Assembly (NCBI RefSeq): GCF_963921235.1
Contig: NC_086108.1
Location: 21,824,001 to 21,888,000, forward strand
Reading direction: 5' to 3'
DNA from: Mobula hypostoma
Lineage: Eukaryota
Length of the DNA: 64,000 bases
Shown here: piece by piece, positions 1 to 64,000 of the stretch
Numbering within the stretch: the stretch's first letter is position 1
Layout of the letters: every line of letters begins with the position of its first letter
Translations under genes and position numbers: made by a program
The notes under the pieces: model-generated
What the model saw: only the letters and a program-made list of their open reading frames with translations
The model's database searches: none
What the model was told of the DNA's origin: nothing

Positions 1-763
1 TGTTGTATTGATCAGATTTATTATCATTGTTATTCGACATGATGTCTAAAACTTTGGCAAATTTTTATGGATGTGTAGTGGAGAGTGTATTGACTGGTTG
101 CATCACAGCCTGGTATAGAAACACCAATGTCTTTGAACAGATTGTCCTATAAAAGGTAGAGCATATGGCCCAGTCCTTTGTGGGTAAAGCCCTCCCAAAC
201 TTTGAGCACATCTATGTGAAATGCTGTTGCAGGAAAGCAGCATCCATGATCAGGGACCCCCAGCACCCAGGACATGCTCTTTTTTTAACTGCTGCCAACA
301 GAAAGAAGGTAGAGGAGCCTCAGTACTTACACCACCAGGCTGAGGAACAGTAGTTACCCCTCAGTCATCAGGCTCTTGAACCTGATAACTTCAGGGGATA
401 ACTTCACTCATTTTCACTTGACCTGTCATTGCAGTGTTCCACAGTCTAATGGACTCATTTTCAAGTACTCTACATCTCATCTTCTTGATATTTATTGCTG
501 CTTTATTTATTATTATTATTATTATTCGCACAGTGCTGTCTTCTGCATTCTGGTTAAACATCCTAGCTGGGTAGTCTTTCATTGATTCTGTTGTGGTTAT
601 TATTCTATAGATTTATTGAGTATGCCCAGAAGAAAATGAATCTCAGGGGTGTATATGGTGACATATAAACAACAGGAATTCTGCAGGTGCTGGAAATTCA
701 AGCCACGCACATCAAAGTTGCTGGTGAACACAGCAGGCCAGGCAGCATCTCTAGGAAGAGGTA

Positions 764-801
764 CAGTCGACGTTTCAGGCTGAGACCCTTCGTCAGGACT
801 A
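764..801 (-). ncRNA. Minimal type I hammerhead ribozyme motif, intact core
   Basis: Minus strand reads AGTC-CTGACGA-AGG gtctcag CCT-GAAA-CGTC-GACT: stem I, CUGANGA box, stem II, GAAA box, GUC triplet, stem I'. Confidence 0.8.
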
Positions 802-855
802 ACTGAAGGAAGAGTTAGTAAGAGATCCAAATCTCTTCCTAAATCTTCGTTCAGT

Positions 856-893
856 TAGTCCTGACGAAGGGTCTCGGCCTGAAACGTCGACTG
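856..893 (+). ncRNA. Minimal type I hammerhead ribozyme motif, intact core
   Basis: AGTC(857-860) CTGACGA(861-867) AGG..CCT(868-880) GAAA(881-884) CGTC(885-888; predicted cut after 888) GACT(889-892). Confidence 0.82.
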
Positions 894-999
894 TACCTCT
901 TCCTAGAGATGCTGCCTGGCCTGCTGCGTTCACCAGCAACTTTGATGTGTATGGTGACATATAGTTACTTCAATAATAAACTTACTTTGAATTTTGACA

Positions 1000-2050
1000 G
1001 ATGATGTGTGCTGTGCTGTTTTGTTGCTGCAGTACCGCGTAAAGAGGTAAAATTACTATAAATTACAAAAGTGTAAAAGAAGGTGTACATGAACCTTTCA
1101 GAAATCTGGTGGAGGGGAAGAAGCTGTGTTTAAAACATTGAGTGTGGGTCTTCAAGTTTCTGTACTTCCTCGCTGATGGTAATACTGCAAGAAGGTATGT
1201 CCCAGATGGCGAGGGTCTTTAATGATGGATTCTGCTGCCTTGAACCACTGACCCTAAAGCTGTCTTGCGCCACTCTGTGTATTGGAGGCTGTGTACAAGG
1301 CTGTAGTAATGCTAGTCAGTTTACTCTCTCCCATATACAGGTCGACCTTCACTAATCTGGCAACCATTAGGACCTGAGGAGTGCCGGATTAGTGAAAATG
1401 CCGAATTACAGAAGGATCACATTAAGCATAATCAGTGCCGGATTTTCAAAGGAACAAGATTACAGGTAGTTAGATTAGTGAAGGTCGACCTGTATCTGGA
1501 AGAATTGGCAAGAGTCTTTGGTGACGTAATAAATCTTGTCAGATTCCTAATGAAGTATAGCCACTAGTACGCCTTCTTCATGATTGCATTAATATATTGG
1601 GCCCAGGATATATCTTCCGAGATGTTCATGACCAGGAATTTGAAGCTGCTCACCCTTCCCACCACTGAACCCTTAATGACTGAAAGTTTCTTGATTTTCC
1701 TGTCATGAGTTCCACAATCAATTCCTTGCTCTTGATGACTTTGAGTGAGGTTGTTGATCTTTTCAAATGATCTGTCTCACTTCTGTACACTACCTCATTG
1801 CCAACTGAGATTCTGGCAACAACAGTGGTGTTATTGGTGAATTTATCATTGGTGTTTCATCAGTGCTTAGCCACACAGTCATGAGTGTAGAGACGTTTCC
1901 TGTGTTGATTGTCATTAAGGAGGAGATGTTGTTACTGATCGGCACTGATTGCGGTTTCCTGATAAGGAAGTCGAGAATCCAGTTACAGTGGCCTGGGTTT
2001 TGAAGTTTGGTGATTAGTACTGAGGGAGATGATGGTGTTAAACACTAGAT
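1000..2050 (-). mobile_element. Rex1/Babar-like LINE fragment, old
   Basis: Reverse complement resembles the + strand copy at 30900-31700 (ccaggaatttgaagctgctcaccct, ctcagtgcttagccacacagtcatgagtgtag). No long ORF. Confidence 0.65.
1338..1492. mobile_element. Tc1/mariner (pogo/Tigger-like) MITE, 155 bp
   Basis: TIR CAGGTCGACCTTCACTAATC...GATTAGTGAAGGTCGACCTG with TA on both sides. A second copy lies at 34333-34486. Confidence 0.9.
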
Positions 2051-2674
2051 TTAGGTACGTTTGTATAATTGCACAGAATATGGTGTTTGTTAGTTATCTG
2101 CAAGCACAAATAGCTCTGTGGGAATATAATGTCCTGCCAATAAAAGAAAAATGATGGTGAGTTGACACTTAATATTCACAGGTACAAACTATAATTTTAC
2201 TTCTCAATATGGAATTGAATATATTTTAAGTGCGCTTAGTTTCAGGGTTATGAGAAAAGGGTAGGGAAATCGAGCTGACTGGATGGGTTGATGAAGATTT
2301 GTCGCAGACTCGTGTTTTCTCATCTTGGATGTATTTTTAGGTTCCAGGATTTGGCTCCAATTCAGTACAAATGTCAGTAGCTGAGAAGATGTGTCTGGGG
2401 GTTTGAAAATGAAGAGAATTATTTTTGTCACAGAGTATAATTTACTTGAACTAGATCAGTGGTAGGACAATTTAGGAGTTTAAATTAATCCACATTAATT
2501 CAGGGTCAAGTTAGCTGTTGCGAGTTATCATTTCCAGATCATTGTCTTTGAGCAGATGTGAACACTATAGTTATGATTTTTTTTTCTGTTTTGCTTCAGA
2601 TGGGAACTGGATAAGTTCTTGAGAGGGTATGGATTTTTCTGGAACTATGAATATCTGTAGTTTAAAAGAATAAT

Positions 2675-2805
2675 ATAAAAATCCTGAAAATAATCAGCAG
2701 GTCAGGGTACATCTGTGGGACAAGATAAATAAGCTAATGTTTAACATCTAAGACCTTTCGTTTGAACTGTCTGATGAACAGTCTTCAACCTGCAATGTTA
2801 ACTCT
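2675..2805. mobile_element. Old Penelope-type fold-back remnant with decayed hammerhead
   Basis: cagcaggtcagg..catctgtgg arm followed by ctgatgaacagtcttcaacctgcaatgttaac (CUGAUGA box retained, GAAA box mutated). Confidence 0.5.
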
Positions 2806-4440
2806 TTTGAGGTCAGGCAAACTGGCTTATAATTTCCTTTCTTCTGCCTCCCTTCCTTCTTGAAGGCCGGAGAACCATTTGCAATTTTCCATTCCTCTGG
2901 AATCATGCCAGAATCTAGTGATTCTTGAAAGATTATTACTAATGCCTCCACAATCTCTTCAGCTACCTCTTTCAGAACCCTTGGGTGCAGTTCATCTGAT
3001 CCGTGTGACTATCTACCTTCAGACCTTTCAGCTTCTCAAGTAATAACAATTAAGCTTACTTCTGCCCCCCGACACTCTCAAACTTCCGGCAAACTGCTAG
3101 TATCTTCAACAGTGTAGATGGATGCAAAATACTTATTTATTTCATCCACCATTTCCTTGTCCCCCATTACTACCTCTGCAGCATCATTTTCCAGTGGTGT
3201 GATATCTACTCTTGCCTCTTTACTCTATATAAATCTGAAAAAAACTTTCGGCGTCCACTTTGATATTACTGGCCATCTTTATGTTTCATCTTTTCTTTCT
3301 TTATGACTTTTTCTTACTAGCTCTTCCTTCAGTTAGTCCTGACGAAGGGTCTCAGCTCGAAACGTCTACTGTACCTCTTCCTAGAGATCCTGCCTGGCCT
3401 GCTGCATTCACCAGCAACTTTGATGTGTGTTGCTTATGACTTTTTTAGTTGCCTTCTGTTGGTTTTCCCAATCTTGTAACTTCCCACTAATTTTTGCTGT
3501 ATTATATGCCTTCTCTTTTGTTTTATTGTTTTTGACTTCCCTTGTCAGCTACAGTTGTGTCGTCCCGCCTTTAGAATACTACTTTGGTTTGTATCTATAT
3601 TGCACATGCTGACTGCCCCTCTGCCCCCAAGAATCTCTCGCCATTACTGTTCTGCCATCATCCCTGTCATCCCTGGTATCCTCTTGCAGTCAACTTTTGC
3701 CAGCTCTTCTCTAACGCCTGTAATTCCCTTTACTCCACTGTAATATTGATACATCTGATTTTATCTTCTCCCTCTCAAGCTGTATGGTGAAGCCTATTGT
3801 ATTATCACTGCTCCTAAGGGTTCCTTTACCTTAAGCTCCCTAATCAAATCTGGTTCATTGCACTACACCTAATCCAGAATTGCCTTTTCCCGAGTGTGCT
3901 CAATTACAAGCTACTCTAAAAACCCATCTAATGGGTATTCTACAAATTCTCTGACTTGGAATCCAACTCCAACCTGGATTTTCCCAATTTACCAGTATAT
4001 TGAAATCCCCCATATCTATCATAACTTTGCCCTTTGACATGCATTTTCTATCTCCCGTTGTAATATGTACCTTACAGCCTGGGTACTGTTCAGAACCCTG
4101 TATATAACTCCTATCAGGGTCTTTCTACCCTTGCAGTTTCTTAACTCTATCCACAAGGATTCTATATTTTCTGATAATATGTCACCTCTTTCTGAGGATT
4201 TGATTACATTTTTTTACTAACATCCACCCACCCCTTCTGCTGACCTGTCTAACCTTTCGATACAATTTGTATCCTTTGATGTTAAGCTTCCTACTATGAT
4301 CTTCTTTCAGCCTCAATTCAGTGATGCCCACAATGTCATACCAACCAATCTCTTAAATACGCTAGAAAGTCATCTACTTTATTTTGTATACTTTATGCAT
4401 TCAATATAACATCTTCTGTCCTTATTTGTCACCCTTCTTG
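2806..4440 (-). mobile_element. CR1 LINE ORF2 fragment, decayed
   Basis: ORF 2748-2951 reads EALVIIFQESLDSGMIPEEWKIAN..FKKEGRQKKGNYKPVCLTS, the CR1 pre-RT signature. Homologous to 49740-49900. Confidence 0.85.
3313..3433 (+). mobile_element. Solo Penelope pLTR fragment with hammerhead motif and 12-bp TSD
   Basis: agtcCTGACGAagggtctcagctcGAAAcgtctact; TSD TTATGACTTTTT at 3301-3312 and 3434-3445; inserted into the CR1. Confidence 0.85.
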
Positions 4441-6569
4441 ATGGATTTTCTAAAACAAATTTTAAAAGATTCAGTGACTCATAATCGAATGACACCAAAC
4501 TGAAAATGTTATTCTTTCTTTAATCAAGAAAAGGATTTCTCAGTGAATTTACAGCCTGAATAGCTAAGCTTAAATTCCAACTGAGGAGTTCAGAGTTTAC
4601 TGATCTCATAAAATAAATTTGTTTTAGTTGGTCACAGTGTACCTGCAATATAAATGGAAAATTCAGTAGAATTTCTTCACTGTGGAGTTATCCTATGTTG
4701 AAAATGCCCATGTGTTCATGTTAGGCAAGGAGTAAAGAGATATATCGCTGTATCTTCTGTCACTGGTCAGTATAACAGTTAATTTTTAATAATGTCTACT
4801 TCAAATGATGTGTCCTGCATCGTCTTACACAAAGCAAATGACAAAACAGGTGTCATTACTTGGTATAGTGCACCATAGTATTAGTGGATACATGTAAGCT
4901 TTCATCTTATACACCACATTTGGGGTATTGTTAATCATAGCAAATTGTAAACTTGTTTGGGACTACAAAAAGTTTAAAATTAAAAAAAAAGGCAAATGAG
5001 TTATTTAGGAGCACCGATGCTACAAACAGCGAATAAATACCAGCAGCAGTCCTCAAAACATACTTCACATACTGAAAACAATTTTCTCATTTCAGTAAAT
5101 ACAACATTGTATTTGGTTCTTTTGCATTATACAATTGAATTCCCAATTCCCAGAAGGCATGAATAAGCCTTCTATTTTGTTGCAACAAAAATGCTTATTC
5201 TTTATTTTTTTGAGGTTCATTCAAAGCGTTGGCTTTTCATATCTACAGTTTCTATTCAACAACCATAGGGTGACATCGTTACTATCTTCTCTTGAGGCAA
5301 AATTTGCGATTAATTTAGGGAAACTCCTTGTGGCCTCCACATTCCATACCCACTATTTTACATCATATTAAAAGTGATTTATACGTTTCAGAAGAAGACT
5401 GAAATTTCACAATTGATGATAAGCCCCATGGTCTGCTCAGATAATCAACTAAGCTGTCCATGGTTAAATTCTTATTGGCTAGAGCCCAGTATTCCAACAT
5501 TTGGTATTATCAGCATATTATTAAAGCCATTTCCTCATAAATTCACTTTGACCTGTTAAAGATTAAACATTTACACAAACAAAACATGAAGCATGACTTC
5601 ACAAATACTTCAGCATTTAATTTAGGGAGGACATCCTGTTTTGTGCCACCAGACATAGTCCATTGCATGAGAATCAGTGCTTGACTTGGTGACAGCGCTT
5701 ATTTTAATAATAAAAATTTCAAAGGAAAAGAAATAAATGGGAAATGAAAAACAGAACCACAAAAGTAAAATGTCTGTTTCGATGCAGAAATGTGAACTAA
5801 AAACTGAAAATGCTTGAAGTATTCAGCAGGCCAGACAATTTCTATGTAGAGTGAAACACTGTTTAGCTGTCATTAGGCAAAAGGAAGATATGCAATTAGA
5901 AGGAAGGGAAAACAGATTAAGTAACAAGAAGTGTGATTAATGAAAGGTTGTGGAACTGTACTAGATGTAAATGCAAACTAACCATCCAAAGGAAAATGAT
6001 GGGTATGCCATAACTGTAAAATAAAATTGCCAGAAATTATTTTTACTGGAATTTGCAAAACAAATGCTAGGTCAGGGTTCAGGGGTTTTTCTATCAAAAA
6101 TTAACAACTGGAATTTTTGGAATAATCAAATGACTTATGACCGTTCTCATGATTCTGTGATGGATCCTGCACACAACAGCCATTAGCAAATATGCTTTAT
6201 TCTGGAAGCAACACACAAAGCTAATCAGGATTTAAAAAAAAATCCAAACTTAGAACAATACCTGACCATAATTCAATTGAGAGATGAACTGACCCTCCTT
6301 GCTAATTTCAACACAAAAGTGAAATTGACATAAGATTTCCAAGAAGGTACAACAGGCACGTAAAGGAAAAGGCAAGCAAACTCTAAGGAAGTCCTCCGTG
6401 TTATAAATCTTTAAAACAAGCAACACTTAGTTTCATCAGTGAGCTAAGTCCAAGATCTCATGGCACCAACTCTTGATTCAGTCAGAGGCATGTGTTTGAT
6501 TACCTCATTGCTGCAAAAGTGTCTACGTCTTCTATGCCTTAATTGGAGATGATGACACCCTAATTCCAG

Positions 6570-7540
6570 GATGTTAAATCACATGGGATCAAGGGCAAAC
6601 TAGCCAAATGAATACAAATTAGCTTGTAATAATGTGAGTCAGAGGGTTGTAGAGGAGTCCAGTTTTTCCTGACTGGAAGCCTGTGGCCAAATGTGTACCA
6701 CAGAGACAGGTGCTGTTTATCATTTATATTGAGATTGTAGATACCATGGTAAGTTTGCAGATGACACTGACATTGGTGGTAGAATGAACAGTAAAGGTGG
6801 TTATCAAGGACAGGATCTTGATCAATTGGCCTATTTGGTCAAGGAATGGCAGACAGAGTTTTATTAACATAAACGCAATGTGTTTCATTCTGGTCAGTCA
6901 AGCCAGGACAGGATGTACCTATTGAATAGTAGGGCATTGGGAAATGTAGAACAGAGAAATCTGAGGGTGCAGTGACATAGTTCTTTGAAAGTGGTGATAC
7001 AGGTAGATAGGATGATGAAGAAGCCCTTTGGCACCTTCTCCTTCATCGGTCAGAATATTGAGTATAGAATCTAGAAGGTCATGTTATAGCTGTACAAGAC
7101 ATTGGTAAGGCCCCATTTGGAGTGCTGCATGGAGTTCTGAACAGTCTACTCTACAAAGTTTACTATTTGATTAGGAGAGCCTGCATCAAGGAGGCCTGCA
7201 TTCTCTGGAGCTTAAGAGAATGGAATTTGATCTCAATGAAAAGTTTTCCCTGTCTGAGAAGTCTAAGACTAGTGGTCACTGTCTCAGAATAAGAGGTAAA
7301 CCGTTTGGGTTGAAATGAAAATAAATTTCTTCAATCAGAGAGCACGAATCTTTGGACATCACTTACATAAAGGTCTATGGTCATTAAATTGATTCAAAAC
7401 TCAGATTGAATAATTTCGGGATATGAAAGAGAAGTTATGCTTCTGGGATGGTGTAGGAAAATAGAACTGTGGTTTGAAGATTCATGATATTGATAAATGA
7501 CAAAATAGGCTCCAATTGGTTGACTACTGCTCCTTGTTCC
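6570..7540 (+). mobile_element. CR1 LINE 3' fragment, heavily decayed
   Basis: aagtttgcagatgacact (KFADDT), ctgtacaagacattggtaaggccccatttggagtgctgc (LYKTLVRPHLEC); many stops. Confidence 0.8.
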
Positions 7541-8204
7541 TGGGTCATGTCAGGCCATGCCATTCTAGGATAAAGCCAGGTTAGAATGATTTGTTTAGTA
7601 TTACTGCAAGGGTCCTCTCTTTTTGATCAATATTAGGCATATCATCCTCACAGATCAATACAAAATCGGAGACATATTTTGTTGGTTGATTTTTGTCATG
7701 GAGAATATAATTTCAAACATTTTGGCTCAGGTTGACTTTAGATTGTCTGCTAGTGAATCAGGTTTAAACTTCATATCTGATCAAACTTCCATAACATAAA
7801 CCGAGATTGTTCTTATCACCACCCCACCCGCCACCATTCCTCTTGCTTCAATGCTTATAGTTATTAATTCTGAAGAGCTTTTGATTTGTAGTGATTACCA
7901 TAAATTATGGTGAATAATCAGAGGTACTTGATGTGGGTTAAGTATTTCTCAGTTTCTCTTATCTACAGTATTCACCCTAGATGACTCAAGTGCTTGGAGG
8001 GAACCAAAGGATTAGTTACTTGGTTATCACTAAAATATCCAACAGCTTCTAATGATTTTGGAAGGGACAGCTTTCCTGTGAAAACAAATGTATTCTTTTA
8101 TCATTTATGGGAAATAAACCTTCTGTCTCTAAATAAATAAACAAACCCACAGATCAGGCTTCAATTTTGCATCTGTTTGCAAGTATTCATTCGTCAAAAG
8201 CAAT

Positions 8205-9990
8205 TAGAAGCATAGAAAACCTACACCATCGGATAGAACCATCATTTCAACTTGGCGAAACAACCCTGGAAAACATGGACCACTTTCCGTATCTTGGAAG
8301 TCACCTCTTCTCCAGCGTCGACCTTAATGACGAGATCCAACATCGTCTTAAGTACGCTGGAACAGCTTTTGGATGTCTCTGAACAAGAGTCTTTCATGAT
8401 CGTGACATCCGAACAGATACCAAAATGTTAGTGTACAAAGCAGTGGTAATCCCACCACTCCTGTATGCATCAGAAACCTGGACTACATACCGACGACATC
8501 TGAAAGCACTTGAAAAGTTCCATCAATGCTGTCTCCGAGACATCTTAAATATCAGCTGGGAAGATAGAAGAACCAACGTCAGTGTGCTAAATGAAGCAAA
8601 ACCAACAAGCATTGAAGCCTACGTCATCAAGAACCAACTAAGATGGAGCAGTCATGTTGTTCGGATGAAAGACGAACGTCTGCCGAAACAAATCTTCTAC
8701 TCCCAGCTTAAAGAAGGCAAACGTAAAAGAGGCGGACAACAGAAGGGATTCAAAGACGTCTTAAAGCCAACATGAAGAAATGTAACATTGACATCAACAA
8801 TTGGGAAACCAATGCCAAGGACAGGAAACTCTGGCAAGCCATCATCCGAGAAGGAACAGCAACTTTCGAAGCCAATGGATGTGCAGAATTAGAAGAAAAG
8901 AGAAGAAAATGGAAAGAGAGGCAGCAACAACCAAAGCCCGATCTGCCATCTGGAACTACCTGTCCTAAATGCGGAAGAACTTTCAAAGCCAGGATTGGAC
9001 TCATAAGCCACTTGAGAGCCCATAAGTAGATCAACAGAATGAAGACCATCATCCTCGACCTCGAGGGATAGCCATGTCAATGACGACGACACCACTATAC
9101 AGGCCCTTTGGCCCACAAAGTTGTTCTGAACATGCCCCTCCCTTAGAAAATACTAGGCTTACCCATAGCCCTCTGTTTTTCTAAGCTCCATGTACCTATC
9201 CAAAACTCTCTTAAAATATCCTATCGTATCCACCTCCACCACCGTTGCCAGCAGCCCATTCCACGCACTCACCGCTCTCTGCGTTTTTAAAAAAAAACTT
9301 ACCCCTCGCATCTCCTCTGTACCTACTCCCCGGCACCTTAAACCTGTGTACTCTTGTGGCAACCATTTCAGCCCAGGGAAAAAGCCCTTGGCTATCCACA
9401 TGATCAATGCCTCTCGTCATCTTATACACCTCAATCAGGTCACCTCTCATCCTCCATTGCTCCAAGGAGAAAAGGTCGAGTTCACTCAACCTGCTTTCAT
9501 AAGGCATGCTCCCCAATCCAGGCAACATCCTTGTAAATCTCCTCTGCACCCTTTCTATGGTTTCCACATCCTTCCTGTAGTGAGGCAACCAGAACTGAGC
9601 ACAGTACTCCAAGTGGGGTCTGACCAGGGTCCTATATAGCTGCAACATTACCTCTCGGCTCCTAAATTCAATTCCACGATTGATGAAGGACAATACAGTG
9701 TTAACCTTCTTAACCACTGAGTCAACCTGCGCAGCTGCTTTGAGCTTCCTCTATATAGGGACTCGGACCCCAAGATCCCTTTGATCCTCCACGCTGCCAA
9801 GAGTCTTACCATTAATATTATATTCTGCGATCATATTTGACCTACCAAAATGAACCACTTCACACTTATCTGTGTTGAACACCATCTGCCACTTCTCAGC
9901 CCAGTTTTGCATCCTATCAATGTCCCGCTGTAACCTTTGACGGCCCTCCACACTATCCGCAAGATCTTCAACCTTTGTGTCATCAAATTT
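8205..9990 (-). mobile_element. CR1 LINE 3' portion (its extreme tail 8205-8228 is split off by the RTE insertion)
   Basis: ORFs 9211-9717 (LYRTLVRPHLEYCAQFW..IERVQRRFTRM) and 9751-10032 (LQRDIDRMQNWAEKWQMVFN..KCEVVHFG). The 3' UTR closely matches 26003-26350. Confidence 0.92.
8229..9088 (+). mobile_element. RTE-clade LINE, 5'-truncated, relatively young
   Basis: ORFs 8167-8382, 8425-8775 and 8772-9029 give FPYLGS, LLYASETWT, QLRWSSHVVRMKDERLPKQIFYSQL and a terminal C2H2 motif CPKCGRTFKARIGLISHLRAH. (GAC)n tail. ACACCA duplication at 8223-8228 and 9089-9094. Confidence 0.9.
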
Positions 9991-10724
9991 GGTTAAAAAT
10001 TGTGGGATTCCTTTAATGAACCTGCAAAGCATCTACAATGTTGTGTATTTTTCCCAATTTAGCCACAAAACTCAGTCAGCATTTTCAGCCAACAAAATGT
10101 AATCTTCTCAGGATATTGATTACAGATAGGAATGTTTAGGGAAAGGATTGGTACACTAACTACTTTGATCTTAAAGCCTTCTTGCAGATTCAATTCTAGG
10201 TTGCATGCTTCAAGAACTTTCTTATCTGCCAGCATTCAATCATATGCAATAAAATATAATTTAAGAATAAAAATTAATGGCCCAATTGCGCTTTGATCAG
10301 ACTAAACCCCCATCAACCCCTCAATCTGAAGGAAGCAATTCAAAAACCATACTTGAAAGCATGAAGGATGATTACTGAGATTTCATTTCTCCGTGACAAG
10401 TAGGACTAGCCACTGCTAAAATACAATGAAGTTCTGTTAATCTGGCACACTTAGTAGTGGTGCCAGACTGGCAGATTTTTCATACTATTTGATGTTATTC
10501 CAAATTGCAGAATTTGGAGAATTATTGGTCATAATGTTTCAATGAATTGCCTACAATCTCATAGGGGAAAAAACTGAGAAACTGCAGCAGTGTTAAATTT
10601 CAAGTCTTGCAGATGTTGACCAGCATATTATTTCCTCTTCATTATGTTAAGGATAATCTTAACTGGACCCAGAAACTATAGTATTAACAATTGCCACTAT
10701 TGGCTTTGTTTCCTGTCAGTCCTG

Positions 10725-10965
10725 CTCCCCCTGTCTGAAACAGATCTGTGGAATTCATTGCCACATGCATATGTGGAGACCAAGAGCTAGATAGGTTCTT
10801 GATTAATCAAGAGCTAGATAGGTTTTTGATTAATCAGGATGTGAAAGGTTTTGAGGAGTGGCAGGAGAATAGAGTTGAGAGGGAAATGGATCAGCCATGA
10901 TAAATGGTTTAGCATACTAGATGGGCTTAATGGCTTGATTCTGGTCCTATCTCTTATGATCCTAT
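10725..10965 (+). mobile_element. CR1 3' end fragment containing a 27-bp tandem duplication
   Basis: ctgtggaattcattgccaca..gatcagccatgat..; caagagctagataggtt(c/t)ttgattaat occurs twice at about 10781-10836. Confidence 0.75.
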
Positions 10966-11299
10966 AAAACATCTTTTCCTGGATCCTGCTGCTTTTCACA
11001 GAAAACTATGAGCTTTTGATCATAAATACATGTGTCAATTGTAATTTCTTATGTAATTTAATTTCATAAGTAAGAAATTACTGTTTACTGTTTGGTGTGA
11101 TTAAGTGGGATTAATTCTCTGAGTGCAATTATTTAGATTAGATGCAATGTTTCTCTCTGCTTTCTGAGCAACTGTTTGGAAACTTGGCTAAGGTCTGCTG
11201 ACATTTCCAAACTAATAAAAATGACTCATTTTGCACTTATTATAGGTAATCATTCTCAGAACAGTCATTTGATTTTGCATTGCATTTCTGAGAGACAAA

Positions 11300-12365
11300 T
11301 GTGATTAGTATATTTGTGGATGACATAAACTTGATTGTATTGTGATTAGCTAGGTTGTCAAAGGCTACCTCAGGATATGGATGCGATGGAAAGTTGGACA
11401 GTGTGTTTGCAGATGGAATTTAATTCCAACAAGTGCAAGGTAATGCGTTTTGTTCAGTCAAATAAGGGTAAGAGGCATTGAGAGAATGGTAAGGTGCTAA
11501 GAAAGATTGATGAACAAAGGGAACTTGGGGTTCAAGTTCATACTTCTCAGAAAGCGACAGCACAGTAGATAGTGTGGTGAAGAAGGTATATGGCAAGCTT
11601 GCTTTCATTGACCAAGTCACAGAATATAAAAGTTGGTATTTAATATTGCCACTTTACAAACCATTAATTAGACTGCAGGCAGAGAGGTGTATGCCGTTCT
11701 GGCACCATAGTATACAAAGAATGTGGGTTGTGATGGAGAGGATAGAGTCGGATGTTGCCAAGATTGGAGGGCTTTAATTAAAGGAAGCGATTGGATAGGC
11801 TAAGCTTGTTTTTGTTGGAGGAAACGAGGCTAAGGGGTAAACTGATTGAAGTTTATAAAGTTGTCAGAATAAGGTAGATAATTTTTTTCCATGGTTGGAG
11901 TATCATAAACAAGAGGGTACAGATTTATGGTTAGAGGAAGGAGATTCGAAGGGGAATTTTTTTATGTAGTGAGCGGTAGATATTAGAACATGCCACCAGA
12001 GTCGGTGGTTAAATCAGATACAATCACTACATTTAAGAGATATTTAGACAGATGGTTGGGTTGAGTTATTTTCTGATCTTGGCAATTTCCTTGCAAATGT
12101 TTTGTCACCATGCGAGGAGACGACATCAGTGCATTGTGATGCTCTTCATATGGTGACAAACCGTTTGCAAGTAAATTGCCAAGATCAGAGAGCAACACAA
12201 CCCAACCATCGACACTTGAGCTACACATTTTCTGAATTTTTTTCCATTTTGGCGAGTATTTGAATTGGCAGTGCAAGGAAGGACATGGACCTAATGTGGG
12301 GAACTGGGATTAGTATAGCTGGGCAAAAAGGTTGGCATGAATGTGGTGGAATGAACTACCTATTT
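11300..12365 (+). mobile_element. CR1 LINE 3' fragment, decayed, interrupted at 12051-12243
   Basis: tggcagatggaatttaat-like motif; ORF 11574-11777 VKKVYGKLAFI..LYKPLIRLQAE. Confidence 0.8.
12051..12243. mobile_element. Fold-back mini-element of a second Penelope-like family, with decayed hammerhead motifs
   Basis: 12051-12115 is the imperfect reverse complement of 12146-12210. Minus strand reads tgca-CTGATGt-cGTCtcctcgcatggtGAC-aAAAcatt-tgca; the right arm has gtgac-aaaccgtt-tgca. Confidence 0.7.
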
Positions 12366-12404
12366 CTGTGCTCTTTGATTTGTTGTCTCTGCATGACTTA
12401 TTTT

Positions 12405-14660
12405 CTGGATTTTTGAGTGAATGACGCTTGGATGGGTCAGAATTTGTGTGGTGCAAACAAAACAATCTCCTTTTGCTATATACAGAGGAACCAACTGGGG
12501 TAGGAATACTGGACCTCATAGAAATGAGGCAGGCTAAGTAATTGAACTGGCAATTGAGGAGCACTTTGGGTCCACAATTCTCTCAATCTTATAATAGGCA
12601 ACAAAAAAAAGATAGAGCAGGTCCACATGTTAAAGTCCTGAACTGGAGCAGGCCCAACTTTGATGACATTAAGCAGGATCTTGCTGGGGCCGATTGGTAT
12701 CTCTATCTAAAGGCAAAGGAACAATTGGCAAGCAGGAAGTTTTTGAAAGGGTCATATCAGAGGTCCAAGGGCAGCATGTATCTTTTAGTGTGAAGGGTAG
12801 GAATTTGAAGCTCAGGGAACCCTGGCTGATGAGAGATTTTGAGGCTCTGGTAAGGAAAAAGCAGAAAATGTGGTTCTTCAGTCACATTAACAGTAAACAG
12901 GTGATTTGGTCTTCTGTAGATTACCAGGGTTGCTTATGTGTAGAGCCATAAGAAAGGGCTGAGGTTTTTGTATCTCTATTTCTCTTTGGCATTTACTAAG
13001 GAGAACATTATGGATGCCAAAAAAAAATAAGGGTAATAAGTAGTGACATCTTGGATCATTGGTATATTAAGATGGAAGAGATATTTGCTGCCTTGAAGTG
13101 CATTGAGATGGTCACATCTTCAGGGCCTGACCAAGTGCATCCCCAGACCTTAAGGGAGACCAAGGAAGAAGTCAGAGGCCCTTGTAGAGATACTTGCTTT
13201 GTTGTTAGCCACTGGTGAAGTTTTAGAAGACTGGAGGGTGGCTAATATTGTTTCATTGTTCAAGAAGGGTAGCAAGGACAGGTCAAGGAATTAAAGGCCA
13301 GTGAGCCTGACCTGACTTCAGCTGAAGGAAAATTATTGGAGAGAATTCTGTCGGACAAGATCTACCATCAGTGTGTGGGAGGCCTGTCAAATCTTTTGGA
13401 GTGTTTCAAAGAGGTAGGTAAGGGAATTGCTGGAGGTAGGACAGTAGATGTCTATTTGGACTTCAGTCAGGCCTTTGACAAAGTCCCACATAGCAAGCTG
13501 ATTTTAAAGGTCAGATTGTATGGGATTCGGGTGGGTGGGAGCAACTGAGGTAGATTCAGAACTTGCTCTATGTTTGGAATTAGAGGGTGATGGTTGAAGG
13601 CTCATTCTCTGAATGGAGGCCAGTGACTAGTGGAGTGCCCCAGGGGTTGATGTTCAGACTTCTGTTATTCATTACTTATGTAAATTGCATGGTAGCATAG
13701 TGGTTCGTGTTATGCTTTACAGCACCAGAGAACAAGGTTCAACTTCCATCACTGTAAGGAGTTTAAAAGTTCTCCCTGTGACTGGGTGGGTTTCTTCCGT
13801 GTGCGCCGGTTTCCTCCCATATTCCAAAGACATACAGGTTAGCATTAGGAGTGGCGCATGCTATGTTGGCCCCAGAAGCAGTCTGCTTGCCGTCCGACCA
13901 CAGCATATCCTCAATTCTGTTGGTCCTTGATGCAAACAATGCATTTCACTACATGTTTTGATGTAAACAAATAAAACTAATCTTCTAAATCAGTTGGATA
14001 TGGATGTACATGGCATGAATAGCAAGTTTACTGGATGTGTTGTTGATAGTGAAACAGTTTACAATAACTTACAAAGAGATTTTGATCAGTTAGGGCTGAA
14101 GAATGACAAATCGATTTCAACTTATCTAAGGGTAAGGTGATGTATTTTGGATAGTCAAAACAATGGAAGACCTATTCTGTGAATGGCAGGGCACTGACAA
14201 ATGTTATCTTGTAGAACAGAGGGACTTGGGAGTGCAAGTGACAGTTTACTGAAAGTGACCATACAGGTTGGTAAGATGGTGAAGAAGGCATTTAGCATGC
14301 TGGCCTTAATTCAGTCAGACCATCAATTTAGGAGTTAGGACTTTATGATGCAGTTATACAACTTGGAGTATAGTGCTCAGTTTTGGTCACCCTGTTACAG
14401 GAAAGACATTGTTAAGCTGGAAAAGATACAGTAGAGATTTCTGAAGATGCTGCCGGGACAAGAGGGCCTGACATATAGGGAGAAGTTAACCATGCTGTAT
14501 TTTTATTCCCTGGAGCACAGGAGAATGAGGGGTGACCTAGGAGTTTATAAAATTATGAGGAGTAAGGCTTGCAGAGTAATGGGCTGAATGCGGGCAACTT
14601 GGACTTGTAGGGAGGGTGCTGTGGTTGCCATGGACTAGCTGGTTTGAAGGGCCCATTTCC
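12405..14660 (+). mobile_element. CR1 LINE ORF2 fragments with internal deletions, decayed
   Basis: REPWLMRDFEALVRKK; VYLDFSQAFDKVPH (ORF 13336-13548); agtggagtgccccagggg (SGVPQG). Confidence 0.85.
13686..13990 (+). mobile_element. tRNA-derived V-SINE (HE1-like)
   Basis: A box tagcatagtgg, B box ggttcaact, V-domain-like core gtgggtttc..ccggtttcctccca..tccaaagac, tail aaataaaactaatctt. Confidence 0.75.
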
Positions 14661-15399
14661 CTTCTGGATTATTCCAGAGTAGACTGGGATCCTATGTCAG
14701 GATGAAATCTTTTTTTTCATATTGATAGACAGTGAAGCCACTTTCATAGCTTTCAATGTTGTTAGAATTCATTTGTACTAGGAAGTTGTAATTTTGAAAT
14801 TTGTCTGAAATTTCGTTCTGCTATTTTGCCTGTTTTATCCATTTATATCTCTTCCCTAAAATTATGCATTGCCTTATCCAGGTCACCACTTAAAATGTGT
14901 GACCTTGACCTGACTCCAACAAGGAAAGGAGTTGGGATAGGGAATGCCGATATTGTACCTGGAAACTTCACATCAAATAGCTGTTGTTAGAGGGCAGTTG
15001 GTGGAGCTTGACAGCCTGTTTACCTTTTTGAAAGCATAGTGAAACTGGCTCTAGTTTTGTGACTAATGTTAGTAAAATCAGGACAAATTGTGATTTGAAC
15101 TTTTGTCCAAGCAATTGATCATTATGGAAACCCATCAAGTCTTTGTCTCCTCTAGTGGCAATCTTATTCAATGAGTGGCTGAGCCACATGCATCTGAAAG
15201 TTGTTGACATCAATTTTTATTTATATTTAAAGGAGAATAAAATTGATCATGTCCCTGACTTGGTGGATGTATAGCTAAAATTCTGGGTGCTCTCATCAGG
15301 ATTGGACAACATTAGATTGATTTGTGAATTATTATGTGGTTTCATATTATGATATCATCAAGAGGTACAATATGAATAATAACTGTGTGCATGAAACAG

Positions 15400-16670
15400 G
15401 CCTCATAAGAGACTCCAGATCCTGCAATCTGCAAAAAAATTAGCAGAATGCTAGATTATCTCTGAGGTAGAAGTGGACGTTTTAGTTGGGACTCTGCATC
15501 AGAGTGGAGAGGGAAGATGGAAGATGACCAGTAAACATTTATCTCCAGGTTATGAACACCCAACTTGCGGACATCCATGCATATTAACAAACTCCCATAT
15601 TTTTAATAAATTTGATAGTTCAATGTACATACGTAGAACTGATTTCCTCTTTCCCTATTTACTTTTAGTAATTGTTCTTTATCAGTTGTTTGTTCTTTGA
15701 TGCCTTTTCTTGCAATACTCCAGATGCATGGTTATGACATTGAATGGTATTCATATATTTTCTGACTTGGGGACTAAATTGACCCAAGGGTGTCTGTAAA
15801 GCGAGAAGGTACTTGTTACCCAGGAACTGTCAATATAACATTATGGGTGGGTTAGGATAGTGGCTGATAGGTTAAAAGTGGAAGCAGATGGAGTGGGGAT
15901 GTGAGATGAAATTATGTGCAGGAGGGGGTGGAACTAAATGAGGTGATAGGCAGATGGTATCAAGTAGAGGAAAGGGAGAGAAAAAAACACAACAAATGGA
16001 ATGGAATATAAGGTATTCTTCCAATTTGCATTTGGCCACTCCGCAGCAATGGAGAAAACCAAGAGCAGACAGGCTAGTGTGAGAGAGAAGGAAAAGTTAG
16101 AATAATATATAACCAGAAGCTTGATCTGGCCATTGCAGACAGACTACATGTTCTGCACAAAACATTTGTCTGTTCTTGTTTTCATCCCTTGCTCCACAGT
16201 CGGAACAGCAATGGAGTTCCTCATCTTTCACTCCATGAGCCTCTGCATCCAACACATCATTCATTCTCCACCATTTCCACCAGCTTGATCATAATCCTAC
16301 CACTAGTGATACTTCCTCTTTGTTCCCCTGCGTGCCATGGTAGCATAGAGGTTAGTACGACGTGATTACAACTCAGGGCTTCGGAGTTCAATTGCTGGGT
16401 GGTGTGGCTAGAAGGGCCTACACTGCACTGTATCTCAATTTATAAATAAATCTCACTCCCCACCCCCCTTCTGCCAGGACAGCTCTTCTGAGGACTGCTT
16501 ATCCCACCCTGCCCACCCCTCCCCAACCTCTGACACTTCCACCTATGAAAGTATAACACCTGTCCTCCTGTCCCCTCATCACCTCCCTTACCACCATCCA
16601 GGAATCTTAACACCTCCCCAAGATGGACAGACGCTCCCTTGCATATCTTCCAATCTGTCAACTTGCTAGA
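15400..16670. mobile_element. Old Penelope remnants (minus about 15400-16165, plus about 16190-16670) with an inserted DNA-type MITE (about 15540-15830) and a short SINE (about 16330-16440)
   Basis: ggaatataaggtattcttccaatttgcatttggcc resembles 40577-40615; gcctctgcatccaacacatcatt and cctccctcaccaccatcca resemble the RT-EN linker of the 40.1-41.8 kb copy. Confidence 0.55.
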
Positions 16671-18367
16671 CAGCCTCTTCTACTTTACCCATCCTTTACA
16701 GATATAGATTCAGGAATGACTGAGATATCTATCGACTCTTTTAGCCCAGCAGTTTTGAGCACAGTTAGTGCTGTCTTCTCATTGGGCCAATTGAGGGCAT
16801 AAGTGTGTCAATTTAAAATACTTGAAAAAACAAAGACTGGAAATTCTCAATAGCTTTGGTAGTACAAAGAAATAATGTTAATTTTCTCAGCCAGTGATGC
16901 TTTCGTAGTTCAGCTGCATTGATCCCTGTTGCCTCTTCCCAGTGGTTTCTGTTTGTATTTCAGATTTTCAGTAACTGAGGATATTTTAGTTTTGAATCTT
17001 TGGTGGAAATTGCTATAACTTTTATTAACATCTCCAGAACCACAGTCAATTTTTGTAAGTATTGGTATTGTGTTGATGAACACTTGAGGTGAATGATTAT
17101 TCATTGTTAAGTTTGCTTCAATTTATTTAATAATGTAGCTATTTATGACTAAAATAGGTAATTATTTAACTGCTTTTTTTAGTGGCTTTGTGGACAATAT
17201 TTTGTGCGTGAAATATGTGGAATTAATTTTCTGGAAAGTGGCATGGGTAGAAGATTACAGAGAAAAATTGTGGGCTGTACTATTGTTAATGATCCATGGG
17301 GCAGATGAAAGGGTCTGGAAAGAAGTATTTCTTTGGCTTGCTTGAGTCTCTTACCCTTCGGGTGTCTTATGATTATAACTACTTTTACATTGTTGTTTGT
17401 GATATTTTATGTGATAACAGGAGATTTACAATCCATGTAAGCATATGGTTCATCAGTATCTTTAACACTACCAAAACACTTTGCTGTTTCTATGGATTTT
17501 CACCGAGTATTGTTCATGATTTTTCAAAGAACAGTTGTTGGCCATTTTAGAGTAAAGGATAATTAAATATTTCACTCAGTCAGATTTCATGTTGAAACTT
17601 GCCACTTGCACTGTTCAATTTCATGTGTCTGCCTTCAACAGGTTCTGAAAACAGCTAGAGCTGCTGATGCAGTTTCCTGCACTGTAGCAACTTTGTTCAA
17701 ATTGTGCAAGTGCCATTACAAGGCTTTAACAAGAGTGCTTAAGATCTTGAGGTATTGGAAGACTGATGTTCAGTCCAGAACTCTTTTAGTTGCTTCATCA
17801 ACGTGCAAGTTTTCCTTTTGGCTTCTTTTTCAAGCGTATTTGGGATTCAGGCTGCATATCTCTCCATCCTCAGTGGCAATTCTTCAGCTCAACCGGAAGT
17901 GTAGGTCTGGAAATCAAAGATGTCTATCTCTGAATTAATCAGTGGAAAAACATTATGCAAGTATGCAGGAGGTCCTAAGCCCTGTTTTATCCCTCTATTA
18001 CTGGCAGCCAAGCCTTTGGGTGTTTTAGTCCCTGGATTTGGAATTCCCTTTCTTCTCTCAACCTTACTATTTTTTCCATTAAGATTCTGTTTCAGACACA
18101 CCATGGACCAAATGTTTGATTACTCTTTTCATAATGCTTGCATTTGTTTGATAATATGCCTGTTAATATTTTATTGCACCAAATATGCTAAATTAATGTG
18201 TTGTTTTTGTGTACTTTTGTGGTATTAATTTTATACCCCCAGTGTAACACTTTTCCTATTGTTATTGTCTTTAGTCGTGAAAAGTCTCTGATGTTTAAGT
18301 AGATAACTCTTTTGTGTGCTGACTTTGGTGAAAATTTTAAATTATAAAGGATGTTGATGGCATTGTC

Positions 18368-18655
18368 AAACGAAAGAAAATCAGCAGATGCTGGAAATCC
18401 AAGCAATACACACAAAATGCTGGAGAAACTCAACAAGTCAGGCAGCATCTATGGAAACCAGTACAGTCGACGTTTTGGCCCTAGACCTTTCAGCTGCTTA
18501 GATGCTTAAATGCTGCCTGGGAGGAAACTGGAGCACTTGGAGGAAACAGGCGTGGTCACGGAGACAATGTATAAACTCCTTTCAGATAGCAGTGGAAGTG
18601 AATTCTGGTTCACTGGCACTGTAAAGTTAAGCTAATTTTTAAGCTACCATGTTGC
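18368..18655 (-). mobile_element. Penelope pLTR fragment (18368-18495) abutting a V-SINE 5' fragment (18518-18655)
   Basis: aaaatcagcagatgctggaaatccaagcaatacacacaaaatgctgg..cagtcgacgtttt; then gggaggaaactggagcacttggaggaaac. Confidence 0.7.
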
Positions 18656-19267
18656 CCAAGTTAGTGCATAATATTGATAGAGTATTACGGTACAATTAGA
18701 TGCAGTAAGAGCTGTTTCATTATGGTGGTTTCTGCTGATAATGGTGCGTATGATAGTTGGAGCAGAAAATACTGCAGAAACTAGAAACACAAAACCAATG
18801 AAGAGAATGGAAAATGCCACTGTTGATGTGTTTGGTCTAAATGCTGTTCTGAGCTATTCGTGGAAGCATCATTAACGGAAGAGCTGGCAAGGTATTGCCA
18901 AACAAGACCTAACCTACACTTGTTCATGGGTCCTAGGGTAGTGTTTTCCCCATTGTTGGTTTACCTGGACAATTTCTCAATTGAAAGAGCACTTTTGCAC
19001 ACAAGAAATATGTCACCTCAGATTGCCCGATTGATGCAACCTATAGTGAATGCAAGGGTATACCATGTTTTGATTTGATATGTAATCTTATTTTCATACA
19101 AAGGTTCATTACTTCTACATTTATTGACCATCTCTAAAGTAACCCCTACAAGGCTGATGAACTTCTTGCAATGATCACCTCTGACCCAATGATGAAAGAA
19201 AAGTAATGGATGAAAAAGCTGAAGCTAGCTGATCAGGGAAACTGCCCTGAACAGCATTTGCAGCAGT

Positions 19268-20020
19268 ATACTTTATACTTTATTGTCTCCAAACAATTGA
19301 TACTAGAACGTACAATCATCACAGCGATATTTGATTCTGCGCTTCCCACTCCCTGGATTACAAATATTAAATATTAAAAATAGTAGAAATCAGTAAATAT
19401 TAAAAATTTAAATTATAAATCATAAATAGAAAATAGAAAAATGGAAAGTAAGGTAGTGCAAAAAAACCGAGAGGCAGGTCCGGATATTTGGAGGGTACGG
19501 CCCAGATCTGGGTCAGGATCCGTTCAGCAGTCTTATCACAGGTGGGAAGAAGCTGTTCCAAAATCTGGCCGTACGAGTCTTCAAGCTCCTGAGCCTTCTC
19601 CCGGAGGGAAGAGGGATGAAAAGTGTGTTGGCTGGATGGGTCGTGTCCTTGATTATCCTGGCAGCACTGCTCCGACAGCATGCGGTGTAAAGTGAGTTCA
19701 AGGACGGAAGATTGGTTTGTGTGATGTGCTGTGCCTTGTTCACGATCTTCTGCAGCTTCTTTCGGTCTTGGACAGGACAACTTCCATACCAGGTTGTGAT
19801 GCACCCTAGAAGAATGCTTTCTACGGTGCATCTTTAAAAATTAGTGAGGGTTTTAGGGGACAGGCCAAATTTCTTTAGTTTTCTTAGGAAGTAAAGGCAC
19901 TGGTGGGCCTTCTTGGCAGTGGACTCTGCTTGGTTGGACCAAGTCAGGTCATTTGTGATGTTGACCCCGAGGAACTTAAAGCTTTTGACCTGTTCCACTT
20001 GCGCACCACCGATGTAAATT
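19268..20020 (-). mobile_element. Rex1/Babar-like LINE 3' end, young
   Basis: ORF 19513-19743 AQHITQTNLPSLNSLYTACCRSSAARIIKDTTHPANTLFIPLPSGRRLRSLKTRTARFWNSFFP; short (AAGTATA)-type tandem tail; CpGs retained. Confidence 0.88.
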
Positions 20021-20099
20021 GGTATTTACATTGGTATTTTGGGATGTTTGCCTCTTAAATGACAAGTTGTAACTCTAATCATTGAAGTATTTTTCTTTC

Positions 20100-20376
20100 C
20101 CTCTTCATGCCATGCACTGCACTTATCAGATACCTTCTTCTCCAGCCCTTTGCCTTTCACCTCCCAGCTTCTTACTTCATCCCCCCTCCACCACCCACCT
20201 GGCTTCACTCATCACCTTCTTGCTAGTTCTCTTTCCTCCATCCCCCCCCACCCCCACCGCCCCATGCCTTCCTTTTTAGTCCTGAAGAGTCTTGGCCTGA
20301 AACTTCAAATCTTTATTCGTTTCCATAGATGCTTGACCTGCTGAATTCCTCCTCCAGCATTATTTGTGTGTTGCTT
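20100..20376 (+). mobile_element. Penelope pLTR fragment, decayed hammerhead
   Basis: Pyrimidine-rich tract, then ttagtcctgaagagtcttggcctgaaac..ccagcattatttgtgtgttgct. Confidence 0.7.
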
Positions 20377-20519
20377 AAGATTTTTTGGGTTTATTAGTTG
20401 CATATTTGACCATATATTGTGAGGGGCAGTCTCTTTTAACTTCCCTCTAGAATTGAGCTGTTTGATCTTGTTTCAAACAAGGTTGTGATAAGGTCTGGAG
20501 CCAGGTGGTCCTGATGAAA

Positions 20520-21900
20520 ACAAACTGTGAATAATTAAGCAGTTTATTGGTATGTCCACATGATAGCACGCTCAATAACGCATTCCATTGCTTTGTGATG
20601 GTTGAGAGTAGACTGCAATAGTTAGCAATATCGGATCAATCCCTTCTTTTTGAACAAAACATTGTGCAGTTTTCTACATTATTGGCTAGATGCCAGTGCT
20701 TTAACTGTACTGGAGCAGCTTGACAGGAGGTACAATTCCCAAGTACAGCTCATCATTACTCCATCCAGGATGCTGTCTGATCCCATGACATCTGTCAAAT
20801 GCAGTGTTTTGCAGCCATTTATAAACATGTGAATTAGGAATGGGAATAAGCTACTCAGTTTTTTGAGTTGCTTTGCCATTCAATATGATTTGAGTCTGAT
20901 CTGATTGCATTCTCAACTCTACATTCCAGTCTGTCTTTCACCCACTTCTTAAAAATAATTTCTTGATGCCATATGAATGAATCAAATTGGCTTCTACGAT
21001 TATGAGAATTTTGTGAACTGGCTGAGATCATCAATTGGCACATCTGGTTTAACATGGTTGCAAACTCTTCACTGCTGTCTTTTATCCATGTATGTTAGGT
21101 CTTGCCATCACTGAGGGTGAGGATGATTTTGGAGCTACCCCCTTGCCAAGGTATTTAATATCCACGATTTATGATAAGCTGTGGCAGGACTACAGAACTT
21201 TGTGATCTTCACTCATGATTGTGGGATTGCTTAAATCTGTTCCATTTTGCATTTGCTGCTTAGCGCATGTCATCTTGTCTTGCAATTTCACCAGGTTGGC
21301 CCCTTATTTTTAGGTGTGCCTCGTACTGTTCTGCTCATTGAACCAGGGTTGTCACGGTTGTTCTCCAGGCCTGATTGTGACGATGGAGTGGGTGAGATAT
21401 GCTGAGCATTGTAGCTAGGGATTGTAATGGTGTAGACTTCTGCTGCTGTTGATACTTCATTGTTGTTCCTCATCGCATGTTATGGCACATTGGGCAGCAA
21501 CCTTGCTGTTTCTTTAATGTTTGTCTGTTTTCTAAGAGGCCAAATTGCTGGCTCAGTGCTCAGTCCTGCACAGATGGAAAGCGTGCAAGGATCTGGCCTG
21601 ATTTGAACCCGGACCCACTTTCCACGAAGTCCATTGCGGATGCGACTACACCACCAGCTGACTAGGTTGATATTCCATTGCGTCTTAAACCAATAGCATC
21701 TGTTCATCCATCCAGTTTTCATGCACGATGAAATGTTTCCTCATTGAAACGATGGGGCTCTGCAAGTAGGATATGATGGCTGCACCTACTGTGTCTGTTC
21801 TGAACAGGTGTATTTGCAACTGCTGGACTTGTGAGGTGGTGATCAAGTCCTCCTCTAGATCAGGGGCCCTGATGTGTACATGGTATTCAAGATGCAGCCT
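20520..21900 (-). mobile_element. Very old LINE (CR1-like) fragments
   Basis: actgatggttgagagtagactg-like, ccagtgctttaactgtactggagcagcttg and tcaccaggttggccccttatttttaggtgtgcc motifs; no ORF. Confidence 0.5.
21460..21665 (-). mobile_element. tRNA-derived SINE (body related to 48677-48937)
   Basis: Minus strand: A box tggtgtagtcg, B box ggttcaaatc, body gagccagcaatttggcctcttagaaaa, (AAC)n-like tail. Confidence 0.7.
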
Positions 21901-24894
21901 CACAATGAAATTACAGTTACTTTAAAATGACTTAACAATTATTCTCATCCTCTTGCTACTATTCCAACTTATTGCTTGCTGTATATCTATTAACTGTGCG
22001 TAAGGGCATCCAGGTCTCTGTACTTCAGTAGTTTTCAGTTTCTTTGCCTGAATTTCCAAGTGTTGCTCAAGACAGAAGAGCAGTGATTAAAGGAGGTGTA
22101 ATTGGGAGGTTTCAATGCCTATTGGTGATTTGATGTCATGAAACTTAACGGTAAAAGCGAGGTGCAACAGTCAGCACCAAGAGGCTGTTGATCTAGTCGG
22201 TTAATAGAAGTTCTTTTTAAATGCAAATTTGTTAATGAAGAATCCTCTGGATTGGGATGAAATATGTCACTGATATCCTTAAGGGGATGAAAATTGCCAT
22301 TTTTAACCAGTCTGGCCATATGTAACTCCAGGTGTTTAGACAAAAAGGGAAACTCAATGGCCATTGGAAATTTGCTGTGTTAACACAGAAAGACAGTGCA
22401 GTCTGCATGTTGAAGGGTAAAATCTTACAGCTGTTTTTTCTAGTGTGGCTCCAAGCATACTGTTTCACAGGGAGGCCAGGTGTGAGCATTTCAGCATAGC
22501 AGAATGCAGTACAGAGCTGTCTAAGTGCAGACAGCCAGCTGCACTTAGAGAACTGCTTTGACAGCTGGTGAAGCTCCGCCCCAGTATCTACAGCTGTCGT
22601 GGTTATTGCATTTTTGTGCATCTTTGACAGTAAAAAATTCACTAACACTTAGGATCTGCTAAAAGAAAGCAAATTGTTATTTTTGAATCTACTCGATAAA
22701 ACCAGCCAGAACATTGAAACTAAAATCATAAGTATATCTCTATTTCATCTTTCTCCTTGAAGGCATTATCCTCCATTTATTTTAATAGGGTCAGTTGTGC
22801 CTGCATCAGTTTTCATCCCATTCCCCACAATTGATAGAAGTTAATGACGAGACCACTTCTCCGATATTTTGTAAAATTCACCATTGTATTCTGTGCAACA
22901 GCATAAGCAATGGCTGTTTAAAGGAAAAAAGTATTTGAAAACCAAGAGCTCTAGGTAGCATTGGTGCCTGTCCTTATCTACACTATGAGATGTGGACTAT
23001 AGAAAGAGTCACTTTAAGTATATTCCCTGCAGGGAGGCCCAAATTATACTCGCTGTGCTCCACTGGGAAGGACATGATGTATGTTTGCCCTCCACCAGAT
23101 TCCTAAAATGGCCATTCTGATCTGAGCAGGCAGGAAATGATTCCTGCTATTCAGTGTTGTCTATAATCCTTAGGAGCAGAAATAATTGTAAAATCTTTGC
23201 AAATAGGTTAAACTAAATTTGATCTCTTGTATTATTTATTTATTTTGTGGGCGGGGAAACAGATTTGGGAGTTAACTACAAATGTAAAAAGAAGTGGGAT
23301 TACAATTAAAAAGTGAATTTTTAAAATTTTTTTTGTGGTTTTGTCACTAGTATGAAACAAAAATGTAGTTTTATCTCATACTCACGTTAAAAAGAAAGAT
23401 GTTTAACACAAATTTAGTATTCCATCCTCCTTCTAGTCCATCATTAAAATAGAGGGCCTTTCATGGAGTTGTGCGGGGCTGGGGTGACGGTGTAAATTGG
23501 TGGTGGTGGTTCATGTAAAAGTTAAAAACCCTTAATCTAGACTTAAAAAAAGTTCATGTATATTATCTGTGTTTTATGGGATAGAATGGGGCAAAAACAA
23601 TAAGAACTTGAAAAGTCTGAAACAAAACCTGTGTCCTGTTTTATAGTGGTAAATGCTGCTTTGTGCCAGAAGTATCACTTAATCATCAGCTGCTTCACTC
23701 CCATTAAAACACTGAGTTTATTATAAAATTATTTAAATTAGTATTATGAATTGATCAGTAAGTACAATACTTTCAGCTGCTATTATTAATTGCACAATTA
23801 ACTGAACTACACATTATTTCAAAAATCACCTTGAGATGAGTAGTCAAACCAGTTACATGTTCCACTCGTTTACCATTTTAATTAGCAGACAGGGATCCAC
23901 ATTGCTTTTAATTAGGCGATTGTTTAATATAGATACACACTTCCTTACCATTCCTGGATTTCAAACAAAGCATGACATCCTTTCTCCTCCCTCATTGTGT
24001 TTTGAAGAGGCAGAGTTGTCTACCACACGGAAACTCCACTGCATCCCAGAGCTTAGGTTTAATTATGGCCTGCAACCTCTTATTCCATATCTCAGTCACA
24101 CTGATGGTTTCTGGAGTCCCACTCTGCTAGTCACTTCAATCATTCCTGCTTCACCCTCATCAGCAGAAGGCTGTCAGCTTGTACAGGGGTTAGGAGATAC
24201 TGCTCAGGTTTGGCTTCAGAGGCCTTGCCGGATCACTACGAGTTTGACTGTAAATGTGGCAAATGTATTTGGTTGCCTGTTGCTCATCTCGCAATATAAG
24301 AAGCGGTTGCTGAAGTAAGGCATTGGAAGTTGATCTCCAAGAATAAGTCAGTGGTGGGAACGAAGGAAGAACTTTTCCTCCTGTGCCAGAAATCCAAGTT
24401 CCTTCACCTGGACTTAATTCTGCAGGAACTGTTTGATTATTTGGCCAAGTTGCCACTTTATATTTTCGATCAAAGTAACTAACATCAGTAACTTATTTGG
24501 CATTAAGCCACAACACTTAGTATCTATAATAACACAGTTCCAATTAGGATAGCTAGATGGGGCTGTGAGTTTCTCTTTCAGCCCCTCTGTCATGATAATA
24601 TTATTTAAAATAATGATCAGGAACATGCCTGATAAATTATAACAATGATTCATCAAAGCTCTGAAGATGAATTGAACATGAAGCTACAGTACTGCTCTGT
24701 GTAGCACAATTTATTAGTGCTGTTGCCAAGCACTGTACTCTGTATCTCAATGTTGATCTTTCATCTCAAGAACCATGTATTGAAAGCATAAAACTGTTCA
24801 GTTGCATACTAATAATACATGTGGCATTACAGGCAACGAGTACAATGTGGTCTACTCCAAAATAAGATGTCATTAAAAAAATTGGCATATTCTG

Positions 24895-25075
24895 AAACTC
24901 TGAAATAAAAAGAGTGCTGGGGATACACAGCAAGACAGTCAGCATCTGTTGAGAAACAGTTAATATTTTGATTGATGATCTTCAGTAAGATTCTGATGAG
25001 TAATCAACTTGAAATGTTGATTGTTTTTTTTCTTTCGAATGATGCTACCTGATCAGCTGAGTATTTACAACAAGC
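24895..25075. mobile_element. Old Penelope-type fold-back remnant with hammerhead boxes
   Basis: gtgctggggatacacagcaagacagtcagcatc versus gatgctacctgatcagctgagtatttacaaca; between them CTGATGAgtaatcaacttGAAAtgtt. Confidence 0.55.
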
Positions 25076-26002
25076 TGCTATAATTAGCACAAAATATTGC
25101 TTAAAAAAGAAATCTTCTCCATAGCAGAAAATTCCCTTTGGTTTTTAAATGAACACCAAATGACCATGCCAGCAAGAATTTCCCGTCATAAAGATGTGCA
25201 CAAGCTTTTGTCTGATCATTTCAGTTAAAAATTATATTTAAAATTTTCAAGTTCTTAATTACAGCTTGGTTTATATACCTGTTTTTCGTGCTTGGGTGAC
25301 TAGTAGTTAGAATGCAGAGATACAGACATATAGAAAATTCTATACAGTAGCTGATTGAGCATCATTTCCCAATGGAACTGAATCCCAGTTTTTAAACGTA
25401 TTGCTGTTCTGGCATACAGATACTCTTAATGGGGGCTTCATGTCTGTTCCCCATCAGTAGCCATAGATGGTGCATCTAAATCTGTCATCTCCTTGAGCTA
25501 TCAACAATGTATTCTGCTCAACAAAATACTCTTTCATTCTAAATATAACATATTCTCAAGCCCATTAGTGATATCATTTCCAGCCCTTTTTGTAACTCAC
25601 AACGCCACCTTTATGCAGGATGTTAACCTTCCCTTTCCTGTTATCCAGTCAGTTAGTTGTAATACCTATAGGAAATTCCTCGAAACTCTTTTTCCAAACA
25701 GGAAAACCACTTCCAGGCTTTGTAAAATAAAACAGAAATAAAGCTCCACAAGATTTGCTTAAAATTAAAAGATTTCAAGTCATTAGCCGTACACTGACAA
25801 GAAGGGAATGCCATCACCTTTATACTCCTGTTTATCGTTAACCAAGAACTTAGAAATACAACTATATTTTCATCATAGATTGGCCAGAACCTTGGGATTT
25901 CTAATCAAACACTGGAAGTACTTTCACTGCCAATCGTTGAAGACAGCAGTTCACAATCACCTTTATGAGCATTTTCAATTATATTCATATTTCAGGAGTA
26001 AA

Positions 26003-26355
26003 TAGAAACATAGAAAACCTACAGCACAATACAGGCCCTTTGGCCCACAATGTTGTGCTGAACATGTCCCTACCTTAGAAATTACTAGGCTTACCTATAG
26101 CCCTCTATTTTTCTAAGCTCCATGTACCTATCCAAAAGGCTCTTAAAAGACCCTATCGTATCCGCCTCCACCACCATTGCCGGCAGTCCATTCCACGCAC
26201 TCACCACTCTCTGAGTAAAAAACTTACCCCTGACATCTCCTCTGTACCTACTCCCCAGCACCTTAAACCTGCGTCCTCTTGTGGCAACCATTTCAGCCCT
26301 GGGAAAAAGCCTCTGACTATCCACACGATCAATGCCTCTCATCATCTTATACACT
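26003..26355 (-). mobile_element. CR1 3' end, young, 5'-truncated
   Basis: ORF 26091-26438 YKMMRGIDRVDSQRLFP..FFTQRVVSAWNGLP; tail (t)tctatgtttcta; same subfamily as 8205-9990. Confidence 0.92.
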
Positions 26356-29300
26356 ATCTTATAATAGATCATTTCATTTTCTAAAGAAATTTTGTTTTTT
26401 AACCATTTATGTACCCAGGGATATTCTCTGCCATTCATTTGCTTTGGGTAAAGCCAGCTAATGGAATAATTTTGATGCTTTTCTTCTCACTGGGTCTTTT
26501 CTGTCTTTACCTGAAAGTTATTGTAATTAGGAACAGGAACGGCCAAGTTTAATTTTGAACTGTTGTTTTAAGTTGCTGCCCCCCAGTAATCTCCTTATAA
26601 GGCAGTGAAATCTCATCATACTAAGCTATCGAAAATTTAAGATAGTTCCTAGAGGTGCACAGAATCTTCATGTCAAAACTTAAGACTAATTTCCCAACCA
26701 AATTAATAGAGAAGCTCAAAATCACAATGAACTAGTAAATTCCATTCCAAGCTGTTGCCAAGTGAAGGAGGTGTCTCTTGTCACATTTGAATCCGTTTGC
26801 ATGAATATATGGTACCAATGTGCACAAGCCTGTCACCTGCAAGTTAGTTAATTCGTATTTTAGCAGTGTACCTACCATATGTACAATTGAAGGAGGAGCA
26901 ACAAGTAGTAAGTAAAACACTTTAGAAGAGAAGGGAAACAAGCAAGGAGAAGTTGGTTGAACAACACAAGGAGTGAAGCTATTTTAGGCTGATGGAAACG
27001 TACAGGAATATAAAGGAAAAGCTTATGTCAGCCTATTTAATTGTGCAGTTGCTTAATGATGGGTGATCTGTCTCATCTTTTTACTGTCCAGATGAACTTA
27101 TCCTTCTTCTGTTGCTGGGCCAAATCCTGCTAATTGAATCAAATGAGCCCTCCTGCAAGCTATTGTTGCAAATTGTGATTTTTGCTTCTGAAACATCTTG
27201 GAAAGTGCTCTAACTAAGTAAGAGATGTTGTTTAGGACACTATCACACCTGCCTTTGCCTTTAGTCAGAAAATCTCACATTTCTACGACAGATTCCCATC
27301 CTCACTTTACCACCAACTTCACTGGCAACCCCTTCTTTTTTGCTGCCATCTTGCACAACCCTTGATTTATTGATTTACTTGATGCTTGACTGTGGGAAGA
27401 TGGAAGACAGTTTTCTCAAAACCTGCCAAATTCATAGCGTCGCTTTGAACTTGAGTTAAATTTTCAAACATGTAGATGTTCCATTGACAGGAGTATTTGG
27501 TTCTGGAACTCCACATGCCTGTCCAAGCCTAATTCCATTCCAATACTTCTGAACCCTCACCCAGGCTATTTTTAATATCAATAAGACTCCTGGCCAAATT
27601 TCTAACTTCCATTTTGTGTACATTTGAACATCTAAAATTTTTACTACTAATTTTCAAACAGACTGTTTCCCCAGCTTCTATTCATTGTTTTCGTATTCCT
27701 CCAAGATTTTGTTCATCCTTTTCTCTGCAACCATTTTTGTAGCCCTGTAACATGTGCAGATCTCTGCTATCTTTCACTTTCTTTTGTTTTGGCATTTCTT
27801 GTATTTTCACAGATTACTATTTTAATTGATTCCTTCAGGAATTTTGTTATCCCCGTAAAGATTCCTGACAAACACTTCTACCTCTCTGCCTTGATATATC
27901 CCTTAAAATTCACTTCCCTTAATATGTCCCATTTACCTATCAACCTTTGCTACTTTTTACTTGCACCAGTAGATGAATTGTAAGCCAATGAAGAAGGCAC
28001 ATGCAAATTCCTCTTGGATTCAAACTTATGTAAAATTTCTGAAAAATAAAGATATTTTGTATTAGAATGGCTGAGGTTAACGAATATTAAAGAGGAATTT
28101 AAAAAATAGGAAAGAACGGTTTTCAGCACAACACGGTGAAGAGCACAGGATATAGTTATGCCATTAAGTAAGAGTTATGACAGAGCAGCAGAAATCTGTT
28201 TTACGGAAGAGGCTGAGAGAGGCAGCATGTAATTAAACATGTCATGATTTGAGAAGTGGTCATAAAGGAAATTGAAGGTTATGGGATGGGAAACTGGGTG
28301 TTGAGTTCTGTTCGTTTGGACTATGTAACTATTTATTACGTATGTGCACTCTCCCTATAATGCGTGTGCGTGTGGACGGGGGGTGGGGAATGGTGGGATG
28401 TAAAGGTGGTGGCCCTTGGGTATTGAACGGAGACATTGAAAGTAAAGTTGTTTAAACAAAAGGAGAACTTGTCCTTGTTTGGGTGTTGATGCTGGGAACA
28501 GGGGTAACATCTACATAGAGGTTGAACACTGGTTTGTACCTCTCTTATTTCCTCTCCTTTCGAGATGTTTGAGTGGATAAGCTTTTGGTTATCTTTATTA
28601 TTCAACTCTGCCCTGAGTGCTGTGGATCAATTACATTCAAGTCTGCAATGGAAGTTTGGACTCTGAGATAAGAGTCTTAATTTTAGTGAATTGCAAAACA
28701 GACTGGGGAGCCACTGTTTTGCTCCTATTAAATATTTGTTATATGTCTTTATACAAGCTCTTTTTGTGGTTCAATATATTTTACTTTTTGGATAACACTC
28801 AGGTCAAGCACATTTGTGTGTTTCGCTGATCTCCCTGTGTATCGATCGAGGTCATTGGCCATATTGTGACACTGGTTTAATTGGTGACTGTAAGATCAGC
28901 ATTCATAAAGACATGTAGGGATACCATGTGGACGCTCTATGTGGTCCTTTCGTTGTGTTAAAGTTATCATATAAATGAAAGCTGTTCATTTGATGTGTTG
29001 TTCAAACCAGTGCAGCAATTGTTTCAGATTGCTATTAATCTACAGCTTCATCTCAGCATTAAGAGATCTGAAATCCTTGACACTTGCTGACCTTGAACTC
29101 CTAGGCAATGGATTTTGAAGCATTGTTGCAACCATGTGCCAACATACTGTAGAACAATAGTATGTTAAATAACAGAGATGCAAATTTTGAGATACTGTCA
29201 TTGTTTTAAAAATATAAACAAATCTGCATTCAAGACTATGGGCAGGATCATTTCCTGCTCTCTTGGGAAGTACTAATTTTAAATAAATGGCTTTTGTATA

Positions 29301-29654
29301 TTTTTCCCCTCTATGTCAATATTTAGATATAATGGAGAAAGGAAGAATGCCTATTTTAATAGATGTACATATGTTGATGGAGGATTTTAAAATGATATTT
29401 CAAATTTAACCACTTGGTTTTATTTTTCAAAGTTAATCTTACATCCATTTAATTGTCTTTTCCATTATCTTTTAAACTCATTAGAAAGAACCAACAAGAA
29501 CTCCAATAATAAGTTTCTAGTTGATTTCTGAACTGCAGTTAGCAGAACAAATGAAATTGCAGCTTACGACTTTCAGCTGAAACTCTCAGTTTTATACCTT
29601 TGAAATTATCGAATAAATTAATCAGCTGATTTGCAGTTCTGTTTACCAAGAGAG

Positions 29655-31710
29655 TTCTCCATGATCCTGACTGCAGTTCACATACCACCATTGGCCAACT
29701 GTAATCATCACTTGAGACATCAGCAAACAAGAAACAGTCTACCCTGACGCATTTTAAATCAATCAGGGCCTTCAACCAGGCTTGTCTGAAGAAATCTCTG
29801 CCCAATTACCAGAGGTTCCAACGCGCTAGACTACTGCTATACTACGATAAGGATTGCCTACCATTCCATGTTCAGACTGCATTCTGGGAAATCTAATCAC
29901 TTGGCTGCCCTACCTGCAGATAGGCAGAGGCTGAAGAGTGAAGCTCCAGAGACAGGAACAATGTGGGAGGCAGAGGTGTGGCTATGGGATTGCTTTGAGT
30001 CAGGTCACTAGGCCATGATCAAAGACTCATCAGTGGATCTAATGAATACACCACGGTTGTCACTGACTTAATAAAAACAGTGTGTCCCCACAAAATCATT
30101 CAGAATCTTCACCAACCAGAAGCCCTGGATGAATCATGGGATTCACGATCTGCTAAGGGCCAGATCAGAGGCCTTTAGGTCTGGCGATCAAAGATGCAAG
30201 AGGTCCAGGTACAATCTCTGGAAAGTCACCTCATGGGCGAAGTGCAATTCTGGATTAAGCTTGAATCAATGAAGGATGCTCAACAGCTGTGGTATTATCT
30301 TGAATGCTAATACCTCTTACAAAGTGAAATCAAGCGACATAGGTGACAACAGGGCTTCACTTCCAGATGAGCTCAGTGCCTTCTATGCTTGCTTTGACCA
30401 TCAAAACATGGAGGAGCCTTCATAAATTCCCACAGGCCCTGATAACCCTGTCATTTTAGATTCTGGGGTTGATGTGAGAACATCTTTCAGAAGGGTGAAC
30501 TTGCAAAAAGCATCCTGGCTGAGTACTAAAGTTCTATGCTGATCAGTTGGCTGGAGTATATCATTAACTACTCACTTAGGCAGTCTGAGGTACCCACTTG
30601 CTTTAAGCAGGCCTCGATCATACTGGTGCCTAATAAGAATGTGGTAACCTGCCTCAACGACTATCATCTAGTAACACTTATATCAGCAGTGATGAAGTAC
30701 TTTGAGAGGTTGGTGATGAAGCACACAACTGCCTGAGTAGCAACTTGGATCTGCTCCATTTTGCCTGCCGGCACAACAGGTCCACAACAGATGCTATTTC
30801 ATTGACTCCTTATTCAATCCTGCAACATCTGGACAGCAACAATGCATACATCAGGATGTTCTTTATCACCTACAGCTCAGCATTCAATACCATCATCCCC
30901 TCAGAACTAATCAATAAGCTTCAAGACCTTGGCCACAATACGTCCTTGTGCAATTGAATCCTCAATTTCCTCACTTGCAGATCCCAGTCAGTTCAGATTG
31001 GCAACAATATTTTCTCCATGGTCTCCATCAGCACAGGTGCACCACAAGGCTGTGTGCTTAGCCCGCTGCTCTACTCATTTCACACTTATGACTATGTGGC
31101 TAAGTACAGTGCCGATGCCATATGCTAATTAGCTGATGATACTCCTGTTCTTGGCCAAATCAAAGGCGGTGATGAATTGCCATATAGATGAGAGGTTGAA
31201 AATCTGGTTGAATGGTGCCACAACAATCACCTCTCTCTCAATGTCAGCACAGTCAATTGATTATTGACTACAAGAGGAGGAGGTTGGAAGTCATTGAGCC
31301 AGTACTCATCAGGGGATCAGGGTTTGGAGATGGAGAGGGTCAGTAGCTTTAAATTCCTTGCCATTATTATATCAGAGGATCTGTACTGATACCAGCATGT
31401 AAGTGCCATCACAAAGAAGGCACGGCAGCACCTCATCTTTCTTAGAAGACTACACAAATTCGGCAAGTCGTCTGAAACTTTGACAAACTTCTGTAGATGC
31501 AAAGTGGAGAATATCCTGACTACTAGCATCACAGCCTGGTATGGAAACAGTGATGCCATGGAATGGAAAACCTTACATGGAGTGGTGGATACAGTCCAGT
31601 CCACACAGACAAAACCCTCCCCATAACTGAGCACATCTGCAAGGAGCACTGCCACAAAAAGCCAGCATTCATCATGAAGAACTCCCACCATCTAAGCCAC
31701 ATTCTCTTCA
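29655..31710 (+). mobile_element. Rex1/Babar-like LINE, long decayed ORF2
   Basis: VPTCFKQASIILVP..CLNDYHLVTLISAVMKYFERLV (30536-30736), YSSAFNTIIP (30745-30957), ggtgcaccacaaggctgtgtgcttagccc ([10 protein letters not shown]). Confidence 0.88.
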
Positions 31711-32028
31711 GTCAAAGCTGGTGACAAAGCAGTATGTAGGCGGTAGATTGAAAATTTGGCTGAGTGGTGCCCCAATTACAATCTCTCACTCAGTATCAGC
31801 AAGACCAAGGAGCTGATTATTGACTTCAGGAGGAAGAAATCGGATGTCCATGAGTCAGTCCTCGTCAGATGATCAAAGGTGGACGGGGAAGCAATTTTAA
31901 ATTCTTCAGTGTAATCATTTCAGAGGACCAGTCTTGGGCTCAGCACATAACTGCAATTATGAAGTGAATACGGCAGCACCTCTACTTCCTTAGTTTGCAG
32001 ATTTGGCATAGCATTTAAAACTTTGACG

Positions 32029-33708
32029 TGTCAAGTCACGTTTGTTGTCATTTAACTATATACATGTATGCTGTCAAATGAGACGCTTCTCCAAACCAGG
32101 GTGCAAAGCACAGTAGTACATATAACACAATAACTTATGAAAGTAAGGATAAAATCTACAGATGAATTACTCATAAATAGACAAACTAAAGTGCATAAAT
32201 TAAATATTGTAGGGTACAGAATGTATTAGGCAACGATACTTCGAATGTGATATGACAGGGAGTTCAGAAGCCTAATGGCCTGAGGGAAGAAACAGTTTCC
32301 CATCCTGAGCATTCTTGTTTTTATGCATTGGCATCTCCTGCCTAATGGTAGAAAGTCAAAGATGGTGTTGGATAGGTGGGTGGGATCCTTAGTAATACTA
32401 AGGGCCCTGCATACACAGTGTGCCTGATAAATATCCCCGATGGATGTTAGGGAGACCCCTGTGATCATCTAGGCCGTTCTCACAGTCCTTTGTAAGGATT
32501 TCTGGTCTGATGCTCTGCTGCTCTCATATGAGCTGGAGATGAAACTTGTCATGATGCTCTCAGTGGCATTCCTATAAAATTCAGTTAAGATGAGGTGGTG
32601 ACAGGGGACTGTCAGTTCCCTCTATCTCCTTAGGAAGTGGAGGTGCTGCTGTGCCCTTCTGTTCAGGAAGGTGATATTAAGGGACCAGGTAAGGTCATCC
32701 GTGATGTGAACTCCCAGGAACTTAGTGCACTTAACTCTCTATGGAGGAGCCATGTTTTCTTAGAGGGGGATGGCTCCTCGGTACCTTCCTGAAGTTCACA
32801 ATCATTTCCTTGGTCTTCTCCACATTCAAACTTGGGTTGTTCTTCTCACACTAGTCCACCTGCTTTTCCACTTCCTCTCTGTACTCTTTCTCATCATCAT
32901 TGTTGATGAGACCAACCACTGATGTGTCATCTGCAAACTGATGACACGGTTGAGCTGAATCCTGTGACACAGTCATGTGTCAGCAGTGTGAACAAAAGTG
33001 GGCCGAGTACACAGCCCTGGGGAGCGCCAGTGCTCAGTGTAATAGGACTAGAGATGTTGCTGCCCACGTGGACTGACTATGGCCTTTCTGTTAAGAAGTC
33101 CAGGATACAGTTGCAGAGGGAGGTGTTGTGACCCAGTAAGGGCAGTTTTCCCACCAGTTTCTGGGGTATGATGATGTTAAATACCAATCTGAAGTCTATA
33201 AATAGCAGCCTGGCATACGGGACCCCATTTTTCAGGTGGGACAGGAGAGGGTGGAGGGCAGAGGCTATTGCATCATCAGTGAATTAATTTGAGCAATGAG
33301 AAAACTGTAAAGGATCCAACCACAAACACGAGAAAATCTGCAGATGCTGGAAATCCAAAGCAACGCACGGTATGATGGAGGAACTCAGCAGGTCAGGCTG
33401 ATGTTTCGGCTGAGTCCTTTCATCATGACTGATTAAGGGTCTTGGCCCAAAATGTCAATTATTTACTCTTTTTCATAGATGCTGCCTGACCTGCTGAGTT
33501 CCTCCAGCATTTTGTGTGTGTTACTTTGAACAGGTTCCAATGTAGTTGGGAGTAAAGCTTTAATGTACTCCATGACCAGCCACTCAAAGCATTTCATAAT
33601 GGTTGATGATTAATGCCACCAGGTGACAGGTTCCTATAACCTCCTTTGGCACTGGAATGATGGCTGCTGCCTTGAAAAGCAAGGGGATACTAGACTATTC
33701 CAGAGAGA
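32029..33708 (-). mobile_element. Rex1/Babar-like LINE (different subfamily) nested in the previous copy
   Basis: ORF 32226-32468 RALSITKDPTH..LPLGRR..FFPQAIRLLN; gtgtcatctgcaaactg (FADDT) and cagccctggggagcgccagtgct (STGAPQGC) read on the minus strand. Confidence 0.8.
33321..33525. mobile_element. Penelope-derived fold-back mini-element, older
   Basis: ggaggaactcagcaggtcaggc versus gcctgacctgctgagttcctcc; degenerate TSD tgtaaaggatccaa / tgaacaggttccaa; decayed hammerhead in each arm. Confidence 0.8.
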
Positions 33709-34332
33709 TGTTGACAAATTTCTGTAGATATGTGGTGAGAATATATTGACTGACGGCATCACAGCCTGATATGGAATCACCAATGCCCTTGAGTGGAAAA
33801 TCCTATGGCCCAGTCCACCACGGGTAAAGCTTCTCCCACTATTGAGCACATCTATATGAAGCAATGTCACAGGAAAGCAGCATCCCTCATTAGGGACCCC
33901 CTACCACCCAGAAGGTGCCTTCTTTTTACTGCCACCGTCAGGAAGAAGGTACAGGAGCCTCAGAACTCTCAGCACCAGGTTCAGGAACAGTTATTACCCC
34001 TCAATCACAAGGCTATTGAACCAAAGGGGATAGTTCCACTCAATTTCACTTGTTCCATTATTGAAATATTCCCATGACCTATGACTCACTTTCAAGGACT
34101 CTTCATCTATGTTCTTGGTAGTTATTGCTTATTTACTGTATTTATCATTTCTTAACTTCTGTATTTGCAGTTTGTTGTCTTTTGCACATTGGTTGTTTGT
34201 CCACATCATTGATCCTCTTATGGTTCTTGGATTTACTGAGTGTGCCTGCAAGAAAACAAATCTCAGGGTTGTATGTGGTGACATACATGTACTTTGACAA
34301 TAAATTTACTTTGAATTTTGAATTAATTAATA

Positions 34333-34486
34333 CAGGTCAACCTTCACTAATCCGACTACCTGTAATCCGGTTCCTTCGATAAACCGGCACTGATTATGCT
34401 TAATGTGATCCTTCTGTAATTCAGCATTTTCACTAACCCGGCACTCCTCAGGTCCCAATGGTGCTGGATTAGTGAAGGTCGACCTG
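34333..34486. mobile_element. Tc1/mariner MITE, inverted copy of 1338-1492
   Basis: TIRs caggtcaaccttcactaatcc / ggattagtgaaggtcgacctg, TA flanks. Confidence 0.9.
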
Positions 34487-35499
34487 TATTATCCATATTG
34501 CTTGGACTGTAGTTCAAGCAAAAGTGTTTAAATATTAAGATGTTATAGTTCCATTTCTCATTTGAGTCTTGTGATTAAATCTAGCATTTAAAAATCATGC
34601 ACAGTTCTGTTTTGAATGAGGAATATAACTGATAATGTCTGCTATTCAATCATGTGCTGCATTGGTTTTGGAGAGAATTTTAATCATGACAGATGGTAAA
34701 AGAGACGTCTGTCTGACCATGAAATGTGATGGTTAGAATTAACATGGTTGCTAAAGATGCAGTGAGTATTTTACATCAAATATATATTAGAAGAGGATAA
34801 AGGAAGAAGGATAAGTGTGTTCCTGTTGCTGTATTTTGGAAATCCATTTTGAATAAACAGCTGTGTTCACTGATCTTGGTCCATCTGTTCAGTTTGCTAC
34901 AGAGCATCCATTTGTCCTTCACTTGAAGAAAGATTTTGGCTGAGGTTTCAAGTGGTATTTTGTTTTTAGTGTACTTGCCTATTTATGAAGCATTAATTAT
35001 CTCCACTTCCTTTAAACACCACATGGTTTGAAGAATTTTGGTAAGTGTCTTGTGTCCGTTGATTTCAATGGGATATCCTGTTAAGTTGAGGTTATTTGAT
35101 TAATTTTGTATCATGTATATCACACATTAGTCATCTGGTCAGTACTGAAGATTAGCTTGCTGATGATTTTTCGCTATCCACAGTTAAATATTTTAATTCT
35201 ACCCTATTTTTCTATAATAGTAGTATTTCATTTGCTGTTTTCAATTGATTGGGTTTGTGAAAAATGTCTCAATTTTTGGAAGTGCCTGTTTCTGTCTATA
35301 GGTGAAGGCCAGCTTGTCCGGGCCATAACAACAAGATTGTATTTTTCTAAGGTTTAAATCTGGAGAAGTATGCAGCCTTCAAGACACTGTAGTTTTCAAA
35401 ACTATGACTCAGTATTTGGACCAAAAGTCGATACCCCAGTATGAGTTTGTTGCTATTTTGCAACAATCTAGTCGTGTAAATCAGATATTAATACATTAT

Positions 35500-35850
35500 A
35501 CCATAAGATATAGGAGCAAAATTAGGCCATTTGGTCCATTGAGTCTGCTTTGCCATTTCATCAAAGCTGGATCCATTTCCCTCTCAGCCCCAGTCGCTTG
35601 CCTTCTCCCCATATTCCTTCATGCTCAGACTAACGAAGAATCTATCAACCTCTGCCTTAAATATAACCAATGACTTGGCCTCCACAGCTCCCTGTGGCAG
35701 TGAATTCTGCAGATTCACCACTGTCTGGCTAAAGAAATTCCTCATCTCCGTACTAAGTTGATGTCCCTGTATTCTGACACTGTTCTTTGGTCTTAGACTC
35801 CCCCACCATAGGAAACATCCTCTCCACTCTATTGAGGCCTTTCTTGGCAT
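35500..35850 (-). mobile_element. CR1 3' end
   Basis: ORF 35584-35850 RNFFSQTVVNLQNSLPQGAVEAKSLVIFKAEVDRF; tail ccataagatataggagca. Confidence 0.85.
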
Positions 35851-38159
35851 GCCAAGAAGGTTTGCGTGCTCCTCTTTGAAAACTACATTGAAGTTACTTA
35901 CTTGATTTGCTTTAGAAAAAGAATTTTATCTTAAGGAAGGCTTATCAGCTGATAAGCTAACAACAGTACAAGTTTTTCACTAATCAGAAACATTCAGTAC
36001 ATGATGGCATACAAATGAGAAGATACTGCAAAAGTGTTTAACTAGGTCTGCCTGCTATGTTCTGAAAATTAAATCTGAAATGCTCCATGTACAGTAGTTT
36101 CCATGCAAGTATGTTGTGTGAGTATGTGATAGATTTGAAGATTACTGATCTATGCGGAGCATTATTCTAGTTCTAAAGAGAAATCAATCTGTTCGCTTAA
36201 ATTTTATGCTTGGGCTTGCAAAGATTTTGATTGGCGGGAAAATAAACCCGCAGTTGAGGTAGTATGAGGAGTGTGTATAGTAGGACCATGACTTGGTTTC
36301 TTGCTCTTAGGATGGTTCTAAATATCACTTTTTGTTGTGTGAGTCATTTGCCAGTGTGAACTGTTACCTAATGCCAAAACCTATATTTGCTCCAATAAGT
36401 GACCAAATGTTGCATCTTTCATCTCTGCTTAATAAAAGTCTGCGTCTGATGACAAAAGGACACTGTTAGTTGTATGTAATAAATTAAACTTTGTTACCAC
36501 TGTGCTGCATATGTCTTGGATTTGTACAAATTCATTTGCAGCTTTCCTCCTTTTCTCATGAAATACCCTAATTTTTACAGAAAGAAGTTGCTGTGGCTTG
36601 TTTTTTTTCCTTGCTGTTTAAATAGATGGTTTACCGAATAAACTAACCTGACTGGACAGGAATTTAAAAGGAGAGATAATTATTGAACGCTTGCACGGTC
36701 TATATACTTTTGATTTTACTGTGTAATATTGTGTTTCACACAACTTATTCGTTTTGAGTTCCTTCCTGCTTAGGTTATTCTGCAGTTTCCCATGGCAACT
36801 GTTGTCAACATGATTAACAGGCACCTCTTGATGCAGCATTTGTTGACCTGTATAAGAAACTTCGACATGGTTAGTAGGAATGGTATCCACAAGATCTGTT
36901 GACAAATGGCTCTCTGCCAAAGGAGCTCTTAAGTGTTAATTTAGCCTTAATGCAAATGGTGCAGAAATCAGCAAAGCTTCTGTTGACTTTAGCAAGCATA
37001 TCTCACGCATAGTTCACACAAATATAATTGGATACAGGCAGTCTTCTCTGGCTGATATACAAGAAATGCGTGCCTCAAGCTCAGATAATGAAGGCTACAT
37101 TCTTTGACCAACCCAAAAATAGCTATGTTCTGTGAAGGCCAAATCTCTGATATAGTGACAAGGTCAAGCAAAGTCTTAAAAGATCAGAGACAACTTTAAG
37201 AGCCTTGTCCACATTTGCACATGCTGGTGAAGTCAGGTCAAAGGTGTTATCACCGTAGAGACCCACCAGTGTACAAGCTGAAGCCCCAGAAAAAGTGGAC
37301 TTTTGTACCTCCATGTGGTAAGTGTTCTGAAAGTTTGCCATTCACGCATCAGATTCTTCTTCTAAAACATTGTCAACCACATTTGATTAAGTATCAAGTC
37401 TCATAATTTTTTTTAAGATGTTGGATGACTTTTGGAATATATTTATTCCATAATTATTAATGTTTTCTCTTAATTAATTCTGTTTTATGTTCATTTTACT
37501 TATTTTGTTTATATTTAGGTTTGTTTTTTGCAAACAAATCTTTCAAGTTGAACAATCACCACTTTCCTGGTCTTTAAGCCTGTGGGTTCTTGACAGCTCA
37601 AAGCATTTGCTTCTTTCCTAGAGATTTTGCTTTTATTTCTTTAGGTCTGCTCTGCAAGGACATCATGTCATTCTGATTGGGTGATTGGTGTAAATGTTTT
37701 CCGTCCCAGTATTGTGTCTGATGAAAAGGAACTTATTCTATCATCAATCCTTTAATTCTGTGTTTATTCTTGTGACTTGTTTGTTTCTGTGTCAATTTGG
37801 GTAGTGATGGTATTAATCCAGTCCTTTTTATGTCATTTTCAGAGCATTTCAAAGAAATTAATTACCAGTGAAGTAATTATAAGTGCTGATACTCCTTCCT
37901 CAGGATCTCAAATAGAAATGTCATACGGTTTGAACAAGGGTTTGTTCTGACGTGGTTCACCGACAAGTTGATTTTCCACTTGAATTTCCCCAATGCTGCT
38001 GAGCTGCTTTTGTTACCCTCACACATTATATTTTCATTATATTAATGGTATGCAATAGCTTTTGCTGTTAAGTACACATATGTGATGAACGAGTGTATAA
38101 CAAAGTCTGCTTACTGGTAGCACATACATTCAGAGTTGGAAATGATAGCAATCCCAATT

Positions 38160-38238
38160 TATCTCATTGTATATTCCAAACTCCAAAATGCAAAACTCTT
38201 CTGGCTCCAAGTATTTCATATAAGGGGTACTCAACCTG
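38160..38238 (-). mobile_element. Tigger/pogo-like terminal fragment
   Basis: Minus strand TA-CAGGTTGAGTACCCCTTATATGAAATACTTGGAGCCAGAAG, resembling from memory the MER46/Tigger4-type end. Confidence 0.5.
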
Positions 38239-38899
38239 TATTGGTAATAAAGTCCAATAAACTATAAGTTTTGTAGAATTTTATTCATGAACCTTTACTT
38301 GGTTGAAATTGCATGAATCCAGATTAACAATAGTATAGTTACCTAGAAAGTCACTCAGTTTAAAATTAGTTATGCCTCTTCCTGATTATGCCAGTGATGT
38401 CCATATTTGATGAGAGAACAGTAAAAAAAAATGAACTGCATGACAACAGGGTTGGGGGTCATTGACAATTCTGGCTATTGAATAATAATAATTAAAGTTA
38501 ACTCAACTGCAGGAGTTTCTGAGGGGTTAAAGATAATGAATGAGGAAGGATAGGAGTAAGTGAAAACATGAGCATAAAGAAATGGGGCAGAAATAACAGG
38601 TGGTGGTTCACAATGGATAAGAACAGGAGGGTCCTTGAATGGCAAATGCGACAGACAGTTGAAAGGCATTAGTGGGAATTTGCCTCAGTGCCAGCATGAT
38701 TTTGTTGTGGTATTCTGTGTTAAAAGTCCTTGTATGAAGTAGGAGGGGGGAAACAATGCTAAATTCAATCCATAGCAGGTGAATGTAATTAAAAAAATTT
38801 TTAAATCCTAGCAAGCAATTGCTGGATTTTATATTATTATCTCAAACCGGAGAGACAGAGCAAGGATGTGCTTAATACTTTTATAAACAGCTTTTTGTG

Positions 38900-39700
38900 T
38901 TCAAATTTAAAGTAAATTTATGATCAAAGTATGTGCAGTATATGCCACCATATATTCTCCTGAAATTGATTTTCTTGCAGACATTCATAGTAGAATGAAA
39001 AAATACAATAGAATCAATGAAAAACTAAACACAAAGACTAACAAACAGCCATTGTACAAAATAAGACAAACTGCAAATCAAAAAAAAAAAAAAAATCACA
39101 AATAAATAATTAATGTTGAGAACATGAGTTGTTGAGCCATTGCAAGTGAGTCCGTAGGTTGTGGAATCAGTTCACTGTCGAGGTGAGTGAAATATCCATG
39201 CTGGTTCAGGAGCTTGAGGTTGAGGGGTGAACCTGGTGATGTTGGGGCCAAAGGCTTCTGAGCCTCCTGCCCAATGGCAACAGTGAGAAGAGAGCATGGC
39301 TTAGGTGATGGAGATTCTTAATGATGGATACTGTTTTCTTGTGGCAGTGCCCTTCCCATAATTATCTATCACTTTTTGTAGGCTTTTCCGTTCCATGTCA
39401 TCGGTGTTTCCATACCAAGCCGTGATGCAAGCAGTCAGGATACTCCCTACTTTGCATCTATAGAAATTTGTCAAAGTTTCAGATGGCTTGCCAAATTTGT
39501 GTAGACTTCTAAGAAAGATGAGATGCTGTCTTTGTGATGGCACTTACATGCTGGTATCAGTACAGATCCTCTGATAAAATGATGTCATTGTGTTGCATTT
39601 GTGCTGATGGAGGTTGTGGAGGAGATGTTGCCAATCCAAACTGACTGGGTCTGCAAGTGAAGAAATCGAGTATTTGCACATGGAAGTATCAAGACCAACA
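38900..39700 (-). mobile_element. Rex1/Babar-like LINE 3' end, decayed
   Basis: ORF 39301-39543 FLRSLHKFG..LTNFYRCKVGSILTACITAWYGN; tail ttcaaatttaaagtaaattta. Confidence 0.8.
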
Positions 39701-40189
39701 TTGATGTGAGAGTTGATAGCTTCATATACATTTTGCCTTAAAATTATTTATAAAATATGAAAACAATTGAAATTAAGAGCACATTTAGAAGTCATTTTTA
39801 CTTCTGTTGTGGGTGGAGAAATGTTTATGCTGCATCTGCTGGTTAAACGGATTGTTTGGATGTCTTGAACTTACTGTGGTGTTAGTTTTTTAAAGTTGTT
39901 AGGACATTTGCAGAACTCATGATTTAGCTGTTTTTATAGTTTTGCAAGTAATGACATTAACAACAAACTTTGTCGATCTTATTTCATAGCAGTGGCAAGC
40001 AGTTTAAAAAGTATTTCGTAATATTGCATGAATATTTTAGCAATCTAAAATTTGAGTTTTTCTGATCCATGTATAAAGTATGATTGGTGTGTAACTAACA
40101 GGAATTCTGCAGATGCTGGAAATTCAAGCAACACACATAAAAGTTGCTGGTGAGCGCAGCAGGCCAGGCAGCATCTCCAGGAAGAGGTG

Positions 40190-40227
40190 CAGTCGACGTT
40201 TCAGGCCGAGACCCTTCGTCAGGACTA
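40190..40227 (-). ncRNA. Minimal type I hammerhead ribozyme motif, intact, in the Penelope pLTR
   Basis: Minus strand AGTC-CTGACGA-AGGgtctcggCCT-GAAA-CGTC-GACT, on the same strand as the RT ORF. Confidence 0.82.
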
Positions 40228-40520
40228 ACTGAAGCAAGAGTGAGTAAGGGATTTGAAAGTTGGAGGGGGAGAGGGAGATCCAAAATGATAGGAGAAGACA
40301 GGAGGGGGAGGGATGGAGCCAAGAGCTGGACAGGTGATAGGCAAAAGGGATATGAGAGGATCATGGGACAGGAGGTCCGGGAAGAAAGACAAGGTGGGGG
40401 GGGACCCAGAGGATGGGCAAGGGGTATATTCAGAGGGATAGAGGGAGAAAAAGGAGAGTGAGAGAAAGAATGTGTGTATAAAAATAAGTAACAGATGGGG
40501 TACGAGGGGGAGGTGGGGCA

Positions 40521-41806
40521 TTAGCGGAAATTAGAGAAGTCGATGTTCATGTCATCAGGTTGGAGGCTACCCAGACGGAATATAAGGTGTTGTTCCTCCA
40601 ACCTGAGTGTGGCTTCATCTTTACAGTAGAGGAGGCCGTGGATAGACATGTCAGAATGGGAATGGGATGTGGAATTAAAATGTGTGGCCACTGGGAGATC
40701 CTGCTTTCTCTGGTGGACAGAGCGTAGGTGTTTAGCAAAGCAGTCTCCCAGTCTGCGTCGGGTCTCGCCAATATATAAAAGGCCACATCAGGAGCACCGG
40801 ACGCAGTATATCACCCCAGCCGACTCACAGGTGAAATGTTGCCTCACCTGGAAGGACTGTTTGGGGCCCTGAATGGTGGTAAGGGAGGAAGTGTAAGGGC
40901 AGGTGTAGCACTTGTTCTGCTTACACGGATAAGTGCCAGGAGGGAGATCAGTGGGGAGGGATGGGGGGGACGAATGGACAAGGGAGTTGCGTAGGGAGCG
41001 ATCCCTGCGGAATGCAGAGAGAGGGGCGGAGGGAAAGATGTGCTTAGTGGTGGGATCCCGTTGGAGGTGGCAGAAGTTACGGAGAATAATATGTTGGACC
41101 CGGAGGCTGGTGGGGGAACCCTATTCCTAGTGTGGTGGCGGGAGGATGGAGTGAGAGCAGATGTACATGAAATGGGGGAGATGCGTTTAAGAGCAGAGTT
41201 GATAGTGGAGGAAGGGAAGCCCCTTTCTTTAAAAAAGGAAGACCTCTCCCTCGTCCTGGAATGAAAAGCCTCATCCTGAGAGCAGATGCGGCGGAGATGG
41301 AGGAATTGCGAGAAGTGGATGGCGTTTTTGCAAGAGACAGGGTGAGAAGAGGAATAGTCCAGATAGCTGTGAGAGTCAGTAGGCTTATAGTAGACATCAG
41401 TGGATAAGCTGTCTCCTGAGACAGAGACAGAAAGATCTAGAAAGGGGAGGGAGGTATCGGAAATGGACCAGGTAAACTGGAGGGCAGGGTGAAAGTTGGA
41501 GGCAAAGTTAATAAAGTCAACGAGCTCTGCATGCGTGCAGGAAGCAGCACCAATGCAGTCGTCGATGTAGCGAAGGAAAAGTGGGGGACAGATACCAGAA
41601 TAGGCACGGAACATAGATTGTTCCACAAAGCCAACAAAAAGGCAGGCATAGCTAGGACCCATACGAGTGCCCATAGCTACACCTTTAGTTTGGAGGAAGT
41701 GGGAGGAGCCAAAGGAGAAATTATTAAGAGTAAGGACTAATTCCGCTAGACGGAGCAGAGTAGTGGTAGAGGGGAACTGATTAGGTCTGGAATCCAAAAA
41801 GAAGCG
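40521..41806 (-). pseudogene. Penelope RT + GIY-YIG endonuclease ORF remnant (frameshifted, internal stop)
   Basis: RT: QTKGVAMGTRMGPSYACLF, FLRYIDDCI, DVYYKPTDSHSYLDYSSSHP. In another frame: linker PCKQNKCYTCPY and GVIYCVRCS*CGLLYIGETRRRLGDCF..HLIFRLGSLQPDDMNIDFSNFR. Confidence 0.9.
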
Positions 41807-42089
41807 TTGAGCTTTGAGCTTTGGTGTGTAACTATTAAGACATACAAAATGCTGCCTAGACTTCCTCTTGTAGCTGTGTAAATTTGTAATTGGCCCCAAT
41901 ATTTCTGTTTTTCTTTCCAACATGTTCATTGGCAATGAAAGTGTTCTAGGTTCATATCCTGTTATTCTGAACATTTTGGGGATGAAAAGCTAATCACAGT
42001 AGAAGTTGGATTATGTGGATTACGTGTTGATTGGTGGCTGGTAGAATCCTGCATGTTTTAGGTGTGTTTCTTGAGTCAGACAGGCATTC

Positions 42090-42200
42090 CCTAAGCAATC
42101 CTGAAGAAGAGTCTTGGCCTGAAATGTTGACTGTTTACTCTTTTCCATCGATGCTGCCTAACCTGCTGAGTTCCTCCAGCATTTTGTGTGTGTTGCTTTG
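42090..42200 (+). mobile_element. Solo Penelope pLTR fragment with hammerhead boxes
   Basis: aatcCTGAAGAagagtcttggcctGAAAtgttgactg..ccagcattttgtgtgtgttgct. Confidence 0.75.
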
Positions 42201-45200
42201 CCTGACTCAAAGCCAGGAAAAAAACTGTTTTAAGTTGCTAAATATTTGCTTCTCTTCAAACTTCCTCAGGAATTTGCTGGCAAGTTCAGGCCTTACAGAA
42301 TTGACTCTTGAATCTTATGAAATATTGTGTTTGGATCAGGATTGTGGTTGACTAAGAATCTAATATAAACGTGGTATAAATTTTTGCTCTTGGAAAAGTG
42401 TTTGTCATTATTTAATGCAGCAATTCAAACTGAACACAAAACAACAAGTACAGTTTTGCAAAGCTAATGTTCCAGATTTTTTAAGGTTTGGCATAGAAGT
42501 GACAATGTTACAATTATTCATTCAGCCAGGGAAGTGACGGGTAGGTAATTGGAAAATTTTTACTCTAAACATGATTTTTGTGGACTGTTCTCCTCAAAGC
42601 TCATGTTGTTATTTCATGTAATTCTGTGCTCCAGTTATGATTGAGTGAGGATCAAAATTGTGGTTACATTTCTCATGTCTCAGAGCTATATATTTTTGAC
42701 AGTTGATGAACTCCTGTTTATCGTGGGATTGAAATCAGGAGAATTGTTTCATGAGCTGGTCTTTCTTCTATTATTTATCATACTAGTTGGGAACCTTTTC
42801 CAGCTCTGTTTAGGCGTAACAATGCAACCTCTCAGAAAACATGCTGGTGTACTGTGGTGTCAGATGAATCAATTTGTTTTGGATTGAAGTACAAGGCTAG
42901 CAATCAGGGGGCGTGGTGTAATATGCTAGAGTTCACATTCCATTACATGAGCTGGGTTGTTTACATTCAATTAAATAAATTGTGGAATTAAAAAATTCTC
43001 TCCAATAGTTTACCCATCACTGATGTAAGACTCACTGGTCTATAATTCCCAGGGTTATCCCTATTACATTTCTTGAACAAAGGAATAACATTTGCCACCT
43101 CCAATCATCTGGATGAGTTCTATGGCTAAAGCCCCAACAACCTCTTCCCTCAGTTCCTGTAGTGTGTAGACAAGTGGAAGAAAATGGTGGGAGTTCATGT
43201 GAATATGAGGAGAATAAAATAAAATTAATGTAAATGGATACTTGGTGGTTGTTGTGAGCTCACTGGACCCAAGTGTCTGTTTTAGCACCCTATGGATCTA
43301 TGGATTTCTTACTCAGCACAATCACTAACAAGATATTGAGCCCATCACCACTCCCGATCCAGCATAGTCACGCCGAAACTGCACTTAATGTGAGTTTTTA
43401 ACTTTTGGGGAAGTGCAGAGAAAGAAGAAAAAATAACAGAGGGGTTTTTGAATGACATTTAGTTTGGTGTGTTGTGAAAGGGTGTGTACACTTTAATTGA
43501 AACACTCCTTTCTAAAAGTTGCACTGCTTCTAGTTATGTTACTCATGAAATTTCTGGATTGTTAGATCAGAAATTTTGGGGATCTCCAGGCTGGAGTGAG
43601 CAAGGTTTAATCAAGGTTTTTCTTCCTGTAAATGTATACTTTGGTAATAAATTAATTAAAATGTTTGAATTAACGTACATTAAGCAGTTCTCTGCAAGCA
43701 AATTTAAAATTAACCAGCAATTAACTTCTAGCAATTTTGTCTTATTTCTCCTGTTTTCTCATTACCTTTACTTTTTTTTTGTAATTTCTATTCAAAATTA
43801 TAAACTGACTTAAAGCTGCTTGAGTCTCAAATCCAGTTCAGTAGAACTGATTTTGGATCAGTGGTCTCTGAAGGCCCTTTTGTATCAACAATTTGAGGTT
43901 GTAAAACCATCAAGACAAGATCCAGATCTTTCCTAGACTAGCTGACTAGGCTTGAAGTGCCTGGAGAGTCAGTGCAGTCCTGAAAAGGTTAAGCAGCAAG
44001 CATGAGCTGGATGAACTTGATTTTCACAAGAAACATTCACATTTTTTTCTTAGTCTATGTTCTAATGGTGTGATTTTCCACACTGATGCTTTTAATATAT
44101 TTCTTAAAGATGACTTTACAGAATGGTTGATTGAACCCTGGTCCATGTCTGTTCTTTTTCCAACACTTTTGCTCTCTGTCTTCCCTCTTCTTAGAACCAT
44201 AAATGGATTCCTTTTATCCTTCAGTTGAATTTTTCCATCCTCTGTTATTCCCACAACCTTTACGATGATGCTACCTTCAAATACATCTTCTCCCTCTCAT
44301 TAGGAAGTATTGCCTTAATGATCTGTTCTTAATTTGTTCCTAATAACTAGTCTGTATCCCATGGAGCAACACCTCAACTTTCAGTTATGCAGATTTTGCA
44401 CCCGGATGAACTTCAGACTGAGTTCACCAATTTTATGTTACAAGTGTTTTATTGATTGCAGTGATTGATGTTGTCAGTTATAGGTACTTGTATATCGTAT
44501 TTTATTTCTCCTTTTAACCATTAACACCACTTTTTGGTTTGCATCTCTCATGTCAATTAATCATTCATATTTGTAATCCTGTTAATAACCTTACTTCAAA
44601 TTTTTACCTCCCACACATTTTGCAATCACATTATCTATGTATTTGCTTAAAACCAAATGTATTTTAAATTTTGGCAATTGCAGAAAAATAGTCCAAACTG
44701 AAAGCTTCACTGATTTCCCTCTACCGACAGTGAACATTTCCAACAGTTTCTGTTTTATATAGACTGCTTTTTTTTTAGATTTGTCAAGAAAAAGTGAATC
44801 CATACTGATCTGTGATGTGGGCAACTATTTCCTCAAGTGTTGAAAATGTAGTTCAAAACAGATGGAGGATAAATGCCTTTTCAGGGATGTACAGGGAGTT
44901 ACTTTTCTATGAGTGGAGTTCAGGGAAGTACTAAAAGGAAGTGGTGTGCTGGGGCCACTATGAACAACAAACCTGCATGTGTAGCCACTGAAACTCCCTG
45001 TTTCACAACATATAGAGACCGACAATGGGAGAGTTTGTGTTCTCAGTTGGAATCTTCAGTTAAATTCTGCGGTGTCTCATGATTTATAAATTCAGACACA
45101 GTGGGGATTGAGATTTAATTTAGAACAACATGGCTGTAAAGTGTTCCATGTTATTTGAAGCACTTCCTGTATGTGTTTCATGTTTTCACATAACTCCTGT

Positions 45201-45869
45201 AGCAGGTGTATTTTTAGTAGCTGCTTTATCGGACTGGCTACTGTCACAGGAAATGTTTGAATTGGGAAACAGATGGCAATTGTGATACTGAAGTAAATGA
45301 TTAAGGCATGTGCTGTTTCTGTTCATCTTTCCCTCGGCATCAATTTATCTATTAATAATTTAAACTTTGTGTTTACTACGGCTGTAGTAACATTTGTGTG
45401 CACGTAGAAACTTGAGTCAATGTTTCTGGAAGTTCGGTTCGTGAGTTCGGGCAAATGCAGATGGGCAGACGATGGCTGATCTGACGAGTGGGCAGGTAGG
45501 TAGTTTGTTGTGTAGTGTACTCTTCCTGCTTTTACACAGGGTTTCATTATGATGCCAGTGCATTCACCCAAGGTTTTTAATACGGTTTGAACGCTCCTTC
45601 ACTAGACTGTGCAGGCGTGGGTCACAGATCGCTAAGAGTTAGTGGGGAAGGTATATTTTAAAGTTCATGAGTGCTTGCTCAACAGAATTGACTGAGTGTA
45701 ATTAGAACCTCGATGCTGGGGATGTTGAACTTGGACGCTGTTGTGGGTTTGCTGTGATGTGGCTCCTCAGATAAGAGAAGCAGCTTACATTTTCCATTAG
45801 CTTTTATTTTTAGAGGGCAGCAAGGAAAAGTTGGTCAAAGCTGGAGGAAGGCCATTATCTCAGTGGATT

Positions 45870-46172
45870 AGCTTTATTTATTTGTCACATGTAAGTTGAA
45901 ACGTACTGTGAAATGTGTCGTTTTTGTCAAATCAAATCAGCGAGGGTTGTGCTTAGTAACCAGCAAGTGTGCCACAGTAACCAGCAAGTGTGCCACGCTT
46001 CCGGCTCCAACATAGTATGCCCACAATTCACTAACCCTAAATGTATGCCTTTGGAATGTGGGAGGAAACCAGAGCACCCAGAGGAAACCTATACAGTCAC
46101 AGGAAGAATGTTCAAGCTCTTTACAAACAGCACGTGGAATCAAATCCTGATCTTGCAGTTGGCGCTGTAAGG
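45870..46172 (-). mobile_element. V-SINE (HE1-like) with internal 21-bp tandem duplication
   Basis: ttggaatgtgggaggaaaccagagcacccagaggaaacc core; AGTAACCAGCAAGTGTGCCAC twice at 45955-45996. Confidence 0.75.
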
Positions 46173-47604
46173 TGTTGCACTGAGTGCCTGCCTGCTGGTC
46201 AGATCTGGCATCTGCTGCCTGTCTATATTTGTGTATGCTCAGAGATCGAGCCAAGCTGCTTTACCTTACAAGTGTTGAGTGTAAAACCCATCCTATCATA
46301 TGCTTCAAAAAACGAATCAGAAATGGCTTAGACCTTGGGTTCTGAGTGCACAGCAGTGCAGGCATCTCATCTTTCTACATTGGCTTTGCAGCTCACAAAA
46401 CTGGAATGGAAACAAGTGAGGAACTGCTGAAGAAAAAGAGTGCAGCAGGGGAAAGCTCAATTTGAGATTGCAGACCATAACCTGCAGATTTTATTAAGGT
46501 CACAAGTAGCCAGTTATTTGTGTGTGTTAACTGAAGACCTTAAATTCCAAATTCACCCTTTATTGTACCAATGGAGGCAAAAGTGTTTCTTTAAAAAAAT
46601 CACAATATTACAGCTCAAAAATATTTCTACATGTCAGCAACATAGTTCAATCAAGTTCTTAATTCTACTGTTGGAGGTGTTTAAAGCAGGTGAATTCCAC
46701 TCAATAGCATCAGGACCTCCTTTTGGAGTTGAGGGGAAAGAGGGTAGAAGAAAAAATACCTAGTGAACATAAAACAACATTAGCAATTTTCCCAAAGGAT
46801 ACCAGTATTCTGTTCCCTTCAGAGTAATTGCATTGTTTGAAAATATTTTCACTCAGTTTCTGAATAGAAGTTTGAAGATGCTGTGCCTTAGAAGCCAGAT
46901 ATGGATTTATATTTTGAGTTGCTTGTCATAGTAAACGTGAAGAATACATGGGAAAGAACAATCAGCTAATGTGATAAGAGTGTAAATAAACAAATTGGTT
47001 CCTGCACTGACACATTTACATACTACTAATATAGTTGTTACTTTTGAATGGGAATAAATCTATTAGCTGTGCATTGGGAGAAGTTTCTTGAATATTGTAG
47101 CGATTTAAAGTTTAATGACCATTTAGATCAATGTGGCTAGAAAATAAAAATGCCAACATTATTAATCAGCAGTATTGTATTCTAAACATTATCACTACGG
47201 CACTGGAGACAGCTGGCAAAACACAGTTGCAAATTCTGTGGTAATGAGTTCAAGTCTTCCAGGGTTGTGTAAAATGCTTTGTTGCAACATATGTGGAGCA
47301 TTATATTTTGCACTGTATTTTTAAAATTGATTAGCCTTTTTGGGGTTTAACATTTCTTGCAGAACCAGATTTGTACTAGTTCCGTCAAATTAGTGAGGAA
47401 TCGGACAGTACTTGAAAGAGCACTTCATTTACTATGTGGCAAGAAAATCATTTTTCAAGCTGATACATAGGTATCATGGAAGTTCAGTTAAACTGCACGT
47501 TTTGATTTCAGCCAGACTCCATAAAGAATTCTGATGTGAAAAACCGAAAGTTGGAACTGTAACAAAATAAATGCAAGTTACATGCTATTGCTGATCTCTT
47601 TGAA

Positions 47605-48215
47605 GTCTTCAAAGTAAATTTGTTATCAAAGTACATATATACAACCCTGAGATTCATTTACTTGCGGACACACTCAGAAAATCCAAGAAGCACAACAGGA
47701 TCAATGAAGGACCACCCCCAACAGGACGGACAAACAAGCAATATGAAAAAGGCAACAAACTGTGGAAATACAAAAAGAAATAATAATAATAATAAATAAA
47801 TAAGCAATAAACACCAAAAACATGAGATGAAAAGTCCTTGAAAGTGAGTCCATAGTTTGTGGAATCAGTTCAGATTTGAGGTAAGCGATGTTATCCATGT
47901 TGGGTTCATGAGCCTGATAGCAGCATTGAGAGGAGAGCATGGCCTGGATGGTGGGTGTCCTTCATGTTGGATGCTGCTTTTGTTTCGTTGTGCTGCTTGT
48001 AAAAGTGCTCAGTAGTAGGGAGGGCTTTGCCTGGATGTTCTGGGCTCCATCCAGCACGTTTGTAGCCTTTTCTATTCCTGGCCATTGGTGTTTTGCATAG
48101 TTGATGCAACCAGTTAGGTTACTTTCCACTGTGCATCTATAGAAAGGTTTTATGGGGCATGCTAAATCTGTGTAAACCTCTCCGAAAGTAGAGGTGCAGT
48201 CGTGCCTTCTTTGTG
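47605..48215 (-). mobile_element. Rex1/Babar-like LINE 3' end, decayed
   Basis: KAASNMKDTHHPGHALLSML (ORF 47906-48109); tail ttcaaagtaaatttgttatcaaagtac. Confidence 0.8.
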
Positions 48216-48676
48216 AATCAGAGCAGCAACCATCTGTATACTGTATCTACAAAAATCACAACCTTTATGACTGAGAGCAATAGACAATGATTACAAGCAT
48301 TAAATGACAATTTGAGAAGTTTTGTCTGGACCACTGTTGCTATTATCACTATAAGGGATAAGCTGCATTGGAGCATAAATAAGTTCTTTTCGGCCCAATA
48401 ATTTGACCTCTTCTATATCTGTTTGCAGCCTTTGTACTTATTTTGCTTGTTTCAATAAATCTGTACAGTTCTTTCTTCTTCAGCCACTTTCTCAAATCAC
48501 TTTTGGGCTCACTTGCTTCAATTCTGAACTGATTCCACAACCTACAGACTGACTACTCATGTTCTTGGTATTATTTATTTGTCTTTTTATTTATGCAGTT
48601 TATTTTCTTTAGCATATTTGTCCATATTTAGTTATACAGTTTTGTCATAAACTCTATTGTATCTCTTTGATTATGA

Positions 48677-48937
48677 TGTCGGCTGGTGACACAGTGAGAT
48701 CAGCGCCAGGCTCGAGAACGGAGGTTCCCAAGTTCAATCCAGTGACAGACCGCCTCCAAGCGTCCTCTCCAGTCGCGCCGGGTTGATGTCAAGCTCACAA
48801 CTCGGCCTCGTAAAATAATACAGTGAAATGTCTGTGCGAGGAGTGGCGTCCCACACAGCCTTTCGAATTGTGCCTTGTAAGGCATGAAAATGCCCGATGC
48901 TGGCCTCTCAGGTCTGAGTCGAAGTCATCATCATCAT
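48677..48937 (+). mobile_element. tRNA-derived SINE with (CAT)n tail, inserted in a Rex1 3' UTR (48540-49040)
   Basis: tggtgacacagtg and agttcaatcc boxes, CpG-rich body, catcatcatcat end, tatctcttt near both ends. Confidence 0.7.
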
Positions 48938-49049
48938 ATATCTCTTTATTTTTCTGTAAATATCTACAGTAAAATGAATCTCAATGTAATATATGGTGAA
49001 ATATGTGTGCTTTGATAGTAAATTTATGTTGACTTTGAGATCATGATTT

Positions 49050-51252
49050 CTAGTGTATTATGCTTGGACAAGGGAGACTACAACAGGATGAGGGAGGAGT
49101 TGACTAAGGTTGATTGGGAGCACAGGCTATTATAGGACAGTTGAGGAACAGTGGAATGCATTCAAAGGCATTTTTCACAGTGCTCAACCAAAGTATATTC
49201 CAGTCAAAGGTAAGGACAGTAAGTGTGGGGAGAGCCAGCATTGGATAACGAAGGAAATAAAAGATAGTATCAAATTAAAAGCTCGTGTACCAATTCACAA
49301 AGAGTAGTGGGAGACTGGAGGATTGGGAAAACTTTAAAAAGCAACAAAGGACAATTAAACAAGAAATAAGAAAAGGGAAGATAGAGTATGAAAGTAAATT
49401 AGCACAAAATGTACAAACGGATAGCAAAAGTTTTTATAAATATATAAAGCGGTGGAGAGTGGCTAAAGTCAACGTAGGTCCCTTGGAAGACGAGAAGGGG
49501 AAATTGATATTGGGTGATAAAGAAATGGCTGAGGCATTGAATGACTATTTTGTGTCAGTCTTCACGGTGGAGGACACATCTAGTATGCCAAAGAATGATG
49601 TTATGGATAAAATGGGAGGTGAGGACCTCGATAAAATCACTGTCACTAAAGAGATAGTGATGAGCAAACAAGAGGACCTGAAGGTAGATAAGTCCCCTGG
49701 TCTTGATGGGGTAAATCCCAGGGTGCTGAGGGAATTGGGAGAGGTTATAGTAGACGCGTTGGTAATCATTCATCAAAACTCTCTAGACTCTGGGCAGGTC
49801 CCAGCGGATTGGAAGACGGCAAATGTCACACCACTTCTTAAAAAAAGGACATAGGCAAAAGACGTGCAACTATAGGCCAGTTAGCTTAACATCTGTAGTC
49901 GGGAAAATGCTTGAAGCTATCATTAAGGAAGAAATAGCGAAACTTTTAGAAAGGAGTGGTTTCGTTAAATAGACGCTGCATAGATTCAGAAAGGGCAGGT
50001 CCTGTTTGACAAACTTAGTGGAGTTTTTTGAGGACATAATGAGTGCAGTGGATAGAGGGGAACAGGTGGATGTTGTATGCTTGGATTACCAGAAGGCGTT
50101 CGATAAGGTGCTGCACAAGAGACTGATAAATAAGATATGGATTTATGGAGTCAGGGGAAGTGTATTGGTATGGAGAGTGGACTGGTTAACCAATAGAAGA
50201 CAGAGAGTTGGTATAAATGGGTGTTTCTCTGGTTGGCAGTCAGTGGTGAGTGGGGTGCAGCAGGGGTCGGTGCTGGGCCCGCAGCTGTTTACCATTTACA
50301 TTGATGATTTGGAAGGGGGGACTGATGACACTAAAGTGAGTGGAAAAGCAAATTGTACAGAGGATGTGGAGAGTCTGCAGAGGGATATAGATAGATTAAG
50401 TGAGTGGGCCAAGGTCTGGAAGATGGAATACAACGTTGGCAAATGCGAGATCATCCACTTTGGAAGGAATAATAGAAGAGCAGATTATTATTTAAATGGT
50501 GAAAGATTGCAACATGCTGTTGTGCAGAGGGACTTGGGAGTGCTTGTTCATGAATCGCAAAATGTTGGCTTGCAGGTACAACAGGTTATTAAGAAGGCAA
50601 GTGGAATGTTGGCCTTCATTGCTAGAGGGATTGAATTCAAGAGCAGGGAGGTCATGCTGCAACTATACAGGGTACTGGTGAGGCCACACCTGGAGTACTG
50701 TGTGCAGTTCTGGTCTCCATACTTGAGGAAGGATATACTGGCTTTGGAGGCAGTGCAGAGGAGGTTCACCAGGTTGATTCCAGAGATGAAGGGGTTAACC
50801 TATGAGGAGAGATTGAGTCACCTGGGTCTATACTCTCTGGAATGCAGAAGAATGAGAGGGGATCTTATAGAAGCATACAAAATTTTGAAAGGGATAGATA
50901 AGATAGAAGTAGAAAAGTTGTTTCTATTGGTAGGCGAGACTAGAACATTGCCTCAAGATTCAGGGGAGAAGATTTTGGATGGAGATGAGGAGAAACTGTT
51001 TTTCTCAGAGAGTGGTGAATCTGTGGAATTCTCTGCCTAGGGAAGCAATTGAGACTTCCTCACTAAATATATTTAAGATACAGTTAGATAGATTTTTACA
51101 TAGTAGGGGAATTAAGGGTTATGGGGAAAAGGCAGGTAGATGGAGCTGAGTTTACGGACAGATCAGCCATGATCTTGTTGAATGGCAGGGCAGGCTCAAT
51201 GAGCCGGATGGCCTTCTCCAGCTCCTATTCCTTATGTTCTTAAGTTCTTATG
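49050..51252 (+). mobile_element. CR1 LINE, 2.2-kb 3' portion of ORF2 (pseudogenised RT)
   Basis: ORFs 49285-49854 (KSPGLDGVNPRVLREL..PADWKTANVTPLLKK) and 50006-51040 (LDYQKAFDKV, SGVQQGSVLGPQLFTIYIDDL, LVRPHLEYCVQFWSP). The segment before DDT is deleted. Tail ttcttatgttcttaagttcttatg. Confidence 0.93.
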
Positions 51253-52925
51253 ACAGCCATGACAGCACTTGACATCCAGTAGAGCTGCAGTTTATTCATA
51301 AGAATTTCTGAATGACTCTGATGTTAATAGCCCTGTTAAAGATGACAAAATTTAACTGCAATTATTAATACAGCTTGAAAATTAAACTTAACTAAAATAT
51401 CAGTCCTTCTAAGTAATCAAGACCAATAAAACAAAATAATATTTAAAAAGCAGCCTTTCCATCCTAATATTTTGCCTTACACTCCCCATTACATCCAAGG
51501 TGTGTTGGATCTTTTATCAAGTCTGACTGGCACAACATCTAAGAAATGATTTCCCCAGACCTGGGTGAAGGGTACTTCTAGCAGAGTAAGAATCCTCTGT
51601 TGGACTTCACATAGAGTCTCGTGATCGAATGACTGGCAGATTTGACCTTCCAAATTTGAAATAAAACACTTATCTTTCAGATTTTGTTTATAAATTACAC
51701 GTGTCAAGTATTTAGTGTTTGTGCAGTTTAATTTCCTGTTTCAATCTGTTATTTCTGATTCTTTTGTGCAAAGCTGAGACGATAATTTGCCACAATTTTA
51801 TTTTAAGAATGCTTTTTTTCCCCTCATCCTTTGAATAGGTGCAGGACATCCAGAATCTTATAACTACTGAAATATACGTACTTTCTTTTGTTCTCAGAAT
51901 GCTTTTAGCTGTAGGGTGTTGGGGATAGAAGACCTGTTTCTTAAAAAGTTTCCATTCCCTCAACCTTAAGTTTTCTTCTTCATTCTTTGATTAGATACCA
52001 ACTGGAATATCACTGTAACTTCGCATACACTTGGGCCACCTGTTCTGCATGACAAACTGCAGCACCAGCCATTACCCATATTCAGTACGTGCAGGAAAAG
52101 GGAAAAGTCTTCATAAGCAATACAGTTGAACTATTGCAGCAGATTTCTTCAACAGCAAGAAGATATGTTGAAATAGATCTTATTAGAAATAAAATCTATA
52201 AAGTTCCTGCATGCAATCTGTAGCCATTCAATTGGTAGTACTTGAGTACAATGATTGATTAATGCGAAATTTTATTTTTGAACTTATTCAAATATACTCT
52301 CTTCTATTGAAAGCACTAGATCCTTTTTCATGCACTCCTCTTCTAACAGTTTCATGATGTGCATAATTTGGCACTTTTCAGAATATATCTTGTCACAGTA
52401 TTTGTCTAAAAAATACAGGAGAAATGTTATTTTAAATTTTATGAAATATCTTTCTGTTCTGAAAGTGCTTATTAATTCTCTGGACCACTGATTTTTAGGT
52501 CTGAATATGTGATTGATTGTGAAAAATCCAACTTCTGTTCTTTTAAAGAATGCAGCTAAAAAAAAAGTTTGATGGGAAGTAGTTGTGACATCTCATTGCA
52601 GTCTGCATCTTCACTGGCAAATTTTGAAACTGCTATAGTGTGCACTATTGGCTTTCAAATTTGGTGCTCAACATGAAGTGCATGGGTTCAAAATCGGAGA
52701 AATGAGATTTTGTGTATTTAAAAGATGAATATGTGAAAACAAAACACATTAAAAACACATTTCCTTTTGGGACAAATTCAGATGATCATTCTAAGAACCA
52801 GTTCACAGTGAAAGGAATACAACCAATCTGAATACTGACCAGTCGTGCTGAAAAGGTAAAACAAAATCAAGAACCTTTCAGAATCTGATAAATCAATGAA
52901 TGCTTACAAGTAACCTACTCTTGAA

Positions 52926-54214
52926 CGCAAACACAAGAAAATCTACAGATGCTGGAATTTCAAGCAGCACGCACAAAATGCTGGTAGAACAGAGCAGGCC
53001 AGGCAGCATCTATAGGAGGAGGTACAGTCAATGTTTCAGGCCGAGACCCTTCGTCAGGACTAACTGAAAGAAGAGATAGTAAGAGATTTGAAAGAGGGAG
53101 GGGGGAGGGGAAAATGATAAGAAATGATAGGAGAAGACAGGTGGGGGAAGGATGAAGCTAAGAGCTGGGAAGTTGATTGGCTAAAGGGAAACAAAGCTGG
53201 AGACACAGGAGAAAGAAAGGGGAGGGAAGCACCAGAGGAAGATGGAGAGCGGGCAAGGAGTGATTGTGAGAGGGAAAGAGAGAGAGAAAAAAAGGAGGGG
53301 GGAATAATGAATGAATAAAGAAATAAAATAGGGGATGGGGTAAGAAGGGGAGGAGGAGCATTAGCGGAAGTTGGAGAAATCAGTGTTCATGCGATCAGGT
53401 TGGAGGCTACCCAGACGGAATATAAGGTGTTGTTCCTCCAACCTGAGTGTGGCTTCATCTTGACAGTAGAGGAGGCCATAGATTGACATATCAGAATGGG
53501 AATGGGACGTGGAATTACAATGTGTGGCCACTGGGAGATCCTGCTGTATATTGGTGAGAGTGCACCCGGTGCGGCCTTCTGTGTATTGGTGAGACTGGGA
53601 GTCTGTTTCGCTGAACTTCTACGCTCTGGCCGCCAGAGGAAACAGGATCTCCCAGTGGCCACACATTTTAATTCCACGTCCCATTCCGATTCTGATATGT
53701 CAATCCATGGCCTCCTCTGCTGTCGATATGAAGCCACACTGAGGTTGGAGGAACAACGCCTTATATTCCGTCTGGGTAGCCTCCAACCTGATCGCATGAA
53801 CATTGATTTCTCCAACTTCCGCTAATGCTCCACCTCCCCTTCTTACCCTATCCTTTATTTATTTTTTCATTTATTATTCCCCCCTTTTTTCTCTCTCTCT
53901 TTCCCTCTCAAAATCATACCTTGTCTGCTCTCCATCTTCCTCTGCTGCTCCCCTCCCCATTTCTTTCTTCCATGTCTCCAGCTCTGTATCCCTTTTGCCA
54001 ATCAACTTCCCAGCTCTTAGCTTCATCCTTCCCCCACCTGTCTTCTCCTATCATTTCTTATCATTTTCCCCTCCTCCTCCCTCTTTCAAATCTCTTACTA
54101 TCTGTTCTTTCAGTTAGTCCTGACAAAGGGTCTCAGCCCAAAACGTTGACAGTACCTCTTCCTATACATGTTGCCTGGCCTGCTGTGTTTTACCAGCATT
54201 TTGTGTGTGTTGCT
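52926..54214. mobile_element. 1.3-kb Penelope fold-back (two 3' ends joined head-to-head) with 15-bp TSD
   Basis: About 52965-53543 is the reverse complement of about 53643-54214. TSD TAACCTACTCTTGAA at 52911-52925 and 54215-54229. GIY-YIG C-terminus in ORF 53496-53825. Confidence 0.92.
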
Positions 54215-54804
54215 TAACCTACTCTTGAAGTTTTGAAAGAAAAATAATTGGAGTATGTTTTTGAACATGGGCCTCAGTGACTCGGATGAGGCACATTTAG
54301 CTAAGGACTATCTAAAATGTACCGTGTTTGATATTTTGGAGCAGCATTCAGTTCATGTCTCACAAACCAGTATCAACTGGCTACAGTGCCACACCACCAA
54401 TCCAACCTTCCATTTGTTTCATCTTCAGACATTTGTTTTTGTCTTCACTCAATTTTGATCAGATTGGTTTTCAAGCCAGTTGAATCATAAAGAAGAGCCA
54501 GATGTGAAATCTGTGTGAGAAAGTAATACCTAGATGATGTGTGGCTGCTTAGCACTTTTATAGGGCCTTGACAGGCACTTGTGCAAGTGAGGTGTTCATA
54601 TGGATGGGGAGCTTGCTGAATCTAGATATATCCATGATGTAAAGCATTTGGAGAAAGAAAAAATCCGGCTGTTCTGATGCATAGATCTCTCAAAGTAGTT
54701 GTATGAGAAAAGTGCATCCTTTTGCTCTTTTGCTTTGTGTTACTTTTTTGGTACCAGGGTTAAAACTTGCACTCAACATTTGTAGAATATTAAGTGGGTA
54801 TGTT

Positions 54805-55179
54805 CTTTTTAATTCACTTTAAGTGATGTTGTTTCACTGCCAAGGCCAGCATTAATTTTTCATTATTTGATAAGGTGGTGGCGAGGCTCCACCAAGAAGA
54901 GCTGCAGAGCATCAGTTGAATGAATTCCTATAGTGTTATTGGGCAGAGTGTTTCAGGATTCATGTTCTCTCATAAGAAACTTGGGTCGTGTAATTACTAC
55001 TCATCTGCCTTAATGGAGGAAGTTGTGGGTTTGAGAGGTACTATCAAAATAGCCTTGGTGAATAATGGCTTTGGACTTTGTGTGGCACACTACAGACTTA
55101 GTGCATCAAAGTGGAGGAGGGGAATATTTTGTGGAGGTGTATGGAGTACCAATCAAGGATATCACTTTGTCGTGGATGG
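54805..55179 (-). mobile_element. Old LINE 3' end, host of the ERV; continues at 60546-60625
   Basis: ggccagcattaatt..aaggtggtgg; ccaatcaag..ctttgtcgtggatgg on the left resumes as tgttgagtttattgag..ggagctgtattcatccagg on the right. Confidence 0.6.
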
Positions 55180-55942
55180 TGTAGGATCCAACTGTTTGCC
55201 ATTTTCTTTGCAGTTTAACCATTAATTATCTGCTTGCATTTTATAATTTTAAGAATGCTTTTTTTCCCCCTCATCCTTTGAATAGGTGCAGGACATCCAG
55301 AATCTTATAACTACTGAAATATACGTACTGTTTTATATTTTCTTTTTTTGGAACACTCTGCCACTCTGACTTTGGAATTTTGGAAAGCTTCTTTGTCTTT
55401 CATTAAGTGGCTAGTATTTTCTTATTGGTTAACTTTTTAATACAGTATTGGTTAAGTGTGTTGGCACGTGGCCAAGTGGTTAAGGCGTTCGTCTAGTGAT
55501 TTGAAGGTCGCTAGTTCGAGCCTTGGCTGAATGGGTCCTAATGCCCTTCCCTTGGAAAACCGGTGGCGTGGAGAGGGGAGACTTGTAGCATGAGCAACTG
55601 CTGGTCTTCCATACAACCTTGCCCAGGTCTGCGCCCTGGAAACCTTCCAAGGTGCAAATCCATGGTCTCATGAGACTAACAGATGCCTATAAATTGGTTA
55701 AGTATATTCTAATTGTATTATTATCTATAGAATGGAACTTTCCATGATGGTATAAAAGTAGCTGTTTTGTGCTAGGCCCCATCTTTTTCTTCTTTAGATC
55801 CTTTCTTCAAGTAATAAGACCCCCCCCCCAGTCATTGTTCCGTTCTTGTTCTCTTTGTTCTATCAACTCCTATTAAAATGATCATGAAGCAACAGATTTT
55901 ATGCCTCATTCCTGACTTCTAAAAGAACCTTAGATTTAAACA
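55180..55942 (+). repeat. ERV 5' LTR (expanded by a SINE and a templated patch)
   Basis: Collinear with 60120-60542; TATAAAA at 55751; ends gatttaaaCA. Confidence 0.88.
55458..55692 (+). mobile_element. tRNA-derived SINE inserted in the 5' LTR, 11-bp TSD
   Basis: A box TGGCCAAGTGG, B box AGTTCGAGCC; TSD ATTGGTTAAGT at 55447-55457 and 55693-55703; absent from the 3' LTR. Confidence 0.88.
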
Positions 55943-56164
55943 CTAGAATCCCAACAAACTGGAGTAGTTAGTGATGATCTTCCAAAGCTTAAAATTTGTT
56001 ACACTTGAAGACAAATAGAGAGATTTTTTAGTGTACGACAAAAGGGGTAAGAACTTCCTCTGTTCCTCTGCTGTCTGAGAGAAAAGTTCTGGCTTCAAAT
56101 ATCAGATGGATATCAGGATTGAGAACTTCTGTGCTGCTATTTGAAAGAGAAACAGCTGTCGAAG

Positions 56165-56330
56165 TATTGGTTGCAATCTATTTGGTCCTAACCTATTTGG
56201 TTACAATCTATTTTGGTCGCATGACAATCTATTTTGGTATCTGGTGAAAATTGTGGTTGCACAATCTACTTGGTTGTAATCTATTTGGATCATGATCTAT
56301 TTGCTGGATCAATCTGGTTGTTGGATCAAC
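56165..56330 (+). repeat. Degenerate ~15-bp tandem repeat (CAATCTATTTGGTTG-like), about 9 units
   Basis: caatctatttgg, acctatttgg, caatctattttgg (x2), caatctacttgg, taatctatttgg, gatctatttgc, caatctgg. Confidence 0.8.
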
Positions 56331-57045
56331 TTATAGCGACAAAGTGGATTTCTTACAGTTGTAGAAACTTTTGTCAAGAATGAGCAACTGCTAAAAGAAC
56401 TTATGGATGTCATACAGCTGCCATCAGAAGTTGCTGTATTAAAATGTAAAAGCTACTACCGTACAAACAGCAAAAACTTTGATCAAGGGCTATATTCCCA
56501 GATTGGGAATGGCCATGTCATATCGATGCTGACCAAGGAGCACATTTCACTGCGAGTGTTCGTCAGGAATTATGTCAACTGATGAACATTGAATGGTCTT
56601 TTCATTGTCCACATCATCCAGACTCATCTGGATAAATTGAACGAATGAATGAGACCATTGAGAGATTGACTAAGTATCATAAGGAAAGTATACTATGGCC
56701 TATGGTCTTGTGTACCAAGAAAACAAAACTATGTCCATTTGAAGTCGTTACTGGGTGTCCTATGTCACTGCTGGGAGCCCTCAATCTGAGAGAGGCAGAC
56801 AATTTAGTTAACAATTGTGTGAAATTAATCCAAGCTGTACAGTCAGCTCTCAAAGGGTTTCTGCTGCTTGGGAAGACCTAACAGAAGGAGGACACACCCT
56901 GATTCCTGATGAGTGGGTTCTGATTAAGAAACCTCATAAGGAAGTACAGGGAGTTTGATGGAAAGGTCCTTATCAAGTGCTGTAATTACCAACAGTGAAA
57001 GTAGAAGATAAAAGTAAGTGGATACATGCCAATCACTGCAAGTGA
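56330..57045 (+). pseudogene. pol: ERV pol remnant: RNase H C-terminus fused by deletion to integrase core and C-terminus
   Basis: RQSGFLTVVETFVKNEQLLKELMDVIQLPSEVAVLKCK; HIDADQGAHFTASVRQELCQLMNIEWSFHCPHHPDSSG*IERMNETI; CPFEVVTGCPM; WVLIKK..WKGPYQVL..KWIHANHCK. Confidence 0.9.
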
Positions 57046-57271
57046 ATGGAAGTGCTGTCTGGCAAAGACAATAAATGCTATGGTTAATGTACTGGTCACC
57101 TCTGTCACTGTGGCTATGCTGCTGGGTTACAGTGAGCAAATCACTAACCAGCTGGAAGACTTCAAGCAAGTCACCAACCACTGGATATTGTAAAGTTTAT
57201 TCCAGTATTATTTGTTGTTGTTATATTTTTGCCAATTTTTCCCTAAAGATGTGCTAGTTTAGATGATTATA

Positions 57272-58087
57272 CAGGTTTCCCCGCCGTCTGAAGGTAGAGT
57301 GTTCCTATGAAACGGTTTGTAAGCGGAAATGTCATAAAGTGAAGAAGCAATTACCATTTATTTATATGGGAAAAATTTGTGAGCGTTCGCAGACCCAAAG
57401 ATAACCTACCAAATCATGCCAAGTAACACACAAAACCTAAAATAACAGCAACATATAGTAAAAGCAGGAATGATAAATACACAGCCTATATAAAGTAGAA
57501 ATACAAACGTTTGTACTTTCCCACAATCATTGCCTGCACTGTTCTCTGTAGCGAAAATCTCATGCAAGCGCTCGCGGCAGAAACACGGCACAAGCGCTTT
57601 CGACAAAAACAGCGCAAGTGCTTTCGGCAGAAAACCTCATGCAAGCGCTCTCGGTAAAAACACTCTCTCCAGTAACCTTTAAGCTATGAAGCTGCCAAAT
57701 CACACCAAATAGCATGTAAAAATACACAGCCTATATAAAGTAGAAATAATGTATGTACAGTGTAGTATCACTTTATGGGAATTGGGAAGACAGCGCAGAG
57801 CACACTGATGATGGTGTGTTAGGCTGAGTCGTTGGAGGCTGGGCTGGTGCAGTGTTTAAGCAATGCCGGATAGAATGCCGTTCTGAATCCAGGGGAGAGC
57901 GGCTGCTTGGAGCGTGCGCTGCTTTTTTTTTGCATGCTGCCTTTTTTTGCACACTGCTTTTTTCCATGAGCTGCCTTTTTTCATAACAGTGAAAGCACCT
58001 TCTGTTGGCAAAAACAGGGAACTAATGTGGGTCTTTCGTAACAGTGAGGTTTCGTAAAGCGAACGTTCGAAAAGCAGGGGACACCTG
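57272..58087. mobile_element. Non-autonomous pogo/Tigger-like DNA transposon inserted in env
   Basis: TA-CAGGTTTCCCCGC...GCAGGGGACACCTG-TA termini; subterminal cgtaa/cgaa repeats; internal repeats caagcgct..cggcagaaa x4 and aaatacacagcctatataaagtagaaata x2. Confidence 0.8.
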
Positions 58088-58247
58088 TAATGTATACTTG
58101 TGTTATTGACAATCAGAAATATTACAATTCTGCAAATCTCTTGTCAAGTAGTAAGAAATGGTCTACGTTCATGGACCAAGGTGTAGTGTATGTGAGCCCA
58201 CATCTCACTTCCATGTAATTGGTTAGAATCTTATTTCGGGTATGTTT

Positions 58248-59400
58248 TAGTCATAGTCATACTTTATTGATCCCGGAGGAAATTGGTTTTCGTTACTGTT
58301 GCACCATAAATAATTAAATAGTAATAAAACCATAAATAGTTAAATAGTAATATGTAAATTATGCCAGTAAATTATAAAATAAGTCCAGGACCAGCCTATT
58401 GGCTCAGGGTGTCTGACCCTCCAAGGGATGAGTTGTAAAGTTTGATGGCCACAGGCAGGAATGACTTCCTATGACGCTCTGTGTTGCATCTCGGTGGAAT
58501 GAGTCTCTGGCTGAATGTATTCCTGTGCCCAACCAGTACATTATGTAGTGGATGGGAGACATTGTCCAAGATGGCATGCAACTTGGACAGCATCCTCCTT
58601 TCAGACACCGCCGTCAGAGAGTCCAGTTCCATCCCCACAACATCACTGGCCTTACGAATGAGTTTGTTGATTCTGTTGGTGTCTGCTACCCTCAGCCTGC
58701 TGCCCCAGCACACAACAGCAAACATGATAGCACTGGTCACCACAGACTCGTAGAACATCCTCAGCATTGTCCGGCAGATGTTAAAGGACCTCAGTCTCCT
58801 TAGGAAATAGAGACAGCTCTGACCCTTCTTGTAGACAGCCTCAGTGTTCTTTGACCAGTCCAGTTTATTGTCAGTTCGTATCCCCAAGTATTTGTAATCC
58901 TCCACCATGTCCACACTGACCCCCTGGATGGAAACAGGGGTCACCGGTACCTTAGCTCTCCTCAGGTCTACCACCAGCTCCTTAGACTTTTTCATGTTAA
59001 GCTGCAGTTAATTCTGCTCACACCATGTGATAAAGTTTTCTACCGTAGCCCTGTACTCAGCTTCCTCTCCCTTGCTGATGCATCCAACTATGGCAGAGTC
59101 ATCAGAAAACTTTTGAAGATGACAAGACTCTGTGCAGTAATTGAAGTCCGAGGTGTAAATGGTGAAGAGAAAGGGAGACAAGACAGTCCCTTGTGGAGGC
59201 CCAGTGCTGCTGATCACTCTATTGGATACAGTGTTGCAAGCACACGTGCTGTGGTCCGCCGGTCAGGTAATCAAGAATCCATGACACCAGGAAAGCATCC
59301 ACCTGCATCGCTGTCAGCTTCTCCCCCAGCGAAGCAGGGCGGATGGTGTTGAACACACTGGAGAAGTCAAAAAACATGACCCTCACAGTGCTCACTGGCC
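58248..59400 (-). mobile_element. Rex1/Babar LINE, young, 5'-truncated, inserted in env
   Basis: FFDFSSVFNTI, STGPPQGTVLSPFLFTIYTSDF..KFSDDSAIVG, YKYLG..LYFLRRLRSF..KSFLPVAIKLYN (ORFs 59219-59422, 59008-59217, 58396-58995); (ATGACT)n tail. Confidence 0.92.
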
Positions 59401-60119
59401 TTTTCTGCCATGAGACTTGCACACACCTTATCTTTACCTCCCAAGTCTAGAAGTAAATGTGGCATTTCAGAAAAGATAATTATGCATTAATTTTATTCCT
59501 GTTTTATGGTTTGCAAAGAATATAAAATAGATTAAAAATATTCCTGCATCCTTGGAAAGAGTAAGCGAAGACACTGCTGAAGCCTTGGGAAAAGTAACAA
59601 CAGAAATGGTTGCCATGCGTAAGATGGTTCTTCAAAATGGTATGGCATTAGATCTCACCAGTTAAGGGGGGAATATGTGCAGTTATAGGCAAGGAGCATT
59701 TTACTTGTATCTTTGGATTCATCAGGTGTATAACTAATTTGGCATGATCATATTTTTAAAGAAGTATCTAAAATACACTGATGTGATGGATGGGATTTTT
59801 TTGATTGGATTCATTAAAGCCTTGGAAGCTGGGGTTACTCAATATTATGAGTCATATTATTCATACTAATATACCTTATCATAACTTACATCTTTTTTAC
59901 TTGTTTAAAGGCGAACATAAGCAGAATAGTTCAAACTTGCATAATCTGCCTAACCATGATATGATCTTATGAATATTTCGAAGAATATATAGTTTGATAC
60001 TTTATAACCTAAGTATGTCTTTGATTATTCTATATGTAACATATATAGCACAAGTTTTTTTGCCTCTGAATTTTTAGATGTAATGAGTCTAAACATGTGA
60101 TTTAGAATCAAAGGGGAAT

Positions 60120-60542
60120 TGTTGAATCTGACTGTTTAATTGCTATTTTCTTTGCAGTTGAACAATTAATTATCTGCTTGTATTTTAAGTAGCTGTTCTA
60201 CGCTTAACAGTTTAATATGCCTCTAGTTCTGGAAAACTTTGTATTTCATTAAGTGGCTAGTATTTTCTCTGGTTAACTTTTTACTGCAGTATTGATTAAG
60301 TATTTTCTATTGTTATTTATAGCTTAGAATGGAATTTTCCTACCGCTATGGTATAAAAGTAGCTGTTTTGTGCTAAGTGCCATCTCTCTCTTCTTTAGAT
60401 CCTCTTGTCCTCAAGTAATGAGACCCCTCTGTCACTGTTCTGTTCCTGTTCTTTTTGTTCTATCAACTCTTAATAAAACGATTGTGAAGCAACCAGTTTA
60501 ATGCCTCATTCCTGACTTCTAACAGAATCTTGGATTTAAACA
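60120..60542 (+). repeat. ERV 3' LTR (423 bp)
   Basis: Starts TG two bases after the PPT; TATAAAA at 60352, AATAAA at 60472; ends AACA. Confidence 0.9.
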
Positions 60543-60627
60543 GCAATGATGTTGAGTTTATTGAGTTTTGATGGAGCTGTATTCATCCAGGGAAATGGGA
60601 AATATGCCATCAGACTTGAGTTTTGTG

Positions 60628-60755
60628 GACAAGAAAAAATCTGTAGATGCTGGAAATCCAAGCAACACCCGTAAAATGCTGGAGGAACTCAGCAGGCCAG
60701 GAAGCATGGAAAAGAGTAAACAGTTGACGTTTTGGGCTAAGATCCTTCAGGAAGG
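60628..60755 (-). mobile_element. Penelope pLTR fragment, decayed hammerhead
   Basis: aaaatctgtagatgctggaaatccaagcaacac..cagttgacgttttgggctaagatccttcagga. Confidence 0.75.
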
Positions 60756-61065
60756 GTTTTGTGGAAAAACTTTACTAGCTATGTTTGAAGGCAAGTGGTT
60801 TTTTGCTTGAAGAATTTTCAAGTGAAAAGGGTTTCGTGAAAGAGGAAGTGTAAAATTCAGTTTTAGATTAAATTTCCACATTCCAAGGTCTTGCTTCTCA
60901 ATCTACCTACTTCAAGTCAAGTCAAGTCACTTTTTATTGTCAATTCCACCATAACTGCTGGTACAGTACACAGTAAAAATGAGACAACATTTTTCAGGAC
61001 CATGGTGCTACATGAACAATACAAAAACTACACTGAACTATGTAAAACAACACAAAACTACACTA

Positions 61066-61449
61066 CAGACATCCCACCCTGCAAAAACTCATTTCAGGGA
61101 GGTAGCACCATCAATTTGCAGGAGATTCCTGGAACTTCCGGGAGGGGTGGGATGTCTGCAATAGTTTAGCTCCTTAGCAGCTAGCCAGCTAGTTTAAATA
61201 ACGTTAGCTATGCTAATGAACGAATGACACCTGTTAAACTCATCTCAACATGTCTTTTACAGTCTTAACCCACCATGGGCAATAGAAAAGTCACTGTTGC
61301 AAACAGTGCAGCGAGCAACACTGTCATTATTTTTGACCCCTATTAGGCAGGGGTACACTTTAGTGTAGTTTGGGGTGACGTATGTTTTATATTTTCTTTT
61401 TTTGGAACACTCTGCCACTCTGACTTTTTTTTGGAACTCTCTCGCTCTT

Positions 61450-61492
<43 letters not shown>

Positions 61493-61759
61493 CTCTCTCT
61501 GACGCGTGCTTGCTTTGTCGCTCTTGCTCTCGCTCTCTCTCTTGAGCTCTCTCACCCGTGGTTGCTCTCACTCACGCTCGCTGTCTCGCGCTTGCTTTCT
61601 TGCTCTTGCGCTCTCTCTCTCGCTCTTTCTCACGCATTCTCTCACGCTCACTCTCAAAAAAATCAATTTCCGGGACATTGTATATAATTTGCGGGCATCA
61701 GGGAGCCCCCATCAATATGTGGGAGACTCCCGGAACTTCCGGGAGAGGTGGGATGTCTG
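61066..61759 (-). mobile_element. Non-autonomous hAT-like DNA transposon with transposase N-terminal zinc-finger remnant
   Basis: TIR CAGACATCCCACC / GGTGGGATGTCTG; minus-strand peptide YTKVYPCLIGVKNNDSVARCTVCNSDFSIAHGG (BED-finger-like); flanks ACACTA / ACACAA. Confidence 0.75.
61436..61655 (+). repeat. (CT)n microsatellite and degenerate CTCG/CTTG low-complexity tract
   Basis: Pure CT run at about 61452-61489 inside the DNA transposon. Confidence 0.95.
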
Positions 61760-62684
61760 ACACAAGACTACAGACCTACCCAGGACTGTATAAAGTGCAC
61801 AAAACAGTGCAGGCATTACAATAAATAATAAACAAGACAAGTAATTAATCTGTATATGTTGGATGTTGAAAAGTGCAAAGAACTAACGGTGTGATTTAAA
61901 AACTAAAATGACAGTGATAAAGAACGCAACATCTGTCTGCTATACCAAATTACATCTTGGTAGGTTTTCAGCCATAAACCAAAACTGTTTTAAATTGTCA
62001 AAAGGAAAAGTCTTTACTGTCTATTTCCCTCCAGCAGTCTCTTTGGGAACAAAATATGCGATGTTGGCAGAAAGTCCACCTTTGTGCACTTTTTTGCAAA
62101 GTAGTCATGATCTAGGAATATGTTCATAATGCATTGCACATTGCTTTTGTAAAATTTAACAATGTGTATCTCTCTTGTATTTTTTAAAAAGCTAAGTTCT
62201 TGGAAGAACCTGAATATCTGCCTTTGAATGGAGTGAAGTTCTAGAACAAAAATTTCCATTGCATGTTAAATATGTGAAAAAGCTAATACAGTTGGAATAA
62301 TAACAGAATTGTGTTTGCTGAGGTGTTGTTACCTTGCTGTGATGCTGCTTCAAAGTGTGTTTTGCTGACAAAGCAACCCGAAAAGCTAAAACCTGCATTT
62401 GAAATCTGTTTTTGTTTCTCAAAAGGATTACTAAAATCTATCAGTGGTGTGGATCTTAGGTGTATTGTTGCTGAATAGAGCTTTCATCATTAGAGGTGGT
62501 GTTGTTATTGAACTAAGGATTCACACAAATTATGGCCTTTTCTAGGATTTCGTTTTTGTTTGGAATTATAGGTTTTGGAAGGTGACCTCCGATTTTTCTT
62601 CCAGGTCAGCAAAGACCTGCATTGGTTTATTTAGACTGATTACTCCCTTTGAACACATCATCTTTTCTTGGTGATACATAAGAT

Positions 62685-62802
62685 CACAGACATTGGAACC
62701 TGGAGCAACATGCAATCTACTGGAGGAATTCAGCCATCATGTGGCATCTTTGGGAGGAAAGAAATTACGAATGTTTCAGGTTGAGATCCAGCATCAGGAC
62801 TT
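62685..62802 (-). mobile_element. Old Penelope pLTR fragment
   Basis: tggaacctggagcaaca..tggaggaattcagc..atgtttcaggttgagatccagcatcaggact. Confidence 0.6.
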
Positions 62803-64000
62803 GGTGTTTAGAGTACTGTAATTTACCGCCAAAGTGGTGACACTGAAATTCTAAATTTTCTTAAGTACTTGGAAGTATTAGGAAGCCATGTAGAGGGAAA
62901 GCATATTTGATAGTTGATTCGAGCAACACACACAGAATGCTGGAGGAACACAGCAGGCAGGTGATAGTTGATTTCTAAGTGAAATACAGGTAATAAAATA
63001 TTTGGGTGTATGCTGACTTAACTTTGCCAATCACACCACAAAGCCATTGGTTTATCAAAATTTGTTGGCTGACCTGATGAGGTTAAGCAAGATGTCTGAT
63101 GAAGGTTCCTGTTTATCTTATAAAAGGTCAAATAAGTTTTGCATGTTGATTTGTTCATGGAAGATCAATGAAGACAACTTATTAAAATTTTCGTATTGAT
63201 TTCATAGTAAAGCAGGAGATAGATTTTTCATCAATTAAAAAAAACTGTTGGTAGGATCCAAGGTGTTACGTTTAGTACATTGCCAAGATTTCAAAGAGAA
63301 GAGAAAAGGTAATAAATCTGAGCATGGGTCTTAGTTGAAGTTAAGCTACACTTTTCAATAAAGAATTCTTGCATTTTTTAGAGGAATTTAATTGAAATAA
63401 TTTAACATCATTGTGCCATTTGCTTGAAATAGTGTTTACTTCTGAGCCATAAATAAAATGTCATTATTCTTTTAACTATATCTCAAATTTATAGTTGGTA
63501 TGTATAACTGCAGATTTCAAGGATGAGATAACTCACAGAGGATTATCAAAAAAAAAACTGACCTACATTGCAATCTGCTAAACGTCAATCTGGAAAGCAG
63601 AATTTTTAATTTGGTCACTCTTACGAGTTCATTACTGATCCATTAATGTGCAAACTATATGGGCATTTGTAAATGTTATTCATAAAACTTTGGGCTCAGT
63701 TTTTGACAGGATTTGAAATTGAATTTCTGCAGTTTGATATGTGTACATAGCACTTATTTATCACAGAACAGGTTAATATTCAGAGCTCATCAGGTCCACA
63801 ATAAAATGAACATTAGATCATGTCAGACTTCAAGCTAATTGTAGCCTTGAGATCACTGAGCCAATAAACAAAGTAGGAGATGGGGGCACTGTCAAATTTA
63901 AGTTGAAAGGGATCTGTTTTTATTGCAGTTTAACATCGGGCCAAATAACCGACTTGGTGAAAGTCATAAAGAATTGGATCTACTGGAAATCTGAAATAAA

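Follow-up and report, generated by a model that had tools for sequence, protein, structure and literature searches.

Analysis of the genomic context placed the window (the whole stretch of Mobula hypostoma DNA analyzed here, 64,000 nucleotides, positions 1..64000) within intron 1 of the long isoform of RASAL2/nGAP, on the + strand. The first coding exon of this gene lies in a CpG island (L084:4905-5037), and ends about 15 kb before the window; its product and the RASAL2/nGAP of Mobula birostris are 98% alike. Exon 2 begins at +123,552. The intervening intron is about 138.5 kb long, with GT and AG splice sites and matching phase, and the gene extends over about 413 kb on the + strand. The condition that the DNA be intronic, on which the initial annotation had made its proposal of host cleavage depend, therefore holds for the entire window, and motif copies on the + strand are sense to RASAL2. 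When 143 of the 365 open frames outside repeats in the window were searched with Pfam, no exon emerged, and the two weak matches lay below the cut-off; PDB searches gave no match. LINE-type retrotransposon fragments were found at 8383-9750, 49279-51040 and 58396-59007, with an RVT_1 domain at 49973-51037 and an ALKBH8_N-type domain at 58399-59007. A short open frame at 59531-59662(+) resembles what we take to be a piece of a retroviral envelope transmembrane protein.

An intact minimal type I hammerhead motif, sense to RASAL2, is located at 856..893 on the + strand. Read from the sequence, stem I is formed by 856-860/889-893, and the CUGACGA box occupies 861-867. Register counts place a bulged A at 868 and stem II at 869-872/877-880. 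The GAAA box lies at 881-884, and stem III consists of the ACGU palindrome at 884-887, which has no loop; the predicted cut is at 888/889. Both the loop-less stem III and the predicted cut position had been proposed previously and are borne out by the sequence. The 38-mer of 856-893 recurs identically within the 64-kb window at 40190-40227(-), differs by a single loop change from 764-801(-) and shows four differences from 3334-3371(+). Thus, the three motifs annotated as intact were confirmed, and the near-intact copy annotated at about 3335-3371 was recovered one position upstream. The CUGANGA and GAAA core boxes, a NUH cut site and an open stem I are present in the copies at 856, 764 and 40190. 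For two intact copies, a double hammerhead can be drawn in which every pair is standard.

Comparison of 213 copies clarified the build of stem II, in which a bulged A is followed by GGGU/GCCY closing a 4-nt loop. The base pair of the bulged-A register holds in 192/213 copies, in contrast to 99/213 for the A-U register drawn in the initial annotation, so the bulged-A reading is preferred here. The motif of this family has an unpaired base after A9 and a G10.1 pair, and the bulged-A register equals the published consensus as given in the available text of PMC4209133. In the predicted fold of a lone copy, the sequence just 5' of the motif is able to base-pair with the CUGACGA box and with the beginning of stem II (845-870). 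Such an alternative hairpin would keep the monomer off.

A profile built from the motif copies themselves identified 18 copies in the window. The previously noted abundance of the motif was thereby confirmed, at 1 copy per 3.6 kb instead of about 1 per 5 kb. Profile matches were obtained at all 11 places annotated as decayed; at 2772, the motif is present on the + arm of an old inverted pair, and the profile match itself is the - arm. Three further matches were found at 5801-5863, 24911-24971 and 62918-62958. A loose core pattern gave 17 matches in the window compared to 7.0 +/- 2.8 in shuffled sequence, and 17 matches were reached in 0 of 100 shuffles. In 1.66 Mb, the profile gave 342 matches (0 in one shuffle) and a strict descriptor gave 29 (0 in each of five shuffles). 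These results indicate that the occurrence of the motif is not due to chance. The Rfam covariance models returned no hammerhead match at the gathering score or at an E value of 5 or below, probably because stem III is missing. A match to MIR1888 in Rfam reflects just the hairpin and was discarded. The loose-pattern matches at 1374, 12826, 50322, 56545 and 56906 were rejected by eye since they are without stem I or a cut-site triplet. Two copies of another repeat, at 1374-1397 and 34428-34451, match the loose core pattern; in the former, the cut-site triplet and stem I are both absent.

The motifs at 764(-) and 856(+), annotated as two separate motifs, are both real; they are not independent, since they form the arms (667-826 and 828-950) of one head-to-head insertion with a 14-bp target-site duplication (left copy, 654..667; right copy, 950..963). 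The right arm (828..950, +) is a 5'-truncated pLTR end with a short 3' end, +62 from the cut site. The left inverted arm (667..826, -) has a tail of about 40 nt, which ends at +102, and holds the intact hammerhead at 764-801(-). In the same orientation, 5' of this motif (806-826, -), a TACTAAC (or TACTCAC) element, a pyrimidine tract and CAG directly precede stem I. This array, which resembles a 3' splice site, is seen across the family at large. The intron of the Drosophila virilis Penelope element likewise ends at helix I, according to the available text of PMC4209133.

A short pLTR-end copy (3313..3435, +) carries the hammerhead at 3334-3371, which has intact core boxes and a C-U mismatch at the first stem I pair, beside the cut site. 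A 5'-truncated Penelope-like element (PLE) that is 94.5% like a full-length copy is located at 40097..41818(-). It comprises a frame for reverse transcriptase (RT) and GIY-YIG that is broken by a frame change near 41120 and a stop near 40788, a 3' untranslated region, the intact hammerhead at 40190-40227 and a tail, and about 14 bp are repeated at both flanks. An older head-to-head pair spans 52921..54215 (52921-53545 on the - strand and 53560-54215 on the + strand). Its hammerhead at 53025-53062(-) has changes in stem III and the cut-site base, and that at 54115-54152(+) has changes in both core boxes. The profile further delimited old decayed inverted pairs at 2678..2830 and 24911..25072, a decayed copy that has lost the first core box at 18367..18494(-), a decayed truncated copy at 60629..60749(-) and a decayed copy at 62702..62802(-). 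Also decayed are a copy with a 3-nt stem II deletion and loss of stems I and III (20268..20380, +), an overlapping inverted pair that accounts for the positions 33400 and 33428 of the initial annotation (33323..33529) and a copy of an older subfamily (42094..42200, +).

Searching for full-length relatives of the carrier revealed a single frame of about 1,040 amino acids with an RT followed by a C-terminal GIY-YIG domain. Pfam analysis of one such open reading frame (ORF) of 1,043 amino acids gave RVT_1 (E value of 6e-5) and GIY-YIG (E value of 0.001), both under Pfam's cut-offs. The frame contains a YIDD motif, a CX4CxxC linker (at residue 910 of the L048 frame) and GVIY-CxxC-YIG, with two cysteines within GIY-YIG. 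Same-strand hammerheads 3,507 to 3,518 nt apart, in direct pLTRs, were found at 3 of 20 long-ORF loci; inverted pLTR arms also occur among the insertions. The RT and GIY-YIG frame, the location of the motif in the pLTR and the tandem and inverted pLTRs agree with the earlier view that Penelope pLTRs dispersed the hammerheads. Together, these features support the classification of the window motifs as minimal, dimer-type type I hammerheads spread by a PLE. Motifs of this kind have been described before (Cervera and de la Peña 2014), and the family adds a new member. The natural dimer partner of a hammerhead is likely that of the second pLTR, about 3.5 kb away in full-length elements.

The exact 34-nt core occurs in 44,945 copies genome-wide, 22,467 forward and 22,478 reverse, and the control gave 0. 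A first look yielded 71,901 family candidates, of which the best 150 have 96 to 100% protein identity. Judged from these counts, the family is very abundant and young. In the available text of PMC8557442 (Craig et al. 2021), the linker motif CX2-5CxxC marks Neptune or Nematis and not Penelope/Poseidon. The carrier is thus presumably of the Neptune/Nematis type, a clade assigned by motif only. Neptune/Nematis PLEs with an endonuclease, as described there, share with the ray element the order of RT and GIY-YIG with two internal cysteines, 5' truncation, partial tandems, inverted 5' copies and a one-sided tail of 30 to 40 bp. Poseidon, the first guess, was dropped because of the linker zinc finger, which is present here and absent from Penelope/Poseidon as characterized in the consulted literature. 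The first in-frame ATG lies about 140 nt past the cut site, whereas the ORF starts inside stem II in the Poseidon element PAc of Anolis (Frangieh et al. 2024, PMC11167929, as far as its available text describes). A conserved ATG, identified by eye, is positioned 21 nt past the cut site (908-910 in the window and, e.g., 42149-42151 in older copies). It appears to share the reading frame of the ORF start in older subfamilies and to be displaced from it by one base in the young one.

The 3' ends of the copies are bimodal relative to the cut site. Of 67 ends, 31 lie at +61 to +75 and 30 at +95 to +113, so that 61/67 fall into the two peaks that make up the signature of a one-sided 30- to 40-bp tail. 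According to the available text of PMC11167929, such a tail in PAc of Anolis is defined by two internal sites, downstream of the hammerhead, at which reverse transcription starts; in PAc, uncut RNA likewise serves as the template. With 3' ends at these two sites, nearly every scrap, however short, carries the motif. At the other end, none of 68 copies starts within 6 nt of the cut site. Among 18 loci that contain the ORF start, 17 are informative (L245 was left out): the upstream motif is retained in 12, the start lies at +21 to +86 in 5 and none starts at +1. Since copies run through the cut site, their templates must have been uncut there, and it would follow that nearly all copies derive from RNA that was intact at the ribozyme. 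Genome-wide raw counts of copies starting at -2, +1, +4 and +7 were 158, 398, 118 and 186, respectively. Internal microhomology or a one-base loss explains 47 of the first 100 listed matches at +1 (27, 14 and 6), and the remaining +1 starts are at control level after a rough correction for pattern strictness. The +1 excess may be a weak footprint of cutting. The minimal hammerhead is described in PMC4209133 as inactive as a monomer and weak as a dimer, and for the Anolis PLE the text of PMC11167929 reports cleavage only with protein, insertion that does not need cleavage and no RNA-seq ends at the site. Putative RNA contigs, which are without ends, strand or level and cannot tell repeat loci apart, were compared with window positions 1-20000 and with the full-length element; no GT-AG joint was present among the joints listed, which were 15 of 171 and 15 of 152, respectively.

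Comparison of seven subfamily majority sequences revealed variable positions at 3/12 in the core, 3/18 in the stems, 4/4 in loop II and 11/15 in the linker; N7 also varies. A block downstream of the motif (model columns 59-83) is variable at 4/25 positions and is as conserved as the core. The paucity of changes in the core, the stems and this block suggests that, in the lineage of the element, selection acts on the motif and its downstream neighbor alike, as judged from seven small clusters that hold no true two-sided covariation. The motif may no longer be a working ribozyme even for the element and may be kept as a structural or protein-binding signal near the RNA start and the reverse-transcription starts. 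This reading concerns the RNA of the element itself and does not conflict with inertness in the intron. It would agree with the equal conservation of the downstream block, with genomic copies that cross the cut site without a clear pile-up of 5' ends and with the short copies starting between +19 and -60, of which 11/31 have their 5' end at -33 to -24, where the front edge of the motif lies. Ribozyme mutants also leave in vitro insertion unaffected in the experiments described in PMC11167929. However, the subfamily changes fall at positions that a hammerhead tolerates (N7, all of loop II and G-C/G-U swaps), and the linker varies far more than the stems. Furthermore, the motif of the Anolis PLE cuts, with core-mutant and rescue controls, in the same available account. 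We regard loss of ribozyme function in the element as a minority possibility.

The preferred explanation, which we hold with considerable confidence, is that the motifs are pLTR hammerhead copies of an abundant PLE, left in RASAL2 intron 1 as truncated or folded-back insertions that are likely inert passengers. A full-length element with the order pLTR-ORF-pLTR would supply two same-strand hammerheads about 3.5 kb apart, as seen at the long-ORF loci. By analogy with published PLEs, these would join via ACGU to form a double hammerhead on the RNA of the element itself, and the element protein would likely assist dimer cleavage, as in work on other PLEs. The copy ends show that reverse transcription begins either about 65 or about 103 nt past the cut site, and nearly every insertion therefore carries the motif; it follows that the template was uncut there. 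Early termination and fold-back produce the solo and head-to-head copies observed, which then appear to decay without detectable selection in the small sample studied. The one intact sense copy in the window would, by prediction, be part of double-stranded RNA in the RASAL2 transcript. Given a young family with thousands of near-identical copies, the genome itself reveals templates uncut at the ribozyme and fold-backs predicted to mask the motif.

To the element's own use of the motif, the initial annotation had added a dispersed system in which same-strand intronic copies, for example 856 and about 3335, pair through ACGU and cut host pre-mRNA. Folding predictions were obtained for this pair. 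The arms 667-826 and 828-950 are predicted to pair in either transcript and form a near-perfect hairpin of about 120 bp at 703-950, with a predicted energy of -242.7 kcal/mol; each base of 857-893 is paired with the upstream arm with a probability of at least 0.997. In a + transcript, the upstream arm is transcribed first. The 856 copy, the only intact sense copy in the window, is therefore predicted to be locked in double-stranded RNA, and for this reason the window copies are likely inert. The two intact copies on the - strand are antisense to RASAL2 and 39 kb apart. To impose the 856 x 3334 double hammerhead on the fold of 641-3450 takes 105 kcal/mol, or 33.5 kcal/mol once the inverted arm is omitted, compared to 21 to 33 kcal/mol for the double hammerhead in the tandem arrays described below; these folding energies ignore the core's own contacts, and thus only the comparison counts. 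With 856 predicted to be locked, this forcing energy and the C-U mismatch at the cut site of 3334, pairing of these two copies is not borne out.

Strand distribution was determined in an intragenic sample of 1.48 Mb from seven genes (RASAL2, two paralogues and four others, the extent of the latter four being inferred from ordered PF01094 matches). No strand bias, for which the initial annotation had proposed a test, was found among intact intragenic copies: 12 are sense and 14 antisense (p 0.85), a test with n = 26 in which a moderate bias could go undetected. All intragenic copies together lean antisense (141 sense versus 171 antisense; p 0.10). An inverted copy is present within 3 kb for 18/26 intact intragenic copies, and among the free intact copies in these 1.48 Mb, 4 are sense and 4 antisense. 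One free intact sense copy lies further into RASAL2. Decay was analyzed in 41 young copies chosen by their 3' part. Changes after insertion affect 8/410 core positions and 14/492 linker positions (p 0.52), and core changes by strand are 4/168 for sense and 10/240 for antisense copies (p 0.41). After insertion, the core thus decays like its neighbors; among subfamilies, it varies less than the linker and is no better kept than the downstream block. With no strand bias and equal decay, no host selection for or against the core was detected, in a sample that rules out only strong effects. A host-domesticated intronic hammerhead would be expected to show selection on its core, sense orientation and conservation among orthologues; neither strand bias nor constraint on the core after insertion was seen in these genes.

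These data weigh on the broader proposal that intronic copies, pairing via ACGU over kilobases or with element RNA in trans, cut host pre-mRNA to a meaningful extent. The intronic position with + copies in sense, the very high copy number and the four free intact sense copies speak for it, as does the 856 x 3334 half-site that would cut at 888/889, which has all its pairs. In the accounts consulted, amniotes have conserved intronic hammerheads, and Xenopus introns are depleted of tandem retrozymes. Nevertheless, the copy at +68,880, which alone besides 856 is intact and sense in intron 1, is predicted to be locked in the same way as 856, the forced dimer remains costly even without the arm and would be held by just 4 + 5 + 5 base pairs, and neither strand bias nor a sign of selection on cores was seen. 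Minimal hammerheads are weak even as adjacent dimers in the available text of PMC4209133. Cutting of host pre-mRNA by intronic copies is accordingly given very little weight, and the dispersed system of the initial annotation is not upheld: the named pair fails, no strand bias is present and the cores decay like their neighbors. A genome-wide, transposon-triggered version, in which introns hold tens of thousands of intact half-ribozymes and the free sense ones (about 3 per Mb of genes) pair together or with element RNA and protein to cut host pre-mRNAs, while fold-backs like 667-950 are exempt via their own hairpin, seems highly improbable as well. If dispersed copies did cut pre-mRNA, transposons would have a new route by which to influence host genes; the tests performed here point against it. 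The titles and abstract beginnings searched, which covered few subscription journals, contained no description of this family or of host-intron cutting by PLE copies.

An effect on the host, if any, might instead come from the long double-stranded fold-back hairpins as substrates of editing or small-RNA pathways and not from cleavage. The hairpin at 703-950 and the frequency of inverted partners near intact intragenic copies would be in line with such an effect, although hairpins of this type are a general by-product of PLE insertion, as described in the available text of PMC8557442. We consider this improbable, and likely inert passengers in RASAL2 intron 1 remain the preferred reading.

Comparison with the minimal hammerheads of metazoan PLE pLTRs, based on the available text of PMC4209133, revealed the same type I build without loop 3, with palindromic 15.2-16.2 and a short stem I, and the same extra base between A9 and G10.1. 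Their genomic arrangement is also alike, with mostly solo copies, some opposite-strand pairs 100 to 700 bp apart and few tandem pairs about 3 kb apart around an ORF. Stem II, which has 7 to 8 bp in the Schistosoma families, is 4 bp long here. A single family accounts here for about 45,000 exact copies, in contrast to 4,000 to 9,000 in coelacanth and Xenopus. Cartilaginous fish are unnamed in the consulted text of that paper; its supplements may list them. The intronic hammerheads of amniotes (RECK and others, PMC6155905, available text) are likewise intronic, of type I and of retroelement origin. However, they are single-locus, conserved and canonical, whereas the copies described here are young repeats without stem III or signs of selection. 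Non-LTR retrozymes, as presented in the available texts of Cervera and de la Peña (2020, PMC7229834) and Li et al. (bioRxiv 10.64898/2026.07.22.740005), similarly contain type I hammerheads that act as dimers. Retrozymes are tandem, whereas the window copies are dispersed or inverted.

Retrozyme-like tandem arrays derived from the element, with units of 262 and 310 nt, were identified elsewhere in the genome. At least two consecutive tandem units with complete hammerheads are absent from the window and present at both loci, L226 and L227. The 262-nt array (L227:120-660, -) contains two hammerheads, and its joint is not GT-AG. The 310-nt array (L226:270-1440; G000:C2:157816300-157818300, -) contains four same-strand hammerheads, and in its unit, ORF position +276 is joined bluntly to pLTR position -33. 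In the parent sequence, a pyrimidine tract and AG precede pLTR -33, and ORF +276 is followed by GT in three of six full-length copies inspected and by AT in the other three. Possibly, the 310-nt array represents a back-spliced circle that was copied round by the RT. If so, it shows a Penelope element giving rise to a retrozyme. Literature on back-splicing, covered by titles and abstract beginnings and few subscription journals, contained no description of the family. The exact L226-type joint occurs six times at two loci, the second of which is G000:C50:58412482-58412815.
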